In this document: positions 1-64,000 of the stretch, one piece after another
Numbering within the stretch: the first letter of the stretch is position 1
How the letters are laid out: each line of letters opens with the position of its first letter
Origin: Heptranchias perlo
Lineage: Eukaryota
DNA length: 64,000 nt
Direction of reading: 5' to 3'
Assembly: GCF_035084215.1 (NCBI RefSeq)
Contig: NC_090356.1
Span: forward strand, 15,810,001-15,874,000
Notes under the pieces: model-generated
Databases searched by the model: none
Seen by the model: only the letters and a program-made list of their open reading frames with translations
Told to the model about the DNA's origin: nothing
Program-made: the position numbers and the translations under genes

Positions 1-395
1 CAAGCCCCACTCTAGAGATTTGAACACATAATCGAGGCTGACATTTCAGTGCTGTACTGAGGGAGTGCTGCACTGTCAGTGGTGCCGTCTTTTGGATGAT
101 ACGTTAAACTGAAACCCCGTTTGTCCTCCCAGGCGGACATAAAAGATCCACTGGCATTATTTGAAGAAGAGCAGGGCAGTTCTCTTGGTGCCCTGGCCAA
201 CATTTATCCCTCGACCAACATCATAAAAAAGAGTATCTGATTAATTATCTCATTGACGTTTGTGGGACCTTACTGTGTGCAAATTGGCTGCCACGTTTCC
301 CTACATTACAATAGTGACTGCACTTCAAAATACTTTATTAGCTGTGAAGGACTTTCGGACATCCTGAGGTCATGAAAGGCACTATTCAAACAAGT
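1..395 (+). mobile_element. tRNA-derived SINE with Deu domain (SacSINE1/AmnSINE1-like), cut by window edge
   Basis: Body 'cagtgctgtactgagggagtgctgcactgtc...aaattggctgccacgtttcc' recurs in at least 6 other places in the window; L2-like tail 'catcctgaggtcatgaaaggcacta'. Family name from recall. Confidence 0.75.
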
Positions 396-1051
396 TATTT
401 GTTTGTTTGTTTGTTTCTTCCCTTTGAGAGGATAAATAGTGAAAGATTGTTTTCACCGGTTGGTAAATCAGTGCTAGAACTCAAAAACTGATGTAAATAA
501 ACGTAAATCAGTGTAAACAATTGAGGCCCAAGGAAACCATAGAACTTACTTCTTTAAGTCCCCCTTTATCAATTAAAATTAACGTTTGAAGCCATCAAAC
601 CATTATTTGTGCACATCAGGCACGTTCAAGAAAATGTAATCGTAGAAGCTTTTAATTTTTAATATAAATTTAATTTCTGATGTCATAAAAAAGCATTTAA
701 AGATATAGAAAATACATTGCAGGACTCCGTAAGAAACAATTTTAAAAAATCACTGTAAAACTCCACAATTAGTGGCTGTGCTCCCTGCTGCACCTAAATG
801 TTTTGGCTTAAATCTATGCCTGCAGAAAACTAGTGTAAATACAGGAAATTCATGTGACCTGCTCTTTTGCACAGGGCCAAAGTCATGTTAATGAGCGGCA
901 GATGGTTTCAGCGGAGGTTATAATCTTTTCCGCTGAGATTCGGCATTACACCATACTTACACCATGTTTTGGCATAAGTATTCCAGGAAAGTCCTGGCCA
1001 TGATGCTGTTACCCATAGCGACCCCTTACTTTGACCTCCCAGATAATTTAC

Positions 1052-1134
1052 CTTAATAAATAATGCCGTACAGTTTTGGTGCTTGCAGGTCTTTACATGG
1101 CTGCAATAAGGCGGATACAATGGTTTAGTGTGCA
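1052..1134 (-). CDS. Candidate host exon (HTKPLYPPYCSHVKTCKHQNCTALFIK)
   Basis: Acceptor ttttgctcccAG, donor AAG|GTAAAT, one open frame, non-repeat sequence; protein not recognised. Confidence 0.35.
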
Positions 1135-1635
1135 CTGGGAGCAAAACGGTTTTAAAGAGCAAAGAAAATGATTGTGATATTTGCGAATGAGATAGAAAAA
1201 AATCCCTTTTTCCAAGGTTAGGCTTTAGAAAAGGATGTGCGTAAGGATGTGCACAATTAGCTCCCACTTCACACATGTGGGATGGGATAGTTTCACACTT
1301 GCATACGACCATTTTTAAATGTCTAGTCCAGATTTGTGGTAAATACTGGTCACTCTATAACAGTGGAGTCCGAATTACTTTGTGACTGTAAAAAATATTT
1401 TTTTAATATAGTAATTTAAATTTGAATATTATTATTCATAGAATAATAGTATGTGTATCAGCAATTACATCACCAGGAAAGATTGGTCCTTTAAAGTAGC
1501 ATCATCTTCATGAAAAATGTTTGACAATTTTTATATCTTTGTGAACAGAAGATTCAATTAAGTCAATGATTTCAAAACACATCGCATCACTTGCATGTGT
1601 GGTCACAATGACAAACATGACAATTGTCATCTTAC

Positions 1636-1718
1636 TTTTCTCCTTCACCAACATGAAGCCAATGTTCCCATAACAGATATCCATAAAGATATCTGAATGT
1701 TCAAATGGAATCATAAAG
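1636..1718 (-). CDS. Candidate host exon (FMIPFEHSDIFMDICYGNIGFMLVKEK)
   Basis: Acceptor ttccccctgttgccAG, donor AAA|GTAAGA; phase 2 in / phase 1 out is compatible with the neighbouring candidates. Confidence 0.25.
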
Positions 1719-1744
1719 CTGGCAACAGGGGGAACTGTGTGAAA

Positions 1745-1841
1745 AGAAAGAACTTGCATTTATATAGTGCCTTTCATGACCTCAGAATGTCCCAAAGCTC
1801 TTTACAGCCAATGAAGTACTTATGAAGTGTAGTTACTGTTG
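1745..1841 (-). mobile_element. Deu-SINE 3' fragment
   Basis: Matches the 3' end of the copies at 10672 and 23690. Confidence 0.7.
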
Positions 1842-2849
1842 AAGGGTGTAATAGGTTAACCTCTGCAATCCAGAATGAATAGATGATTATTTTCTCCCTC
1901 TGCTAACTTGTAAGCCTTCTAAATGAAATGAGTTTGGGCAGCCTCCACCAAGTTCCTATTAAGCATGTCTCTATAGAGCAGCACTATCCTTAATTTGGCA
2001 CTAATTGCCACTAAAATTGTCAGCCTGACTCAGAGAGGCTACAAAGATGGCTGTTGTGGGAAATGGAAATGTCACATTGGTGCAGTGGAGAATGTATACG
2101 AGCTGAACTCTACAACTAACTCATGCTATATCTGACCTGGGAGAATTTCATATCAGAAATGCAAAAAAAAAAATCCATTGTCTTATCTTAAAGAGCAGAA
2201 AATTCATCCAAGTTGAAAAATAATAAGTTTGATGAATTAACAAGCCATATTGGCAGTGATGAAGCTTGTATATGAAATTAACAATGTAACCATTTTAATT
2301 GTATTTTATAAATCAGCCAAAACCTCATTAGCTAATATCACAAATTGCTTTAAATAACAAATCTTAAAGGTTTTTTTTCCCTGCAAATTTTTTCCCCTTC
2401 CTTCCTCTCACTGATTTCTTGCTGGGGTGAGGTTCTGCAGGTAACTTTGCAGTTGATGTAAGGTGTGGGTAGGTGCGGTCAAAGAAGCCCAATACTTTGG
2501 GGAAGTCAGCCATTGGATAATTTTATTGCTGTCTCAACAAATCATTCTCTATATTTCTGTGGAAGTGGATGATCCTGCAACCACTCCAGAACAGTGCATC
2601 AGTAATAGCTTGAATGTGGGGGACCTGTTTCTTGGATAGAGTACTCTTGCTGGCTTTCAAGATATTGCCTACAGGTGATTGGAATGAGCCAGTGGCTGAA
2701 TAAGAATGAGAGCAGCTGTGACCTTCACAGCCATAGGCAAAGAAGCTCCTGATCATGGAGGATACACTTGAGTCCTCTGCTATCATTTAACACAGTTCAG
2801 TAACTGGGTTCCTGAAGAGCCTCAACCTTCTTGAACACTGCTTCACCAT

Positions 2850-3600
2850 TTTCTAAATGGTGAGAAGCTAGGAACTATGGAGGAGCTGAGAGATTTAGGG
2901 GTCCATGTACAGAAATCACTAAAAACTAGTGGAGAGGTACAAAAAATAATTTGAAAAGCTAATGGAATGTTAGCCTTTGTCTCAAGGGGGCTGGAATACA
3001 AAAGGGTGGAAGTTCTGCTACAGTTGTAGACCCTATCTGGAGTACTACATTCAGTTCTGAGCACTGCACCTCAGGAAGGATATATTGGCCTTGGAGGAGG
3101 TGCAGCACAGATTCACCAGAATGATACCAGGGCTTAGAGGGTTAAATTGTGAGGACAGGTTGTATAGACTAGGTTTGTATTCCCTCAAATATAGAAGATT
3201 AAGGGTTGATTTAATTGAGCTGTTTAAGATGATTAAAGGTTATGATAGGGTAGATAGAGTGAAACTATTTCCTCTGGTGGGGGAAGTCCAGAGCAAGGGG
3301 GCATAACCATAAAATTAGAGCTAGGCGGTTCAGGGGTGACATCAGGAAGCATTTTTCATGCAAAGGGTAATGGAAATCTGGAACTCTCTGCCTCCAAAAA
3401 GCTGCTCAGGCTGGGGGTCCATTGAACATTTCAAAAGTGAGATTGATAGATTTTTGTTGGGTAATGGTATTAAGGGATATGGAACCAAGGCGGGTAAATA
3501 GAGGTAAAATACAGATCAGCCATGATCTGATTGAATGACAGAGCAGGCTTGAGTGGCTGAATGGCCTATTCCTGTTGCTATGTTTTTATGATCTTATGTT
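2850..3600 (+). mobile_element. CR1 LINE (HER1-like) 3' fragment
   Basis: Degenerate RT C-terminus 'LEEVQHRFTRMIPGLRGLNCEDRLYRLGLYSLKYRRLR' followed by a CR1 3' UTR and short-repeat tail. Confidence 0.85.
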
Positions 3601-4814
3601 CTCCATAAGTCCAAGGTAAGACATTCAGGGCCTGTAGATCCTCTCGCTGAGAGTCCTGTACCTTTCGTGCCATCCCTCTCATCTGACAGGATGTTGGCCA
3701 CCATGGCAGAAGAAAAATCACATTGCTAAACTCTTGATGGTTTTTCCCATTAACCAGCTCTGCATTCAACTCTGGGCACTTACATTCTCCATCAAGTGAA
3801 TTCAGAGCAAGTTTCTCCTAAGTTTGCCTTGGATTTGACGGCCTTGTTCACTGAAAACTCAGCTCACGGGGATTATTTTGATTCTGACATCATGACAAAT
3901 GTGCCAAACACTTCAAGTTACTTTTATGTTTAAAATCAGTTGTTACTTTTTCCCCAGGCAGGAAAGAGAAATTAAGAACTCTTTTTCGGTAATTCAATTT
4001 TTTTTTTCTTCCTGGCCCTGCTAAAATTCACCTTTAGGACATGGACTACAGCAGACTGTTTACGCTGTAATCTGAGATTTAAAGTTTGGGTCTGAAACCA
4101 GAGTGGGGTTAGAAAGTCAGGTCTGGAGATTGATTGGCAGGACCAGCCAGGCTGATGGTACATCATCTTTAAACTTACAGCAACTCAAGGGATGGTGTGC
4201 AAATGCAATCTTAGACGCAACACATCTGCAGGGTCCTTAACTTTGTAGAAACTACAACTTGACCCACTCCAGTTGAATCCACCTTCAATTAATGAGTTTA
4301 GCTAATGTTTTGTTGACAGCTTCGCCAACTGACTTGACATTGAAAACTGTCAACCTCCATCCCCAATGGAGGTCTGTATTGACCATGCATCACTGCTAGT
4401 TCCAGGTGTCCTTATATTGTCAACAACATTTCTGAGACCTGGAAACTTGCCCCAGTGAAGAAGGCTTGGCTTTTAGACCAGGGGGGGGGGTCACTCTTTA
4501 TTTGTGTTCAAAGCCGTCACTTGTATTCTGTCATTTTTTCCTCTGCCCATGGTCCTGATACATGTGATAACGAATATAGTGCTTACTGTGTTTTTGCATA
4601 GCATTTGTCAAATATTGATCCACTATTGACGTCACTTCTAAACATATTTAGTGTGCTCCAATTTCTACCTCTCTACACTTCAGCACAAAACTGATATTTT
4701 AATGAACTTTTAACATTTTAAACTAAAGGAACTCATTGTTTTTGAAGGATGAATTAATATTCTTCCTGTTCCTGATGCTAGTCCTATTGCCTCAAAAGTA
4801 TTAGAGCATTCAGT

Positions 4815-5090
4815 GGAATTGGCCTCAGTATCCCGATACGAGAGAGGGAACTAATCAGCCACTTTTAATTGATATTCAGTGATTCCTGCTGGAAAGTCAG
4901 TTTGTGTGGATCTTGGCTGAGAACAGGATCAGTCTAGGCTGTGGTGCTCCCACAGTTGAATAGTCGACAGATACACTCTGTCACCTATGAAAAATGGCTC
5001 CTTGAGCAAGGTACCAGTGCTTGGCTGGCATCCATGGATAAACCCCCAGCGTGAGCTAGCGCATTCATCAGCAGAGAGTGGAGACTCTGG
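4815..5090 (+). mobile_element. Old SINE body, LF-SINE-like
   Basis: Similar to 34007-34205 and 37070-37640 in this window; family assignment from recall only. Confidence 0.45.
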
Positions 5091-5179
5091 AAAATTAAGC
5101 AAGTTCTGTACAATACATGGCAAGTCCTTGGATTTAACCTATCTGAACTGTCTCTGTACCAAATAAATACTTTGTCAAC

Positions 5180-5327
5180 AATTGGATAAATGCTTGAAGG
5201 AAAAATTTGCAGGGCTATGGGGAAAGGATAGGGGAGTGGGACTAATTGTGCCTGTGCTGATTATTTCAAAGAGCTGGCACAGGCACAATGGGCCGAATGG
5301 CCTCCTTTTGTGCTGTATGATTCTATA
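5180..5327 (+). mobile_element. CR1 3' UTR fragment
   Basis: 'gggccgaatggcctccttttgtgctgtatgattcta' tail shared with the other CR1 copies. Confidence 0.8.
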
Positions 5328-6023
5328 ACTAAAATTAGCGAATCACCAGAATAACAATGGTTAACTGGTGTCTTACCAAATATGTGTTCTGACATTGAGT
5401 AGATGAAGCAGTAACAAGAATAGACCTTGAATGCAATTCTGCAGATGGATGCTGGTGTCTTTTTTTTAAAGATGCAGCCCCCGTGTCTTTATGAATCTGA
5501 ATGAATAACATGTTGGTGGGAATTATGAATGGAAATGGAGAGAGCAACAATTTCATTGCATCAATAAAAGATGTTCTTCCCATTCAGCCGAAGCACTCAA
5601 GATGACAGATGGTGGAATAAAAGCCACTTGCTTTATAGTGAACTGTCTCTTCAGGTGAGAGTCTACTCAGGTACAAAGCAACAATGGTCTATCTTATTAA
5701 GAGAGGATAGATAGCTGTACAAAGTAGCTGTTCTTCCATATAATGATTCAATCCATAACATTTACAGCTCTTCTCAGCTCCTTTTTTAAATAAAATTTGA
5801 CGTACACACTGAATACGGCAGCTCACTGTGTTTGGTACATAATTGGTTGCTCGCAGTTAATTATCACATAAGCAGCCTTTGTTAAAAGGACTGCTACTAG
5901 CAATTAGGCAAACGTGATACGGATGCATCATGTTACAAGGGTATACTCTGCACACTGGAAACTATGACAGCACTCCTTGCGTGAAGAATGCAGTGTTCTG
6001 TAGATGGCATCATGGGTGCAGTT

Positions 6024-6064
6024 ATGCAAATCTATCCCCAGTATCTTGGTGTTACCATGGCAAC
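6024..6064. promoter_or_regulatory. Octamer (ATGCAAAT, 6024-6031) plus palindromic RFX X-box (GTTACCATGGCAAC, 6051-6064)
   Basis: Consensus-matching motifs 20 bp apart in non-repeat sequence; function not shown. Confidence 0.4.
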
Positions 6065-6888
6065 AGTTTATAACAAGTTAATAAAGCTGCGAACGGTTAC
6101 ATCAAAGCTCATCGCCCCACATGGAGCAGCAACTGATTATTACTTTATGGAATTAATCTAACATAAGAACCCCTACTCTTGCTGAAGAGAAGCTACTTAT
6201 TACCTATTGTTTCAAATGTGCACTGCATGCGAAATTTGTTACAATATGGAGAAAAGTGTACAGGAAAATAAAACATAAAATGCACCATTCATCTGCTGTG
6301 CCATATGTGGTTTAACAGTGTAGAATCATAGAACGATCCAGCACCGAAGAAGGCCATTCGGCCCATCATGCCTGTGCTGGCTCTCTGAAAGATCTATCCA
6401 ATTAGACCCACTCTTTCCACAAATTTTTCCTTTTTAAGTAAGGATCCAATGTAATTAACCATTTTAGGGCTGCTGAAATTCCGCATCAAAAACTCAATTT
6501 TCTTCACAAAACAAAGTACCTAACAGACACTGGTAATAAGTGTATGTACATTTTTAAAACCGTGCTGCATTATATTTATGCTAGAACACTTTTTTAATAT
6601 TCAAATCCCAGATGTTATTTGATGCAAATTTAAATGGGCAGAATGTAGCAGAGCAAATTTAATACAGAAAAGTACAATATTGCATTAAGAGGAAAAAATG
6701 GGCATCATAAGTACTCCACAAATGGCGTTGAAATAGCTACAAATGAAGTTGAAGGAGATCGAAGGATATGGATAGATTTGATGCTTAAAATGTCCAACCA
6801 CTGTGGAGCAGCAATCATCAAAGCAAGTAGAATGTTGAACTATTTGGAGAAACAGCACAGTACGATTGATAACGTTATGCTTAAATTG

Positions 6889-7127
6889 TGCCTCAGTTGC
6901 CTAGGCCCTAAGTTCTGGAATTCCCTCCCACACCTCTCCACCTCTCTCTCCTCCTTGAAGACACTCCTTACAACCTACCTCTTTGACCAAGCTTTTGGTC
7001 ACCTGCCCTAATATCTCCTTATGTGGCTCGGTGTCAAATTTTGTTTGATAATCGCTTCTGTGAAGCACCTTGGGATGTTTTACTACATTAAAGGCGCTAT
7101 ATAAATGCAAGTTGTCGTTGTTGTTGT
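6889..7127 (+). mobile_element. L2 LINE 3' end
   Basis: 'SCLGPKFWNSLP...LKTLLTTYLFDQAF' and tail 'ggcgctatataaatgcaagttgtcgttgttg'. Confidence 0.8.
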
Positions 7128-7232
7128 TTTACAGTGCTCTGGTCTGGTCAGACCACACCAGTTTTTTTTAATTCTTTTATTCGTTCACGGGATGTGGGCG
7201 TCGCTGGCAAGGCCGGCATTTATTGCCCATCC

Positions 7233-10133
7233 CTAATTGCCCTCGAGAAGGTGGTGGTGAGCCGCCTTCTTGAACCGCTGCAGTCCGTGTGGTGACGGTT
7301 CTCCCACAGTGCTGTTAGGAAGGGAGTTCCAGGATTTTGACCCAGCGACAATGAAGGAACGGCGATATATTTCCAAGTCGGGATGGTGTGTGACTTGGAG
7401 GGGAATGTGCAGGTGGTGTTGTTCCCATGCGCCTGCTGCTCTTGTCCTTCTAGGTGGTAGAGGTCGCGGGTTTGGGAGAAGAAGCCTTGGCGAGTTGCTG
7501 CAGTGCATCCTGTGGATGGTGCACACTGCAGCCACAGTGCGCCGGAGGTGAAGGGAGTGAATGTTTAGGGTGGTGGAAGGGGTGCCAATCAAGCGGGCTG
7601 CTTTATCTTGGATGGTGTCAAGCTTCTTGAGTGTTGTTGGAGCTGCACTCATCCAGGCAAGTGGAGAGTATTCCATCACACTCCTGACTTGTGCCTTGTA
7701 GATGGTGGAAAGGCTTTGGGGAGTCAGGAGGTGAGTCACTCGCCGCAGAATACCCAGCCTCTGACCTGCTCTCGTAGCCACAGTATTTATATGGCTGGTC
7801 CAGTTAAGTTTCTGGTCAATGGTGACCCCCAGGATGTTGATGGTGGGGGATTCGGCGATGGTAATGCCGTTGAATGTCAAGGGGAGGTGGTTAGACTCTC
7901 TCTTGTTGGAGATGGTCATTGCCTGGCACTGATCTGGCGCGAATGTTACTTGCCACTTATGAGCCCAAGCCTGGATGTTGTCCAGGTCTTGCTGCATGCA
8001 GGCTCGGACTGCTTCATTATCTGAGGGGTTGCGAATGGAACTGAACACTGTGCAGTCATCAGCGAACATCCCCATTTCTGACCTTATGATGGAGGGAAGG
8101 TCATTGATGAAGCAGCTGAAGATGGTTGGGCCAAGGACACTGCCCTGAGGAACTCCTGCAGCAATGCCCTGGGGCTGAGATGATTGGCCTCCAACAACCA
8201 CTACCATCTTCCTTTGTGCTAGGTATGAGTCCAGCCACTGGAGAGTTTTCCCCCTGATTCCCATTGACTTCAATTTTACTAGGGCTCCTTGGTGCCACAC
8301 TCGGTCAAATGCTACCTTGATGTCAAGGGCAGTCACTCTCACCTCACCTCTGGAATTCAGCTCTTTTGTCCATGTTTGGACCAAGGCTGTAATGAGGCGT
8401 GGAGCCGAGTGGTCCTGGCGGAACCCAAACTGAGCATCGGTGAGCAGGTTATTGGTGAGTAAGTGCCGCTTGATAGCACTGTCGACGACACCTTCCATCA
8501 CTTTGCTGATGATTGAGAGTAGACTGATGGGGCGGTAATTGGCCGGATTGGATTTGTCCTGCTTTTTGTGGACAGGACATACCTGGGCAATTTTCCACAT
8601 TGTCGGGTGGATGCCAGTGTTGTAGCTGTACTGGAACAGCTTGGCTAGAGGCGCAGCTAGTTCTGGAGCACAAGACTTCAGCACTACAGCTGGGATGTTG
8701 TCGGGGCCCATAGCCTTTGCTGTATCCAGTGCACTCAGCCGTTTCTTGATATCACGTGGAGTGAATCGAATTGGCCGAAGACTGGCTTCTGTGATGGTGG
8801 GGATATCGGGAGGAGGCTGAGATGGATCATCCACTCGGCACTTCTGGCTGAAGATGGTTGCAAACGCTTCAGCCTTGTCTTTTGCACTCATGTGCTGGAC
8901 TCCGCCATCATTGAGAATGGGGATGTTTGCAGAGCCTCCTCCTCCCGTTAGTTGTTTAATTGTCCACCACCATTCACGACTGGATGTGGCAGGACTGCAG
9001 AGCTTTGATCTGATCCGTTGGTTGTGGAATCGCTTAGCTCTGTCTATAGCATGTTGCTTCCGCTGTTTAGCATGCATGTAGTCCTGAGTTGTAGCTTCAC
9101 CGGGTTGGCACCTCATTTTTAGGTACGCCTGGTGCTGCTCCTGGCATGCTCTTCTACACTCCTCATTGAACCAGGGTTGATCCCCTGGCTTGTTGGTAAT
9201 GGTAGAGTGAGGAATATGCCGGGCCATGAGGTTACAGATTGTGCTGGAATACAATTCTGCTGCTGCTGGCCCACAGCGCCTCATGGATGCCCAGTTTTGA
9301 GCTGCTAGATCTGTTCTGAATCTATCCCATTTAGCACGGTGGTAGTGCCACACAACACGTTGGATGGTGTCCTCAGTGCGAAGACGGGATTTCATCTCCA
9401 CGAGGACTGTGCGGTGGTCACTCCTACCAATACTGTCATGGACAGATGCAATTGCGACAGGTAGATTGGTGAGGACGAGGTCAAGTAAGTTTTTCCCTCG
9501 TGTTGGTTCGCTCACCACCTGCCGCAGGCCCAGTCTAGCAGCTATGTCCTTCAGGACTCGGCCAGCTCTGGTGCTACCGAGCCACTCTTGGTGATGGACA
9601 TTGAAGTCCCCCACCCAGAGTACATTTTGTGCCCTTGCTACCCTCAGTGCTTCCTCCAAGTGGTGCTCAACATGGAGGAGGACTGATTCATCAGCTGAGG
9701 GAGGACGGTAGGTGGTAATCAGCAGGAGGTTGCCTTGCCCATGTTTGACCTGATGCCATGAGATTTCATGGGGTCCAGAGTCAATGTTGAGGACTCCTAG
9801 GGCCACTCCCTCCTGACTGTATATCACTGTACCGTCACCTCTGGTGGGTCTGTCCTGCCGGTGGGACAGGACATACCCAGGGATGGTGATGGAAGAGTCT
9901 GGGACGTTGGCTGACAGATATGATTCTGTGAGTATGGCTATGTCAGGCTGTTGCTTGACTAGTCTGTGGGACAGCTCTCCCAATTTTGGCACAAGTCCCC
10001 AGATGTTAGTAAGGAGGACCTTGCAGGGTCGACTGGGCTTGGTGTTTTGCCGTTGTCGTGTCCGGTGCCTAGTGGTCCGATGCCGGGTGGTCTGTCCGGT
10101 TTTATTCTTATTATGACTTTTCGTAGCGAGATT
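7233..10133 (-). CDS. APE endonuclease + reverse transcriptase; frame open from the TAA at 10136-10134, no ATG before the APE domain
   Basis: APE motifs VLLTNIWGL, LTESYL, YRPP, GDFNVHH, LDLVLT, SDH; RT motifs NYRPISLL, QFGFR, DIKVAFDRV, GVPQGSVLGP, FADD. The ORF-track start at 9992 is a GTG; 47 further sense codons lie upstream. Confidence 0.92.
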   Translation of the reverse strand, partial: NLATKSHNKNKTGQTTRHRTTRHRTRQRQNTKPSRPCKVLLTNIWGLVPKLGELSHRLVKQQPDIAILTESYLSANVPDSSITIPGYVLSHRQDRPTRGDGTVIYSQEGVALGVLNIDSGPHEISWHQVKHGQGNLLLITTYRPPSADESVLLHVEHHLEEALRVARAQNVLWVGDFNVHHQEWLGSTRAGRVLKDIAARLGLRQVVSEPTRGKNLLDLVLTNLPVAIASVHDSIGRSDHRTVLVEMKSRLRTEDTIQRVVWHYHRAKWDRFRTDLAAQNWASMRRCGPAAAELYSSTICNLMARHIPHSTITNKPGDQPWFNEECRRACQEQHQAYLKMRCQPGEATTQDYMHAKQRKQHAIDRAKRFHNQRIRSKLCSPATSSREWWWTIKQLTGGGGSANIPILNDGGVQHMSAKDKAEAFATIFSQKCRVDDPSQPPPDIPTITEASLRPIRFTPRDIKKRLSALDTAKAMGPDNIPAVVLKSCAPELAAPLAKLFQYSYNTGIHPTMWKIAQVCPVHKKQDKSNPANYRPISLLSIISKVMEGVVDSAIKRHLLTNNLLTDAQFGFRQDHSAPRLITALVQTWTKELNSRGEVRVTALDIKVAFDRVWHQGALVKLKSMGIRGKTLQWLDSYLAQRKMVVVVGGQSSQPQGIAAGVPQGSVLGPTIFSCFINDLPSIIRSEMGMFADDCTVFSSIRNPSDNEAVRACMQQDLDNIQAWAHKWQVTFAPDQCQAMTISNKRESNHLPLTFNGITIAESPTINILGVTIDQKLNWTSHINTVATRAGQRLGILRRVTHLLTPQSLSTIYKAQVRSVMEYSPLAWMSAAPTTLKKLDTIQDKAARLIGTPSTTLNIHSLHLRRTVAAVCTIHRMHCSNSPRLLLPNPRPLPPRRTRAAGAWEQHHLHIPLQVTHHPDLEIYRRSFIVAGSKSWNSLPNSTVGEPSPHGLQRFKKAAHHHLLEGN

Positions 10134-10344
10134 TTACAACTGATTGGCTTGCTCGGCCATTTCAGAGGGCAATTAAGAATCAACCACATTGCTGTGGGTC
10201 TGGAGTCACATATCGGCCAGACCGGGTTTTTACGACAATCCGGTAGTTTCATGGCCATCATTACTGATACTAGTATTTTAATTCCAGATTTTTATTTATT
10301 TAATTAATTGAATTTTTTAATTAATTAATTGAATTTAAATTCGC

Positions 10345-10440
10345 CAGCTGCCGTGGCGGGATTTGAACTCATGACTTTGGATTTTTAGTCCAGGCCTCTG
10401 GATTACTAGCCCAGTAACATAACCTCTATGCTACCGTACC
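10345..10440 (-). promoter_or_regulatory. tRNA-Thr(AGT)-like internal Pol III promoter: A box 10433-10423, B box 10370-10359
   Basis: Sense reads GGTACGG TAGCATAGAGG (A box) ... CTGGG CTAGTAA TCCAG (anticodon arm, AGT) ... GAGTTCAAATCC (B box). Confidence 0.85.
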
Positions 10441-10671
10441 AAGACACAAAGGAGACATTCAAACCCTGATGACAGTGCAGAGAAGAGGCAGGAAAACTGA
10501 TCCCTAGCATCAGAGGGCTGAGACATGAGGAGTGACTGGAAAAAGGCTTTTCAGCCTTTAAAAGAAGTGACTGATATATATCAGAGAGGTGTATAAGATA
10601 GTAAATGGTGTATCCGTACTTATGATCTTGTGAACTAGGTATTTCACTGTTATGGAAGGAAATCCTTAAAA

Positions 10672-11062
10672 TAAAGAAAGATTTGCATTTATATAGCGCC
10701 TTTCACAACCTCAGGACCTCCCAAAGCGCTTTAGGGCCAATGAAGTACCTTTGAAGTGCAGCCACTGTTGTAATGTAGGAAACGCAGTTGTCAATTTGCG
10801 CACAGCAAGGTCCCACAAACAGCAATGTGATAACGACCAGATAATCTGTTTTTAGTGATGTTGGTTGAGGGATAGATATTGACTAGGACACCGGGGAGAA
10901 CTCCCCTGCTCTTCTTGAAATTGTGCCATGGAATCCTTTATGTCCACTTGAGAGGGAAGACGGGGCCTTGGTTTAATGTCTCATCCGAAAGACGACACCT
11001 CCGACAGTGTAGCACTCCCTCAGTACTGCACTGGAGTGTCTGCCTAGATTTTGTGCTCAAGT
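10672..11062 (-). mobile_element. Deu-SINE, head missing
   Basis: Well-preserved body and tail matching the copies at 23690-24144 and 62080-62500. Confidence 0.8.
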
Positions 11063-11369
11063 ACACAATGCAGCAGTATCTGAATATAAATATGGTAGTG
11101 AAATGATCAGCAATAATTCCGCCCCCCCCTCCACCCCAAACAAAGTGAAAGATGTTAGACATAGAACAATTTTGCATTTTGGGCACCCAGTTTCAGCATC
11201 AGACACGGCCAAGTCAGGTATAACACAGACAGACACAGACTGAGCTCCCTCTACTCTTCCCCAATAATGTGCCTTAGCCCCAACCATGGGGACATAGTAT
11301 CAGATTCAGCTGATGGAGTGTAGGCAACAGGGAACAAGCAATAATTCAGAATCAAAAGGAATGGAAGGT

Positions 11370-11720
11370 GCAATCAGGTACATTTGGCGGAACAAGACGG
11401 CAAATAAGGTGGAATGATGTAGGTGAAGGAATTTGAAAATGAGTACGAGGATATTGAGGTCAATTTGCTGGGGCACAGGATCTGTGGAGTTCTGGAGTTT
11501 GTGAGGCTGGAGGGAAGCTAGCAAGGAGAGCATTGGAGAAGTCAATCCCTGAAGTAATGAGGCATGAATTAGAGTCTCAGCCACTGTGAGTAAGAGGTAG
11601 GTGTGCAAGTAGGTATTCCAGATGTGGACATGCAGTCTTGGTGATGGAGCAGATGTGAGGTAAATAGGTCATCTCAAGGTCAAACAGGACATTAAGGATA
11701 CAAGGAATTCACTGGGCTCA
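11370..11720 (-). mobile_element. Degraded L2 fragment
   Basis: Remnant peptide 'AETLIHA...ILVLIFKFLH'. Confidence 0.55.
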
Positions 11721-12602
11721 GTGTTACATTGATTGGGTAAGCGGAACGTCTGCCCCACCAGATTTCTGAGGAAAATCTGAACCATTTTGTCTTAGAAGAA
11801 ATGAAAGTACTAAAGTTTTCACAGTCCCATTGAAAACCATGGAGGAGATCAAGAGTTGGGAAATCGTTTCCCATGTCTGCTAAATTTAACAAAAAGTAGA
11901 TGGAGTAAACAAGACCAATAGGAAGTTCTACCATTTCTACTATTGCTCTGAATTTTGTTCCCAAACTAAAATGTTAATAAAAATTAGTCAGAAAATTATG
12001 TTAAGATCTACTGAAGCCTTTTTAAAGGCTGATCATAAGAAAGAATTCCAGAATGCACTGGAATATAAATGAAAATCGAGTTCTGAACTCTCGGTCAGAC
12101 CTGGGAACTGTTGGGATATCTCTGAGGTCAGAGGGGCAGAATTACAGGCTCCAGCAGCCATCAAAGGGCTGCTGGTTGCCCTTGCAGTGCCTCAATTTCC
12201 GCCCCTCCCCACCCATAACGTTTGGGGCATGCCAATCCAATTCAACAATTGGCCTCTGGAGGCCAAGAAACAAGAGAAAGCTGGATGTCCCTATTGAAAG
12301 GGTGTGGCCATCAGAGTAAGAATATTAAATTTCTATAGGGGCTGATTTGCAACACCCATTTGTAATGATTGTTGAGCAACAGGAGCACTGGTCAGGAGCT
12401 TGGGCTGCATTGTGGGGCTGGGTCTCATTTAAATACATTTTGGGCCTTAATGAGCCTTGGCACAGTTTGTTCAAGGGCTCTAAGTGCTGGCAGTGCTTCA
12501 GGCCTACATTGCTCAGCAATGAGCATATTGAACATGAAATAGGCCTTAGGTCTCAATTTCCAATAATTTGGAGAATCAACATTCAATGTAGTTGAGTGGT
12601 CT

Positions 12603-13023
12603 AGAATAAGAACATAAGAAATAGGAGCAGGAGGAGACCACATGGCCCCTCGAGCCTGCTCCACCTTTTCAATCAGATCATGGCTGATCTTCGACCTCAA
12701 CTCCACTTTCCAGCCCGATCCCATATCCCTTGATGACGGGTCATAGACACAAGATTAAATGTAAGAGACTTAGAACAGAGACCAAAATAAACATCTTTAC
12801 ACAGAGTTGTGAGGCTGTGGAATTCACTTCCAAGGCTAATGGTTGAGGCAGAAACAAGGTTGACATTCAAGATCACATTGGATGGTTGATGAAGGAAATG
12901 GGGATGAAGGGATATGGGACAGGGTGTGTAAACATGATTAGAACTATTTTCTCATGTGGTGGGTAAATGCCAACACGGACTGGTTGGGTCGAATTACCTG
13001 TTTCTGTGTTGTAATTTCTATGC
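12603..13023. mobile_element. Two CR1 3' fragments in opposite orientations (12603-12735 minus; 12738-13023 plus)
   Basis: 'aagaacataagaaataggagcagg' tail on minus; 'acacagagttgtgaggctgtggaattcacttcc' 3' region on plus. Confidence 0.7.
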
Positions 13024-13919
13024 AAATACGCTTCAGCACAACAGGCACCAGCCATTGTATTATCATCTCTATGGAGTTAGTTATCCAAAGGAAGATCAAG
13101 GTTTCCAAGTATTAGCACAGGTAATGCTCATAAAAACAATCTAAATAAACACATCAACAATTCAATAGATAATTCAGATCTTTTATTAAAATGCTATCAT
13201 ATATCAAATTAACTTAATGGCAATATTTTACTAAGCATGCAATGCAGTTTATATGTGTCCGATACATTGTCAAAGTTCAATTTTAGTTTGTCTGAAGAAA
13301 TGTACCAATGAATACTGAGTGTCTTTTTCTAAGTTAACCTGATCCTGACTTTCACTATAAATGAGCACCACATTTCAATCAATCTTTTCTGCTTATATTA
13401 ATACTTCATGTTTATTCATGTCCTTGTTTTCTGTGTGCTTTGTGTCCCCTTTTATCTCTAATTTCTGCTTGCTTTGGAAAGCTCTTGAATTATTGGGAAA
13501 TGTATGACATAAAACAAATTAAATATTTGATTATATTTACATGTTTTTTCAAATATTGCTACCACAAATGCAATAAAATCTGTTTTTTAAAATGATGTAA
13601 TTACAGTTTGACTCTCCCATATTGTATATATTTATATAAAGACACTAATAGTAAATTCATGTTGTTTATGACATGACTATTACTACCATGAAGAATATAA
13701 CCTTTTGGTTAAAACCCATTTATGTGGACAGGTTGTGAAGATTCTGAATGATTTAACCATGGCAAATTAACTGAGGACTATTGCTGACGATAATTATCTG
13801 AGTTTAGAATTTGTACTTATTGTTTAGTTTTAATCCCCTTGGCAAAACTAGTTAATGAAGACAATTCACACAGTTATTGTTAAAACATCTGAAGCTATTT
13901 AACAACTATTACAGCATCA

Positions 13920-14412
13920 ACATTTGACATTTATATATCACCTTTAGCATAGAGAAGAAGAAAGGAAAAAACGGGCACCTAACCAAAGAAGGAGATAGTA
14001 GGAGGGGTGACCAACAGCTTGGACAAAGGCAGCTGAAGGCATAGTCACCAATGGTGGGGCAAAAGGGAGGAGATGAGCAAGAGGCCAGACTCAGAGGAGC
14101 AGAGAGTTAGGGGAGTGAGGGCATTGTAGCACTGGAGTGGGTTACAGAGATAAGGAGGGATGAGGCCAGGAAGGGATTTAAAGGGATGTATGTCATAGAG
14201 GACAGGGCTGGTGGACAGTGGGACCTTTTGCAGGAAAGGATGCGAGCAGCAGAGTTTTGGATGAACTGAGGTCGATGAAGGGGGGAAGATGGGAGGCCGG
14301 CCAAGACAGCATTGAAATAGTCAAATCTAGAAGTGACAAAAGTACGGATGGAGGTTTCAGTGGCAGATGAGCTGAGGGAGGAGCAGAGCTGGGCATTGTT
14401 ACAGAGGTGGAA
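13920..14412 (-). mobile_element. L2 3' fragment
   Basis: 'FVTSRFDYFNAVLAGLPSSPLHRPQFIQNSAARIL' is a typical L2 RT C-terminus. Confidence 0.8.
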
Positions 14413-15580
14413 GTATTCACTATATAAAAGGATGTGTATATTTCTGTTCATCTTTAATTGAAGAATGAGATGAACAAAAATAACAGATGGAGCATAATAT
14501 TTGACTTGTACTGTGGCAATGTCGCAACTGTTTCCTAATTTGTTGCAGATGTCTTGCGTTTCCTTCAGTGTAAACGGACACCATGTCTTCAGCACAACAG
14601 ATTGTAATGATCTTTAGATGCAATGCTGAGTGATGCACTCATCAATTCAGATGATTTATTGCTTATTAAAAGACAGAATTTAGATTGGTTATGAATCCCA
14701 ACTGAAGCAATAATTAAGACTTGAAAAAAGCAAGTCAGCAAACATGCTTAATATGCAAAAAAATGCATCTGTAATAATTTCGTAGCAACTGCCTGCTGGA
14801 TTGCCAAACTTTTTATCAGTTATACCGATTAAGCAGAGCTTGAAGAAATATGAAAGGAGCATTATTACAGGTGCATTGCGATTGACTGTTATGACATCAA
14901 TTAAGCATTAAAGACCATTAAAAACCAGGTGGTCATGTCTGCATCAGGCATCAGTGGGAGGAGCTGAGCAATTCAATTCAAACACAAGCATCTTGTGGGT
15001 TTTGTTTCTATATATGTTTGATTGGCAGCTTCTATTGAGTTTAAGAGATGCTTTATTTAAATTTCCTTTGTCCTGGTTAAATTTTGAAAAGTATTTATAG
15101 CCTGCCTCGCTCCAAATGAACAGTCTGTCTGAAGCCATGAGAGAGTTAGGTCAGAGAGACTCTGTGGATAGTGAGCAACAAGCTGCCATTTAAAGGGTAA
15201 TATTCAAAGAACTTGTTTTTAGTCCAGTTTACATTGGAGCAGACACAAAGGTTTGTTATTTTCTGCAAGGAGATAGTTAAGCCTATAACTTACTGTAAAG
15301 CTATGGTGTGTCATCGCAATTGTTCACTTATCCACTTATTTAATAAATCTGTTTAGCTATTTATAGCCCCAACTACGGCTTAGAGGAGTCCTTATCTCAC
15401 CACCTTCCAAAATCAAAGAAGATCATGTGGGGAGACATGATTTGGTAACATACAGTAACAAGAGTTTTCTTTCTGAATCCTCGACTCACTACAAATAACC
15501 TATATGTTGGGCAGGTAAAGGGAGCAAGAGCTTGCTTAAGGGAGTGGTCTGAGACAATAAACACAAGACAAATATCTACC

Positions 15581-15740
15581 GGGGTAAATTTGATTTTGGG
15601 GGATGGTGTAAAATGGACGATACTGATTCAACCGTCCATTAGTGACATCAATGGAAATAAAAATCGGGAGAGATGTAAAACAGGCTGCCGATTTGCTATC
15701 ACCCATTTTACATAATTGCACAAAGTCCAAATTACTCCCC
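15581..15740. mobile_element. MITE, Harbinger-like ends
   Basis: Ends GGGGTAAATTTG ... CAAATTACTCCCC; internal similarity to 30566-30751. Confidence 0.55.
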
Positions 15741-16540
15741 TAGAATAATACATTTATCTTTAATAAAATCACCCATAGGAAAATTGCACTCTGGTGCCAT
15801 TTTGTTTGGCAGTCATTAAATTCTACAAAACTCAATATTTAGTTCCTTTTTTTCCTCTGTAAGAGAGGATGCTCCTCAGTTAGCCAGACTCTGCACTCAG
15901 AGGAATTACAGTTGTGTGGACTGAGGACCAGCAATCCGAAGCAAGTTAATGAACGCGGAGTGGAATCTTCAGCTGTTTGATTGTCAATCAGCAGCAAAAT
16001 TATAATTTAAGCAAAACAACAGTTAGACGCTTTCTAGAATCCAACTGTGGTAACCTTAAAGTAAAATTCTCATCTGGCACTTTGAGATGCAACAGTCCAC
16101 CAGCTTTCCAAACAGACAAACGTGTAGTCATAGGAATAGAAATTGGTATGTGTTGCACCTGTTTTCAGGGCATAAAGCATACCAAGTTAGGAATGGGACA
16201 ACTTGCGCCAAATCCATTGCAGGAGTTGGTCCTACTGCTAAATTTGTGGGAACCTTTCTCTAGTCATCCCAGGCGGATGCCCAAAACAGGCATTGACCTC
16301 TTAAATATGTAAATTAGAGGCCTAACACCTGTTGAAAGCCCCTATCCAGAAATTAGTAGGTGATGAGTGAGGCAGGTGTCAGACCTGACCCGCTCAGGAT
16401 TCTTCAGCAGCCCCAGTGGCCACCAACGAAAGGTGAGTTACCATTCCTGTGTAGCCAGTAGGAGCAAGAGTGCTCCTCTGACTCCACAGTAGTTGCGATT
16501 CCGGCCCCAGCTCCCTGTAGCCCGCTCCGACCCCCCCCAC

Positions 16541-17343
16541 CTGAGATTTCAAAAAAGCACCAAGACCTAGCTTGGCTGGTGGTGAGAAGGGCCCTTCCCG
16601 TCAGATCCTTCATGCACTCCAGGACTCTCAGCGCCACCGCACACTGTCCCACAGGAGGCTGCGATGGAGACGAGACCGTCACCCATCTCCTTCTGGAATG
16701 CGCCTTTGCAAAGAAGGTCTGGAGAGAGATGCAGTGGTATCTGTCCAGGTTCGTCCCGAGCAGTTCCCTAACACAGGACTCTACGGGCTGTTCCCGGGGA
16801 CGCACACCGAGACAAACATCAACTGCTGCTGGAAGACCATTAACTCAGTGAAAGACGCCCTTTGGTCTGCCCGAAACCTGCTGGTCTTCCAGTGCAAGGA
16901 GCTGTCCTCGACCGAGTGTTGCAGACTGGCACATTCCAAGGTCCAGGACTACGTGCTCAGGGACGCACTGAGGTTGGGTGCAGCAGCCGCAAAGGCTCTG
17001 TGGGGAAAGGCAACCATTTAGAGCCTTCCCGCCATTGTATACCGAGGGGCTGCAATCAGGGAAAACCCCCCCTGGGCAGAATGTAAAATTCAAATTGCTG
17101 TAATGTACCTGTAATGAATCTGTAATGTACCTGTAATGAATCTGTAATCAATAATCTGTACTGAGTATGATGCAATGAGACACCCCAGAGTGTCATGAAC
17201 TGAAATTATGTACAATGTGTTCATTGAACTGTACTTGATTTAACCTGCAAATTGTATAATCTGACGTTTGAAATGTGATATGACAACTGTATTGTATGTA
17301 TTGCTACAAATTTTATGAATAAAGTATATTTTTTGAAAAAAAA
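16541..17343 (+). mobile_element. Tx1/L1-clade LINE 3' fragment
   Basis: zf-RVT motif 'CPTGGCDGDETVTHLLLECAFAKKVW', one frameshift, 3' UTR with tandem 'tgtaatgtacctgtaatgaatc', AATAAA and poly(A). Confidence 0.8.
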
Positions 17344-18009
17344 GATGGCTAGTGAGGCAGGCAGCCTGACATTGATCTCTTCGCTTGGGCAAGTTGCCTG
17401 TGGAGGTGCGAGCAATGCCAGCAGCTCACAGTGAGTACACTGATTAGGCCTCCCGGTTTGGGCGCGCGCTGGTCACGCTGTGAAAACGGGCCCAGACCAA
17501 AATCTAGCCCACAGTCTATGATGGGATTAAATCATTGAGTCACTGACCAAGCCTGTTTCTTGGTTTATTTAATGCTGAATCCAGAACTAGAAATTCAGAA
17601 AACCCATTACAACAACTGCCACAGCAGCTGATGGTTGTCCAGAACCACTGCCCCTGCCTTTTGGTGATAGATGAATTTGTAATTTTATTTTATAGATCCC
17701 TAAGCCTGATATTTAAATTTGGGCTTCCTTATGTTGTCACGGTTACATTTTCTACTCATTGGCTATGAATGGGTGGAGATTTTTGTACAACAGCCAGTTT
17801 GCAAAATAGACATTAGATTAGAATCCCTATAGAGTCAGACTGAGAATTAATTTTAATATTCAATCCTATGTAAATGAGATTTAAAGCAGTGTTGCCATGA
17901 CAAGATCATGCAGGACGTTTAGCCTGTCTATCTATATATATATATATATATCTACGGCTGCAAGTAGTTAGAAATGTTTTGGTCTTCCAGGAAATGGCTT
18001 CATAAATGG

Positions 18010-19186
18010 TTAAACTAAATGGTACAATTTTAAAGGGATGCAGTAATAGAGAGACCTGGGGATTTACGTATATAAATCTTTGAAGGTGGCAGGACAAGTT
18101 GAGAAGGCTGTTAAAAAAGCATATGGGATCCTTGGCTTTATAAACAGAGGCATAGAGTACAAAAGCAAGGAGAAGCTGGGATTGTTCTCCTTGGAACAGA
18201 GAAGGTTGAGAGGAGATTATTTAGAGGTATTCAAAATCATGAAGGGTCTAGACAGAGTAGATAGAGAGAAACTGTTCCCGTTGGCGGAAGGGTCAAGAAC
18301 CAGAGGGCATAGATTTAAGGTGATAGGCAAAAGAACCAAAGGTGACACGTGGAAAAACTTTTTTTTTTAACACAGCAAGTGGCTAGGATCTGGAATGCAC
18401 TGCCTGAGGGGGAGGCAGATTCAATCATGGCCTTCAAAAGGGAACTGGATAAATACTTGAAATGAAAAAATGTGCAGGGCTATGGGGATAGAGTGGGGGA
18501 GTGGGACTAGCTGGATTGCTCTTGTTTAGAGCCGGCACGGACTCGATGAGCCGAATGGCCTCCTTCTGTGCTGTAACCTTTCTATGATTCTATGTTATAC
18601 TAAAACTTTATAAATCACTGGTTAGGCCCCAGCTGGAGTATTGTGTCCAATTCTGGGCATTACAATTTAGGAAGGATGTCAATGCCCTAGAGAGGGTGCA
18701 GAGGAGATTTACCAGAATGGTACCAGGAATGCGGGACTTCAGTTATGAGGAGAGGCTAGCAAAGCTGGGGTTGTTCTTCTTACAGCAGAGAACGTCAAAG
18801 GGAGATTTAATAGAGGTGTTCAAAATCATGAAGGGTTTTGATAGAGTAAATAAGGAGAAACTGTTTCCACTGGCAGAAGGGTCGGTAACCAGAGGACACA
18901 GATTTAAGGTAATTGGCAAAAGAATCGGAGGCGAGATGAGGAGAATTCTTTTTACGCAGCGAGTTGTTATGATCTGGAATGCACCGCCTGAAGAGGTGGT
19001 AGAAGCAGATTCAATAGTAACTTTCAAAAAAGGGAATTAGATAAAAACGTGAAGGAGGAAAATTTACACAGCTATGGGGAAAGAGCAGGGGAATGGGACT
19101 AATTGCTCTTTCAAAGAGCCGACACAGGCATGATGGCCGAATGGCCTCCTTCTGTGCTGTATCATTCTATGCTTCTATGATTCTAT
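18010..19186 (+). mobile_element. CR1 3' fragment with a second CR1 3' fragment (about 18171-18592) nested inside it
   Basis: Host frame 'GIEYKSKE' resumes as 'VILKLYKSLVRPQLEYC' after the inner (ttctatga)n tail. Confidence 0.85.
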
Positions 19187-19243
19187 AAAACAGTACATAT
19201 TTGGTTATTGCAACAAAAATTGATGAAATGGGTATTACACTTA

Positions 19244-21145
19244 GGGGGTTGATTTTGAGGCCTGTTGCCTGGCCCCAAAAATTACGGGGAAGAAATTATT
19301 GTCCCGCTTCTGGTATCGCTTTGGTCATAAGTCATTTTCCAGGGGCCTGAAGGCAGCACAAACCTAATTTAAGTATTTAAATTGGGATCCTATGACATCG
19401 ATAAGACTCCAGTGTCATTTTAGATAGCAAGTGTATATTCTACTGCTTCTACAAGGTGCTCCCCCAATGGCTTCAGTAGAGGTGATGGAAGTCTGCTGAT
19501 GCTCAGATGAGGTCCCTTGAGATGCTCGTGGTCAAACTTGAGGGCCCGGCTGCAACCTGCAACATCTCGGCTGGTGCTGGGGCAGTCTGACACAGCTGCC
19601 TTTTGTGCACCATGTTGGGCATTGGTTGAGTGGGTGGCGAGGGAACACGTGCTGCCATCCTGAGAGAGGGCAACAAGTGCCACTCCCATTGTGCCACTGC
19701 CACTTCCATGGGGCTGTGACTAATCACTCCCAGTGATGTGTGGGAGAGCAGACTGTAGGAGATCTGAGAAGCTTTTGGAGCCTATATCTATGGGTTCTAC
19801 CAGCCTTTCAAATCTGGCGAAGACTGAGGAACCCAGAGCTTAAACGGCACCATTCTGAGCTTCCATTAAAGCTGCCAGAGCTAGTCCCTCAGATTCCTGG
19901 CTGCAGTGTCCACAGAGGTGACCACATGCATGGTAAACTGCAGACTGCTCATGCCATTGGCCAGAATGTCGCATTCCTGGAATTGCACTCCTCCATATTC
20001 TTAGACACACAACTCCTAGGCAGGCTGTCCAATACCACCAACAATTACTGATGCCTTTCAATCAGTTTCCCTTTGTAGGATGAGCCACTAAATGTCTGCA
20101 TCTTGATCACAGCATTGCTAGGACCCGGCCTTGCCTTCCAGCAAGACATGTCCTGGGTTTCTCTTTCCACAACCTCCTGTTCCTGTGGTGTACAAATCTC
20201 CTTTGGATTCCCCCTCTAGCTCACCATCTCACTATCTAAGCCAACCGTTTCTATGCTGATGCTTGGAGAGATAGAGCAAGTGAAGGTGTTTCTTTGGGAG
20301 GGTTTTCCCCTTTCATGTCTTCTGCAGCATCTTCCAAGTGATGGGGAGAACCTAGAGAAGGAGAAAAGGAACAAGGGTTAGTATGAGATGAAAAGTTTAC
20401 CTAGCAGTCGATGACTGGCAGCGCTAAATGGCACCAAGGAGCCATGTAGCCTACACGGTAGCTAGAGAATAGAAAGAATGCAATAATAAAGGCAGATGCC
20501 TCCAGTATCGCCATATCCTATACTCTTCATCTATTATCTGAAATGGAGACAGCACCACCAGTATTGAGAAGACACATTTCTCTGCTGTGGCAAAGCCCCT
20601 CTCCCGCCACTAATGAGAACAAATTGTTTGTGGAACATATGTCAGTTAGAATGAGTGATGTATGGCCTTCACCTAGCACTGGGAAAACACTATGCAACCT
20701 GATAAGAAGTACCCCTTCCAGAAGGGTGTACAACAAACCCTCACTGACTCCATAACAACTCCATAGATGGAGGGACATGTCGATATGAAGGAAGATGGGG
20801 TGCAGCATCCAATCTGGAGCAGGATCTCTAAGATGTCTTCAGGAAATGGGAGTTTTCCCAATATTTCTACTTCCAGTCATTTTTGCCTCATTGTAGTTTT
20901 GTCAACTTTCTCTGCAACCAGTAACTCTTCTGGCAGTGGAAGCACAAACTTTGTTCCAGCAAAATATCCTCACTCCTTTAAGAGCAAAGAGCAGCCGTTT
21001 AAAAGTTGCTGCCTCACTGGACAACCACCCCACCCCACCCCGCCCCCGCCTCCTCTCGCTCCCAGCCAATTGCGCTGCTGGCTAAGTTCCTTGTGCTTGT
21101 TTTTCACATGCAGAGAGCCTATTAAAATTCAGAGCAGGGGCTAGA
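19244..21145 (-). mobile_element. Possible highly degraded Harbinger-related element
   Basis: Harbinger-like end 'gggggttgattttgagg' and a weak Myb-like remnant 'FPEDILEILLQ' near 20820-20860; second TIR not found. Confidence 0.3.
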
Positions 21146-22204
21146 AATGCAAAATCCAATAAGGCCAGCCTCTCCACTGCTTGCATAAACCCACCTGTGC
21201 TACTGTGGGCCTGGTCCTGTGTTAGCTTTGATTATGGAATTGGGGCTTATCTTTACTCTGAACAATCTATACCCCTATATCTTGGGGATCAACCATGGAA
21301 TAGATTGTGTTCCGTCACTCCCTGGACTAGTTTCAATCACCTGGTCATCAAAACAGCTTTTCCTAAGTCACTGCTCCCAAATTGTACCCATATCAGCTGG
21401 ATTATGCTCGCTCGCCCATACCATAGTTTAAGTTGCTAATTAAGACTTTAACCAGTTGCTAGGATAGGATTATTACAGATATAGTTTCACTGGCTCCTCC
21501 ATTGTGCAATCATTGGATTGCATGTGCGCTCAAAGCAAACAAATTGGAACAAAACTACATGTGCGCTGCATTATACAAAAAAAGTAACGCTCAGTTAATT
21601 ATCATCAAGCAATTTCTAGGCTACTCTTTTATATTAAAACTGACCCAAGTTATATGAAGTACTTTATTAACATCATAAAAATATTTATGTATGTAAAACT
21701 ATTTTAATCAAAATGTTGGATAATTCACCAAATGCAGTCAAAAATCACAATATTCTGGGGGATGTCTCAGACCCCCATGGAAACTAAATCTCATACATTT
21801 ATTGCTTGCACACCCCTTCAGGGATGCTTACATCTGCCAAAGAACAGTCAGCTACAACTTGAGCATTTCATACACTCTAGTTTGGTTTCAATCACTATGT
21901 ATCTAGACAATTATCCATTTCTCTTTTTAAAAGATGAATCAACATGGCATTAGCTACATTTGTTGCGAGTCTATTGCACATATCCACTGCTCTATAGGGA
22001 AAAACAATTCTTCTAATCTTTATTCTTGCTTGAGGCCTGCTAACTTTGCACTTGCAAATCTGTAATTTTTAATTGTCCTTTCATTCCAGAGGTTAAAATA
22101 ATTCACCTCATTTATACTAACAGGTCTCCTGTGCCATTGCTTATATTAGGTTGGAAGATAAACTGTCTCATAACGACAGGAGCTTTTACACCATATAGCA
22201 AACA

Positions 22205-22280
22205 TTTTTGGGATGTGGGCAATGCCGGCAAGGCTGTATTTATTACCCATCACTGGGAAATAGTGGTGGGCCTTCTCCTT
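22205..22280 (-). mobile_element. Short degraded 3' tail of the tRNA-headed LINE/SINE family
   Basis: 'gggatgtgggcaatgccggcaaggctgtatttattacccatc' matches 7188-7232. Confidence 0.7.
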
Positions 22281-22540
22281 TGAACCCTTGTGGTGATGGT
22301 ACAGTTCCCACTACTTACACTGTCCACGCTGATCAGGGGCAGCCGCCTATATCAGGGAAATGGCGCTAACCATTTGCTATTACCATAGGAGTCAATTACA
22401 TAGGCATCGCTTATGATATTAAGCACGTTGACTATTTCGGGCAGTTCAATAAATATTTACCCTGCACTTACCGATTTAGAAGGCTCTGCTGATTCTGTGC
22501 AAAGTCGGGTCTTCAAGCAGTTTCAATCAGCTGTTCACAC

Positions 22541-22666
22541 CTGTAGACATTGGTAGATACTTCGTAATGGATTAGATGATCCTCATTTGATTGTGACAAC
22601 GTAAGTGGTTTAATGATGATATTGCTGGACGGGGTCTCCTGGTTCAGTTTAACCTCATATAGTGCA
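22541..22666 (-). CDS. Candidate host exon (ALYEVKLNQETPSSNIIIKPLTLSQSNEDHLIHYEVSTNVY)
   Basis: Acceptor tattttacaaacAG, donor CAG|GTGTGA (weak), 126 nt open. A competing plus-strand donor exists at 22601. Confidence 0.3.
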
Positions 22667-23689
22667 CTGTTTGTAAAATATAGCAGTGGTACATGTCATA
22701 TGGAAAGTGTATACCATTTACATGAGGAGTTAAACATTTCCAAATCAATTGAGCATGACTGAAATACTAGATAAATAAGTACCAGCAACTCTGCAACCAA
22801 CATAAAATATACTGACCCCAGGCAGTTAGTTCCTCAGTAATGGTGAGAATAAAATTTCCTTAAATTGCACCATGCATGTACAGAAGACAATCCAAACTAT
22901 ATATAGCCACATGGTACCAGATATGAGTGAATCAGCTGCTTCCATCCAGTGTGTATCATATAACTCTTTTGAAACAGAAACCTGATTTTCTGGCATTTAT
23001 TTTTATGTGTTCAATAATAATCTTATAGTTTACGACTTTTGTGACAAAAAAGGAATTCTAAAAACACCATCAGAAAAGGTATTTGAATATAAAATTCCTT
23101 CTCTGGATATTATAAGGACTGATTCCCTGACTGGGTGCTCCTAGCGCAAAGTGGTGCGCATATAGAGAGCAGGTGGTTTTCCTTCCAATCAAATGCATCG
23201 GTTGTCAGCCCACAAATTCCTGACCTATGCTCCCTGCGATCGCCAGCCCTCACTGAGAGTGCCCAATCGCACAATCAGTTCTATATCATAAAACCAACGT
23301 TCCTTATTCAAAGGAGGCTTTAATTTATTTATATAAATCCTTTAAATACATTAAGCAACCACCTGCTAACATAGCTACCATATCTATGTTAACAGTGTAA
23401 TTAATTGGAACCTACCTTTAGAGATTAAAGTTATAAATTTTTCAAATGTTTTATGACTTATTTCAGATGAGAAGCATACTTCATATATATGCCTTTTCCA
23501 GCTGAATAGTCTTTCAAGTGGTGGCTTAATAGAGATTCTGCTGCACATATTTTAATTACCTTCTCCTCTTACTACCTGTTTATGACATGTAATAATATCA
23601 CATATGCTGGCACCTAAAAGATTGGAGAACAGGCTACAGACCCTTCCATATTGAAAAAAGAAAGATGTACATTTATAAAGAAAGAAAGA

Positions 23690-24144
23690 AGAAAGATTTG
23701 CATTTATACAGCACCTTTCACAACCTTAGGATGCCACAAAACGCTTTACAGCCAATTAAGTACTTTTGAAGAGTTGTAATGTTGGAAACGCAGCAGCCAA
23801 TTTGCATACAGCAAGGTCCCACAAACAACAGTGTGTTAATGACCAGATAATCTGTTTCAGTGATGTTGGTTGAGGGATAAATATTGGCCAGGACATTGGG
23901 AAGCACTCCCCTGCCCTTCTTCGAAATAGAGCCTTGGGATTTTTTTACTTCCACCTGGGAGGGTAGACAGGGCCTCGGTTTAATGTCTCATCCAAAGGAC
24001 AGCACCTCCGACAGTGCAGCACTCTCTTAGTACTGCACTGGAGTGTCAAGCTAGATTTTGTGCTCAAGTCTCTGAAATGGGACTTGAACTCACGACCTTC
24101 AGACTCAAAGGTGAGAGTGTGATCAACTGAGCCGTAGCTGACAC
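23690..24144 (-). mobile_element. Full-length Deu-SINE
   Basis: tRNA head 'gtgtcagctacggctcagttg...gagttcaagtcc', Deu body, L2-like tail with (tctt)n. Confidence 0.85.
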
Positions 24145-24190
24145 TGACATTTATACTCTATATGGGGTGTAATATTTAATGAAATATTTA

Positions 24191-24706
24191 ATGGAATACT
24201 CTCCACTTGCCTGGGTGAGTGCAGCTCCAACAACACTCAAGAAGCTTGACACCATCCAGGACAAAGCAGCCCGCTTGATTGGCACCGCATCCACCACCCT
24301 AAACTTTCACTCCCTTCACCACTGGCGCACAGTGGCTGCAGTGTGTACCATCCACAGGATGCACTGCAGCAACTCGCCAAGGCTTCTTTGACAGCACCTC
24401 CCCAACCCACGACCTCTACCATCTAGAAGGATAAGGGCAGCAGGCACATGGGAACAACACCACCTGCATGTTCCCCTCCAAGTCACACACCATCCCGACT
24501 TGGAAATATATCGCCGTTCCTTCATCGTCGCTGGGTCAAAATCCTGGAACTCCCTTCCTAACAACACTGTGGGAGAACCTTCACCACACGGACTGCAGCG
24601 GTTCAAGAAGGCGGCTCACCACCACCTTCTCATGGGTAATTAGGGATGGGTAATAAATGCTGGCCTCGCCAGCGACACCCACATCCCATGAACAAATAAA
24701 AAAAAA
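24191..24706 (+). mobile_element. 5'-truncated copy of the 7162-10440 LINE family
   Basis: 'MEYSPLAWVSAAPTTLKKLDTIQDKAARLIG...' nearly identical to the long copy; ends in poly(A). Confidence 0.92.
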
Positions 24707-26996
24707 TCACACCACAAGATAACTTATTTAAGTCTTTATCACGTAGCCATGTTTCAGCATCTGCCTTCCTCACAGCAGCTGTCTGTCTCTCTGTCTATTG
24801 AGGTAGCAGTGCTGATTAGTTATTCTAATTTATGTTGAATCCATTTGAATTCCAGCAATAACAATTAATATAATTACATGGCGAGGCTGATGGAAATGTG
24901 CACATCACAGTATGAGGCCGCACATCAGTGTTCCTCATAGTGTTGATCAACCAAGAACTAATGACACTCTTCACAAATGTAAATGAACAATATCAGCGTT
25001 GCCTAGTAGGGCCCTGCTGATTGATGGAATATAATTAGTGAATTGATTAAGAATTTTAAGTGACAGATAATTAATGATACATTCATCTTGTTATTGAGCA
25101 AGGGGCTAGGTGCTTGACACTAGGGTATGCACACGTCCATTTGGGGTCATTCAGGCTTCTGTTCTTTGAACATTGCAACAATGCCATAATAAAATAACGA
25201 CTGAAATATGTTTCAGGCTTTATTTTCTTAGTTGGACAGTTGACATTTGTATTGGCTATAAATGTGACACACTTATCATACATGTCCTTATTAGCTATTA
25301 AATATCTTTGATCAATATACTGCCTTTCTGATGAGGCCCAGCTCTAATTATTCACTGTTTCAATAATTTGCAGATTGTCCAATTAAAAGATAATTATTTG
25401 GCACAGTCCCACCCTCTCATAAACTGCAGTTAAGCATAAGACTTTTTAGGAACAGGAAATGGTCATTAATTGCAACAACCCTGTCTTTTTTTAATAGATC
25501 AACCCTACTCACCTGTTTCTCACCATATCCCTCAATTCTTTCTTTCTGCAGATATGCATTTATTTGCCACTTAAAGCCATTTATACTATCTGCCTCAAAT
25601 GGCATTTCCTGGTAACTTATTTATCATATTTATTACCCTTGCTGTAAAAAGAGTTCTGCCCAACTTCCCATCTTCCTCCTAACATATGCTGAATTAGGAG
25701 TAAACCTGTAATCCACTTCATTAAAAAAAGTCAAGACTATTTCTGTTAGTCCCATGTTAGCAAATCCTTCTGTTGCTCTGTCATGGTGGCTGCCATATTA
25801 TTTTGTGAAGCATGTGATCCAACTGACAGTGCTTAGTGTCTACTGCAGGACAGTGTCAGCCTGAACCACCTCAACTCAAGTTAAGGCAGTGTGGTTAAAA
25901 CAAAGTCATGGCAAACTGTTACTTGTTTATCAATGTACAATTGTGTTAGAAGATTTTTAGGAGCAGGAAAGAGTATTACGTGCAATAAGCCTGTCCCTTT
26001 TGATAGATCAGCTCCATAGATCCAGCTTCTTACCACATCCATCAATCTCTAGAAACACATCTAATTGCAGGTTGGAAATATCCACACCACTTCAATGTTC
26101 ATCTGTGAGGATGTGAAGATTGTAAAGGTGGAGTGGCATTATTTTATTCTCTCCACAAAGCAACTCAGAAGGGTCCATGGCCATGATGTACCACTGCACA
26201 GCAACATACAGCCCTTGTTTGCCCACCACCGATGCCTTTTTTTTAACCCGGGATCAGGAACTCACCCTGTGCCTCCTCCTCAAACTCACTTTTAACCTCC
26301 TGGGCGTGTTTTTGACGCTGTTTGGGCGCAGGAGGCTAGCCCCCTAAATTGGACCTCTGTGCCCCCTGTTTTCCACCCCAGCTCCAGTCATATTGCATAA
26401 CTGTGCTGTACTTATATATTAGGACAGGCCCCTAATGACTAAACTGGCGAGTGTAGATTCTGAGTGGAAAACATTTTCTACTCAAAGAAATGTAAGCTGG
26501 AAAATTTCGGACAGATGGAAAATCAGCTTAAAAATTTCCAACCCAAATCTAATTTGCTACCTGATGGAAACAGTATAGAATTTACAAACACTGCCAAGCA
26601 GCCTTCTTATAATTTTTTTTTACAAAATAAGCAAGTACAAACACACTCAGGAAAGCAAAGGAACCTAAAAGGCTGCCATCAGTTTTTCTTTTAAAATCGA
26701 ACAATAATTCTAGAATAAGAAAAAAAAAACACGTTTCAGGACAGATTACACATTTGTTGTTGAGTCAGATTCAATCACAGTCCATATTTCCTGGAACTGG
26801 TGATCTGGGGATTGCAGCTGTTTACAAGGCAGAAGTGTTGAATAATTTAATAAAGCGTTAAAGTATTATACGCCTTGTCTAATTGTTAAATTAATTTCCT
26901 TAACCCACTGAGGGCTGATTTCTTGAGACTTTCAAAATGCCTGTTGTTTTTTTCATAATGCAAAACAAATCCAAGAAACTATTTTCGAATTCTAAG

Positions 26997-28030
26997 ACCC
27001 GATTTGAACTCCATCCCAATTGCTGGGGGTGGGCGGTTTGGGTGAGTAGGTAGCGGGATGAGTTCATATCTCGCCCACAGCCCCAGAAAACAGGCCTGGG
27101 ACATTTTAACTCTCGGGCCACGTTAGAATCTCACGGATGGGCTTCCCACCCGATTCGTTGACCTGCCAGGAAAATAGCCCATTTCCGGAGCGCCAATTTC
27201 TGGCGGATCAGCCAGAGGCCTATTTAAAGTGGCAACGCACATCTTAAAGTGGTGTTGTACCTTCTGACTCCTGGGTAAATGTTGCTGAATAGAGAAGGGG
27301 AATGCTAGAGATGTCAAGGAAACAAGCCTCCCAGTTCTCTGTGCCTCCCTGGAGGTCCTACTGGAAGAGGTCACAGTGAAGAGGGAAGTTCCCTCTCCAG
27401 CCAGTGGCAGAAGGATCCCAAAACACCGAGTCCATCAGGCATGGAGAGTTATTGCACAGTATATCAGTTCCAGGAGCATCACCCCCAGGACCTCTCACCA
27501 GTAGCAAGGGTGAGTACAGCTCTTCATTTCTCTATCACTCTCATCTCTATCCCCCTCCCCAACCATACTCAACAATTCCCTCCCCTCCATTACATCCTTC
27601 ATCACCCAACATAAGGGCACACTAGACCACTTCTCATTCTCATTACAAACACACACTCATGACTACCATGCAGAGTCTGGGCTGAAATCTATATTCCACC
27701 TTGGAGAGGCAGACATTCACTTTGGACAGCTATTTGGACTGAATTTTTTTGTGTTTTTTTTTGCTACTGACACTCAAGTTTTCATGAGCCTGTGTACCAA
27801 TTTGTCTAATTTGGTTTTTGTCTCTAGCACCATTACTGGCACCAATGGGTTTCCCAATTGGAATCCCCCTATCTGGTGTGTTTGGAAGAGGAGGACCAAC
27901 AGAGGGATGTCAGGCTGCAGGAGAGACAGTTCTGTGCTCACCTGCCAGCACATCTGCATCTGCAGACAGAGGTGACCCTATATTGGCAGATGATTAGTGT
28001 GTGCAGAAGCTTCTATTCAAAAAGAAAGCT
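26997..28030 (+). mobile_element. Degraded Harbinger remnant with Myb/SANT-like exon (27311-27509)
   Basis: 'MSRKQASQFS/ASLEVLLEEVTVKREV...HQAWRVIAQYISSRSITPRTSHQ*' followed by a GTGAGT donor, homologous to 43425-43664. Confidence 0.65.
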
Positions 28031-28149
28031 GTGACAACAGACCAGATGGCACAAATAAGATATCTGACTAACCATTATGTTTGAGGTGTTTCTGAAAAAC
28101 TATCAATCATAGTATGTAATGATTCTGTCCTACTCTTACCACTAAGTCT

Positions 28150-28487
28150 TGGTTTCAAGCCCCTCTCCAGGACTTCAGTACATAATCTAGGCTGACACTT
28201 CAATGCAGCACTGAGGGGGTGCTGCATATTGGAGATGTTGTGTCCCTGTTCAGGTAGGCGTAAAAGATCCCTTAGCACTATTTAAAGAAGAACAAGTGTC
28301 CCAGTGTCCTGGCCAACATTTATTTTTCAACCCACACCACCAAAAACAGATTAACTCGTTCCTCTCACTGCTCTTTATAGAATCTTGCTGTGTACAAATT
28401 GATTGCTGTGTTAGTAGCATGACCACACTTCAAAAATACTTAATTGGCTGTAAAGCGCTTTGGAATGTCCTAAGGGTGTGAAAGGTG
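28150..28487 (+). mobile_element. Deu-SINE, degraded
   Basis: B-box remnant, Deu body and tail. Confidence 0.75.
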
Positions 28488-28622
28488 CGAGCACCTTCTT
28501 CCTACACGTAGGATAGCAGTCTGTTCTAAAACACACTGCAGATATTCTGTAAAACAAAGGGTAAATCCCTGAGCACTGCAAAACTGAAACTCAGTTAAGG
28601 CACCATTACATTCTGGTATTAC

Positions 28623-28712
28623 CAGAAGGTCAAAGGTGAAGGACCCTGTTCGGCTGGAACTGAATGAGACCTCAAGGTTATGAATAGTAAACTGAACAAT
28701 ATGATATGGGCC
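28623..28712 (-). CDS. Candidate host exon (GPYHIVQFTIHNLEVSFSSSRTGSFTFDLL)
   Basis: Acceptor gtctttttgtggcAG, donor CTG|GTAATA, 90 nt, phase 0-0. Confidence 0.35.
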
Positions 28713-29576
28713 CTGCCACAAAAAGACTAACAAGCAGGAAGATTTTGGAACAGTTGGTGTTATTGCTTCAATGTCCTGATCATTAACCAGCAATAAGAAG
28801 TGAAGAGCCAGGCCATTGTCAAACTAATTGACATCCAGCAATCATAGTTCTGACACCTGGCAATCTCGTTGATTGACACCTTGGAAACGACCCACGTGGC
28901 AGTTAATCCTCTTGATCCATCTACAAAGGTTTTGTCCCATAAGTGAGCTAGTCTTAAAATATAGTTAAAGTCCAAAATTATGCTTATCCCTACCCCTAAT
29001 TTATTTTAGAGCAGAGCAGAGAGAACAAGGCAGATTCCAAAACTTCCAATCAATTATTAGATACTTTCTAGAAAGGACAGAAGGTCAAAAAAGGAGTTTT
29101 GAAGAACTTTGGAAGCAGTTCTGCAAAAAGCAGAGTGATTGTTCAGAGTAAAACTTGTAAAATGTATCACAGCTATTGGTTAATAGCTTAAGTCACTGAA
29201 CACAGAAAGTAAAGTAACAGAATGCAGTACAGACTGATAACATACATGCAATGTTAGTTAAGCTAGGATGAGAAGATGACCAAAGAAAGAAAACAACAAC
29301 CATGAAGGGCAATTCACTAAAGACATCTCTAGAGGAGGAGATGACCACCCTAGAGGAAGTTAAACACCTAATGCTACAACAGCCAACCTGATGGATGGAC
29401 ATGGTTATATAACTGCACTTATATCAGGAGTGGGCTGAATGTTCCTGGCTCAGAGTTCACCAGTGATATACTAGATACAAACAGTAAACGTAATCTTGCT
29501 AAGCTGTACTGCAATTTTGTGAATACAGTTCTATAATGTTGTCAGTAAGCAAAGACCCAGCTAATGCTGTGATATT

Positions 29577-29674
29577 GGCCAGGAAATTCCTCGGAACTGC
29601 TCTGGCTCCACTGCAGCAATTTCATCGGAAGTGCAGCGGAAATGCCGGGAGCAGTTTGGAGGAATTTCCCAGCC
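29577..29674. mobile_element. 98-bp palindromic MITE with 3-bp TSD (ATT)
   Basis: GGCCAGGAAATTCCTCGGAACTGCTC ... GAGCAGTTTGGAGGAATTTCCCAGCC, flanked by ATT on both sides. Confidence 0.7.
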
Positions 29675-30565
29675 ATTGTGATACTTATTGTAATTCTCAA
29701 TGCTTAACCTTATGATATTCATTGTTAATTAAATCAAGTAGTACCAGTTGATGCATCTCTGTGTTTGACTTCATCTGTCATGTTCATTCTTCTTCAGGCC
29801 AGAAAAAAAAGTAGGTCGAAAGTGGAGGGGCGGGGGAACACAGTACGGCTATTGCCTGTTATGCATCACCAAGAAGACCAATTTCAGCCCAATGTTTTGT
29901 CCCACCCCCCCGCCCATAACAATTCTTTGCTTTATATCAGGAGTATATGTTCCTTGCTGTATCTGGTCTCACTGTAAAGACTGTAGTAAATGCATATTGT
30001 GTTCTCATGTACGTTTTCTGTCACTGTCAAGAAGATCACCATTATTGAATAGTATTGTCAATGTCTTATGGTTCTCACACATAAATTCATGATACTGTTA
30101 CCAAATGCCATTAGAACAACCTCTCATGTCAATTGTAATCTTACCAGCACCAGAAAGATGGTTCTTTTTATAGTTCCACTGATCAAGATTTACTTAAACA
30201 GGTAATTGTTCATGAATATTTGAACATTGTTATAAAACACTCGTTGGAACCCTTATCCCAATTAAAGCATATCAATACTACCTGGCCATATTCCTGTTTC
30301 TCTTGAATCATCTACAACCTCCTTTCTACTCCTTTAATGCCTGACTGTACTGACCCCTTAAGTCTGGAATATGAACTACTTGCTAACAACACTTCTTACC
30401 ATGAGTTTTCACCTGCCATATTGTGACATCACAACCAATGCTTCTTGCCTCAAGCCGCATTAGGTTTTTAACATTTTACACAAAGCAATTAACCTCAAAA
30501 TCCTATGAAGAAAGTTTTGCCCAGTTACTAAGGAACTAGTTGGGTTTCAGCATTGCTGAAACACT

Positions 30566-30751
30566 GGGGGTAATTTTAACCTAACCCCCGCCCCCCCGCC
30601 CCCCCGCCCCTTACGGGAAACTGACTGGATCAGATCAACCGCCCTTATTTTCCAATGGAAATCAGGCAGGATGTAAAAGAGGCGGCTGATCTGATCTCTG
30701 ATCTGAAACTGATCAGTTTCCCACTGGGCTAGTTAGGTCTAAATTACCCCC
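30566..30751. mobile_element. Palindromic MITE, Harbinger-like
   Basis: TIR GGGGGTAATTTTAACCTAAC / GTTAGGTCTAAATTACCCCC (18/20) plus internal inverted segments. Confidence 0.75.
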
Positions 30752-30898
30752 AAAGTATTTAGTAATAGGATACTACAGATGCTTTATGTCACAGTCAAAC
30801 ATATTGGTCATATGTAGGTATTAGAAGTCAAATGATGTTGTACACACACCAAGCAATCATAGGTAATACTATACATTATTGTAGGCTTAGCTTCATAC

Positions 30899-31196
30899 CA
30901 ATTCAGTGTGCTTAACTGCTGGATATTCCCATTTCAGTACCAGACATGCCTCTCCAGACTCTTGATCCCAAACATTCTGGCCACAGCGTTTTATGCTGTG
31001 AGAGTAATTTTGGACGCTGTGTCTTCCCCTGCTGTTCTTCCTGGTCTGACAGTTGAAGGCATATGATTCCTTGCTTGTTTTTTTTTGATGTTGCTGAATT
31101 ATTTCTGGACCTTGACAGGTGCAGACAGCATTCAGCTCGCTCTTGATTTCCTCATGTATATTCTTCTTGATGTAAAGATGGAAGAGAGTGATGCTC
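30899..31196 (-). CDS. Candidate host exon, 99 codons (SITLFHLYIKKNIHEEIK...ACLVLKWEYPAVKHTEL)
   Basis: Acceptor tgatttcattgtAG, donor TTG|GTATGA, open throughout, phase-compatible with 28623-28712; protein not recognised. Confidence 0.35.
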
Positions 31197-31544
31197 CTAC
31201 AATGAAATCATTGCTCTCTTCAACAAAAAAGGACATTTCTGTGTCAGATATGAACCTTTTGTGGATTTGCACATTAAGTTGCAATTTTCTAACCAGCACA
31301 GCTGGAATACTGCCTGCCCGGTGTCTTATGGGATCAAGGGTCTTATTAGTGCTTATTAAAGACCTAAACAATGATTAAGAAAGCAGAGCTCCAATCGGGT
31401 GGTTTAACCTCCCATTGAGCAAGAGTGACGCTGCTTCTGATCAAAAGATGCTGCGTTCCTGAGTGGGAGGCATTTGAGCAAATTGCACAGAAAAATATGC
31501 TTTAAATGGCCTTTAACGTTCAATTGCCTCCTAAATCTCTATAG

Positions 31545-32760
31545 GCACTGTTTAAGGACATGGGAATGTACAGGAGTTGAAAAAATTATTGCAGACGATC
31601 TAGCCAGTCCCAATGTTTGGGAAATGTCTTATCACATGATGCCTCTCACACCCCTCGATCACATTTTTTGCCAGGTACTTATCCAATTCTCTCAATTTTG
31701 CTGATGCAATCAGTTGCCACTGCCTCCTTTGGCAGTCCATTCTATACACTCACTGCCTTCTTTCGTTTATGTGCATTGTATTCAACAATGACCCCAGTAC
31801 TGATCCCCAGGGCACCCCACTAGTTACCTCCCTCCATGCTGGATCAAGCTCCATGTACAACACCATCCTTTGCTTCCTCTGCTTCAGACAGTTTATAAGC
31901 TATTTCCACAGCACTCCATCCGTTGCATGCCTTCCAGTCCTATGGATCAATCTCCTGTGTGGCACTACATCAAAAAAGCTTTGCTGAAATCTAAGTAAAA
32001 AAACATGTATTGAGTTCCCCCTTTCCACAAGGTTTTTACACTTCAAAAGAATTCTTAACAGATTTATCAGGCATGTGATCTTCCTCTATAAATCCATACT
32101 GGCTCCTTCATAGGAACAGGAGTGGGCCACTCAGATCCTCGGGCCTGTTCCACCGTTCAGTTAGATCATGGCTAATTTGTACCTTAAATCTATTGTACCT
32201 GCCTTTGCTCCATATCCCTTGATACCCTTACCTAACAAAATCTATTGATCTCAGTCTTGAAAATTTCCATTGACCCAGCACCCACAGCTCTTTGGGGGAG
32301 CGAGTTCTAGACTTCCACAACCCTTTGTGTGAAAAAGTGTTTCCCGATTTCACTCCTGAATGGCCTAGCTCTAAATTTAAGATGATGCCCTCTTGTTCTG
32401 GATTCCTCCACCCAAGGAAATAGTTTCTTTGTATCTATCCTATTGAATCCCTTTATCACTTTAGACTCCTTTATTAGGTCACCCCTCAACTTTCTAAACT
32501 CAAGGGAATACAAGCCAAGTTTATGCAACCAGTCTTCATAATTTAACCCTTTGAGCCTCGGTATCATTTTGGTGAACCTGTTCCCTACCCCCTCCAGGGC
32601 CAATCTATCCTTCCTGAGGTTTGGTGCCCAAGGCTGAATGCATTACTTCAGATGGGAGATGGCCAATTGAAGCATCACTTCCTCACTTTTGTATTCCAAC
32701 CCCTTCAGATAAAGGCCAACATCCCATTAGCCTTTCAGATTACTTTTTGTACCTTTTTTA
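31545..32760 (-). mobile_element. Cluster of CR1 fragments
   Basis: RT remnant (GVP-GSVLG near 31800) and 3' region 'RFTKMIPRLKGLNYEDWLHKLGLYSLEFRKLRGDLI'. Confidence 0.8.
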
Positions 32761-34006
32761 TAGTTCTTCATTATCCTGACATATACACCAGTGTTTTCAG
32801 CTCTAGTAGTGCTAGTACTGAAGATGTTATAGGCCAGTTATATAGGCCATTTGTATCACTGCAAAATTACTTCAGGCTTGTATTCATGCAAGATGTACAG
32901 TATAACCTATGTGAAGTTGCTAAATTCAACTTTAGACGGGCAACGTAAGATCATCTCAGGGCGGTAGTTTAATACTTCTTCGGCCTCACACTAATTGCAG
33001 GGTAACTCTAACTGGTGCAAAGGCGCTTCTTAAACATCACTTTTAACTTTTCAAATACAATGCGGACTGCCTCACTAGCTCATTCTTAGTGGTAAAATTT
33101 AACTGGGGTTTGAATCCCGGTGAATGTTGTGGTTTTCCCCAACTACAGTGCGACGCAGAGCCAGCAGTGTAAATGTGGGCTGCCAACCTTCTGTTGCTTT
33201 AACCAGGGAACAGTATTATAACTGTGCCCTTAAAGAAATCTGCAATGAGGTTCATTATCAAATCAGGCTTAACAGCGCACATTACCATTTTATTTAAAAT
33301 GCACAACTTATCAGGCCCGAAACACTTCAGTGTTGTAGGAATTGCAATTGACCTGTTTCTGACATTGTCATTCGTCAAGGCTGGCTTTGCAGCACACTAA
33401 AACTATAAAGCTGATTAAATCTGCAGTTTGCTTTTGGCAGTATTATAATCAGTTATTGTTACTTCAAGCTGATTTCTTCATCTGTAAGATTTTGCAGAAT
33501 TTGGCTGGAGATTCTTCATAACAGACGTTCCTTTGTGTGTTGTTTTGGGAATGAACCACCATCTGCGCTCATTTTTTGGCTGAATTTGCATTCACACTGA
33601 TAGAAGCCTCTACAGAGATTAAGATCCGGTTTTCTTCTCTATTTGAAGTTTTTTTTAAGCATGGGTGCCAGTATTTGCTGCGACCCTTGAATAATTGAAA
33701 AAAAACTGCTGCTGTGGTTTATCATCAATAATGAATGTAGAGAAAGTAGCTGTCCCATATCCATTAAAAAAAAAATCAGACTTTAAAATTACAAATGATT
33801 TGGGGAAGCACAATGTAAGGATCATAACAATAAACTTCAAAGAAGAAAATTAATAGGTTAGAGCCAAGTAATAATTGTAATTTTTCTCATCATATAACAG
33901 TGAGAGATTTGACAGTCATTATAAACGTGCATTGTACGGAGTGCAATAAAGTGCTAAAAATAAACAGTTATTGCAAAATCAAATTCTTGCGTTGAAGTTG
34001 CCCTGG

Positions 34007-34495
34007 TTGGCTCCATCAATGGCTTATGAGGAAATGCACCACTAAGTGTAGTGCTGAGTCCTACAGACCACGATAATCTGAGTTTCAATCTCCAAGCTGT
34101 GTCGAGTTAGCTGATCTAAGCCCATGAAGCAGCTGGGATAATACAGGTGGCCTCTGTGCTTCTAAACTAGGGTGGAATAAAATCAATATTCCTACTCTTG
34201 ATCATCACGCGATGACCACCTTGTATCTATGGGGGTGTTGTGCATCCATCCCTCCCTTCGCCCCACCACCAGCCATGCCTTCAGCCATGCTCTGGAATTC
34301 TCTCCCGTAACCTCCCTCTGCTCCTAAGAAACCCTCCTTAAAACTCATCTCTTTAACCATACTTTTAGCCACCCCTCCTAATATCTCCATCTTTGGCTCA
34401 CTCTCCATTTTTCATCTGATTATGCCTCTGTGAAGCACCTTGGAGCATTTTTCTATCTTAAAAACACTACATAAGTACGAGTTGCAGTTGTCATT
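34007..34495 (+). mobile_element. LF-SINE-like head (34007-34205) followed by an L2 3' end (34245-34495)
   Basis: Similarity to other in-window copies of each family. Confidence 0.55.
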
Positions 34496-36307
34496 GCAGA
34501 CAGCAATCAGACTGATTTCCCTTTCTTGCCAAGGGACGTTGAAGCCAATCGTAGCACCCAGTCGCTGTCCTTGCCGATCTGTGATGACGGTGTCGCTTCC
34601 CATTTTGAAGAATCCTTGCTGCTGCTGACTCACAAATACTGTGTTCCCATATGGGTAGCAGTTGAGCAGATTGCATGAAAAATAAGTGGGCAGAGTATTT
34701 ACTGAATCTGTAATTCAGCGAGCTGAATGTTTTTCTTTTAAGGCAGGTAAAATACAGAATTAAGAAATGAGAGACAAGCAATGATACAGGTTTGACTTGC
34801 TTTGAGTGAGTAATTTCTGGTCACCACCTTGAATCAACACAACTAATTAGCAACTTCAATTTCAACCAGTCTCCCTAGTATTTATTAGAGAGCTTTCTAG
34901 CTTTTTGCTAAGTGGAGGTCATACAATTCAAAGTTGCCATATTTAGTATTTCCATAAACTTGATTGATGCATGTGAGATATCACATCTGTTACTAGAGAC
35001 CATTATAAGTGCAGTCACACACAAGCTGATAGAGAAAGATAATTTAGTAGCAATGAGCAAAACAGCCCAAATTTGCACATCATTTAACTTATTTTGTTTA
35101 TAAGTAGCAGTAGTCGATTTAAAACATTTGTAAAACTGATTTAAATGAAAAACCAGTTAGCCAAAAAATAAAAGGTGCACTGATCTTTCTCGTTGAATGT
35201 TGAGTGTTTTCAGGCATGGTCCAGATACTCTGTACCTTTTTAATTAGTTTAATTTCTGCATTGAACTGTTACGTTACATGAATGAAATACAATGCAAGTG
35301 TGAAATATCCAAAAGTCAATCTGCTTCACATGAATGCCCATATTCTTTTAAATTTCTGTTTCTACTCTTTGCATAGCAGCACAGAACAGTTAGCCCTGAA
35401 ATGCTTAATGTTCAGAAGAAAATTCTTTTAATGCTTTGTGATATCATCTCCAACAGGAAGTCACAATGACGTTTCTGCCCTTTATTTGACATTGGTTTAA
35501 TAAAAAAGGGAACAATCCTTGCTGCAAAATGGAAAACTATTTTGTTTCTTGAACAATACAGTCACATCCAATTATAAGTGCTATTGATGAATGGAGATTA
35601 GCAGTGTTATGAACTTCTTGAGCATCATTTTTCAACAAACACGCATACACATACATATACACATACATATATATACATATAATGCAATTTTAGACAGCAG
35701 GCAATTTCTTATGGCTCTTGCATATGGGTGTGAAATGCCCTCACTGTTTGGAAAGTAAACTCTAACACACCGTAGTATTTAACACCCCAGCCTCATGACA
35801 TTTTTATAATTCCATCCCTTCCCTCCAGAATTGCCCCCTATCTGAAGCAATCACACATGGGCTGTAGACAGCCACCGGTACTCTTCCAAGTGACCATTCT
35901 TCATGTGCGAGTCACCAGTGGGTATTGGAACCATTCAACCATTGGGGACCGCAGCAGCCTACAAAAGATTGTCTGATTGAAATCAATACTTTCAGGGCCT
36001 TGTCAGCATGTCAGAATTTGCTGACACAAATCAGCACAATTGAGTTGCCCCTCTACACCACCAGCCCACCCACCCTTCCCGCATCCAGTGGCTAATCCAT
36101 GGGATAGGCCAGGCTTCTCCTCTTTGTGTCACCCTCGGCACTAATAGCCCGGATTACTGCCTCTGTATACTGGAGATAGGAACTCCATGAGAATGTGAGT
36201 TTCAATCTCCAGTATACAGAAAAGGAAACCTGGGCCACAAGGGCTGGACATGTACAAAGAGGAGGAGCCTTTTCGATCATCAGCCACCAGACTTTGGTAG
36301 GAGCAAG

Positions 36308-36625
36308 TGGTGGGGGGGGGGGGGGGGGAGAATAAATGCCATGGGGAGGGGAGAGTCTGCAGAGTGAGGAGAATGCAAGGATATGAGGGAAAGGGGCATA
36401 ATACATGTCAAGGGAAGGGGAGGAGAGGGGAAATAATACACGGGGAGGGGGAGGGGCAGAATGTAAAGGGAGAGGAAAGAGAAAAATGCATGGAGATAGT
36501 AGGGGCAGAAAGTATGGGGAAGGGAGAAGAGCAGAATTCAAGGGATGGAGAAAGGGGCAGACTACAAGAGAGGGGAAGAATACACAGGAATGGAAGGGGT
36601 AGAATGTGTGTTAAGGGAGGGGAGC
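36308..36625 (+). repeat. G/A-rich low-complexity tract with poly-G
   Basis: Direct reading; strong purine bias. Confidence 0.8.
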
Positions 36626-37069
36626 AGAAACTTCAAATGTCACTTTATTTTTCATTCCTTTTGCATTCAAAATCTATAAATTTTAAAAGTGCTTAAAATT
36701 AACTGCATCATTTTTAATGTAATTTTATTCCCATGGAGATCATAACCCCAAACCCCAGTGTAAATACACCAGCAGTTTTGTGCCTTCAATATTTGTTTTT
36801 TTTCCTTCAGGTCTTCATGTACTTTATGTTTTTTGTTCCTCCAATATAAGGCAAGGAATGCTGTGTATACTTGCTGCTTAAGGTACAAAAGTCATGTACC
36901 TACTTGTTCTCAAGTTCTTGAGCTGTCAGCTTTTTTGGAAGCAGTTAGTCAGCTTTTGCTACTTTTCTAGGTTGGCATGTAGGTTCATAATTTCACTTCA
37001 CCTGTCACAGATTTGAGCTCTTACCATCTATAACTCTTAAAGGAGTTCAGACCTTTGATGAAAAGAACT

Positions 37070-37640
37070 ATTCTGATTACCTGCCGAGACAGTTGAGCAC
37101 TACAATTAACCTCAGCACCTCTGGGAGGTAAAAATCAAGCAGGTTTCCTACGCTTGGACACTTCCCAGTGATCCCGGTTTGAAAGAGCACATGTGTAGAT
37201 TTGAGAACAAGATTGGCCTCATCTGCAATGCCTGCTGTGATCAAATAGGCTACCAGCGCACATTATTTAGGCTCACGCATGAAGAAAGAACTTGCACATC
37301 TCTCGCACCTTTCACAACCTCAGGACGTCCCGAAGTGCTTCATAATCAATGAGGCACTTTTGAAGTGTAGTTGCTGTTGTAATGTAGGAAAAGTGGCAGC
37401 CAATTTGTACACAGCAAGGCCCCACAGACAGCAATGTTATAATGACCAGATAATCTGTTTTAGCGACGTTGGTTGAGGGATAAATATTGGCCAGGACTCC
37501 CCTTCTCTTCTTCAGATAGTGCCATGGGATCTTTTAAATCCACCTGAGAGTGATTATTTGGATGTGTACCAGGGGGCAGTCAGTGCCTCTTCAACCATAT
37601 TCCAGAAAAAATCAGCGCCTTTTAATTAAAGAGGGGAAAA
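37070..37640. mobile_element. LF-SINE-like element (+) interrupted by a Deu-SINE fragment (37286-37550, -)
   Basis: Outer element breaks at 'gctcacgcatgaagaa' and resumes after 'cacctgagag'. Confidence 0.6.
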
Positions 37641-38172
37641 AATTGGTGCGAGGGGAGAATAGAAACAAAAAAACTACTTTTGGCCTCTTGAGTTGTTAAT
37701 GAGCTATCACTATGCATAAAGTGTATATTATTGGTATTAGTATTGGTGTTCAACCAAGTTGTAACTTTGGAAAATACAAATACTTACATTATCGTGAATA
37801 AATTCCAAAATTACTCATCTTGCAAAGAAAATTATATTGAACTTTTATTGACATAAACATAAGGCAAAATGTAAAATATTGACAGGCTCCTGACAGGAAC
37901 CATTCCTTAACCCCTTTTAAATAACCTATTAAAACTTCAGACAGGATATTCAAATATTTGTCTCAGGGCTGACCACATAATTTAGTGGGGCCCAAATTAG
38001 GCTAAAATCTGGAACAACTGTTTTCCGCTAGGTTCCATGGTCCAGTGCATTCCGTCTGTGCCTTAAATTGGAATGTACCAGATACCAAAATTGACCATGA
38101 AGTGTATTTTCCTCTGTGCCTGAAGTAAAAAAAAAAGTTTGCTAAATTGTGATTAATGGTTTATTTAAAAAA

Positions 38173-38473
38173 GGGTAGAAATACATTTTGGCCCATTTTT
38201 GAGCGTATAATGGACGGTGCACTTCCAGCGCCTGAACTGGGAGGCCGAAGGCTTGCCATAAATTGGGCCTCAAGCCTTAATGTAATAATTAGGGTGAGCT
38301 GCTGGTGCCTCCAGAGGCAGCTGACAGGGCTGCCTAAAAAAAGGGCCCGAATAATTTAGCAGTGGCCTGAACGCACGCAACAATCGGGCGCGGGCCATTG
38401 CATTGCTAAATTTATTATCGTTGCGCCCGTTTTATGACCGATAAACGGGCGCAAACGATGTTGAATTTCTCCC
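38173..38473. mobile_element. Harbinger-like MITE
   Basis: Ends GGGTAGAAAT ... AATTTCTCCC; CpG-rich subterminal hairpin 'ttgcgcccgttt...aaacgggcgcaa'. Confidence 0.5.
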
Positions 38474-41400
38474 TGAAAATCTTTACACTCCGCATAGCGT
38501 TAAATTAGAATCAAAATTACTGACAGTTATAAATGACCCACTTTTTATCTCACTCGTTCAATTCTACTATTATGCAACCTACAAAAGAAAAAGACCAAGA
38601 CAAAGGATGAAGGGAATCTGTTGTAGGATGACATGTTCTCAGACATCATTACCTCCTTCATTTTGTCTGATTACATTTCAATTTCCCTTTATGATTTTAT
38701 TCCCCCTAGCTCCTTGTTGCATTACTCATAGGAAATCCCAGTAAGGTCTATAAAATGCCATACTTATGAGAACTGATCACATATTAGCTGACAGAATGAC
38801 AGACAATTGCCGACCTAGATGCCCAAGAGAGTCAGGCAGTGTCTCAATTCATCAGAATCCTGACAACAAATCTCATTTTCATCCTTCAACATGCCCATGA
38901 CCTATTTTCAGTTACCTGACAAAATACTTTACTTACAGAAATGATTGAGCCAAGAGCACTATCATACAAGAGGAAGGGATAATTCAGTTACCTATCTGAG
39001 ACAGATAACAAAAGTAGAATACTGCCAGCCAGTTCAATTGTCCTACTTCTGCCATGGTCAAGATCATATAAAGTTATTAGTGTTAACTTTAATATAGCAT
39101 CTGACAACATTAACATTATATTAATTAACCTAACAGCAATACTCCCTACCTAACACCAGCTCCATTAGTTCCACTACCCATGGTCCAGCTTCTCCTGATA
39201 ATAACACCTCCCATTACCTGGGATAGTCCCCATGGTCCCTTTCTTAACTATGGACATTCCTTAGCTAACCATTCACCACTCTCTCTAACAATGCTAAATC
39301 CTAAATTTTCATCTCAACTACTGCCCCGTTTATGCCTGCAAATGGGGTGGTGGTGGGACCAAATTGAATGAAGGAATTTCATTCAATTTATTGCTGGTTG
39401 TTTGCCCGTTCCAATTTTGGTCGGACCTTAATTTGGATGGCCAGAGCTCTCACTAGAAAGAAGCGGGGGCCTCATTAATATATGAAATCTGGGCAGGCAC
39501 TGGTAGAGTTTTCCCTATCACTACAAACCACTGCTGCCTTTCACACCCAACACTTCCACTCTCCCCTTTAAGGTGGAACTGCAGGGTCACCATCATTGGC
39601 TGCACTGTTGGATTTCCCCCCCCCCTCCCAATCAGTGAGCTGTCTATAAGGAGAACGATTAACGGTGGCAGCATGCCACTTTAATATTGATGGGGCCTGA
39701 CTACGAGGATTGATCGGGCCTCCCGCTGACTGTATCGGGAGGATGGAGCAAACCCTCCACTATAATCTGGAAACAAAAATCACCCCCACGTAATCTGCAA
39801 TAGGATTTTTACATCAAAATAACGAAACAGCAATATTACAATACTTCTCAGTATATTCAATGCATCTGGTGAATTATTATTGTTCTGTGGAGCACTATAT
39901 CTAATTCTGTTTAACGTGCAGCATAAGAAATATCCAAGTAATCATTGTCCTGATATTATTTTGACTTTCTTGTGCGTGTACGTTTTCTTATGTGGATTAT
40001 CAATTCCTTAGAGTTAGTCCATTATGAAGGAGCAAGTTATCATGGAGGGTGGCATTAAAATAGGCAGAAAACCAGTAAAAAATGATAGGAGCATCAGCAG
40101 GTGTTTGTAGTTTTCCAACCTGTGAATGTAGAGTTTATTCTTCCGGTGCTATTTTATTCCCCATTGTTCGATAATGCCAATTAAGGACATGTTAATGGCA
40201 CCTCCTGCCAATCGATGCTGTTTACCTTGTGTGCAATAAATGCTGCAATGGTGTCCCTCACCTGAGCTGAAGTTATGGCCTGGATTTTCTGCTGCCTGCC
40301 ACTAGTGTCGCAATGTAAATCGAGCGGCTGGTGGCAGAAAATGAGCAAAAGTTCAGTCTGAACAGAATTCGACCCACTTCCCTGTGGTATTCAAGGTAAT
40401 AACTACTGAATTTCTATGCCATTGGTAGCTTTCAGGCCTCAGACCACAATTGGTCCAGTGTCATAAACCATAGAGGTTTTCGACACAAAAGGCCATTCAG
40501 CCCATTGTGCCCGTACCATCTCTTTGCCAGAGCAATCCACTACAAATGTCCGCTCTCTCCCCATAAACCAGGTGACCAGTTCACCTTTTTTACAATGCCA
40601 GTATATCAGCTTCGGCACAGACCAGTACTTGCATCCCAAAGGCAGAAGGTTTCTACCAACCTCCAGGATTCCTTAGTGTTCAGTGAAGAGTGGATTGCAT
40701 CCATTTGTACACCATCCAGCTATGCCACGGTGCATGTAAATTGAAAAGACTTTCCCTTCTTCAATCTACAAATGTTGTGATCCCTCTAGACCAGATTTAT
40801 GATTATCCACTTTAATGACTGGTACTCCCAGGGAAGCAATGATTCATACATCCTGTGCCAATCCAAAGTTATCAAGCACTCCCAGGTCAAATATGACTGG
40901 ATAAGTGCAGAATAAAGCTTCCTCTGACCTGTTCCAACAGTCTGCCTCAACCTCAACTTCAGTAGAGCACCTTCTACTGCATCATTATAGCATATTTCTA
41001 TTTTACTCACTAGTTGCCATGTGGTCTCCCTGTGATTGTCAATTTAGTACAATTAGTGCTGAATTAAGGTCAGTTTTGTGCTGTAGGCCCACGCCCATGA
41101 GTAATTGGCTTGCGATTGCCAAACTCATTTTACGTAGAACCTTTATAGCCAGCAGATATACTTGTCTCTAGACAAGCAAGTATATACTGCCAATCTAGAT
41201 ACACAAAAGTTTCTAAATCAGTTGCTTTGCTTTAATCCTCATGCACTGAACCTTAATACCAGAGATCTCCCTATCATTAAATGCCTGCTTATCAGTTCCT
41301 GACTGAATCAATACACGACAGTGCAAAAGATCTCACTGTCAGGGATGAAGAAAAAATAATATTGCTTATTTTGTCCCTGGAATCATGTGTGACATTGGAT

Positions 41401-42044
41401 GACACACAAAACAAAGATCTTATATGAATTCCATAGGCCAGACCTCATCTCTTATGCCTTGAGGAGGAAGAAAAACTCATATTTAGGAAAAATGTTAATT
41501 AAAAATATACTAAGCTAATTAAAGCAGGTGGTTTTTTTTCAGACCATGGGCATAATTTTAAAAGAAATCTGCGTTGGGGGCAGGGGGGCAAAGATAATCT
41601 TTTTTTTGGAACGGGCAGGAATCCTGGCTCCAACTTGCCGAAGAATGCACACGACCCAGAGTCATCTGGGTGCGCACACCGTTCCCGAACCCAGAAGTCC
41701 AGTTGGCAATTAAAGCCAGTGGGACAGTATTTAAAGCACTAAATCACCTAGTTGAAGAATAAATGTAATTTACAATGAAGGCAAGTGATTTCAACGCTGC
41801 CTCAGCGTGTTTCCCGTGTTGTGTGAAACACGCCATGGTGAAGGAGTCGTGTTTCAGCCGGCAGCCATTTGGACATTTAAATGCCTGTTTGACAGATGGG
41901 GATAAAAGGTGAGTTATTGCAGCAAGGCACTCAGTTCTCTCAGACAAACTTTTGGCTGGGAGATCTTTGTGTTTAGACTGAAAATTCTTGGTTTCCACTC
42001 AGAATTGTTCTGTTTACACATATTTACCAACTTTTTGGACCCCT

Positions 42045-42772
42045 TCAAACACTCCATCCAAGGACGAGCAACATCACCAGCCTCGCCAGGCACGGCATGC
42101 ATTTCCGCTACTTGCAGCTCCACAACACAGTGCTGTGCCACAGGCACCTGCACAAGAGCACAGAGGGCAACAACAGAGAGAGCGACATCGCAGGTGGCAC
42201 TACCCTCGCCAGAGGGTCTACAGACCAAGGCTTAGCTTTCTGGAACTCTCTGAGGGGCAGTGCACGGCTGCTCAGAGTGAGTCACCAGGTGGTCACAGAC
42301 ATCTGCAGCCTCCTTCATGCCAGACTGCTCCCGGCTGGGCCTGGTGGCATCTCATTACTCGTTGCAATTAAAGAGACCACTGCCCTAAACTTCTTCGCCT
42401 CCAGATCATTCCAGGGTGCCACCGGGGACATCGCCGGGGTCTCTCAGTCAACTGCACACAAGTGCATAAGGCAGGTCACTGACGGCTTGTTTCACAGGGC
42501 CTCGCAATACGTCAACTTCCCCATGGACAACCTCAGCCAGACGGAGAGGGCAGTGGGATTCCACTCTGTGGCGGCTTCTCACGTGTACAGGGTGCAATTG
42601 ATTGCATGCATGTAGCAATCCGAGCACCTCCACATGACAAGACTGTTCATCAACAGAAAGGGGTATCACTCCATCAACACTCAGCTCGTTTGTGACCACC
42701 ACAAAAGATTTCTTCACGTGTGCGCCAGATTCCCTGGCAGCTGCCACGATTCGTTCATTCTGAGGGAATCCA
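42045..42772 (+). pseudogene. Harbinger (HARBI1-like) DDE transposase, frameshifted and 3'-truncated
   Basis: 'TALNFFASRSFQGATGDIAGVSQSTAHKCIRQVTDGL', 'VQGAIDCMHVAI', 'VCARFPGSCHDSFILRES'. Confidence 0.9.
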
Positions 42773-42931
42773 GGCACTGTGGTCATTGAAGGGCTTGTAA
42801 GAGAACAGAAGGCAATATTAAGCATCATCAAAGGTGTATCATGTTGCGATGAGCATACTGAGGTGTTCAACACGCCAAGCATTGTTACCATCAATTCATG
42901 TTGTGTGTGATGAATGTTAAAGTTGTGTCAC

Positions 42932-43664
42932 CAGACATTTGTGGGGTGCCAGTCTTGGAGTCCCTGACAGACAGGCACTCGAGGGTGCGGCTGATCTCCA
43001 GCGCCTCCTGCTCTCCGTGTGTGAGGACCACTATTTGTTGTGGCCCCACTCCAGTCCTCGCTCTCTTACGCGCATTTTGGGCTCTCTTCTGGAGGGGGAG
43101 AAAGTGCAGATGTGTGAGTGAGTGAAGGTGAAGTGGCCAACCGATGAATGCATTGCTTTGGGTGAGGCTGACCGTGAAAGGGGTGCATCAGAGGGTGAGT
43201 ATGAGACAGAGACATCACATTGGATGAGGATTGGGGTGAGTGGTAGTGGCGGGGTGACTACTGGGGAGGTGAGGAAGTGCTGAGGGTGTGCAGGTAAGTT
43301 GAGGATGAGCCTTAAGTGGGTGTGAGAAGTGATGTGATGGAGTAGTCTTGGCAGTGCAGAATGATATGGGGGGTGGGGGATGATGTGCACCATGGAATGC
43401 AGGAGAATGAGTGAGTGTACTCACTTTTGCTGACCTACTTAGGTCATTGAAATGCTTCCTGCACTGGACCGAGGTGTGGGAGATGTTGGTACTGCTGGTG
43501 ACCTCCTCTGCCATCTCGAGCCAGGCCTTCTTGGTGGCAGAGGCAGGGCGCTTCCTCCTGTTGGCCGCGTAAAATAGTTCCCTCCCCCTCCTCACCCCGG
43601 CCAGTAGCAGCTGAAGTGAGGCATCACTGAATCGTAGAGCTGCCTTGCCCCTGTGCTGCTCCAT
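42932..43664 (-). pseudogene. Harbinger Myb/SANT-like DNA-binding gene; exons 43664-43425 and 43088-42932
   Basis: MEQHRGKAALRFSDASLQLLL...KKAWLEMAEEV...QCRKHFNDL, GT-AG intron, then KRAQNARKRARTGVGP; remainder deleted. Confidence 0.85.
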
Positions 43665-44904
43665 TGAATCTTCTTGCTCTTTGCTCCAGCAAAATCCATT
43701 GGGGCAATGTCCCTTTAAATCCAGGCGCTGCAGCTGACAGCCTGTCATGCAGGTGCACCGTCCACCCACTGCGAGGCTTTCGGGCGGCAAGCCCGGAAAC
43801 AAGATTAATGGCCACCAATTAAGTCGCGATCACGTGGGGAACGGTAAGTTTATATTGGTTGGTTTGCCGCGCGCTCATTGCCCTCCCCCCACTGGCTGCC
43901 ATTCCGCCGTCCTTTTAAAATCGAGCCCCGTGTCATTATCATGTTCTTAAATCTGGATACATTTGTAAATAGAGTAACAGTAAATGTTCACTTTGGAGGT
44001 CATGTTTGAATAGGAATTTTCCTATGATGGAAAGATTTAATTGGCGTACAGTGAACTGTGTTAGTTACTGAAGTGTGCAGAAGGTACATTACACGATTGC
44101 AGTAGAGTGAAGATGCTGGCTCAAGAGTTTTCTGGTGTTAATAGTTGGCAACCAGTCAGAATGACATGAAGATGAATGCTTTGGTGCATTCCTAATTGGA
44201 AGAGAGAGAATCCCTGTTGTAAAAGGGAGTCAAGTGAAGTTTGGCAGTTCAGACGAGTTCTAATGAAGGCGAAGTGGGCTTTGAGGGCAAGCAAGGAGAA
44301 ATGACTGACATTTTGTTACCACCATTAGTGGAATGGGCTGATATTTAAAGGGAAAGTAAACCTTTTATCCTTCTGCCATGTGTATATTTCAAAGCTATCA
44401 CAAGTTAGATCTATATGACACTATTTTCAACATTTCCATTCATCTCAAATACTTCTCCAGGGTTTCTTAAAAATTTCAGCCTTAATGCCACAATAATTCA
44501 CCTCCATATAGAGATGGTGGGGTTTTTACTGTTACTTCCATTCCCTTGAATTAAAAGTCTGCCCATTGGTTTAAGCTCTTATTAGATGCCAAAAAATAGA
44601 AAAATCCTGGAAATGCAAAAACCAATCAATCTATTCTGTGGGGTAATCTTCTAATAACTAGTCTTGCTTGAGGTTATTTAATTTTGTACTGATATTGTGT
44701 AGTTCTGTAAACACAGCCTAAGTTAAATAGTGTGCTTCTATCTACATTACTCTTAATTTCAGCCTTTGTAGGACCTGGTTCATATCCCTTCTCAATCTTC
44801 ACTTGTATCTCTCTTTGTACTTGCAGCAATGGTGATGTTCTCCAGATAACAAGTTCAGATACTGTTCCCCTGAGCATATGCAGAATCGACATAGCAAGTT
44901 TCAT

Positions 44905-45870
44905 TCACAACAACAACCTGCATTTATATAGCACCTTCAATGTAGAAAAATGTCCCAAGGTGCTTCACAGAAACATAATTAAAAATCTGCACTGAGCCAA
45001 AGAAGGAGATGTTAAGAGGAGTGACCAACAGTTTAGTCAAAGAGGTGATTTTTAAGGAGAGTCTTAAAGAAGGAGAGGGAGGTGCAGAAGCTGAGAGATT
45101 TAGGAAAGGAATTCCATCGCACAGGACCAACACAGCTGAAGGCACGCCCACCATTGGTGAAGTGAAGGAAGTGGAGGATTCACAAGGGGCCAGAGCTGTA
45201 GGAATGCAGAGTTCCTGGGGGGTTATAGGCCTGGAGGAAGTTACAGAGATAGGGAGGGGTGAAGCCACAAAGCGATTTAATGTTTTCTTTGGCACAGAGG
45301 AGGCTGAGGGGAGATTTAATTAAGGTGTACAAAATTATGAGGGGCCTAGATAGAGCAGATAGGAAGGACCTATTTCCCTTAGCAGAGAAGTCAATAACCA
45401 GGGGGCTTAGATTTGAAGTGATTGGTAGAAGGATTAGAGGGGAGCTGAGGAAAAGATTTTTCACCCAGAGCGTGGTGAGGGTCTGGAACTCACTGTCCGA
45501 AAGGGTGGTCGAGGCAGAAACCCTCAACTCATTTAAAGAGTACCTGAATTGCCGTAGCCTACAGGGCAACGGACCAAGTGCTGGAAAGTGGGATCAGAAC
45601 GGGGTGGCTCGTTTTTGGCCAGCGCGGACACGATAGGCTGAATGGCCTCCTTCTGTGCTGTAAATTTTCTCTGATTCTATGATTTAAACATGAGAATGAA
45701 AATTTTAAATTTAAGGTGTTGCTGGACCGGGTGCTAGTGTGGGTCAGTGAGAATAGGAGTGATGCGTGAGCAGGACTTGGTGCAGGATAGGATACGGGCA
45801 GCAGAGTTTTGGATAAACTGAAGTTTACAGAGCAAGGAGGATGGAATACCAGCCAGGAATGGTTGGGTGA
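44905..45870 (-). mobile_element. L2 3' fragment interrupted by a CR1 3' fragment (45279-45682, +)
   Basis: L2 sequence breaks at 'gcgatttaa' and resumes at 'gatttaaacatgagaatg'; inner ORF 'LAQRRLRGDLIKVYKIMRGLDR'. Confidence 0.8.
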
Positions 45871-48694
45871 GCGGAACGGGAAGGAGCTTGCTGTGATTAG
45901 CCCCCAGTGGGCACGCTGGGTGGGAAGGTCAGCAAGAGAGGAGGGTGGGGCAGTTGGGGTTGCTGCTCGTAAGAAGGCAGCTATGGGTCCTTCAGAAAAT
46001 GGCAGGAGAGGCACAGAGTGGGTTATTGTGCCGTAAAGTACATTGGTGATTTGTAAATTCAAATTTTGTTCAAATGCAAGAAAATATCAGGGAATCACAT
46101 TAATGTGTCACAAGGAATGTTGTAACTATAGTGACACAAAATCATCTCACATTATAAATGCACAGCTAACCTATACCATTCTACAGATTTAAAAACTATG
46201 ATAATTCAGTCTCAAGGATCTTTGCATTAGTACCCTTAATGGAAGTAGATTTACAATAAAATTCCATTAAAAACAGTGCCTTGATGGTGCTATGTCACTG
46301 AGAAAGTTAGATGACTATCTAGTTCCTAAAGTTTAGTGATCAGTCTTCTCTGTGGAACTGCCAATTGTAACAGCAAGAAATGAACTGTAATTATAATGAG
46401 GCGATATTTCAAAAGAAGCTCTTTATTGAAAGACGGATTCTGCAAACTTTTTAACAACCATCTTATGTACTCATTTTGGCCAGTTGAATTGCTTCTTGTA
46501 GATAAAGTTCAATGGGCTTTTACATGAACTAAAATGTGTGACAACTCACCCAGCTCAGAATGATGACAAAAAAGTGGAACAATTGCCCAGGATGTCGACT
46601 CCTCGGGGCCAATTTAGGGAAGGGGTACTCGGGCAGCTCACCCTCACAATGTAGGGGCGTGCCCAGCTGAATCGGACAAGTAGACCTTATTGCCCAATTA
46701 ATGGGGCAACGAATTCAGTGAACCGCAAAGTTTTCACATATTTGGCGGCTCCATTTTACCTTTTAATTGTAGTTGATCATATGTAAATTGGTCTCACACT
46801 GAAATCAGTGACCTTTTCCACCTGCCTACTCTGTCAATACTGCTTGCCCATTTAAAAGAGGTGCTGTATTGCCGGATGTGCACCCCCACCTCAATGCTGT
46901 TAAGCTCATGACCCCCTCTCCTCACTGCTGACAGACACCAGAAATCTACCAATGAGCCAAACCCCATTTTCTGCTACCCAGTTCTGGCAAACCCCAGGTG
47001 ACCCTCTATAAAGGTGTCAGTGCATTTCATTCAAGTCTTCCACCTGCAGGTATCACAACTGGTCATTGAGTGCACAGGGTGATGCCCTTTACTTTGTGAA
47101 TGCACCATTAGGGTAAATATAGGTTTACTGTCTGACATGTACAAAATATACATTAACGGCAGCTTGCAGCCATAACACTTGCCTTTACTGACCTTTTGGG
47201 GTCATTAAACCTCACCCTGCATTGTTGAGGGTTTTAAGGAGTTGCTACTCATTACCTGTCCCACTTCTTTCCATATGCTCCTGGCAGCTTTATCGGCAGA
47301 TCTCTTGCCACCCACTTCCACTATTCCACTGCAGCACCCCCCCCCAACCAATGCCCAATTTCAGCCACGATCATATTTATATCATTCTCCAAGAAGTTTC
47401 ATGCTCTCTTCTTCCCAGTTCCTTTTTAAACCAAGGATTGAAATTGTTGCATGTTGTTACTGCTTTAAGAGCAGTCTGGCTTTAAGAGTAGCACCTGTAG
47501 TAGGGCTTCCTTTCCCTTCTCTTCCCCACCCCCAACTGCCTGGCTTATGCAGGTAATTGCCGTTGGAACATGCACTTTTATCCCACCCAGCAATACTGAA
47601 TTAAACAGGCCCCAGAGTTCAGTGCTATATATCCTCAGCTTTAAAAATGGTGATATATGTATCAGATATAAATGCCACTCATTTACAGTCTTCCTAGAAT
47701 AATTGACAGAGTCATGCAAATCAGTTCCCCAACGCACCTCTACATGAAACACAATTTGTCTAATTCAACCCTGGTGTTAACCCTTGCATGACATGAACGT
47801 ACCTATTGTTATTGAAGAACTCAACTTCCAATTCTCCATGAGCGATTCCATAGGAGATCTGCCAGCACATAAAAAAGAAGATATTTATTTATTCAAATAC
47901 ACAAAGTGGCAACTTTTAATGCTAAGCATCTTAAGGCACTCTCACAACATAATATAATTTTAATTGTTCATATGAAATATTGAATGCATCCATTAAGCAG
48001 GATACCTTCTTTATTGTGACTCAAATTCCCAAGCACTGTAGCACTAAGGGAGGGGATTACACAGGTCCAAATTGATCTGAATTAGTTTGGCTTGATATCT
48101 GTGCACTTCATGAGAATATTGATTGGGTGAGATGAACAGTTCCTTACTGTCAACCAGTTTTGTTTTAGTGTTCAGTGTTTTGAACTATTTCTCCTTGATA
48201 CGCAAAATCTCTTCTGCTCAAATTGCTCACAGTTCTTCAAACAGTTACAATTTTTGACATTTTCTGAGACATACTTCCAGACGCTCACAGCCTCTCCGCA
48301 TAAAAAAAACTGCCAATAGCACCAGCATCTGTCTGCCACATTGAATATTAATTTTAGAGCTACACAATTCATGTTCTGAACCAAAGATCAATGAAATGGA
48401 TCAAAAGATATGAGGACCCATAGGGATGACAGTCGAGAACATTGGCAGATAAGTGTGTGGAGGTGTATTATACTTTAAGATGAGTATTTTAGAAAAAGTG
48501 TTCGGTTTATTTTAAAGAAATGCAAATATTCACGATTAAAAATTTTCACCATCACAGTTCAGCATCTCAACCACCAGGAAAGAGCCTCTTGATCATCAGA
48601 AACAAATGAACTGGTCCCCAAACCAAATGTACTGATTAGAACCTTCAAAGCTATTGCTCACAAGCCATCCAGAACAACCAGTTACAGCTGAACT

Positions 48695-49188
48695 AACCCA
48701 TATCCTAACTTGCACCAAGTCCTGTTCACCCATCACATCTGTGCTCGCTGATCTACATTGGGTCACAGTCCGGCAAAGCCTCGATTTTGAAATTCTCATC
48801 CTTGTTTTCAAATCCCTCCATGGCCTCGCCCCTCTCTATCTCTGTAACCTCCTCCAGCCCTACAACTCTCTGAGATCTCTGCGCTCCTCCAATTCTGGCC
48901 TCTTGCGCATCCCCGATTTTCATCGCTCCACCATTGGCGGCCGTGCCTTCAGCTGCCTAGGCCCAAAGCACAGGAATTCTCTCCCTAAACATCTCCGCCT
49001 CTCTACCTCTCTTTCCTTCTTTCAGTAGCTCCTTAAAAGTTACCCCTATGACCAAGCTTTTGGTCACTTGTCCTAATATCTCCTTATGTGCCACGGTGTC
49101 AAATTTTGTTCGCTAACGCTCCTGTGAAGTGCCTTTGGCGATTTTACTACATTAAAGGCACTATATGAATGCAAGTTGATGTTGTTGC
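48695..49188 (+). mobile_element. L2 3' fragment
   Basis: 'ITSVLADLHWVTVRQSLDFEILILVFKSLHGLAPLYL...GGRAFSCLGP'. Confidence 0.85.
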
Positions 49189-50827
49189 TGAGGTTTTTCA
49201 TCAGGTAGGAGGTACTGACTAGGAGCACAGTAATACTTAGCACAAGATCACAACTCTCCCTCTTCATTACATTCCCAGAAGAAAAGTTTGAGAGCACATC
49301 AGGAACAGTCAATGTTCAAACACCAGGCAAGACCACAGGAAAAGTTCACAAATTACACAAAGCAGCCATGTATATTAGTTATGCAAAACATAACCCCAAA
49401 ATTAATCTGAATTAAAACACTGTCTTTGTCTTTGATCCCTATCTTCTGACCAACAATAGACAACAGCAATTTTAGGTATCAGGAATGGTTGCTGGTATAA
49501 CAGAAGGAGAACGATAAGCTATGCTATAGCTAAGTTTCTCTTAATGACAATGATCTCGTATCCCCGTTAACATCTAGTGAATCTATGTTGCACTTTTACC
49601 TATTTTCCTATATTCGTGTGCTCAAAACTGCACAGCACACCAATTATGACTTAACTAAGTCAACTTGTACAAATTCAACATTACCTCCTTGTATTTGTTT
49701 CTATTTTCGAAATACAAAATCAAGGATTCCATGTCCCTTCTAATGGCCATATCTACTTGTACTGCCACCTTTATTGGCCTGAGTATGCACACACAACGAT
49801 CCCTCTGTTCCATTTAAAATCTTAGCATTTAAGGAGCATCTGCCATCTTTCTGCCTATTTATGCCCTGCTGCAGTCTTTCATAATCTTTGTTACAATATG
49901 CCATGCCTTCCCAATTTGATGTCATCGGCAAATGTCGTTATTGTTCCTCGATTACTAAGTACAGGTAATTTAAATATATAGAAAATAAGAGTGGCCTCAA
50001 CACAGATCCGCGTGGAACACCAATCATCACATCTTTAGACCACATCTTCAGTCTAAGAAACTTCCTATTACCTCAACTTTTTTGCTTTCTGTCCTTCAAC
50101 CAACTTTTTCTATCCTTGTGGTCACATTCCCTTCATTCCAAGTGCCATTATCTTTGCTATAAGTCACTCATGTAGTGACTTATCAAATGTTTTTTGAAAA
50201 TCCATATGAACCACATCCACTGCATTTCTTCTATCTCTCCTTTATTACTTATTAAAAGAAGACAATAAGGTTGGCCAAGCATGATCTGTCATTTAGAAAT
50301 CCATGCCTGCTGGCCCAGAGTAATTCAGGAGGTTGATTTTCATCTTCACTGCCTGGGTGGTAACGTGACGCAGCAGATCGCTCGCCCTTTATGGAACCCG
50401 TCCAATTTTCATTCCATTGATTGAAGATGAAAGTTTCCCCCCATGTTTCTCCAAACGCTTACAATTTCATCCAGTTTTATAGATATTTTACTAACAACTG
50501 AAGTAATTCAAACCGGCTGATAATTTCACGGCTTACCTCCGCTTGATTTTTTTGGTGTTCCATTTGCCTCTTCCCAATCATCTGGTGAAATTTTCCTCTC
50601 CAAAGGAATTTGACCCATTATAGTCAGAGCCTCTGCTATTTCTTCCCTAACTTCCCTTAGAATCCTTGCATGCAAACCATAAGGAACCTGTGATTTGTCT
50701 AATATAAATTTCATTAACTTCTTTAGTAACAAGCTAACTGTTCTACATCCAATTGTGGTGATTCTACACTTTCAATATCCACCTTTTCTGTCACAACTGA
50801 GGCAAAGTACTTGCCTCATTCACCTAT

Positions 50828-51237
50828 GGGTCAGGGATGTCTCGGAGCGGCTGCAGGACATTCTGGAGGGGGAGGGTGAACAGCCAGTTGTCGTGGTGCA
50901 TATAGGTACCAACGATATAGGTAAAAAACGGGATGAGGTCCTACAAGCTGAATTTAGGGAGTTAGCAGTTAAACTAAAAAGTAGGACCTCAAAGGTAGTA
51001 ATCTCAGGATTGCTACCAGTGCCACGGGCTAGTCAGAGTAGGAATGACAGGATAGCTAGGATGAATACGTGGCTTGAGAGATGGTGCAAGAGGGAGGGAT
51101 TCAAATTCCTGGGCCATTGGAACTGGTTCTGGGGGAGGTGGGACCAGTACAAATTGGACGGTCTGCATCTGGGCAGGACTGGAACCAATGTCCGAGGGGG
51201 AGTGTTTGCTAGTGCTGTTGGGGAGGGTTTAAACTAA
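50828..51237 (+). pseudogene. CR1 ORF1 C-terminus, SGNH esterase-like domain
   Basis: 'VVVHIGTNDIG' and 'DGLHL' motifs. Confidence 0.85.
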
Positions 51238-51379
51238 TGTGGCAGGGGGATGGGAACCGATGCAGGAAGTCAGTGGGAATTAAAGTGGTGACAGAAACAA
51301 AAGGCAGTAAGGGAGAGTGTACAAAACATGACCGGACAGATGGTCTGAGAAAGCAGGGCAAAGACCAAAGGAAGTCTAG

Positions 51380-54170
51380 ATTAAACTGCATTTATTTCAA
51401 TGCAAGAAGTCTGATGGACAAGGGCACGGATGGGTACATGGGACTGGGATGTTATAGCTATTACTGAAACATGGCTAAGGGAGGGGCAGGACTGGCAGCT
51501 CAATGTTCCAGGGTATGGATGCTATAGGAAAGATAGAGCAGGAGGTAAGAGAGGAGGGGGAGTTGCGTTCTTGATTAGGGAGAACATCACGGCAGTAGTG
51601 AGAGGGGATATATCCGAGGGTTCGCCCACTGAGTCTATATGGGTAGAACTGAAAAATAAGAAGGGAGAGATCACTTTGATAGGATTGTACTACAGACCCC
51701 CAAATAGTCAACGGGAAATTGAGGAGCAAATATGTAAAGAGATTACAGACAGCTGCAAGAAAAATAGGGTGGTAATAGTAGGGGACTTTAACTTTCCCAA
51801 CATTGACTGGGACAGCCATAGCATTAGGGGCTTGGATGGAGAGAAATTTGTTGAGTGTATTCAGGAGGAATTTCTCATTCAGTATGTGGATGGCCCGACT
51901 AGAGAGGGGGCAAAACTTGACCTCCTCTTGGGAAATAAGGAAGGGCAGGTGACAGAAGTGTTAGTGAGGGACCACTTTGGGACCAGTGATCATAATTCCA
52001 TTAGTTTTAAGATAGCTATGGAGAATGATAGGTCTGGCCCAAAAGTTAAAATTCTAAATTGGGGAAAGGCCAATTTTGACGGTATTAGACAGGAACTTTC
52101 AGTAGTTGATTGGGAGAGTCTGTTGGCAGGCAAAGGGACGTCCAGTAAGTGGGAGGCTTTCAAAAGTGTGTTAACCAGGGTTCAGGGTAAGCACATTCCT
52201 TATAAAGTGAAGGGCAAGGCTGGTAGAAGTAGGGAACCTTGGATGACTCGGGAGATTGAGGCCCTAGTCAGAAAGAAGAAGGAGGCATATGACATGCATA
52301 GACAGCTGGGATCAAGTGGATCCCTTGAAGAGTATAGAGATTGCCGGAGTAGAGTTAAGAGAGAAATCAGGAGGGCAAAAAGGGGACATGAGATTGCTTT
52401 TGCAGATAAGGCAAAGGAGAATCCAAAGAGCTTCTACAAATACATAAAGGGCAAAAGAGTAACTAGGGAGAGAGTAGGGCCTCTTAAGGATCAACAAGGT
52501 CATCTATGTGCGGAACCACAAGAGATGGGTGAGATCCTGAATGAATATTTCACATCGGTATTTACGGTTGGGAAAGGCATGGATGTTAGGGAACTTGGGG
52601 AAATAAATAGTGATGTCTTGAGGAGTGTACATATTACAGAGAGGGAGGTGCTGGAAGTCTTAACGCGCATCAAGGTAGATAAATCTCCGGGACCTGATGA
52701 AATGTATCCCAGGACGTTATGGGAGGTTAGGGAGGAAATTGCGGGTCCCCTAGCAGAGATATTTAAATCATCGACAGCTACAGGTGAGGTGCCTGAAGAT
52801 TGGAGGGTAGCAAATGTTGTGCCTTTGTTTAAGAAGGGCGGCAGGGAAAAGCCTGGGAACTACAGACCGGTGAGCCTGACATCTGTAGTGGGTAAGTTGT
52901 TCGAGGGTATTCTGAGAGACAGGATCTACAGGCATTTGGAGAGGCAGGGACTGATTAGCAACAGTCAGCATGGTTTTGTGAGAGGAAAATCATGTCTCAC
53001 GAATTTGATTGAGTTTTTTGAAGGGGTAACCAAGAAGATAGATGAGGGCTGTGCAGTAGACGTGGTCTACATGGACTTTAGCAAAGCCTTTGACAAGGTA
53101 CCGCATGGTAGGTTGTTACATAAGGTTAAATCTCACGGGATCCAAGGTGAGGTAGCCAATTGGATACAAAATTGGATTGACGACAGAAGACAGAGGGTGG
53201 TTGTAGAGGGTTGTTTTTCAAACTGGAGGCCTGTGACCAGCGGTGTGCCTCAGGGATCGGTGCTGGGTCCGCTGTATTTACTATTTATATTAATGATTTG
53301 GATGAGAATTTAGGAGGCATGGTTAGTAAGTTTGCAGATGACACCAAGATTGGTGGCATTGTGGACAGTGAAGAAGGTTATCTAGGATTGCAACGGGATC
53401 TTGATAAATTGGGCCAGTGGGCCGATGAATGGCAGATGGAGTTTAATTTAGATAAATGTGAGGTGATGCATTTTGGTAGATCGAATCGGGCCAGGACCTA
53501 CTCTGTTAATGGTAGGGCGTTGGGGAGAGTTATAGAACAAAGAGATCTGGGAGTACAGGTTCATAGCTCCTTGAAAGTGGAGTCACAGGTGGATAGGATG
53601 GTGAAGAAGGCATTCGGCATGCTTGGTTTCATTGGTCAGAACATTGAATACAGGAGTTGGGATGTCTTGTTGAAGTTGTACAAGACATTAGTTAGGCCAC
53701 ACTTGGAATACTGTGTACAGTTCTGGTCACCCTATTATCGAAAGGATATTATTAAACTAGAAAGAGTGCAGAAAAGATTTACAAGGATGCTACCGGGACT
53801 TGATGGTTTGACTTATAGGGAGAGGTTGGATAGACTAAGACTTTTTTCCCTGGAGAGTAGGAGGTTTAGGGGTGATCTTATAGAAGTCTATAAAATAATG
53901 AGGGGCATAGATAAGGTAGATAGTCAAAATCTTTTCCCAAAGGTAGGGGAGTCTATAACGAGGGGGCATAGATTTAAGGTGAGAGGGGAGAGATACAAAA
54001 GGGTCCAGAGGGGCAATTTTTTCACTCAAAGGGTGGTGAGTGTCTGGAACGAGCTGCCAGAGGCAGTAGTAGAGGCGGGTACAATTTTGTCTTTTAAAAA
54101 GCATTTGGACAGTTACATGGGTAAGATGGGTATAGAGGGATATGGGCCAAGTGCAGGCAATTGGGACTAG
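51380..54170 (+). pseudogene. CR1 ORF2 (APE + RT), frameshifted near 51420 and near 53277
   Basis: YFNARS, ITETWL, YYRPP, GDFN, SDHN, NYRPVSL, DFSKAFDKV, GVPQGSVLGP, KFADDTK; split across track ORFs 51430-53313 and 53211-54170. Confidence 0.93.
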
Positions 54171-54290
54171 CTTAGTGGTATAAACTGGGCGACATGGACA
54201 TGTTGGGCCGAAGGGACTGTTTCCATGTTGTAAACTTCTATGATTCTATGATTCTATTAAGAAGCCCTACCCCCTACCTTGACTATCCTC

Positions 54291-54715
54291 TTTTTTATGT
54301 TCATTCTTGGAAAGGCCAGTATTTATTGCCCATCTCTAGTTGTCCTTGAGAAGGTGATGGTGGGCCGCCTTCTTGAACCACTGCATTGGAGCTTGCTAGC
54401 CCACTTCAGAGGGCAGTTAAGATTCAACCATGTTGGTATGGAACCAGAGTCACATGAAGGCAAGACCGGGTAAGGAGCTTTCCCTCCCTAATAGAAAAAA
54501 CATAGAAAACATAGAAAATGGACATTAGTGAGTCAGTTGGGTTTTTACGACAACCCGACAGCTTCATGGTCACTTTTACTGGTACCAGCTTTATGTTTCC
54601 AAATTTTTCTATAAATTGAACAGAAATTCTCAAACTCCCATGGTGGGATTTGAACTCATTCTCTGGATTATTAGTCCAGGCCTCTGGATTACAAATCCAT
54701 TAATATAACTACTTA
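54291..54715 (-). mobile_element. tRNA-Thr-like SINE made of the 5' leader and 3' tail of the 7162-10440 LINE family
   Basis: 54715-54391 aligns to about 10435-10149; 54385-54291 aligns to about 7282-7175; no ORF between. Confidence 0.88.
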
Positions 54716-55672
54716 CTAATAAAGAAAGTCGTTTTGTTGCCTTTTGCTAATTTTCATTACAGAAAGTCGTTTCGATGCCTTTCTCTCATATGCCCTCTTA
54801 ACCTTTATAATCTCTCTTTTTGCAGCTTTCCTATATTCTTTAAATTTGTCCTGGCTTTTTTTTTATTATCTCTCCTGTGCAGACCAGATACTTCATTTTC
54901 TGGTTTCAACAGTGATCTAATCTCACTATTCATCCATGGAATCCCAGTCATGCTCCTTTTTTATCTTATTGAAATATACTTGATTTGTATCATTTCCATC
55001 TCCTGTTTAAAGAGTTTTTATTGCTAACCCATAGTTCTGTTTGCCAATTGTCCTACCATTTAATCTCGGCAATGCCCTTTTTTTATCTCACGATAACTTA
55101 TTTATTTGCCAGTGAAACATCCTTGTTCTGGACTTTTCTTTTTCTAGTGAACTTACTTATATTGTTGTCACTACATTCCTAATAATTCCCCTAGTTTTAG
55201 ATTAGCTGTTTGCTCCAACTTATTACTCCAAGGCAGGTCAAGCCGTGCTTCCTTCCTTGTTGGAGTAGCAACCTAGCAATTGAAAGAACAATCCTGAACA
55301 CACTCCCAAATAAACCTTCCCCTTTCTCATCACAAATATTTTCCCTATCTTTGTTGGATAATTAAAGTCTCCTATAATTAAAACTCCATTGTTAATACAC
55401 TCCTCTCTAATTTGTCTACAAATTGCATCATTGATTTCCTTTCTACTGTTTGGCAGTCTATAATATACTCCCAATAATGTTCCTTGCTAAGCCTCAGTTC
55501 AATCCAAAGGGATTTTGGTTGGACCACTTCTCTATTTACATCCTTACATTCTAGTGTTAGGATATTGTCTTTGATTGGTACCTCTATCCCTTCAACTTGC
55601 CTTCTCTACCACTTCTGAAAATGTTATACCCAGGGAATACTTAATATGTGATCCTGACCCACTGCAACCATG

Positions 55673-56685
55673 GGGGGGGGGGGGAGTTTTAACCCCCAAG
55701 AACAGGTGGGTTGGGGCGGGTAGGCAGTTAAAATAATCGATTTTTGGAACACGACCATACCTCAGCTCCAATACGCCCACTTCTGGGTTTAACGGAGGAG
55801 CGTTTGGATGCGTCCCAATAACCTACTGACCATAATTATTTCAGGCGGGCGGGTAGTTAACGGAGCAATTAACGTGATTATGAGGCATTAAGCAGGTGTT
55901 TTTAAATGAATTTAAGACACCTTCGGATTTAACACCTCCAGCATGGGGTTTCTGGGTCGCCGGAATCACGGCAGGTAAAAGGAGGCGAGTAGGGTTGGAT
56001 CCTTGAGGTAAGTACCTTTATTGCACTGCTTGAGGGCCAGGAGGAACAGGGGTGCTCCCCAGTGGCTCACCAAACTTACCTGCTGTGATCGGACCCCCGC
56101 GATCGGCCAATCCCCACACCAGCGTTCAGCCGATTTCCCCCCCTCCCCCACTACCAATATACGACCCCCTCCCTACCTCCAATGTCCAACTCTTCTCCCA
56201 ATCTGCGATGTCCAACTCCCCCCCCCACCCCCCAAGTTTTTTATCATTCGTTCATGGGATGTGGGCATCGCTGGCAAGGCCAGCATTTATTGCCCGTCCC
56301 TAATTGCCCTTGAGAAGGTGGTGATGAGCCACCTTCTTGAACCGCTGCAGTCGGTTCTCCTGGCATCAGACCCCCCCCCCCTCCCCATCTCCACCTACCA
56401 GCCCGCGATCTTCTCCCCGGCTCCCCCCCCAACTCCCGATATCCTCCACGCCCCCCCCCCCCCACCGCCCCCAACCCCATGTCCTCCACAGCCCACGATC
56501 TCTCCCTCCTTCCCTCACTCCCTTCCACCTTTCCACTTTCTGGCTGCGGGAAACCGATTTGAAAAATTTAAAACAGGTCCTACCATTAAATTCGGTAGGA
56601 TCTGCAAGAAACCCGGACTTCCGGGTTTCCTGTCCGCAAACCCTCCCCCTGCTCGCTTCCCAGCTCCAAGTTAAAACCCAGGCCC
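55673..56685 (+). mobile_element. Non-autonomous Harbinger element with 3-bp TSD (ATG)
   Basis: Left ~130 bp homologous to the end of the 59590-61420 element; ATG at 55670-55672 and 56686-56688; removal restores CR1 'gagacatggttg' (ETWL) on minus. Confidence 0.8.
56237..56352 (-). mobile_element. Short 3' copy of the tRNA-headed LINE family nested in the Harbinger element
   Basis: Near-identical to 7176-7286. Confidence 0.88.
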
Positions 56686-58064
56686 ATGTCTCAATTAACT
56701 GCACCTCTACCATGATTTTTTATTGTAATTAATGACCCCATATTTCTGGTTCTACCAGACTGCTGCCGGAACCCTGGTGGGAGTTTGGCAGTGCCCACAG
56801 GAAAATTGCAGGGATCCACTTCCTCAGGGTCCCCACCAGTTCCAGGGTTTTCTAGTGGTTTTCCAAACGGTTATGGTTACATCTGGATAATTACCCCTAA
56901 ATGCCCATGGTAGGTGAGGAGGGTAGAGTCTCCACATGGCTTTTCCTGATTTCCCGCCGTAGCTTCAGCTGAAAATCCCAGAAAAGCAGCGTAAACAACC
57001 ATCTATGTCATTTCTCCAAGGTTTCTGCCAATCTTCCACTGAGGTTAAGGTGGGCGATTGGGAGAACCCGACGGAAATTTCAAGCATATAACTCTTAGAG
57101 CAGATTGCACCAATTCTAGACCATGAGTGTCTGCAAGTGCATTAACTTAACAAATAGCTACAAGGAACCAACTGATGAAATCTGTTCCATTCAATCAGAT
57201 ATAAGTTATCATGGAGTTTCTAAAATGCTACATATGACTTGCAAGCTCAACAATTAATTCATTCCCTTTAAGTGCCATATGCCAAATTAAAGGGAAAAAT
57301 CACTCCAACGATTGGTGTGATGTTTGCAAGTAGATTATTTTGGCAATGTTGTTTTTTTTGTTTGTATAAAATTCAGTGAAGTACAGCCAGGTCAATAAAA
57401 ATAACCCAGGTGTGAGAAGATCAACATTAATCTAAACTGGTATGAAAAACACAGTTGATGTGCAGTGTATTACTGCGCAGCCCGTATTTGGTTTTGGAGC
57501 CTGCATGCTGAATGATGCTCAATAAAAGCTTATTCTGTTACGGTCAATGAAAGCGTCATTCTTAATAAATATTGGTTCATATTTCTGGGCTACCAAATTT
57601 ACTGCAAAGACTAAAAAATGTATTCTATTGCAGAAAATTAAGTTATGCGCTGTTTATTGACAATGGTGCTCTGCTTTTTGACTACGTCAACTATCTTATT
57701 CTGCAAGGGCGGGCAGGCTTTGGGCCATACCTCTCAGCTGTTATGTTTTAATGGGATGTCCTAGTTTTGAACAGCGTCACTGAGAAAAATAGCAATGGTG
57801 CACAAGAATGCCAAGCCAACAAAACTAGCTGATTTTTCCACTTCCATTACGCTCTCGCCCCATGCATTGACCTAAATTCTACCCTTTCACCATGTTGGAG
57901 GAGATCAGGTAATCCAAGCTGTTTCAAACTGGTGTGTCGGATCCAAAAAAACATCACATTTTAAGTTTATTCAGGTAACAATTGTGAAAAATGTTATGAC
58001 CCATTTCAGCATTATAATTCAATGCCTCTTTTTAAAGTCGCAAGATAAAGAGTATCATACTCAC

Positions 58065-58189
58065 CTTCTGCAGCGAATTCCAGTATAACATCCAAATAAT
58101 CAATATCATAAGGACCAACCCACTACAGGAGCTAATATTGATGAGATATACCAAGCAATGGGACATCCCACCCAATAAACTGTGTTGAC
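58065..58189 (-). CDS. Candidate exon with strong donor; frame and acceptor ambiguous
   Basis: AAG|GTGAGT donor. Either signal-peptide-like MSHCLVYLINISSCSGLVLMILIIWMLYWNSLQK (start 58189) or WVGPYDIDYLDVILEFAAE (start 58122). Confidence 0.3.
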
Positions 58190-58264
58190 CTTTGAGTCAA
58201 GAGATTAGCATATATGGTGAAAGTAGCAAATAATACGTACTGCCAGTGAGAATTGTTCCATAAT

Positions 58265-58800
58265 TGTTCTGGTCACTACATTACAGGAAAGATGTGATTG
58301 CTCTAGAGGGGGTGCAGAGGAGATTTATGAGGATGTTTCCAGGGCTGGAGAATTTTAGCTCTGAGGAAAGATTGGATAGGCTGGGGTTGTTTTCTTTCGA
58401 ACAGAGGAGACTGAGGGGGAAGTATAATTGAAGTGTATAAAATTATAAGGAACCTAGACAGAGTGGATAGAAAGGACCTATTTCCCTTAGCAGAGAGGTC
58501 AATAACCAGGGGCCATAGATTTAAAGTAATTGGTAGAAGGATTAGAGGGGAGTTGAGGAGAAATTTTTTCACCCAGAGGGTGGTGGGGGTCTGGAACTCA
58601 CTGCCTGAATGGGCGGTAGAGGCAGAAACCCTCAACTCATTTAAAAAGTACTTGGATGTGCACTTGAAGTGTCGTAACCTACAAGGCTACGGACCAAGAG
58701 CTGGAAAGTGGGATTAGACTGGATAGCTCTTTTTCGGTCGGCACAGACACGATGGGTCGAATGGCCTCCTTCTGTGCTGTAAATTTCTATTGATTCTATA
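58265..58800 (+). mobile_element. CR1 3' fragment
   Basis: 'YKIIRNLDRVDRKDLFPLAERSITRGHRFKVIG...FFTQRVVGVWNSLP' and tail. Confidence 0.88.
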
Positions 58801-59589
58801 AGCTAAATTCACAACACCAGGAAGACAATTTGTTTTTGGAACGAACACCCGTTTTTGTTTGTTCAATCAATTTATACAATATTATCATTTATATATACTA
58901 ATGTTGCTACCAATCTCAAAGCAGCAAGTTAGCGGAATATTGCAGATTAAGACTGTATTGACTAATTTAATAGAAAAGCAATGGCTTGGAAATTCCTGTT
59001 GTCTCACTCCGCTGGAGTAACTGCTGCCTTGTCCAAAGCCAGAGATCCTGTCCCAAATTCCGAGGACGTAGGCATTTGCATAGCAATGGCAGCTGGCACC
59101 TGCAAGGGAGCACCAGCGGTGGCTGTTCCAGCCCAAGCTGATTCGTTCTGAAGCAGACTGGAGTTCTCTGGAGGCCCAAGTAGGCTAAACTTCTAAACTC
59201 TTCAACTCCCACTGGAGCCGTTCCATCCAGAGAAAGTAATTAATCTCCTCTGGGATCGATTACTTTATTCTAGAAGGCCTCAAAGTGACTCATGTCAGAT
59301 CTCAACTGGCGTGTGGGTTTCACTGAGACCTTTCAAGGACATAAGGGAAGAAGTTTCTAGGAAAGGTCGGGAACTCCCCCCAATAGGCTCCCATGATGTA
59401 GAGGGAGCCAGCTGAAGACCCACCCATGTCCGCTGACTGGAATTTAAAGATCGGGTCCAAATGGGATGGAAGCCCGGCAAAGCTGGGATCTAGCCTATAT
59501 TCTCAGCCCCCTTCTGCACGTGAATGCGATTAATACCCTCTCCAGCCCAAGGAATTTTGGGGCCAATATTCCTGAGTATGCAAAAAATA

Positions 59590-61420
59590 AAAACTCATCA
59601 TGAGATGGCTGCCGGGAGCCATGGCCCACCTCTCTTTTTCCACTGATACTAAGAGAGCCTGTGAGGGATGAGGGCATCCCTGGCATCCAGGGCAGCAATG
59701 TGCTCGGCTGGTTTGGCAATGGGTGCACCATCATCATATTCCTCCTCCTCATCCTCCTCCTCATCCTCTTCCTCTTGTTCAATGTTATCACCAACAGAGG
59801 ATGATTAACGAGCGCCTTCGTCCTCCTCTATCTGTAAACCTCACTGCTGCGCTATGTTGTGCAGAACGCAGCGCACCCCGATTATTCTGGAGATCCTCGC
59901 TGGTGAGTACTGAAGGGCACCTTCAGGCCTATCCAGGCACCTGAAGCGTATCTTCAACATGCCTGTGGCTTGTTCAGTGACACACCTGGTGATCATGTGG
60001 CTCTGGTTGTATCGCTCTCATGCCTCGTTGGTGGGGTTCCTCATAGGTGTCATGAGCCAAGTTTGCAGCGGATATCCCTTGTCTCCAACAAACCAGCCCT
60101 TAAGTCTGTCTCTTGTTTGGAGGAGGTCTGGAATGTTGGACTGGTGCAGAATGAACGCATCGTGCCAGCTGCCAGGAAATCTGGCGCACACCTGCATAAA
60201 TCGCTTCTTGTGGTTGCACACCAACTGTGCCTTGGCGGAGTGATAGCCCTTTTGGTTTTTGAAGATTCCTGGCCCATGTGTTGGTCCTCGTATTGCCACA
60301 TGTGTGCAGTCGATTGCATCCTGCACCCGTGGGAAGCCAGGCAGAGAAGCAAAACCCACTGCCCACTCATCATGGCTGTTGTCGTTGTGGGGAAAGTTCA
60401 TGTAATGGGACGCTCCGGCAAACAACCCATCCGTCACCTGCCTTATACCCTTATGATTGACTTCCCCTTGGAAATCTCACCAGTGACACCCTGGAAGGAT
60501 CCGGAGGCAAAGAAATCGAGGGCAGTGATTACTTTTACTGCGACGGGCAATGCGTGGCCACCAGGTCAAGTCGGGAGCAGCTCTTCCTCAAGGAGGCTGT
60601 AGATATCTGCGACCACCTGCCGACTCAATCTGAGCCGGCGTAGACACTGCTCCTCAGAGAGGTCCAGGAAGCTCAGCCTCTGCCTGTCTACCCTCTCATG
60701 TGGGTAGTGCCTCCTGTGACTTTAGCCCCTCTGTTGCTCCTCTCTCTGCTGTTCTCCAGGTTCTTGTTGTGCACCTCTCTTTCTTGTGCACGGCAGATCC
60801 CAATACAGCACGGCATGGCTGCTGCAGATGGTCATTTTCCTCCTCCTCCTCAGATGTCCTCTGGAATACATCCATTGCGTTCCCCATCCTGACCATGTCA
60901 GTTTGAGAGGCTCCAAAGTTTTGCTAAAGATGTCTCAACACAAGAACTGTCAGTCTCAGCAAAGAACACACAGTCTCAATGCAAGAACGCTCAGCCAAAC
61001 ATTTGCCTGAGAGAACTGAGAGACCAGCTGCAAAACCTCACCTTTAATTGAGATGGGTCAATCACAGGTTCAAAGGCCCAAATCTGGCTGAATTGGCTGA
61101 ATCTCACCTCTGTTTCACTGGCGAGATTCAGAAGCCCCAGAAAACCCATGCAGGAGACGTTAAATTTGTTTCTGTTTAAGAATCAATTAAAAAATACCTG
61201 CCTCAACTACCTCAGCGATCTTAATTGACGCACTAAGTACCTGCCCGCTGGCAATAATTGGGGACGCGACTTCCGGGTTTCGGCTGCACGCACGCATTCA
61301 AATCTGCCCACGTTAAACCCGGAAGTGGGCACGTCGGTGCCGGGTTACGGTCTCGCTACAAAATCAAGGATTTTCACTACCCACCTGCCCCCAAACTGTT
61401 TTGGAGGGTTAAAATTCCCC
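59590..61420 (-). mobile_element. Harbinger transposon, one-ended (TIR at 61420)
   Basis: End 'ggggaattttaaccc', subterminal 'cttccgggttt' motifs, whole transposase region; Myb half absent. Confidence 0.85.
59649..60887 (-). pseudogene. HARBI1-like transposase, full span but disrupted
   Basis: MGNAMDVF...; 'GFPRVQDAIDCTHVAI', 'VCARFPGSWHDAFIL', 'GWFVGDKGYPLQTWLMTP'; acidic tail ending ARDALIPHRLS*. Confidence 0.9.
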
Positions 61421-62079
61421 TCATACAATCAGACATGTTGACAAACAAGGCCAAGGATTCTTGTGTATCCTTCAGAGAAACACTGTCCATGGTCCTAATT
61501 GTAAGTGGCACCCTTGCAACAGACAGTAGTGAGTGTGTTTGGAATAAATGCTTATTAAGCTGCTGTGTGGACGGAATTGCTCTCGAGACTGCAGTCAGCT
61601 GATTATGTAAAAAATAAATCTCATCATTTCTCTTCTTCCACCCGATCTTGTACTCAGCACAAATCGCCCTTAAAATGCCATCTGAGCAGCGATGAAGTCC
61701 TTTGCAATATAGCCAAGCGTAGGCGGCAAAATGGAAACCCTTAGTTCCTAATGCTCCCATGACCCTGGCAGAACTCCAAACCATTATAGAGATAACATCA
61801 ATATGCCATTAGGAAAAAAAAAGGAAAGATTGTTGGTTGTTAATCATCCTGCCAGCTTCGTTTCAATCTTTGTTTTAGTCACATTCTTCCAGCACAGACA
61901 AACCATTGTAGAACGCTAACATTTAATTAAATTTTAGTGGCTTGTACAAAACACGAAGAACATTTTAAGTTTATGTTCTAATTCTTCGTTAATATGTTAA
62001 GCAAAGTACTTTTCAGACCTGATCCAGACAACTGTAGAGTCCTATTATACGTGCTGTGCAGTAGAAGGTCCAATAGTCA

Positions 62080-62500
62080 GTGTCAGCTGTGGTTCAGTGG
62101 CAGTGCTCTTGTCTCTGAGTCAGAAGGTTGTAGGTTTAAGACCCACTCCAGAGACCTGAGCACATAATGCTGGGCTGACACTCCAGCGCAGTACTGAGGG
62201 AGCACTGCACTGTCAGAGGTGCCATCTTTTGATTGAGATGTTAAACTGAGGCCCCATCTGCCCTCTCAGTTGGACGAAAAAGTTCCCACGACATTATTTC
62301 AAAGATGAGCAGGGGAGTTCTCCCCAGTGTTCTGGCCAATATTTATCCCTCAACCAACATTGCTAAAACAGATTACCTGGTCATTTATTTCATTGTTGTT
62401 TGTGGAACCTTGCTGTGTGCAAATTGGCCGCCATGTTTCCAACAACAGTGACAACACTTCAGAAAGTACTTAATTAGTTGTAAAGCGCTTTGGAACATCA
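62080..62500 (+). mobile_element. Near full-length Deu-SINE
   Basis: tRNA head 'gtgtcagctgtggttcagtgg...ggtttaagacc', Deu body, truncated tail. Confidence 0.85.
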
Positions 62501-62762
62501 TTTTCCTCTTTTCTTTAGCACAAGCTTTTGTCAGAGCCCAAAGCAAAGTGCCCAGAGCAATTTCTGTAAATGAATTTGAAAAATGCAAAACATTGAATCA
62601 AGTTACGTTGATGATCTAATTGATTATTAATTATTGCTACACGGTGCTGATAACATGGAGGTTTGTTTGAACCTCCTCATCTTTGAGTAACCTGGGCTGT
62701 AAACAATTTAGTATTGCTCTGGGGCTTGGCATTGACTACCTTAAGCTACTGGTATTATATTA

Positions 62763-62982
62763 GTAAACAATTTTACAACACCAAGTTATAGTCCAGCAAT
62801 TTTATTTTAAATTCACATGCTTTCGGAGGCTTCCTCCTTCGTCAGGTGAACGATGTGAAAATGAAATCCTCGAAATGAAATCGCATTTATAATTCACAGA
62901 ACAATGCTTGGTGATTACAGACAGTTTTTTCAACTGCCCGTTGCCAAGGCAATCAGTGTGCAGACAGACAGGTGTTACCTAC
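62763..62982 (-). mobile_element. Penelope-like element terminal fragment
   Basis: Contains a minimal hammerhead motif and AATAAA-like end typical of PLE terminal repeats; family call from recall. Confidence 0.7.
62812..62850 (-). ncRNA. Minimal type I hammerhead ribozyme motif, probably mutated
   Basis: TTCAC CTGACGA A GGAGG AAG CCTCC GAAA GCAT GTGAA: stem I TTCAC/GTGAA, stem II GGAGG/CCTCC, core CUGANGA and GAAA. Confidence 0.7.
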
Positions 62983-63063
62983 CAGCCTTGTGGATCAGGT
63001 AGCCAGTGTCTTAACATCTCGTAGTGAGATGTTAAGACACTGGCTACCTGATCCACAAGGCTG
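62983..63063. repeat. Perfect 38-bp inverted repeat with 5-nt loop
   Basis: cagccttgtggatcaggtagccagtgtcttaacatctc - gtagt - exact reverse complement. Confidence 0.97.
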
Positions 63064-64000
63064 TGGAGCCAAGGAAAACCCTGGCATAAAGTTGTTGGAT
63101 TCGGCAAAGCTGATGGCTGGAAAAACCTGGTGAAAAAAATGGGCCTTCCTGTTATCTGGCCTCGGCGAATTTGCTTTGGGGGTTGCCATCAGTGCACAAG
63201 GCCTGTGGGTGAGGAACTGGCTGCCCCTCACGCCACTGAGAACAATATAAAATCAGCTCTAGACTGTGGTTTCCTTTTGAAGTTAACTATGACTCTGGTT
63301 ATTGCAATGACTTTTATTGCAGCGGTAGTGCTTTGGTGACAGTGAGCTATTAGTGATGCTGACAATTCATGTTTTTTTTTTGCTTGATCAGTAGTTGGCA
63401 TTTCCTTCAAAGTTACAGGGTTACCCTACCCAGCGCACAAGCTGATTGCTTCTAAGTCACCTTGTTTGCTTGCAGTTGTGTGAACGCAGTTAGCTGCGAT
63501 ATTCACAACTGCTTTATACGTAACCAAGGAATAATATAGATAGGTTAATATGATTTGAATTGGCAATGAAATGATGAGTTCACCTTGCACATTTGCACAT
63601 AAAGCAAGTAAATCACCTTGAGACGTGCTGACTGGTGAGTGCCCATGTGGAAAGATTTCTCCTGTTAATATGTTATAATACAGCAAATTGCATGGACAAT
63701 TGCTGGTAATTATTCCTTTCTCCAGCCCAATCGCCCCTTTGCTAAGAGAAAATAATCAAAAATGTTTCTCAGTTGACCCATGGTCCATTTTGCAGTTTTG
63801 CTGGTACACTTGAAGTTTAGTCACGAATAAAGATTGCATTGATTATTTTACATACATCTGAGTAGTCGTGTCCAAATTGACAGGCCTTAACCCAAATTAC
63901 ATTTAGAGGCACAGTGCTGGTTTGGCCCATTCATGTACCTGAAACTAACTGCCAATGGATATTTGATGCTCTTGTTTTCCTCAATCATCGTCTTGTTACC

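Follow-up and report, generated by a model that had tools for sequence, protein, structure and literature searches.

Related elements

The tRNA-derived SINEs (SINE2), among them the bipartite Bov-tA and SINE2-1_ACar, consist of a tRNA head with A and B boxes, a body, and a LINE-type 3' tail (PMC4494074, PMC5786205). SINEs of this type are short and non-coding, and arose when a head was joined to a LINE that had already undergone deletion (PMC4494074, PMC5786205). Kojima (2018) states that SINEs cannot encode a protein, and LINEs are generally taken as Pol II transcripts (PMC5786205). The nearest printed precedent found for the element reported here was RTE-1_DAn together with elements related to it, LINEs containing a tRNA-like sequence that matches many SINE2 heads; the name was found only in Kojima 2018 (PMC5786205). 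RTE-1_DAn differs in belonging to the RTE clade, and the sections of that paper used here do not give the position of the tRNA-like sequence, its promoter function, or the polymerase. For the Zenon/Persaeus LINE-SIDE pair of Lepidoptera (PMC6740152), a 3.3-kb single-ORF CR1-group LINE is accompanied by recurrent internally deleted derivatives, and Persaeus is stated to be without tRNA homology or a Pol III promoter. Elasmobranch Zenons (Stuart et al. 2026, PMC13343379) are ∼3.3 kb, with one APE-RT ORF, no ORF1, and a poly(A) end, which is stated to be unique to Zenon among CR1-group elements. The main text of PMC13343379 makes no mention of tRNA, a promoter, or a polymerase such as Pol III, and thus does not treat the tRNA-like head, the missing AUG, or U-run loss.

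Element structure

The window, i.e. the whole stretch analyzed, was 64,000 nt of Heptranchias perlo (GCF_035084215.1, NC_090356.1, 15,810,001-15,874,000, forward strand), and coordinates are window-relative. A full-length tRNA-headed single-ORF LINE of the elasmobranch Zenon type was located at 7162..10440 by alignments and a by-eye consensus match (5' 400 nt); it and all its parts lie on the minus strand. This copy differs by ∼1% from the column majority of its family. The 5' end is at 10440, with the same 5' start region in 30/30 loci. The tRNA-like head (10352..10440, 3' limit approximate) has a Thr-AGT-like arm and a duplicated hairpin. A candidate Pol III type-2 A box (10423..10433, tRNA positions 8-19) matched the consensus in 26/30 loci, with one private change in the window copy, and is followed by the anticodon-like arm (10414-10398, AGT at 10407-10405), the second, duplicated hairpin (10393-10377), and, ∼55 nt after the A box, a candidate B box (10359..10368) that matched in 30/30 loci. 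The tRNA-like 5' end, A box, AGT arm, and B box of the sequence-only reading were thus all found in place. By score, the tRNA likeness of the head is weak: against Rfam RF00005 the window head scored 16 bits (E 4.5) and the head of another copy 19.3 bits (E 0.052), both below the gathering score of 29, and no tRNA was called by ARAGORN in the element.

The SINE-like body or leader (10137..10351), delimited by sequence comparison and common to the short derivatives described below, contains an AT-rich palindromic repeat (10278-10341) and, in the window copy, a private 49-nt deletion near 10227. MetaSINEs carry a 66-bp Meta domain immediately behind the head; the bivalve MetaSINE entries compared gave no clear by-eye match, and a MetaSINE identity of this body was not supported by these entries. 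A tiny upstream frame (10134..10160, TAA at 10136-10134) is in phase with the APE-RT frame, which is stop-free over 966 codons (7233..10133) and encodes a basic N-terminal stretch, an AP-endonuclease domain (Pfam PF03372/PF14529, aa 43-243, 9405..10007), a reverse transcriptase domain (RVT_1, PF00078, aa 524-772, 7818..8564, FADD at 8066-8055), and a C-terminal domain. The ORF of the window copy carries two 9-nt in-frame deletions and 14 private amino-acid changes, and ESM Atlas returned generic APE-RT clusters only. A short 3' UTR and A-rich tail (7162..7232, by sequence comparison) are also common to the short derivatives. The earlier observation that neither ORF1 nor a SINE tail separates head and ORF held, with no ORF1 and no A-tail at that place. 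No convincing target-site duplication was detected by scan at the window copy or in most of 23 copies.

Recurrence of the head-ORF junction

Exact 20-mers were counted in the genome. The head 20-mer matched 6,640 times and the body-ORF junction 20-mer 5,882 times, and the reversed control of the latter 0 times, so the junction recurs more than chance allows. The first 32.8 Mb of C1 contained 47 matches to the APE start. An exact head or junction motif lay upstream of 42 of them, 2 of the remaining 5 had a full head, and 3 were truncated into unrelated flanks; no alternative 5' end was found among these position-sampled copies (0/47). What looked like other 5' ends near query positions ∼437 and ∼740 proved to be search-window artefacts, most of which reached the head once realigned. 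The tRNA-type head is the fixed 5' end of a high-copy family of thousands of copies.

Template switching commonly makes SINE-LINE chimeras (PMC4824008, PMC7245038). A one-off event (a chimera or a neighboring insertion) was considered, as was the possibility that the element is a passenger of a parent LINE that bears ORF1 and a 5' UTR of its own. The positional sample comprised only 47 copies, but a ‘one-off’ event is refuted by the 5,882 exact junctions, the same junction occurs in five other species, no other 5' end was seen in 47/47, and Zenons as described lack ORF1 (PMC13343379); this set of explanations is very improbable. The sequence-only reading had asked whether the junction was unique to this locus and whether other copies carry an ORF1 or another 5' UTR: it is not unique in Heptranchias perlo, and neither was present among sampled copies.

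Family assignment and age

The element corresponds, by eye at its 5' end, to an elasmobranch Zenon (CR1 group). It has the single APE and RT ORF without ORF1, and the A-rich ends of the 23 full copies agree with the Zenon poly(A) end. Its first 400 nt (head, body, linker) match the available elasmobranch Zenon consensuses by eye, the Squalus entries being closest. The consensuses compared were SquAca_Zenon-1/2/3, CarCar_, RhiTyp_, ScyCan_, and HypSab_Zenon-1 (Stuart et al. 2026, PMC13343379); all 7/7, from 5 species, start with a tRNA-like head (by eye, first 400 nt), in which the A and B boxes are kept and the intervening stretch varies, the ray B box being one letter short. Over these 400 nt no structural difference from elasmobranch Zenons was found. 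By the same by-eye comparison of the first 400 nt, the head was absent from the 3 Zenon consensuses of hagfish and coelacanth. The view that the element was undescribed did not stand, since the LINE corresponds to that of PMC13343379, in the text of which its head goes unremarked. In a FastTree phylogeny of 129 unlabelled RTs the element's group comprised 27 rows (support 99) and stood apart from the canonical CR1 of the window (25-28% identity). Among metagenome LINE relatives, ARAGORN found no tRNA-like head in 10 loci, and a B-box scan upstream of metagenome clade members found none; this negative is weak, since ARAGORN misses the shark head too and many contigs are 5'-incomplete.

Across 19 copies, the ratio of synonymous to nonsynonymous non-CpG changes was 35:31 for shared and 131:281 for private differences (Fisher p = 0.0012), showing that the ORF is under purifying selection. 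Together with a fusion old enough to be found in sharks and a ray, this indicates that the family is autonomous. The protein-coding, tRNA-headed architecture originally proposed is borne out by the recurrent junction, the lack of ORF1 or another 5' UTR, and selection on the ORF. Like SINE2, the element has a tRNA-derived head with both boxes, albeit sub-threshold in Rfam; unlike SINE2 it is neither short, non-coding, nor non-autonomous, being 3.3 kb with a selected ORF. We consider it fairly probable that, in an autonomous, ORF1-less Zenon LINE of the CR1 group, a tRNA-derived SINE-type head took the place of the original 5' end before the shark/ray split, probably via template switching. A tRNA-type promoter normally occurs only on short non-coding repeats, and here sits on a 3.3-kb coding element. 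LINEs and SINEs are told apart by promoter class and coding, a distinction that an elasmobranch-fixed tRNA-headed autonomous LINE blurs.

Short relatives

At 54295..54715 (minus strand) an old SINE-like relative joins the same head and body to the last ∼110 nt of the LINE (77-87% identity), and at 24191..24704 (plus strand) lies a 3' piece of a further member of this LINE family (92%) that is 5'-truncated. The short relatives share head and body and are joined to 3' ends of differing length; their 5' and 3' ends are common with the partner LINE and their break points vary, as in SIDEs. Their sequences suggest that they arose from the LINE by internal deletion. One such deletion would yield a complete SINE in a single step, with head, body, and RT-binding tail, and would explain the short relatives. 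Persaeus shows the same relationship to its LINE, but the shark derivatives inherit a candidate Pol III promoter. In contrast to SINE2, the shark head belongs to a complete protein-coding LINE, from which the short forms appear to derive, a one-step route to new SINEs whose order is opposite to the published model of a head added to a deleted LINE.

Translation

The APE-RT ORF had been read as intact. Its 966 codons are free of stops, but no AUG opens the frame: downstream of the last stop, 0/57 copies had an AUG in frame, and the first in-frame Met of the window frame is at about residue 247. The upstream-frame AUG (10160-10158) has a purine at -3 and G at +4, and this frame has TAG at codon 3 in many copies besides the TAA. 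In 497/7,737 genome matches, codons 3 and 9 counted from this AUG were both free of stops; the upstream-frame stop occurs in the copies that are youngest and most abundant. A search for a structured IRES gave no significant fold in the leader or linker (z -1.75 and +0.35). The missing start codon is the main mechanistic gap. AUG-independent reinitiation is known for L1 ORF2. We tentatively suggest that translation of the RNA that serves as template may dispense with a normal start and would most likely proceed by termination-reinitiation behind the tiny in-phase frame, which would keep RT output low.

As an alternative, Pol III could make the template, with the protein supplied by capped Pol II transcripts of some copies or by the minority of copies with an open upstream AUG. 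Uncapped RNA is translated poorly, the 497 matches would supply such copies, and host transcripts could read through some of the thousands of copies genome-wide. The stop is nevertheless present in the youngest, most abundant copies, and the ORF is selected in head-bearing, stop-bearing lineages, implying that every lineage relies on the protein it encodes itself; this division of labour is quite unlikely. R2 elements, whose RNA is cut by a ribozyme from an rRNA co-transcript (PMC5786205), and L1 ORF2 offer analogies for the translation gap, but neither bears a Pol III head.

Transcription and base composition

Runs of TTTT were absent in 20/23 full copies; the CR1 of the same window has 12 runs in 2.76 kb, and only 1/78 related ORFs, a 466-aa partial, had none. 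Codon-aware nulls were used, and a whole-element dinucleotide shuffle was set aside because it showed C-run depletion too and is thus a poor null for coding DNA. The TTT count was 5 vs. 14.9 expected (codon-preserving shuffles, 0/2000 as low), and the T|T codon-junction ratio was 0.42-0.45 vs. 0.91 ± 0.13 in 78 relatives, 1/78 of which was as low (0.44). With so little T in the sequence, the lack of TTTT did not reach significance by itself (P 0.06-0.09). The TTT deficit was not significant with codon-junction dinucleotides fixed (P 0.09-0.13), so the signal is a general UpU depletion. UpA was depleted too and hypermutated on the sense strand, which points to another route to U loss. TCTTT, a weak terminator (50% in B2 assays, PMC8466645), was present in 17/23 full copies, and the single TCTTT was removed in 23/51 copies by two mutually exclusive synonymous alleles.

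Pol III transcription of the element is likely, although the sequence signals are mixed. The retained A and B boxes, the sharp 5' start, and the lack of TTTT in 20/23 full copies argue for it. On balance we favor a model in which the A and B boxes are bound by TFIIIC and Pol III reads through the 3.3 kb up to a flanking T-run; the element's own APE-RT would use this RNA as template in target-primed reverse transcription, and every full copy would bring along its own promoter.

Alternatively, the captured SINE head may serve as a 5' UTR, the working RNA being a capped Pol II transcript, head-started or from host read-through, and the U-poverty a product of RNA-phase mutation or of selection against UpU/UpA-cutting nucleases. 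UpU depletion accounts for the TTT deficit, UpA is likewise depleted and is hypermutated, TCTTT is tolerated in most full copies, the upstream AUG in good context fits cap-dependent scanning, and LINEs in general are assigned to Pol II; the base preceding the tRNA-like start was G in 16/23 loci scored, which could be a copied cap. Set against this, the boxes and +1 start are kept in five species while neighboring head sequence varies, U-run loss is specific to the element's family relative to the 78 relatives and same-genome CR1, and TCTTT was lost through the two exclusive synonymous alleles. We regard Pol II as rather unlikely.

The Pol III reading can be extended, as a possibility short of an even chance, to a coding retrotransposon that has depended on Pol III since before the shark/ray split, whose one uncapped, terminator-purged 3.3-kb RNA would be both AUG-less mRNA and template, whose internal deletions would repeatedly have given tRNA-SINE families, and whose RT would miscopy a uridine mark at CUAG. 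Should Pol III indeed read the element, its RNA would be a natural Pol III mRNA of 3.3 kb, and the element maybe a rare Pol III-read gene; Pol III elongation length, translation of uncapped RNA, and whether a LINE evades Pol II-directed silencing with the help of a Pol III promoter would become directly testable. Even if Pol II does, no report was found of the old fusion, the missing start codon, or strand-specific CUAG hypermutation.

Among the sequencing runs listed as holding the element, none was on record as RNA. Contigs of four runs covered all 30 bins; for three of these runs an RNA origin was a guess, the fourth was of unknown kind, and no conclusion on expression, strand, or start was drawn from them. 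As a separate observation on composition, the sense-strand U in CUAG was hypermutated.

Element structure and copy number

The minus strand carries a tRNA-headed LINE between 10440 and ~7162. Its tRNA-like head comprises an A box (tRNA positions 8-19), an AGT anticodon-like arm, a second, duplicated hairpin and, ~55 nt beyond the A box, the B box. Downstream come a ~300-nt leader, 966 codons free of stops that encode APE and RT and, beyond a short 3' UTR, the A-rich tail. The head was not called as a tRNA by ARAGORN and scored only 16-19.3 bits with Rfam, probably because of the duplicated arm. A further SINE-like repeat, which may resemble shark DeuSINE/SacSINE1, lies 240 nt upstream of the head at 10680-11080 (-).

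The Heptranchias perlo genome (3.25 Gb) was searched with the junction and with the whole element. All 30 junction-fetched loci began within a few bases of one common point, and their flanks were unrelated save for one duplicate pair; 23 of 30 loci from the whole-element query aligned head to tail, representing 19 independent insertions. As both sets were best-scoring matches, exact 20-mers were counted across the whole genome, giving 6,640 for the head, 5,882 for the body-ORF junction and 3,264 for the APE start (reversed-pattern controls, 0 each). The fusion proposed by the sequence-only reading, a tRNA head joined to an APE-RT ORF without ORF1, is thus not unique to this locus and recurs in thousands of copies. 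On contig C1 (first 32.8 Mb), 42/47 APE-start matches had an exact head or junction motif upstream at the right distance; the remainder were two mismatched full heads, one leader-truncated copy and two linker-truncated copies with unrelated flanks. An exact LINE motif was found downstream of 56 of 100 heads, and ten of the other 44, when fetched, gave six older LINE copies, one short SINE-type copy and three without a downstream match. No ORF1 or other 5' UTR was found among the copies sampled, full-length ones included (47 APE-start matches and the 30-locus sets).

Five copies with common flanks (L046-L050, G000:C1381), each between inverted 87% pieces of an older subfamily, are segmental duplicates and were counted as one insertion. 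Another locus (L039, G000:C29:41.42 Mb) carries, between leader and APE start, 107 nt of its own ORF in inverted orientation.

Coding selection

Across 19 head-bearing copies, non-CpG changes common to at least two copies were 35 synonymous vs. 31 nonsynonymous, and private ones 131 vs. 281 (shared vs. private P = 0.0012; neutral expectation ~28% synonymous). Forty differences between organisms were listed, with 221 further ones beyond the listing; 38 of the 40 are coding, and among these the changes fixed in other organisms were synonymous at 9 sites and conservative at 4. A frame of at least 954 codons was retained in 5/23 full copies, and the LINE family is autonomous. The window copy, ~1% off the family majority, has a 49-nt deletion in the leader, two in-frame 9-nt deletions and 14 private amino-acid changes, because of which it may be dead, yet it is stop-free. 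The ORF had been described as intact; this holds for its length without a stop, and not for its deletions, private changes and missing 5' AUG.

Identity and age

Protein relatives were APE-RT proteins of like length at 37-38% identity, and an unlabelled FastTree placed the element's group apart from the window's canonical CR1. That CR1, near-complete at 50683-54170 (+) and serving as control for the T-run counts, carries part of an ORF1 of GDSL-esterase type and an ORF2 with a frameshift; decayed Harbinger-like transposon pieces with DDE_Tnp_4 and Myb/SANT-like domains lie at 60018-60476 (-) and 43215-43829 (-).

Stuart et al., 2026 (PMC13343379) describe Zenon in five elasmobranchs as ORF1-less, poly(A)-tailed and >84% identical. 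By eye, over the first 400 nt, all seven shark and ray Zenon consensuses start with the element's head, body and linker; two hagfish consensuses and one from coelacanth are without the head and have plentiful T-runs. Since the head is present in every shark and ray consensus, the head-LINE fusion is older than the shark-ray split. This split dates to ~250-300 My. In two other organisms, loose ends accumulated precisely at the first base of the head, a pile-up to which SINE copies could add. We conclude that the element is genuine, an ancient LINE of the Zenon kind that is autonomous and headed by a tRNA-like sequence; its architecture is nearly certain.

The sequence-only reading knew of no earlier description of the architecture. 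The element itself is published, as Zenon (PMC13343379); tRNA, polymerase, promoter and Pol III are unmentioned in the main text of that study, as are tRNA, promoter and polymerase in its preprint. A Pol III-driven coding LINE was not described in the full-text literature searched (Repbase, Dfam and most subscription papers lying outside this scope), nor in the accessible text of PMC4494074, PMC7245038, PMC11481361, PMC3747384, PMC5391098, 10.1101/443036, PMC4824008 and PMC5499810.

Shark gene models P0016, P0046, P0054 and P0055 contain pieces of the element's protein at 78-82% identity (Heptranchias, Heterodontus and Pristiophorus among the names shown) and are probably annotation chimeras.

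Transcription

Sequence features lean towards Pol III as the maker of the element's template RNA; that the Pol III transcript also serves as mRNA is a more doubtful proposition, put at somewhat below even. The A box matched consensus at 26/30 loci and the B box at 30/30, and both are retained across species. TTTT was absent from 20/23 full copies (4.4 per kb in the window's CR1, background ~6 per kb), and only 1/78 related ORFs of at least 400 aa lacked it (80 loci minus 2 dropped as too short). TTT was the most depleted non-CpG trimer (5 vs. 14.9 expected; codon-preserving shuffles, 0/2000 as low), and 0/29 TTx codons were preceded by T (P = 0.0013).

Against Pol III, TTTT = 0 alone gives P 0.06-0.09, and the TTT deficit was not significant with junction dinucleotides held fixed (P 0.09-0.13). 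The real signal is a ~2-fold UpU deficit (ratio 0.42-0.45 vs. 0.91±0.13 in relatives), unusual, yet equalled by 1/78. A single TCTTT, a motif that according to PMC8466645 terminates with half efficiency when assayed in B2, stands in 17/23 full copies; two mutually exclusive synonymous alleles abolish it in 23/51 copies. The base before the tRNA-like start was also G in 16/23 loci scored, either the element's own base or a copied cap.

Uridine hypermutation was counted in a 51-copy alignment from L002-L060 (example site near 10154). Sense-strand T was changed in 4.7% when in TpA and in 0.55-1.2% elsewhere. The palindrome CTAG was hit hardest: its T differed in 68/447 cells and its A in 6/448, an asymmetry that holds for copies on both genome strands; CpG decay, unlike these changes, was symmetric between strands. 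The CTAG/TpA substitutions, T>G and T>C, are found repeatedly in different subfamilies, some of them being nonsynonymous. Their strand asymmetry points to an RNA-phase event, possibly miscopying by the RT where a uridine of the element RNA is modified or nicked. The hypermutation weakens the terminator argument for Pol III, and may itself mark handling of the element RNA.

Translation

Translation is the weakest step of the proposed mechanism. None of 57 copies has an AUG in the stretch from the final stop codon to APE domain I; in clade relatives (L062, L064, L065, L068 and L069) an AUG lies within 20 codons, unlike in the shark element. A good-context AUG lies in phase 48 codons upstream, its frame (10134-10160, minus strand) ended by stops at codon 3, codon 9 or both; 497/7,737 genome matches had neither stop. 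By eye, the published consensuses carry this AUG in all five species: in white shark, catshark and stingray it shares the ORF's frame and is blocked by a codon-3 TAG, and in whale shark and SquAca-1 it lies one base out of register. Read-through from this AUG would be unlikely where two stops occur, as in 26/57 copies. The favoured route, by which the APE-RT frame would be translated, is termination-reinitiation without an AUG, for which L1 ORF2 is an analogue. No notable IRES-like fold was found in leader or linker.

Short relatives

An old SINE-like copy at 54295-54715 shares the LINE head and body. In this and the fetched short relatives, a linker stub of the LINE jumps to its last ~110 nt. 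Young short forms are scarce in the genome (10 exact matches, 8 distinct joints), and in other organisms the joints differ and lie deeper, a pattern of repeated internal deletion. Repeated internal deletion likewise gives short forms in Zenon/Persaeus, according to PMC6740152; unlike those, the shark derivative inherits a putative Pol III promoter.

Follow-up and report, generated by a model that had tools for sequence, protein, structure and literature searches.

A 3.3-kb LINE with a tRNA-like 5' end and few sense-strand T-runs that may be transcribed by RNA polymerase III

The locus at 7176..10440 raises the question of why a protein-coding element should be almost free, over 3.3 kb of its sense strand, of the runs of T at which RNA polymerase III (Pol III) stops. 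The window is the whole 64,000-nucleotide stretch of Heptranchias perlo DNA that was analysed, and the element lies on its minus strand, its sense T-runs being A-runs on the plus strand. According to the original prediction this interval held no plus-strand AAAA, about five AAA and more than fifteen TTTT. Direct counting bears this out: A4 is absent from 6791 to 10492, AAA occurs exactly five times (at 7709, 8307, 8427, 8862 and 10337), and runs of four or more T number 21 in 7176-10440. The flanking plus-strand A4 runs lie at 6787 and 10493, and the A4-free gap of 3,706 bases between them is the longest in the window, exceeding the runner-up (1,087 bases) by a factor of 3.4. The features of the element are as follows.

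7162..10440, minus strand: complete copy (0.95% from the majority sequence) of a 3.3-kb LINE family that begins with a tRNA-like head; no sense run of T4 or longer, five T3
10341..10440, minus strand: tRNA-like head, its 5' end common to the base to most full-length copies
10423..10433, minus strand: putative A box (tRNA positions 8-18), read from the sequence; family TAGCATAGTGG, this copy TAGCATAGAGG
10359..10369, minus strand: putative B box AGTTCAAATCC, read from the sequence
10134..10340, minus strand: 5' UTR or SINE-like body, about 50 nt of it deleted in this copy; not a Deu domain
7233..10133, minus strand: one frame from stop to stop, of 966 aa in this copy and 972 aa in the family
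9405..10007, minus strand: apurinic-type endonuclease domain, aa 43-243 (Pfam PF03372, PF14529)
7818..8564, minus strand: reverse transcriptase (RT) domain, aa 524-772 (Pfam PF00078, E 9e-36)
7162..7232, minus strand: 3' tail, AATAAA (7176-7181) leading into a short A tract; free of T-runs
6787..6790, minus strand: nearest sense T4 after the tail, lying in the flank; Pol III is predicted to stop here in this copy

The Rfam tRNA model matches 10386-10440, at the exact 5' end of the element, with 16 bits (E 1.7), below its gathering score of 29; ARAGORN found no tRNA in the head, and the head has no cloverleaf fold. The A and B boxes, read against the general box consensus, are both intact at this exact 5' end, and the A..B pattern also matches the family majority sequence. 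No such pair occurs on the plus strand of any of 160 foreign LINE loci. Among young copies the two boxes carry too few changes for a signal of conservation. In the family the 5' UTR extends about 250 nt past the head, and no stable fold was found at its junction with the ORF (z=0.26).

The catalytic motifs of the endonuclease-RT frame are intact, and the best PDB matches of the RT region are LINE-1 ORF2p structures. Named protein matches are limited to short pieces in shark gene models. For alleles shared between copies dN/dS in the frame is about 0.35 (78 nonsynonymous and 73 synonymous, over 6,070 and 1,975 possible sites), against 0.76 for singletons, which shows purifying selection on the frame in the source lineages; the 45 codons ahead of the endonuclease follow the same trend, in small numbers. 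The first in-frame Met is codon 250 and no in-frame ATG precedes the endonuclease, so that translation would have to start without an AUG. Read-through from an in-frame upstream ATG was considered as well. Copies that differ at the stop make this less likely, as does a 1-nt deletion directly behind it in organisms B and C, seen among the 40 of 343 differences listed.

Head and ORF form one unit. Among the best 30 genomic copies, 26 begin within 6 nt of the first base of the head, as do 61 of 89 copy alignments. When loci were fetched with the head alone, 29 of 30 continued into the ORF and the remaining one consisted of head plus tail; these 30 include the window itself and one locus already counted before. 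The copies differ from the majority sequence by 0.7-4%, and older ones (about 83-86%) also span the head/ORF junction. Together with its derivatives the family takes up 24,337 of 400,000 bases, or about 6%, in 40 samples of 10 kb taken at even spacing; these samples also supplied controls for other LINEs of the genome. Three other organisms have contigs that span the full length, those of B and C with head/ORF junction variants of their own; the contigs of four runs guessed to be RNA (30/30 bins covered) were used for presence and joints only, being blind to start, strand and polymerase. Dispersed copies share a fixed 3' A tail and are truncated to varying extents at the 5' end. Of 33 full-length copies, 4 have target-site duplications of at least 7 bp, and in one of these the match is A-rich and due to chance. 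The base directly before the head is G in 43 of 50 full-length copies, and in 57 of 60 copies the downstream T4 lies at a median of 104 nt past the tail. Three further stretches of the window derive from the family or share its parts, and a fourth served as a control:

24191..24704, plus strand: 5'-truncated copy of the same family, its last 505 nt, 92%
54291..54713, minus strand: old SINE-like element with the same head and body joined to the same tail
56246..56355, minus strand: fragment of the family tail, 93%
50828..54256, plus strand: conventional CR1-type LINE used as control, with 12 sense runs of T4 or longer and 48 T3 vs 36.5 expected

The SINE-like elements are internal-deletion products of the LINE, and in effect ready-made SINEs. 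In one of them (L045) the head is 97% identical and the tail is joined to it via a short microhomology. The contigs contain several joints between the end of the body and different points in the tail, some of which keep bases resembling the start of the ORF.

In a tree of 48 unnamed RTs the element stands apart from the CR1 of the window. Its nearest sisters (P0054, P0086, P0073, P0061, P0055, P0067 and P0057) are known as proteins only, which makes any comparison with its closest relatives approximate. The closest relative with DNA, L091, has 46% RT identity and no A..B pair, a T3 ratio of 1.03 and 20 T4. Searches with two old fragments yielded no head-less sister family, only decayed or ordinary members, and viral contigs contained no relatives.

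Base composition alone predicts 4.3 sense T4 in 7176-10440, where none is found (P(0)=0.013), and 21 T3, of which there are 5, a number as low as this in 0 of 1,000 shuffles. The proposed check with base- and codon-matched shuffles was run, and the deficit stays. With the protein and codon usage of the window ORF preserved, T4 is 0 vs 2.1 expected (P=0.078) and T3 is 4 vs 12.4, with 0 of 5,000 shuffles as low; in the majority ORF a synonymous shuffle gives T3 5 vs 12.5, a ratio of 0.40 (P=0.0007). By itself the absence of T4 has a P of 0.013 to 0.09 over the nulls and is modest evidence; the T3 deficit is stronger. Under the codon shuffle A3, C3 and G3 are not depleted, and A4 is high if anything: the deficit is specific to T and to the sense strand.

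Human Pol III, in the part of PMC3141230 drawn on here, stops at T4 or longer; a T3 stops it in part if a further T lies one base away, and hardly at all if isolated. The family majority sequence (3,328 nt) has 21 A4, no T4 and 7 T3, one of them flanked and 6/7 isolated and of the inactive kind, and thus contains no internal non-template terminator of the kind that a Pol III unit would have to lack. Motifs active in human cells (T4 or longer, or T3 with T one base away) number 1 vs 4.65 expected (P=0.015). Codon choice follows the same pattern: none of the 29 codons that precede a TTN codon ends in T, and tabulation of Phe, also proposed at the outset, gives 3 TTT and 16 TTC. The element protein contains 1.95% Phe, against a median of 4.05% in 161 proteins. 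Low Phe was considered as a Pol III signature of its own and rejected, since six of the seven sister proteins are poor in it too (1.5-3.2%) and Phe columns were kept as often as those of other residues. A dinucleotide-preserving shuffle, a null that absorbs part of the signal by design, predicts 6.5 T3 for the 5 found (P=0.12) and shows that the T3 deficit can be described at the dinucleotide level. Counting only T3 before C or G gives 5 vs 9.35 (P=0.056); some of the missing T3 are those before A.

Relatives without a detectable tRNA head show no T3 depletion, although here the nearest sisters are represented by proteins only. Frames of 400 codons or more without a stop were present in 132 of 160 foreign LINE loci, and the same synonymous shuffle gives T3 ratios of 0.75-1.23 across these frames; at 0.40 the element lies outside all of them. 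Under a first-order Markov null the ratio is 0.48 for the element and 0.75-1.49 for 71 metagenome loci, those left of 80 once 9 short matches were dropped. Of the foreign frames, 72 are at least 2,400 nt long, and none of these goes for more than 1,226 nt without a T4. For other LINEs of this genome, 75 fragments contain 668 T3 vs 526 expected and 167 T4 vs 132. The z-score is as extreme in 3 of the 132 foreign frames (L109, L168 and L286), 7 of the 132 are nearly as T-poor (fT <=0.235), and L292 and L276 nearly or wholly lack T4 (1 vs 8.7 and 0 vs 4.7), the head being undetected and the 5' end unidentifiable in both. All copies of the element form one lineage, and their deficit counts as a single evolutionary event rather than as many tests.

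Two comparisons within the window had been offered in support of the original prediction. The CR1 at 50828-54256 does contain sense runs of T4 or longer; four of the positions given for them (53014, 53214, 53842 and 54017) are right, and the fifth, 52064, is really 52074. The family copy, given as 24191-24706, does lack sense T4, but with 0.5 expected and membership of the same family it adds nothing.

Variation between copies bears on whether mutation or selection removed the T-runs. Among singleton mutations, new T3 arise as often as expected under neutrality (30 of 255 sites vs 273 of 2,259). Alleles shared by at least three copies create it in 0 cases vs 22, with about 2.5 expected; the numbers are small, and selection on source elements rather than mutational bias is suggested only. 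TpA is a mutation hotspot, with recurrent alleles at its T at 33.6 per 100 sites, and the CR1 family has the same TpA excess with a normal T3 count. Multi-allelic sites were also considered as marks of RNA modification. They lie mostly in TpA, at either base, and the CR1 family shares the excess of TpA singletons, for which reason we read them as a DNA hotspot.

We consider it probable that the element is an autonomous LINE which Pol III transcribes, which is translated without an AUG and whose internal deletions yield SINE-like elements. A fuller description, which we judge evenly balanced between right and wrong, is that of an autonomous protein-coding 'SINE', with its own tRNA-derived Pol III promoter, codons shaped by the avoidance of Pol III terminators, cap-independent AUG-less translation, several percent of the genome to its name and repeated birth of SINEs without capture of a head. 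Judged from its sequence, Pol III may make the RNA of the element. TFIIIC would bind the A and B boxes, and from this tRNA-derived type-2 promoter Pol III would initiate at the head and read 3.3 kb; source copies that gained a T4 or a flanked T3 would give truncated RNA and leave no offspring. Transcription would then continue past the A tract into the flank and stop at the first T-run there. Alu transcripts likewise end at the first flanking T-run. Translation of the uncapped RNA would begin at a non-AUG codon close to the start of the frame, and the protein would bind the tail, with reverse transcription primed on the internal A tract.

The support that the T-runs lend to Pol III is real but not decisive. 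Selection for Pol III read-through, as originally put forward, agrees with the persistence of the T3 deficit through the shuffles and with the normal counts of head-less relatives; it is held back by the modest T4 signal, by the near inactivity of isolated T3 as a terminator and by the dinucleotide null. The deficit had also been presented as independent support. It is supporting evidence, partly independent of the A and B boxes, but it falls short of proof.

A possible but unlikely alternative is a Pol II-transcribed LINE that captured a SINE as its 5' UTR, its capped RNA arising in the head region or by read-through from a host gene and ending at AATAAA. Avoidance of T-runs would then have some other cause peculiar to the element, for example termination at U-tracts, decay or immune sensing, or be the relic of an earlier Pol III phase. 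The AATAAA directly ahead of the A tract fits this account, and a capped RNA would provide an ordinary route to translation, but scanning from the 5' end would meet many upstream AUGs, none of them in frame without an intervening stop. A cap can template an extra G, and the G at -1 in most full-length copies could be so explained; the same G, however, precedes the SINE-like derivatives L045 and L203, and may simply be base 1 of the element. Both boxes at the exact 5' end also speak against Pol II. As to the T-runs, a host-wide pressure is unlikely because other LINEs, in the same cells, keep theirs. The Deu-type SINE of this genome, presumably made by Pol III, has T3 6 vs 5.3 and T4 0 vs 1.4, and this favours the alternative in so far as a Pol III head alone does not require the loss of T3. 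It can be argued, without this being a test, that leaky stops would be costlier for an RNA nine times as long.

It is improbable that the deficit is a by-product, uninformative on the polymerase, of a T-poor strand, C-ending codons, low Phe shared with the sisters, TpA hypermutability and chance in one lineage: the dinucleotide null, the rate of recurrent TpA alleles, the Phe-poor sisters with Phe columns lost no faster than others, and the existence of T4-poor foreign frames speak for it, but the T3 ratio lies outside all synonymous and Markov controls, the CR1 family combines the same TpA excess with normal T3, new mutations do not avoid T3, and runs of A, C and G are normal. Avoidance of splice acceptors was rejected, as pyrimidine tracts are not depleted.

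The textbook division has LINEs as coding and transcribed by Pol II, and SINEs as non-coding and transcribed by Pol III. If the Pol III reading is true, this division would no longer hold, a 970-residue enzyme being encoded by a natural 3.3-kb Pol III message, and a vertebrate cell would be translating an uncapped, AUG-less Pol III RNA well enough for it to fill about 6% of the sampled DNA. The origin of a SINE family would be directly accounted for as well. Small constructs would then make it testable how far Pol III is processive over kilobases, whether its RNA is translated and what a SINE body does.

By its domains and copy structure the element is a LINE, with a 5' end that reads as SINE-like. 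With the single-ORF LINEs of the CR1/L2 group (apurinic endonuclease plus RT) it shares domain order, catalytic motifs, 5'-truncated copies and few target-site duplications; it differs in its Pol III-type 5' end, in having no AUG before the endonuclease and in a sense strand poor in T-runs. R2 elements are transcribed by Pol I together with the rDNA and freed by a ribozyme; they have a restriction-like endonuclease and often lack an AUG. Like R2, the element is a protein-coding, AUG-less non-LTR element whose RNA, as proposed here, does not come from Pol II, but unlike R2 it has putative internal promoter boxes of its own and inserts widely. Bipartite LINE derivatives and their SINEs (RTE, Ingi, Vingi and R2; Bov-A/Bov-tA), in the parts of PMC5786205 and PMC7245038 used, likewise arise by an internal deletion that joins the 5' part of a LINE to its 3' part. 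On that route the tRNA head is added after the deletion (PMC5786205, in part) and the LINE is taken to be transcribed by Pol II (both sources, in part), whereas here the head is already on the autonomous element, so that deletion alone gives a SINE, as in L045.

The SINE2 elements of cartilaginous fishes (SacSINE1/CmiSINEs, with partner L2-2_CM), as described in part of PMC5499810, also have a tRNA-like head with A and B boxes, an anonymous body, a LINE-type tail and no internal T4. Unlike them, the element has a 972-codon endonuclease-RT frame under purifying selection and a length of 3.3 kb; 'short, non-coding', by which SINE2 is defined, describes only its deletion derivatives, and SINEs cannot encode protein according to the portion of PMC5786205 used. 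Full-text paper searches yielded nothing that describes such an element, though the family may already be catalogued in Repbase or Dfam. The parts of PMC7245038, PMC3747384, PMC4824008, PMC10468316 and PMC5804259 that were covered leave it undescribed, and PMC5499810, as far as covered, treats other shark SINEs. Identity with Deu-SINE/SacSINE1 was rejected: the body of the element has no Deu domain, and the Deu motif (Fig. S4 of PMC7245038, the source being covered in part) occurs at 84, 10977 and 23984 and nowhere inside the element. At those positions it belongs to another SINE in the window.

Half of the runs of four or more T in the 89 copy alignments of the headed LINE family (7 of 14) fall in an AT-rich patch of the 5' UTR (window 10275-10340), which is duplicated and differs in length between copies. 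The tRNA-like head contains a hairpin (window 10396-10412, minus strand) whose 7-nt loop, CTAGTAA, sits at the anticodon position; the triplet there, AGT, would be Thr-like. A second, similar hairpin follows it and lengthens the spacing between the A and B boxes. At its other end, the frame stops at TAG (window 7233-7260, minus strand) where relatives have Trp and extend a few residues further (NWxWATD). In most intact copies this single TAG falls within the protein match.

TpA was found to be a mutation hotspot both in the headed family (L001-L090) and in the CR1 copies (L172-L182), with singletons at about twice background in each. In the headed family the T of TpA carries 33.6 recurrent alleles per 100 sites, nearing CpG levels, and T>G is nearly as frequent as T>C.

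Four foreign LINE frames, without recognised 5' ends, are also poor in sense-strand T4 relative to expectation:

L292:4001-6034, foreign LINE frame, 1 observed vs 8.7 expected
L276:568-1854, foreign LINE frame, 0 vs 4.7
L108:44-1844, foreign LINE frame, 0 vs 1.7
L268:3905-5986, foreign LINE frame, 4 vs 11.3

These may be further Pol III-headed LINEs, or else counterexamples. Animal-type LINE frames occur in many bacterial and archaeal genome bins (L223-L302), where they are probably host DNA.

The window also holds a second SINE family, with the Deu motif in three of its window copies and a majority sequence containing no T4 and six T3:

1-379, copy
10693-11060, copy
23714-24086, copy
28156-28485, further copy
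37282-37550, further copy
62138-62499, further copy

Two decayed, mutually related frames share 74% DNA identity and resemble a Harbinger-type transposase and its partner protein:

41977-43829, decayed frame
59907-60602, decayed frame

At five near-identical loci (L016-L020, G000:C1381), apparently amplified by segmental duplication, a full-length headed-family copy is nested, in opposite orientation, within an older copy of the family.

What the first reader, a model, noticed from the sequence alone, without database searches (positions are those of the whole stretch)
9959..10261. RT ORF has no AUG before the endonuclease; possible non-canonical initiation or frameshift
Seen: the frame opens after TAA (10136-10134) as NLATKSHNKNKTGQTTRHRTTRHRTRQRQNTKPSRPCKVLLTNIWGLVPK; the first in-frame ATG is about 200 codons past 9992, at the end of the APE domain. 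An AUG-initiated 100-aa ORF (10261-9959) overlaps it, with the RT frame at -1 relative to it; no canonical slippery heptamer is visible. Established: Pol III RNAs are uncapped, and R2 elements are thought to initiate translation without a cap. Inference: IRES-like or non-AUG initiation, or a -1 shift. A private 1-nt indel in this copy is also possible.
Basis: partly seen in the sequence, partly recalled or inferred. Interest (0 to 1): 0.72.

Follow-up and report, generated by a model that had tools for sequence, protein, structure and literature searches.

The report
Shark retrotransposon with no start codon
An abundant, recently active shark jumping gene carries a tRNA-type promoter and has no normal start codon for its only protein, so it is probably transcribed like a tRNA and translated by an unusual internal-start route that can now be tested.

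Summary
Confirmed and family-wide. The element is an elasmobranch Zenon LINE (CR1 group: one APE-RT frame, no ORF1, A-tail). In 49 of 50 young copies the RT frame has no AUG before the endonuclease, yet this lineage is under purifying selection. The '100-aa ORF' results from a 49-nt deletion (2 of 30 copies); the usual uORF is 76 aa and its AUG is not conserved. The 5' end is a tRNA-like A/B-box head and the 3.3-kb sense strand has no TTTT (a young CR1 of the same genome: 8-16 per ORF), which points to an uncapped Pol III transcript. Older subfamilies and published shark and ray consensuses fix the frame only from a conserved GCU at 10127. That GCU complements the AGC of a conserved anticodon-like hairpin loop upstream, as in dicistrovirus IGR IRESs. 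This pairing shows no compensatory change, three dogfish consensuses do not fit, and no RNA-end or protein data exist. Readthrough and -1 frameshifting fit poorly. The family is published, but that paper's main text never mentions tRNA, Pol III or start codons. This scan noted the Pol III head before on two other genomes; those note summaries do not cover the start.

The parts
7162..10440 (-). Full-length Zenon-type (CR1-group) LINE copy, about 3.28 kb, A-rich tail, no clear target-site duplication
   Evidence: Sharp shared 5' end; 20 of 20 top head matches continue through the ORF and 19 reach the tail; no convincing TSD in 19 copies; same 5' part as published Zenon consensuses
10350..10440 (-). 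tRNA-like head: A box 10433-10423 (one substitution in this copy), D-arm and anticodon-arm likeness, B box 10368-10359
   Evidence: Sequence. The best-scoring Rfam match in the 526-nt 5' region of L050 is tRNA RF00005, 20.1 bits, below the 29-bit cut-off, E 0.14. ARAGORN finds no tRNA in the window
10137..10349 (-). Leader body, strongly conserved across sharks and a ray, with several short AUG uORFs; kept by most internally deleted derivatives
   Evidence: derivatives
10224..10228 (-). Site of a 49-nt deletion in this copy; it creates the 100-aa ORF
   Evidence: Alignment of 30 copies; 2 of 30 carry it
10140..10165 (-). Anticodon-like hairpin with a 7-nt loop CUAGCAA (10155-10149). The in-frame ATG at 10160 and the following TAG lie inside it. 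This copy has two substitutions in it
   Evidence: In both MFE and centroid folds of L006; core pair probabilities 0.85-0.91; loop identical in the majority of subfamilies A and C and in 6 of 7 published consensuses
10128..10136 (-). Variable spacer that holds the TAA. It reads TAA, TAC or TAT in different lineages and is one base shorter in the whale shark consensus
10124..10127 (-). Conserved GCU(A) in the RT frame, complementary to loop bases UAGC; proposed P-site codon mimic, with the first decoded codon at 10124
   Evidence: In frame in 30 of 30 and 19 of 20 young copies and in subfamily C; in frame in 4 of 7 published consensuses, by eye. The pairing itself is inferred
10020..10123 (-). 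Arg/Lys-rich N-terminal extension of the RT frame
   Evidence: Length differences between subfamilies A, B, C are multiples of three; Arg is kept through CGG/AGG/CGA swaps
7233..10133 (-). Open APE-RT frame, 966 codons (973 in intact relatives); first Met at 9395
   Evidence: 6 of 19 other full-length copies have a frame of more than 900 codons from VLLTN
9959..10189 (-). 76-aa AUG uORF overlapping the endonuclease start; the RT frame is -1 relative to it
   Evidence: 29 of 30 copies; ATG is ACG in the majority of subfamily C
7162..7232 (-). Short 3' UTR, AATAAA (7181-7176) and A-rich tail; no TTTT terminator inside the element

Best explanation
This is an autonomous elasmobranch Zenon LINE whose 5' end is a tRNA-derived Pol III promoter. 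SHOWN: single APE-RT frame, no AUG before the endonuclease across the family, purifying selection on the frame in the lineage that carries the TAA, A/B boxes, and no TTTT on the sense strand. INFERRED (about 0.8): Pol III transcribes the whole 3.3 kb, ending at the first T-run in the flank, so the RNA is uncapped and has a 460-nt leader with about 8 unusable AUGs. INFERRED (about 0.65): ribosomes enter internally through the conserved body and start in the RT frame without an AUG, between 10127 and about 10095, so the protein begins with the basic extension. MOST LIKELY DETAIL (about half of that): the anticodon-like hairpin loop pairs with the in-frame GCU at 10127-10125, as pseudoknot I does in dicistrovirus IGR IRESs, and decoding begins at 10124 without initiator Met-tRNA. 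The alternative detail is Met-tRNAi on a near-cognate codon that differs between lineages (ACG, AAG, AGG, ATA).
For: No AUG in 49 of 50 young copies. The first Met lies behind the endonuclease. Young-lineage branch: 6 synonymous versus 1 non-synonymous (plus 1 unassigned) codon changes, against a neutral 387:707, p 0.027; subfamily A versus C 27:18, p 0.0007. T-runs in the window copy: T3+ 5 and T4+ 0, against A3+ 51, C3+ 47, G3+ 33. The ORF has 4 T3 runs against 12.3 in synonymous shuffles (0 of 5000 as low) and uses TTT:TTC 3:16. A young CR1-like family of the same genome has 8-16 T4 runs per ORF in 12 of 12 copies, T3 z from -1.0 to +0.4. 54 of 55 metagenomic LINE ORFs have 5 or more T4 runs. 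Subfamilies B and C also lack T4 in the coding part covered. ATG 10160 is GTG and ATG 10189 is ACG by majority in C. The spacer varies in sequence, in stop content and by one base in length while GCU stays in frame. No near-cognate codon is shared by all lineages in that stretch (by eye). The hairpin pair 10160/10144 is G-C in C and A-U in the stingray consensus. No other shared 5' end was seen among 30 endonuclease-anchored copies.
Against: No RNA 5' end, cap state, polymerase or protein data; the only RNA-like run laid was guessed RNA and held as contigs. The loop:GCU pairing shows no compensatory change in any lineage, and four conserved bases can be chance. That hairpin pair is A-C in most sharks. 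The body is no more stable than shuffles (z -0.25, pseudoknots not counted). Rfam finds no IRES family. The three dogfish consensuses put GCU out of frame; they disagree with each other in this A-rich tract. With the invariant outer helix the spacer is 11-12 nt, against 6-10 in dicistroviruses. 7 of 10 old C copies have a T4-T8 run just behind the head, of varying length. 2 of 55 control ORFs had T3 z below ours, and the T4 count alone is only p 0.08 under the strict shuffle. 6 of 7 published consensuses have an AUG in the +1 frame about 22 nt behind the GCU.
Confidence: 0.55

Rival explanations
1. Protein comes from a minority source rather than from the typical AUG-less RNA: AUG-open masters (ATG 10160 with both stops absent), copies with a one-base insertion that fuses the uORF, or capped Pol II host transcripts that splice or read into a copy. 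The common copies ride in trans.
For: 345 of 6943 sites are open from ATG 10160. L045 fuses the uORF AUG to the RT frame. A CAG just before 10139 could serve as a weak splice acceptor (sequence, inference).
Against: The open type is 6 of the first 100 listed sites, about the product of the two single frequencies (42 and 19 of 100, counted by eye). The TAG changes to three different bases, unlinked to a similar site, and TpA is hypermutable in two LINE families here, so these look like post-insertion mutations. The 30 open copies fetched match the young reference at mostly 82-97%, like older copies. The TAA lineage itself shows purifying selection.
Confidence: 0.16
2. Translation starts in the +1 frame (AUG at 10189, or the AUG/AUA at about 10105) and shifts -1 into the RT frame before the first endonuclease motif.
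For: The +1 frame is open from 10189 across the endonuclease start in A and C. 6 of 7 published consensuses carry an AUG in that frame near 10105. An 8-bp stem is possible at the endonuclease start (sequence, by eye).
Against: No canonical slippery heptamer. ATG 10189 is ACG in C, and this uORF stops early in the whale shark consensus (by eye). The codon near 10105 is ATA in this genome's young family. By my hand count over all lineages, changes in the last 87 nt before VLLTN are synonymous in 10 of 23 cases in the RT frame and 6 of 22 in the +1 frame: weak, but the wrong direction.
Confidence: 0.14
3. Initiation at ATG 10160 with readthrough of the UAG (followed by CAA) and, in the young family, of the UAA.
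For: ATG 10160 is in the RT frame in A and B. UAG-CAA partly resembles a leaky-stop context (recalled). B and C lack the second stop.
Against: The youngest family has both stops in most copies and the TAA in 30 of 30. The ATG is GTG in 73% of C copies. The whale shark consensus has a one-base loss between this ATG and the RT frame.
Confidence: 0.05
4. The missing AUG is a private lesion of this copy.
For: The copy does carry private damage: a 49-nt leader deletion, a frame 7 codons short, A-box and hairpin substitutions.
Against: 49 of 50 young copies, including 973-codon intact frames, also lack it.
Confidence: 0.01

Closest known systems
Elasmobranch Zenon elements (CR1 group), PMC13343379 (2026)
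   Same: Single APE-RT ORF, no ORF1, poly-A tail, about 3.3 kb. The first 400 bases of the white shark, whale shark, catshark, dogfish and stingray consensuses carry the same head, body and hairpin.
   Different: The main text has no occurrence of tRNA, Pol III, polymerase III, promoter, start codon or methionine. Hagfish and coelacanth Zenon 5' ends show no such head by eye.
Lepidopteran Zenon and its internally deleted derivative Persaeus, PMC6740152
   Same: Zenon with bipartite 5'+3' derivatives, as seen here in 16 of 70 sampled sites.
   Different: Persaeus has no tRNA homology and no Pol III promoter.
tRNA-derived SINEs (SINE2)
   Same: A/B-box head, body, LINE-type tail, no internal T-run terminator.
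   Different: This element codes a selected 970-codon protein. PMC5786205 states that SINEs cannot encode a protein and that autonomous LINEs use Pol II. The body is not the Deu, Meta or UCON3 domain by eye.
RTE-1_DAn and relatives
   Same: LINEs with a tRNA-like sequence, mentioned in one sentence of PMC5786205.
   Different: RTE clade. Position, promoter use and start codon are not described there, and no sequence was compared.
Dicistrovirus IGR IRES, pseudoknot I
   Same: Anticodon-like hairpin, variable single-stranded spacer, complementary in-frame triplet, non-AUG start. PMC3894237 raised such elements in non-LTRs as a hypothetical.
   Different: No Rfam match, no PKII/PKIII shown, 3-4 possible pairs instead of 5, spacer 9-12 nt, no covariation in the key pairing.
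R2, RTE, Ingi and other LINEs with HDV-like 5' ribozymes
   Same: 5' ends made without a normal Pol II start. Cap-independent translation of such RNAs is recalled; the primary paper was not held.
   Different: No ribozyme match here; the 5' end is a tRNA-type promoter.

Membership tests
Zenon (CR1 group) | Single APE+RT ORF, no ORF1 | tested here: met
   Pfam; 460-nt leader with only short uORFs
Zenon (CR1 group) | Poly-A tail | tested here: met
   A-tail in 19 of 20 full-length copies
Zenon (CR1 group) | Sequence identity with published elasmobranch Zenon | tested here: met
   A 13-nt body motif was found in 5 supplement rows, all Zenon; their first 400 bases match by eye
Zenon (CR1 group) | RT groups with named Zenon references | tested here: inconclusive
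   No named Zenon protein was available. The RT falls in a 32-row group (99/97) apart from the genome's CR1-like control
Pol III type-2 transcription unit | A and B boxes in a tRNA-like head at the 5' end | tested here: met
   (Rfam tRNA match below cut-off)
Pol III type-2 transcription unit | No T4+ run on the sense strand | tested here: met
   0 in the window copy; a single private run in 3 of 20 copies; exception in old C copies
Pol III type-2 transcription unit | Pol III occupancy and uncapped 5'-triphosphate RNA | not testable with these tools
   No stranded raw RNA reads offered
SINE2 | Non-coding, non-autonomous | tested here: not met
   Intact, selected ORF. Its short derivatives do fit
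Dicistrovirus IGR IRES | Match to the Rfam models | tested here: not met
Dicistrovirus IGR IRES | Anticodon-mimic loop pairing with an in-frame triplet | tested here: inconclusive
   Complementary and conserved, no compensatory change; dogfish consensuses off frame
Dicistrovirus IGR IRES | PKII/PKIII ribosome-binding domain | tested here: inconclusive
   Body z -0.25; one linked double change A-U to G-C in the part deleted from this copy
Dicistrovirus IGR IRES | Factor- and Met-tRNAi-independent initiation | not testable with these tools
   Needs toeprints and edeine tests
2A-bearing non-LTR elements | DxExNPGP before the endonuclease | tested here: not met
   Absent in all three leader frames and in 19 close relatives

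The most novel reading that the evidence does not exclude
Sharks and rays carry an autonomous, protein-coding LINE that is transcribed end to end by RNA polymerase III and translated by a genome-encoded tRNA-mimic IRES that starts without AUG or initiator tRNA. It would be a cellular counterpart of the dicistrovirus IGR IRES, conserved across elasmobranchs, and the SINE-like deletion derivatives would keep it as a ribosome-binding module.
Probability: 0.25. Interest if true: 0.93.

Novelty: new variant of a known kind. Interest (0 to 1): 0.74.

Why it matters
The usual division is that LINEs are coding Pol II units and SINEs are non-coding Pol III units. A selected 970-codon ORF behind a tRNA promoter, with Pol III terminators purged over 3.3 kb, would break that division. 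It also gives a natural, high-copy test case of how an uncapped Pol III RNA is translated. How LINE ORF2-type proteins initiate is an open question (PMC3894237). Here the candidate start is narrowed to about 30 bases with a specific, mutable pairing. The element also shows one route by which SINE bodies arise, and it would be a compact Pol III-driven insertion system.

Tried and rejected
Private indel: rejected. 100-aa ORF as a real ORF1: rejected, it follows from a deletion. 2A peptide: absent. AUG-open master lineage: frequency fits recurrent TpA mutation. Strand-specific RT error at CTA: rejected, the signal is symmetric (CTA 0.053, TAG 0.047). Outer helix 10175-10170 with 10142-10137: not favoured by folding and broken in three published consensuses. 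Parent tRNA not identified: the Rfam genome search gave only Cys and Thr genes among the 8 of 30 loci scanned. Invertebrate relatives with DNA: only L051 was close and full length (37%); it has T4 runs and a Met before the endonuclease. Viral contigs gave nothing. The PDB search with the endonuclease part gave no meaningful hit. One search searched this family by mistake instead of the control; one search corrected it. The first control mutation spectrum included flanks and was redone. L261 was aligned in the wrong orientation, which was not used for counts. Of the 30 C loci, 6 had no anchor and were left out. Literature: ten full-text searches found no description of a Pol III-transcribed or AUG-less Zenon. 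Repbase Reports, most subscription journals, the Zenodo files of PMC13343379 and one supplement of PMC4824008 could not be seen.
Full report
What is there. The finding lies in the 5' part of a 3.28-kb element on the minus strand (10440-7162). It has one open frame of 966 codons with endonuclease and RT domains. The frame opens after TAA 10136, and its first ATG is residue 247, behind the whole endonuclease match at residues 43-240. Near-identical pieces sit in predicted shark proteins. The family is large and young: 9040 exact hits of a leader motif, and 40 of 40 scored ORF matches at 99% identity.

Copy survey. None of the 30 best copies has an ATG in the open frame upstream of VLLTN, and all have the TAA. 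Of 20 more full-length copies, one has such an ATG, through a private one-base insertion. Six of these copies, plus the window copy, keep frames of more than 900 codons. The usual overlapping ORF is 76 aa from ATG 10189. The nearest in-frame ATG (10160) is followed by TAG and then TAA. Genome-wide, 345 of 6943 sites are open past both. Among the first 100 listed sites I counted by eye 42 without the TAG, 19 without the TAA and 6 without both, which is what independence gives. TpA mutates about as fast as CpG, on both strands, in this family and in an unrelated LINE, so the loss of TAG looks post-insertional.

The frame is translated. I compared three subfamilies: young A, older B and old C. 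A versus C differ at 27 synonymous and 18 non-synonymous codons of 360. With C as outgroup, the A branch, which carries the TAA, has 6 synonymous, 1 non-synonymous and 1 unassigned change of 359 codons. Private changes in copies run 387 to 707; p is 0.027 and 0.0007 for the two tests. No second shared 5' end was seen among 30 copies picked by the endonuclease start: 12 reach the head, 15 end in the body, 3 end later, and their flanks share only two short matches. That is 30 of 2793 such sites.

Probable Pol III transcript. Copies begin sharply 8 bases before an A box, with a B box downstream. The best-scoring Rfam match to the 5' region is tRNA, below its cut-off. The sense strand of the window copy has no run of four T and five runs of three, against 51, 47 and 33 for A, C and G. 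The ORF has 4 T3 runs where synonymous shuffles give 12.3, none of 5000 as low. For T4 alone the strict shuffle gives p 0.08 and looser ones 0.014. A young CR1-like family of the same genome has 8-16 T4 runs per ORF in 12 of 12 copies. Of 80 metagenomic loci, 55 had a long clean ORF; 54 of these have five or more T4 runs, one short ORF has none, and two have a T3 z-score below ours. Against: 7 of 10 old C copies have a T4-T8 run behind the head. The lengths vary and young A-tails also grow T-runs, so I read this as decay, which is inference. That T4 stops vertebrate Pol III and that Pol III RNAs lack an m7G cap is established knowledge, recalled. No RNA-level test was possible: runs of three other organisms hold the head, body and endonuclease start as contigs.

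Identity. Supplementary Table 2 of PMC13343379 (passages and supplement rows read, each cut at 400 bases) lists seven elasmobranch Zenon consensuses with the same head and body. The paper defines Zenon by no ORF1 and a poly-A tail, both met here. Its main text has no hit for tRNA, Pol III, promoter, start codon or methionine. Hagfish and coelacanth Zenon 5' ends look different and T-rich. As in lepidopteran Zenon (PMC6740152, passages), internally deleted derivatives occur: of 70 sites taken from the first 100 listed of 9040, 51 run into the ORF, 16 join the leader to the tail and 3 are other.

Where the start can lie. In C, ATG 10160 reads GTG and ATG 10189 reads ACG by majority. The nine bases 10136-10128 differ between lineages and hold TAA, TAC or TAT. 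In the whale shark consensus they are eight bases, which takes both upstream AUGs out of their relation to the RT frame. Directly behind them a GCU(A) is conserved. It is in the RT frame in A, B and C and in the white shark, whale shark, catshark and stingray consensuses; in the stingray I could follow it to VLLTN. The three dogfish consensuses are off frame by different amounts in an A-rich tract (all read by eye). Downstream, length differences between subfamilies are multiples of three and Arg codons are kept by first- and third-position swaps. So the start most likely lies between 10127 and about 10095, where no AUG or near-cognate codon is common to all lineages.

A candidate mechanism. 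Upstream of the spacer is a hairpin with a 7-base loop, CUAGCAA, shaped like an anticodon loop with AGC in the anticodon position. AGC complements the conserved GCU. Hairpin, variable spacer and in-frame complementary triplet are the layout of pseudoknot I of dicistrovirus IGR IRESs, where three pairs suffice and spacers are 6-10 bases (PMC3517527, passages). It would explain why the stops and the one-base loss upstream do no harm. Support is limited. One stem pair is G-C in C, A-U in the stingray and A-C elsewhere, and one linked A-U to G-C change occurs in the body. The loop:GCU pairing never covaries, the body folds no better than shuffles, and Rfam has no match. I put this detail at about 0.3, and an internal non-AUG start of any kind on a Pol III RNA at 0.55.

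Rivals. A minority AUG-bearing or Pol II source (0.16) is not excluded but has no young clade in my samples. A -1 shift (0.14) keeps some weight because the +1 frame is open and six of seven published consensuses have a +1-frame AUG near 10105, but there is no slippery site and this genome has ATA there. Readthrough (0.05) needs two stops in the youngest family and fails in the whale shark consensus.

What is known. [quoted passage not shown] PMC3894237 (passages) allows atypical Pol II or Pol III promoters in non-LTR elements and raises IGR-type IRESs only as a possibility. PMC7245038 (passages and supplement), PMC4824008 (one section), PMC5499810 (two of six parts) and PMC3747384 (passages) describe other SINE bodies; by eye this body is not Deu, Meta or UCON3. 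Ten searches, listed under Tried and rejected, found no account of a Pol III-driven or AUG-less Zenon. Two unchecked notes of this scan report the tRNA head on other genomes, one of them also the T-run lack. I had reached these points before that call, and they are not independent evidence. One of them names L2 as closest; the supplement match says Zenon.

Verdict. Real and family-wide; a known family with an undescribed and unusual expression strategy. New variant of a known kind, interest 0.74. The window copy itself is damaged in the leader and is a poor choice for experiments.

Noticed in passing
L031-L050 and L318-L329: TpA dinucleotides mutate about as often as CpG, to several bases and on both strands, in two unrelated young LINE families. 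This suggests a genome-wide TpA-hypermutable germline signature.
   Followed up: partly
window 54290-54730 (-); L131-L155; L276-L369: Old and young bipartite derivatives join the leader to the tail. 5' breakpoints cluster 95-147 nt before VLLTN, and a few junctions recur and behave as SINE subfamilies. Other organisms show a common junction at the hairpin end.
   Followed up: partly
window about 10670-11055 (-): A Deu-domain SINE lies just upstream; it matches the AmnSINE1 Deu alignment by eye. A similar tail fragment follows the element on the other strand near 6890-7125.
   Followed up: no
window 24191-24701 (+), 56246-56352 (-): 5'-truncated copies of the same Zenon family, 92-93% identical.
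   Followed up: no
window 51448-53897 (+): A decayed LINE of another family, 26-28% protein identity, with 8 T4 runs.
   Followed up: no
window 10350-10440 (-); L247, L248, L258, L264: The head of A and B has a duplicated anticodon-arm-like segment of about 21 nt that several old C copies lack. Published consensuses differ in this segment too.
   Followed up: no
G000 C23, loci L186-L215: Dispersed tandem arrays of tRNA genes about 2.3-2.4 kb apart; 7 of 8 loci scanned are tRNA-Cys.
   Followed up: no
L035, L042, L049: A-tails of young copies gain internal T-runs, which could give a copy its own Pol III terminator.
   Followed up: no
P0015, P0045, P0053, P0054, P0057: Pieces of this LINE appear inside predicted shark host proteins in public annotation, probably as false exons.
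   Followed up: no
L012:1-77: A near-perfect 30-bp inverted repeat in the flank, giving weak miRNA-model hits.
   Followed up: no

What the first reader, a model, noticed from the sequence alone, without database searches (positions are those of the whole stretch)
54291..54715. SINE that is an internal-deletion partner of the tRNA-headed LINE
Seen: the same head and leader up to 'ctctgaagtgggctagcaagc' join after about 5 nt to the LINE's last ~100 nt ('tgcagtggttcaagaaggcggc...gggcaataaat'). Most SINE/LINE pairs share only the 3' tail; here both ends are shared. The SINE retains a ~50-nt leader segment ('...cactaatgtcc...agggagggaaagctccttacc') that the LINE copy lacks near 10224, so the LINE copy is not its direct parent. 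Inference: either the SINE arose by deleting the ORF from a Pol III LINE, or a LINE captured its own SINE's head as promoter.
Basis: partly seen in the sequence, partly recalled or inferred. Interest (0 to 1): 0.78.

Follow-up and report, generated by a model that had tools for sequence, protein, structure and literature searches.

The report
Shark LINE that repeatedly spawns SINEs
This short repeat is a dead copy of one of many SINE-like elements that a shark protein-coding retrotransposon sheds by deleting its own middle, which is possible because that retrotransposon already begins with a tRNA-type promoter and may itself be transcribed by RNA polymerase III, an enzyme that normally makes only non-coding RNA.

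Summary
Confirmed. Window 54290-54715 (-) is head + leader of the LINE at 7161-10440 joined to its last ~95 nt. The LINE is elasmobranch Zenon: its 5' end matches by eye seven published consensus sequences from four sharks and a ray, all starting with the same tRNA-like A/B-box head that the paper does not mention. Direction is LINE to SINE, repeatedly: the window copy carries old-subfamily bases (21 of 25 sites, 0 young) shared with old ORF-bearing LINEs, and the young LINE has spawned its own deletion families (81 and 23 copies) with clonal markers. Old copies show ~29 junction classes in 45; the window's exact junction is unique, and the 50-nt segment is merely lost from the window's LINE copy. 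Pol III transcription of the LINE is inferred, not shown: sharp 5' end, no T4 run in 3.3 kb, and T3 runs at 0.41 of expectation, below all 64 foreign LINE controls. The RT frame has no AUG before the endonuclease. Closest known: Persaeus, deleted from butterfly Zenon, which lacks a Pol III promoter. The deletion route is solid; a Pol III protein-coding LINE is about 60% likely.

The parts
54290..54715 (-). Old-subfamily internally deleted Zenon derivative (SINE-like); decayed copy, 10.4% from the old-type majority
54642..54715 (-). tRNA-derived head remnant with B box at 54646-54657; A box not recognisable; doubled anticodon-like arm
54391..54641 (-). Leader shared with the LINE (LINE positions ~85-340), including the ~50-nt segment
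54493..54519 (-). Private 27-nt (TTTTCTATG)n insertion, resembles the CR1 tail repeat; adds T4, T4 and T6 runs
54386..54390 (-). Leader-to-tail junction (LINE position ~340 to ~3226), single-copy in this exact form
54290..54385 (-). LINE 3' tail with 14-nt deletion in the terminal stem-loop and short A tail
7161..10440 (-). Full-length young-subfamily elasmobranch Zenon LINE; no T4 run on the sense strand in 3311 nt examined
10359..10440 (-). LINE tRNA-derived head: A box 10423-10433, B box 10360-10368; best match tRNA-Gln among 4 tRNA types tested
10224..10227 (-). ACCC microhomology at which this LINE copy lost ~50 nt of leader
7233..10133 (-). Single APE-endonuclease + RT reading frame, 966 aa stop to stop; endonuclease motif starts at 10019; first in-frame ATG only at 9395
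9959..10189 (-). Upstream AUG frame (~76 codons) overlapping the endonuclease start in the +1 frame; role unresolved
10165..10175 (-). Leader arm, exact 11-nt complement of the tail arm at 7234-7244 (possible 5'-3' panhandle)
7234..7244 (-). Tail arm of the possible panhandle
24191..24704 (+). 5'-truncated Zenon 3' fragment, 92% to the full-length copy
56239..56355 (-). 5'-truncated Zenon tail fragment, 93%

Best explanation
The element is a dead member of a swarm of short non-autonomous retroposons made by internal deletion of elasmobranch Zenon, a 3.3-kb single-ORF LINE whose own 5' end is a tRNA-derived A/B-box head. Steps: (1, shown) the LINE family begins with the head, in two age classes here and in five other elasmobranchs. 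(2, shown) microhomology-guided deletions join the end of the ~350-nt leader to the last 70-130 nt, many times independently. (3, shown for two young junctions) such products are copied again as units. (4, inferred from shared tail) they use the LINE's RT-endonuclease in trans. (5, inferred, ~0.6) LINE and derivatives are transcribed by Pol III from the internal promoter, which is why the LINE avoids T-runs and why one deletion yields a ready-made SINE with no need to acquire a head. (6, inferred, open) the uncapped RNA is translated from a non-AUG start directed by the conserved leader, which the short elements keep, perhaps to reach ribosomes making the RT. Steps 1-3 I put at ~0.9; the stated confidence is for the whole including Pol III.
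For: Head on LINE: 35 of the first 40 young heads on contig C1 run into the ORF; 28 of 40 start at reference base 1 and 39 of 40 within 13 nt; A box intact in 30 of 35, B box in 33 of 35; 2128 exact head motifs versus 9523 tail motifs. Same head and leader open all 7 elasmobranch Zenon consensus rows of Stuart et al. 2026, not the 2 hagfish or 1 coelacanth rows (first 400 nt, by eye). Direction: at 25 old/young diagnostic sites the window copy is 21 old, 0 young; old LINEs 511 old/59 young states, old short copies 440/27, young LINEs 46/800, J1 12/498, J2 14/499; tree split old|young with short and long elements mixed on each side, UFBoot 100. Clonality: J1 81 copies, J2 23; J1 is fixed where the LINE is polymorphic (23 of 24 A vs 14 of 50 at one site; 22 of 22 vs 29 of 53; 24 of 24 vs 30 of 52); 11 of 23 J2 share a base absent from 52 LINEs; one old junction has 57 hits at 1 mismatch. 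Many origins: ~29 junction classes in 45 old copies, leader ends median 357, tail starts median 3233; small deletions in full-length copies have microhomology 2.1 nt vs 0.68 random. Leader-to-tail joints in contigs of 4 of 4 runs from 4 organisms. Pol III signature: 0 T4 vs 23 A4 runs; 15 of 19 full-length copies T4-free, none with T4 in the ORF; T3 runs 7 vs 17.2 (P 0.002) and 13.6 under synonymous permutation (P 0.006); host CR1 ORFs 95 T4 in 19.5 kb; T3 observed/expected 0.41, lower than all 64 foreign LINE ORFs (median 1.11, minimum 0.66), and 0 of 41 controls of 600 aa or more lack T4.
Against: No transcript data on polymerase, 5' end or cap. The T4 absence alone is weak: P 0.02-0.03 on base-frequency nulls and 0.07-0.08 on synonymous permutation; the ORF is T-poor (19%) and only 3 of 64 controls are comparably T-poor, with 3 T4 seen vs 4.8 expected; no ORF of another Zenon was available as a closest control. 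Decayed old ORF pieces hold 6 T4 in ~4.4 kb and many old short copies have T4-T6 in the AT spacer, which I read as decay since A-tails erode the same way, but did not prove. The head is degenerate: ARAGORN finds nothing, Rfam tRNA 19.9 bits, below the 29 cut-off. An uncapped 3.3-kb RNA must be translated, and no mechanism was demonstrated; the leader is not unusually stable (z -0.03 and -1.0) and has no Rfam IRES match. Copies are deletion-prone (43 deletions of 8 nt or more in 35 young copies), so part of the old junction diversity, including the window's own junction, may be secondary. 25 of 70 old heads were not called bipartite (4 ORF-bearing, the rest interrupted or unresolved).
Confidence: 0.6

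Rival explanations
1. Same LINE-to-SINE deletions, but the full-length LINE is made by Pol II (internal or host read-through promoter); the tRNA-like head is a captured 5' UTR that acts as a Pol II promoter or RNA-processing signal, and only the short derivatives, if any, use Pol III.
For: LINEs are generally Pol II transcripts (established knowledge; Kojima 2018). Butterfly Zenon yields very successful deletion derivatives with no Pol III promoter (Wang 2019). T4 absence is only marginal on the most conservative null. An AUG sits upstream in the +1 frame in the young family.
Against: A and B boxes are kept across sharks and a ray; copies start at the tRNA's first base; T3 depletion exceeds all 64 controls and survives synonymous permutation; the RT frame lacks an AUG, so capped scanning would not explain translation either.
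Confidence: 0.25
2. The short elements are one-off deletions made at or after each insertion and never propagate; they are junk LINE copies, not SINEs.
For: The window's junction is unique; ~29 classes in 45 old copies; copies are deletion-prone with a 5' bias.
Against: J1 (81) and J2 (23) share exact junctions plus linked bases, one of them absent from LINEs; some J1/J2 copies are 5'-truncated like retrotransposed units; both breakpoints cluster in windows under 100 nt of a 3.3-kb element.
Confidence: 0.08
3. SINE first: an independent tRNA SINE using Zenon's tail existed, a Zenon captured its head and body, and the window element descends from that SINE lineage rather than from the LINE.
For: Old-type heads are mostly short elements (45 of 70 vs 4 of 70 ORF-bearing). 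A capture event must have happened once, since related LINEs lack the head and begin with Met.
Against: Short elements track LINE subfamily changes along the whole leader; several retain the spacer at the ORF start or ORF pieces (L007, L019, L022, L029, L274); no fixed SINE junction exists.
Confidence: 0.07

Closest known systems
Elasmobranch Zenon LINEs (Stuart et al. 2026, PMC13343379)
   Same: Single APE-RT ORF, no ORF1, poly-A tail, 3.2-3.3 kb; first 400 nt of 7 consensus rows show the same head and leader.
   Different: Nothing structural: this is that family. The paper's text and supplement have 0 hits for 'tRNA' and the text 0 for 'polymerase III'; head, T-run avoidance, missing AUG and short derivatives were not seen described.
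Persaeus SIDE and its partner Zenon in Lepidoptera (Wang et al. 2019, PMC6740152)
   Same: 260-390 nt elements with both ends of a ~3.3-kb single-ORF Zenon, several independent origins, microhomology at breakpoints, co-amplification.
   Different: Persaeus has no tRNA homology and no Pol III promoter; about one origin per genus, against dozens of junctions in one genome here.
Bipartite SINEs from RTE/Vingi (Bov-tA etc.; Kojima 2018, PMC5786205)
   Same: tRNA head + LINE 5' part + LINE 3' tail.
   Different: There the head is added afterwards to a Pol II bipartite LINE by template switch; here the head is already part of the autonomous LINE, so one deletion suffices. Parent clade is Zenon, not RTE/Vingi.
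Chondrichthyan SINEs CmiSINE (CORE) and SacSINE1 (Deu) (Luchetti et al. 2017, PMC5499810); HE1/HER1 (recalled)
   Same: tRNA-headed SINEs of cartilaginous fishes sharing a tail with a LINE.
   Different: They share only the tail, with L2 or CR1 partners; sequences were not compared here.

Membership tests
Zenon (CR1 group) | Single APE + RT ORF, no ORF1 | tested here: met
   Pfam RVT_1 and Exo_endo_phos on one 966-aa frame; only ~350 nt upstream
Zenon (CR1 group) | Poly-A tail rather than microsatellite tail | tested here: met
   A8-A15 tails in LINE, J1 and J2 copies; feature defined
Zenon (CR1 group) | Sequence identity with named elasmobranch Zenon consensus | tested here: met
   12-nt leader motif hits 6 supplement rows, all Zenon; head and leader match by eye over the 400 visible nt of 7 rows; not aligned by program
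Zenon (CR1 group) | RT phylogeny inside the Zenon clade | not tested
   No named Zenon RT available; nearest proteins are unnamed, 33-38% identical
SINE2 (tRNA-derived SINE) | tRNA-derived head with A and B boxes | tested here: met
   Family: A 30 of 35, B 33 of 35, tRNA-Gln-like, Rfam below cut-off. The window copy keeps only the B box
SINE2 (tRNA-derived SINE) | Short, non-coding, LINE-derived 3' tail | tested here: met
SINE2 (tRNA-derived SINE) | Amplifies as a unit | tested here: met
   J1, J2 and one old junction; not met for the window's exact junction
SINE2 (tRNA-derived SINE) | Transcribed by Pol III | not testable with these tools
   Only contigs of runs not on record as RNA
SIDE (Persaeus type) | Both ends from the partner LINE by internal deletion, repeated origins | tested here: met
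SIDE (Persaeus type) | No small-RNA head, no Pol III promoter | tested here: not met
   Head present; contrast
Kojima-type bipartite SINE | Head added secondarily to a headless bipartite RTE/Vingi derivative | tested here: not met
   Autonomous LINE carries the head in 35 of 40 young and 20 of 39 old 5' ends
Pol III type-2 transcription unit (full-length LINE) | No internal T4+ terminator on the sense strand | tested here: met
   T4 statistic alone marginal, T3 depletion significant
Pol III type-2 transcription unit (full-length LINE) | TFIIIC/Pol III occupancy, uncapped 5' end, inhibitor profile | not testable with these tools
   Needs experiment

The most novel reading that the evidence does not exclude
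Elasmobranch Zenon is an autonomous, protein-coding retrotransposon transcribed by RNA polymerase III from a captured tRNA promoter, with an ORF purged of T-runs and translated without an AUG in its own frame, kept since before sharks and rays split; it is a standing source of new SINE families, each born in one deletion step.
Probability: 0.55. Interest if true: 0.9.

Novelty: new variant of a known kind. Interest (0 to 1): 0.72.

Why it matters
The textbook division is LINE = Pol II and coding, SINE = Pol III and non-coding with a head of separate origin. Here the coding element wears the SINE head and short families arise from it again and again, with old and young rounds preserved in one genome: a directly observable route for SINE birth and a natural deletion series that maps what a retroposon RNA must keep (leader to ~340, tail from ~3265). 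If the LINE is really a Pol III transcript it is a natural 3.3-kb Pol III mRNA for a ~950-aa protein, which makes cap-independent, non-AUG translation of a LINE RT testable in a simple reporter.

Tried and rejected
ARAGORN finds no tRNA in the window or in 23 foreign LINE loci; it misses this head too, so the blank on foreign loci is uninformative. Target-site duplications: 5 of 49 short matches, chance-like. Frameshift from the upstream AUG frame into the RT frame: suggested by two decayed copies but not supported by 39 old copies: both frames stay open, old/young changes are 6 synonymous/14 non-synonymous in the RT frame vs 2/16 in the upstream frame, and the old start is ACG; left open. 5'-3' panhandle: 11-nt exact complement, P 0.003 against shuffled tails, duplex energy P 0.03 and only rank 9 of 143 windows; formed in 3 of the 4 young folds by pair probability and drawn in the fourth's structure, but in only 1 of 5 old copies and not in the window copy; kept as a weak lead. 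Leader stability not above shuffles; the two-sequence consensus fold is fitted to its inputs. Rfam: no IRES or ribozyme match. Expression: no RNA holder listed; four runs laid are contigs with guessed RNA status, so no inference on expression or 5' ends. A DNA search meant to find old LINEs returned mostly young ones. The genome-wide tRNA search returned only Cys and Thr among 12 loci checked, so donor assignment rests on 4 tRNA types. ESM Atlas gave only generic EN-RT clusters. L064 was mis-oriented by the script and dropped from the 20 full-length copies; L164 duplicates L163 and was dropped from J1; 16 of 80 foreign loci lacked a usable ORF of 300 aa. Literature: 10 searches showed no listing describing a tRNA-headed or Pol III LINE; Repbase, Dfam and most subscription papers were not searchable, so prior annotation is not excluded.

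Full report
Observation. The LINE is one 966-aa endonuclease + RT frame with no ORF1. Positions below are those of a complete LINE copy (L067, 3336 nt). The 50-nt leader segment is standard in the LINE (11 of 13 aligned copies) and was lost from the window copy between ACCC repeats. The window's short element is dead: no A box, a 27-nt T-rich insertion, a 14-nt tail deletion.

The LINE family owns the head. A young head motif has 2128 exact genome matches, the young tail 9523. Of the first 40 young heads on contig C1, 35 continue into the ORF and 5 jump to the tail; 28 begin at base 1 and 39 within 13 nt. A and B boxes are intact in 30 and 33 of 35. The head looks like a tRNA with a doubled anticodon arm; it scores best against tRNA-Gln of four types tested (57.5 vs 45.5-49) and only 19.9 bits in Rfam. 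In Supplementary Table 2 of Stuart et al. 2026 (PMC13343379; I saw passages, section 15 and the first 400 nt of each row) all seven elasmobranch Zenon rows, from white shark, whale shark, catshark, dogfish and a stingray, open with this head and leader, while the hagfish and coelacanth rows do not (by eye). The family is therefore elasmobranch Zenon and the head predates the shark-ray split (inference). That paper has no 'tRNA' hit in text or supplement. Unnamed protein relatives at 33-38% start with Met shortly before the endonuclease, and the nearest full foreign locus has no A/B pair (L320), so the head is a gain.

Direction. The window element has an older head type (412 exact motif matches; copies average 11.4% from their majority against 1.3-1.8% for the young groups; only 5 of 29 and 0 of 18 independently found old copies match the motif exactly, so the true number is probably thousands). 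At 25 diagnostic sites it is 21 old, 0 young. Thirty-nine ORF-bearing LINE 5' ends of the old type were fetched; 20 reach the head. Old LINEs and old short elements share old states, young LINEs and young short elements share young states, and a 45-row tree splits by age, not by length (support 100). Short elements were thus made from the LINE in at least two rounds.

Many births, real propagation. Among 70 old heads in genome order, 45 were called head-to-tail, 4 carry ORF, 21 are interrupted or unresolved; the 45 fall in about 29 junction classes, with leader ends at 349-362 (quartiles) and tail starts at 3225-3253. The commonest old junction has 57 hits at one mismatch; the window's own has none besides itself and one doubtful hit and is probably a further-deleted form (inference). 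Two young junctions have 81 and 23 copies. J1 is fixed at four sites where LINEs vary, and 11 of 23 J2 copies share a base found in 0 of 52 LINEs: these were copied after the deletion. Deletion is a habit of the family: 43 events of 8 nt or more in 35 young copies, 31 in the first kb, 11 of them in two shared groups, with microhomology 2.1 vs 0.68 nt. Leader-to-tail joints appear in contigs from all four organisms laid. This parallels Persaeus, deleted from butterfly Zenon, which has no Pol III promoter (Wang 2019, PMC6740152, parts 1-3 of 5 and supplement part 1 read), and differs from Kojima's model, where a head is added later to a Pol II bipartite LINE (PMC5786205, parts 1, 3, 4 of 5).

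Is the LINE a Pol III transcript? Vertebrate Pol III stops at T4 or longer (established knowledge). The sense strand has 0 T4 and 23 A4 runs; 15 of 19 full-length copies have none and no copy has one in the ORF (these were best hits to the window copy). Alone this is modest: 3.3-3.7 expected, P 0.02-0.03, and P 0.07-0.08 when codon usage is held fixed. T3 runs give more power: 7 vs 17.2 and 13.6 (P 0.002, 0.006), while A, C and G runs are near expectation and host CR1 ORFs hold 95 T4 in 19.5 kb. Against 64 foreign LINE ORFs the T3 ratio of 0.41 is the lowest, as is the T content; few controls are equally T-poor. Against: decayed old ORF pieces have 6 T4 in 4.4 kb and old short copies often have T-runs in the AT spacer. 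No transcript evidence was obtained.

Translation. The first Met of the RT frame is residue 250, inside the endonuclease, and the old majority also has none upstream; published top ORF lengths of 739-747 aa for dogfish and stingray fit the same lack (inference). An AUG frame overlaps in +1, but substitutions favour the RT frame and its start is ACG in the old family. I favour a non-AUG start just past the leader, set by RNA structure, at low confidence; no unusual fold was found. A leader-tail panhandle enclosing the junctions is suggestive in the young family only.

Verdict. Real feature; new variant of a known kind. LINE-to-SINE by repeated deletion is well supported; the Pol III LINE is a good but unproven inference. 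Two earlier AI notes from other genomes reached the Pol III idea; they are not independent evidence. Other papers consulted as passages or parts only: PMC7245038, PMC5499810 parts 1-2 of 6, PMC11481361, bioRxiv 10.1101/443036. HE1/HER1 and the Deu-type label for other window repeats are recalled, not tested. Supplement cells were cut at 400 characters, so full published consensus sequences could bear on the T-run claim.

Noticed in passing
window 51415-54257 (+): CR1-type LINE (two overlapping ORF pieces, TTCTATGA-type tail) ending ~30 nt from the short element's tail; used as T-run control. Further CR1 3' fragments near 3055, 18173-19170, 45271-45688, 58267-58807.
   Followed up: partly
window 10673-11062 (-), also 1744, 23688-24069, 37282-37497, 62173-62440, 1-300: A second abundant SINE family with an L2-type tail; Deu/SacSINE1-like by recall only.
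   Followed up: no
window 41977-43829 and 59907-60602: ORFs resembling Harbinger/PIF transposase and Myb-like partner by recall; two related copies in opposite orientation.
   Followed up: no
window 16545-17021 (+): 158-aa ORF resembling the C-terminal zinc-finger region of an L1/Tx1-type LINE (recall).
   Followed up: no
L111-L150: Small microhomology-flanked deletions in young full-length copies are concentrated in the first kb (31 of 43), hinting at an insertion-time rather than post-insertion process.
   Followed up: partly
LINE reference position 333 and 273 (L061-L080, L111-L150): Four-state hypervariable sites in the leader of otherwise 98% identical copies.
   Followed up: no
tails and AT spacer of many copies (e.g. 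L071, L121, L137, L003): A-runs erode into TTTTAAAA-type palindromes.
   Followed up: no
L130, L137, L120: 5' GGG(TA) of the element appears to overlap target sequence; insertions mostly lack target-site duplications.
   Followed up: partly
G000 C38:2.5-8.9 Mb, C23, C1377 (L275, L276, L199-L228): Large tandem arrays of tRNA-Gln (period ~3.1 kb) and tRNA-Cys (period ~2.36 kb).
   Followed up: no
P0015, P0045, P0053, P0054, P0057: Shark gene models in public databases include fragments of this LINE's ORF (38-82% identity), probably annotation artefacts or exonisation.
   Followed up: no
L274, L278, L279: Old LINE copies with several serial internal deletions, intermediate between full LINE and short element.
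   Followed up: partly
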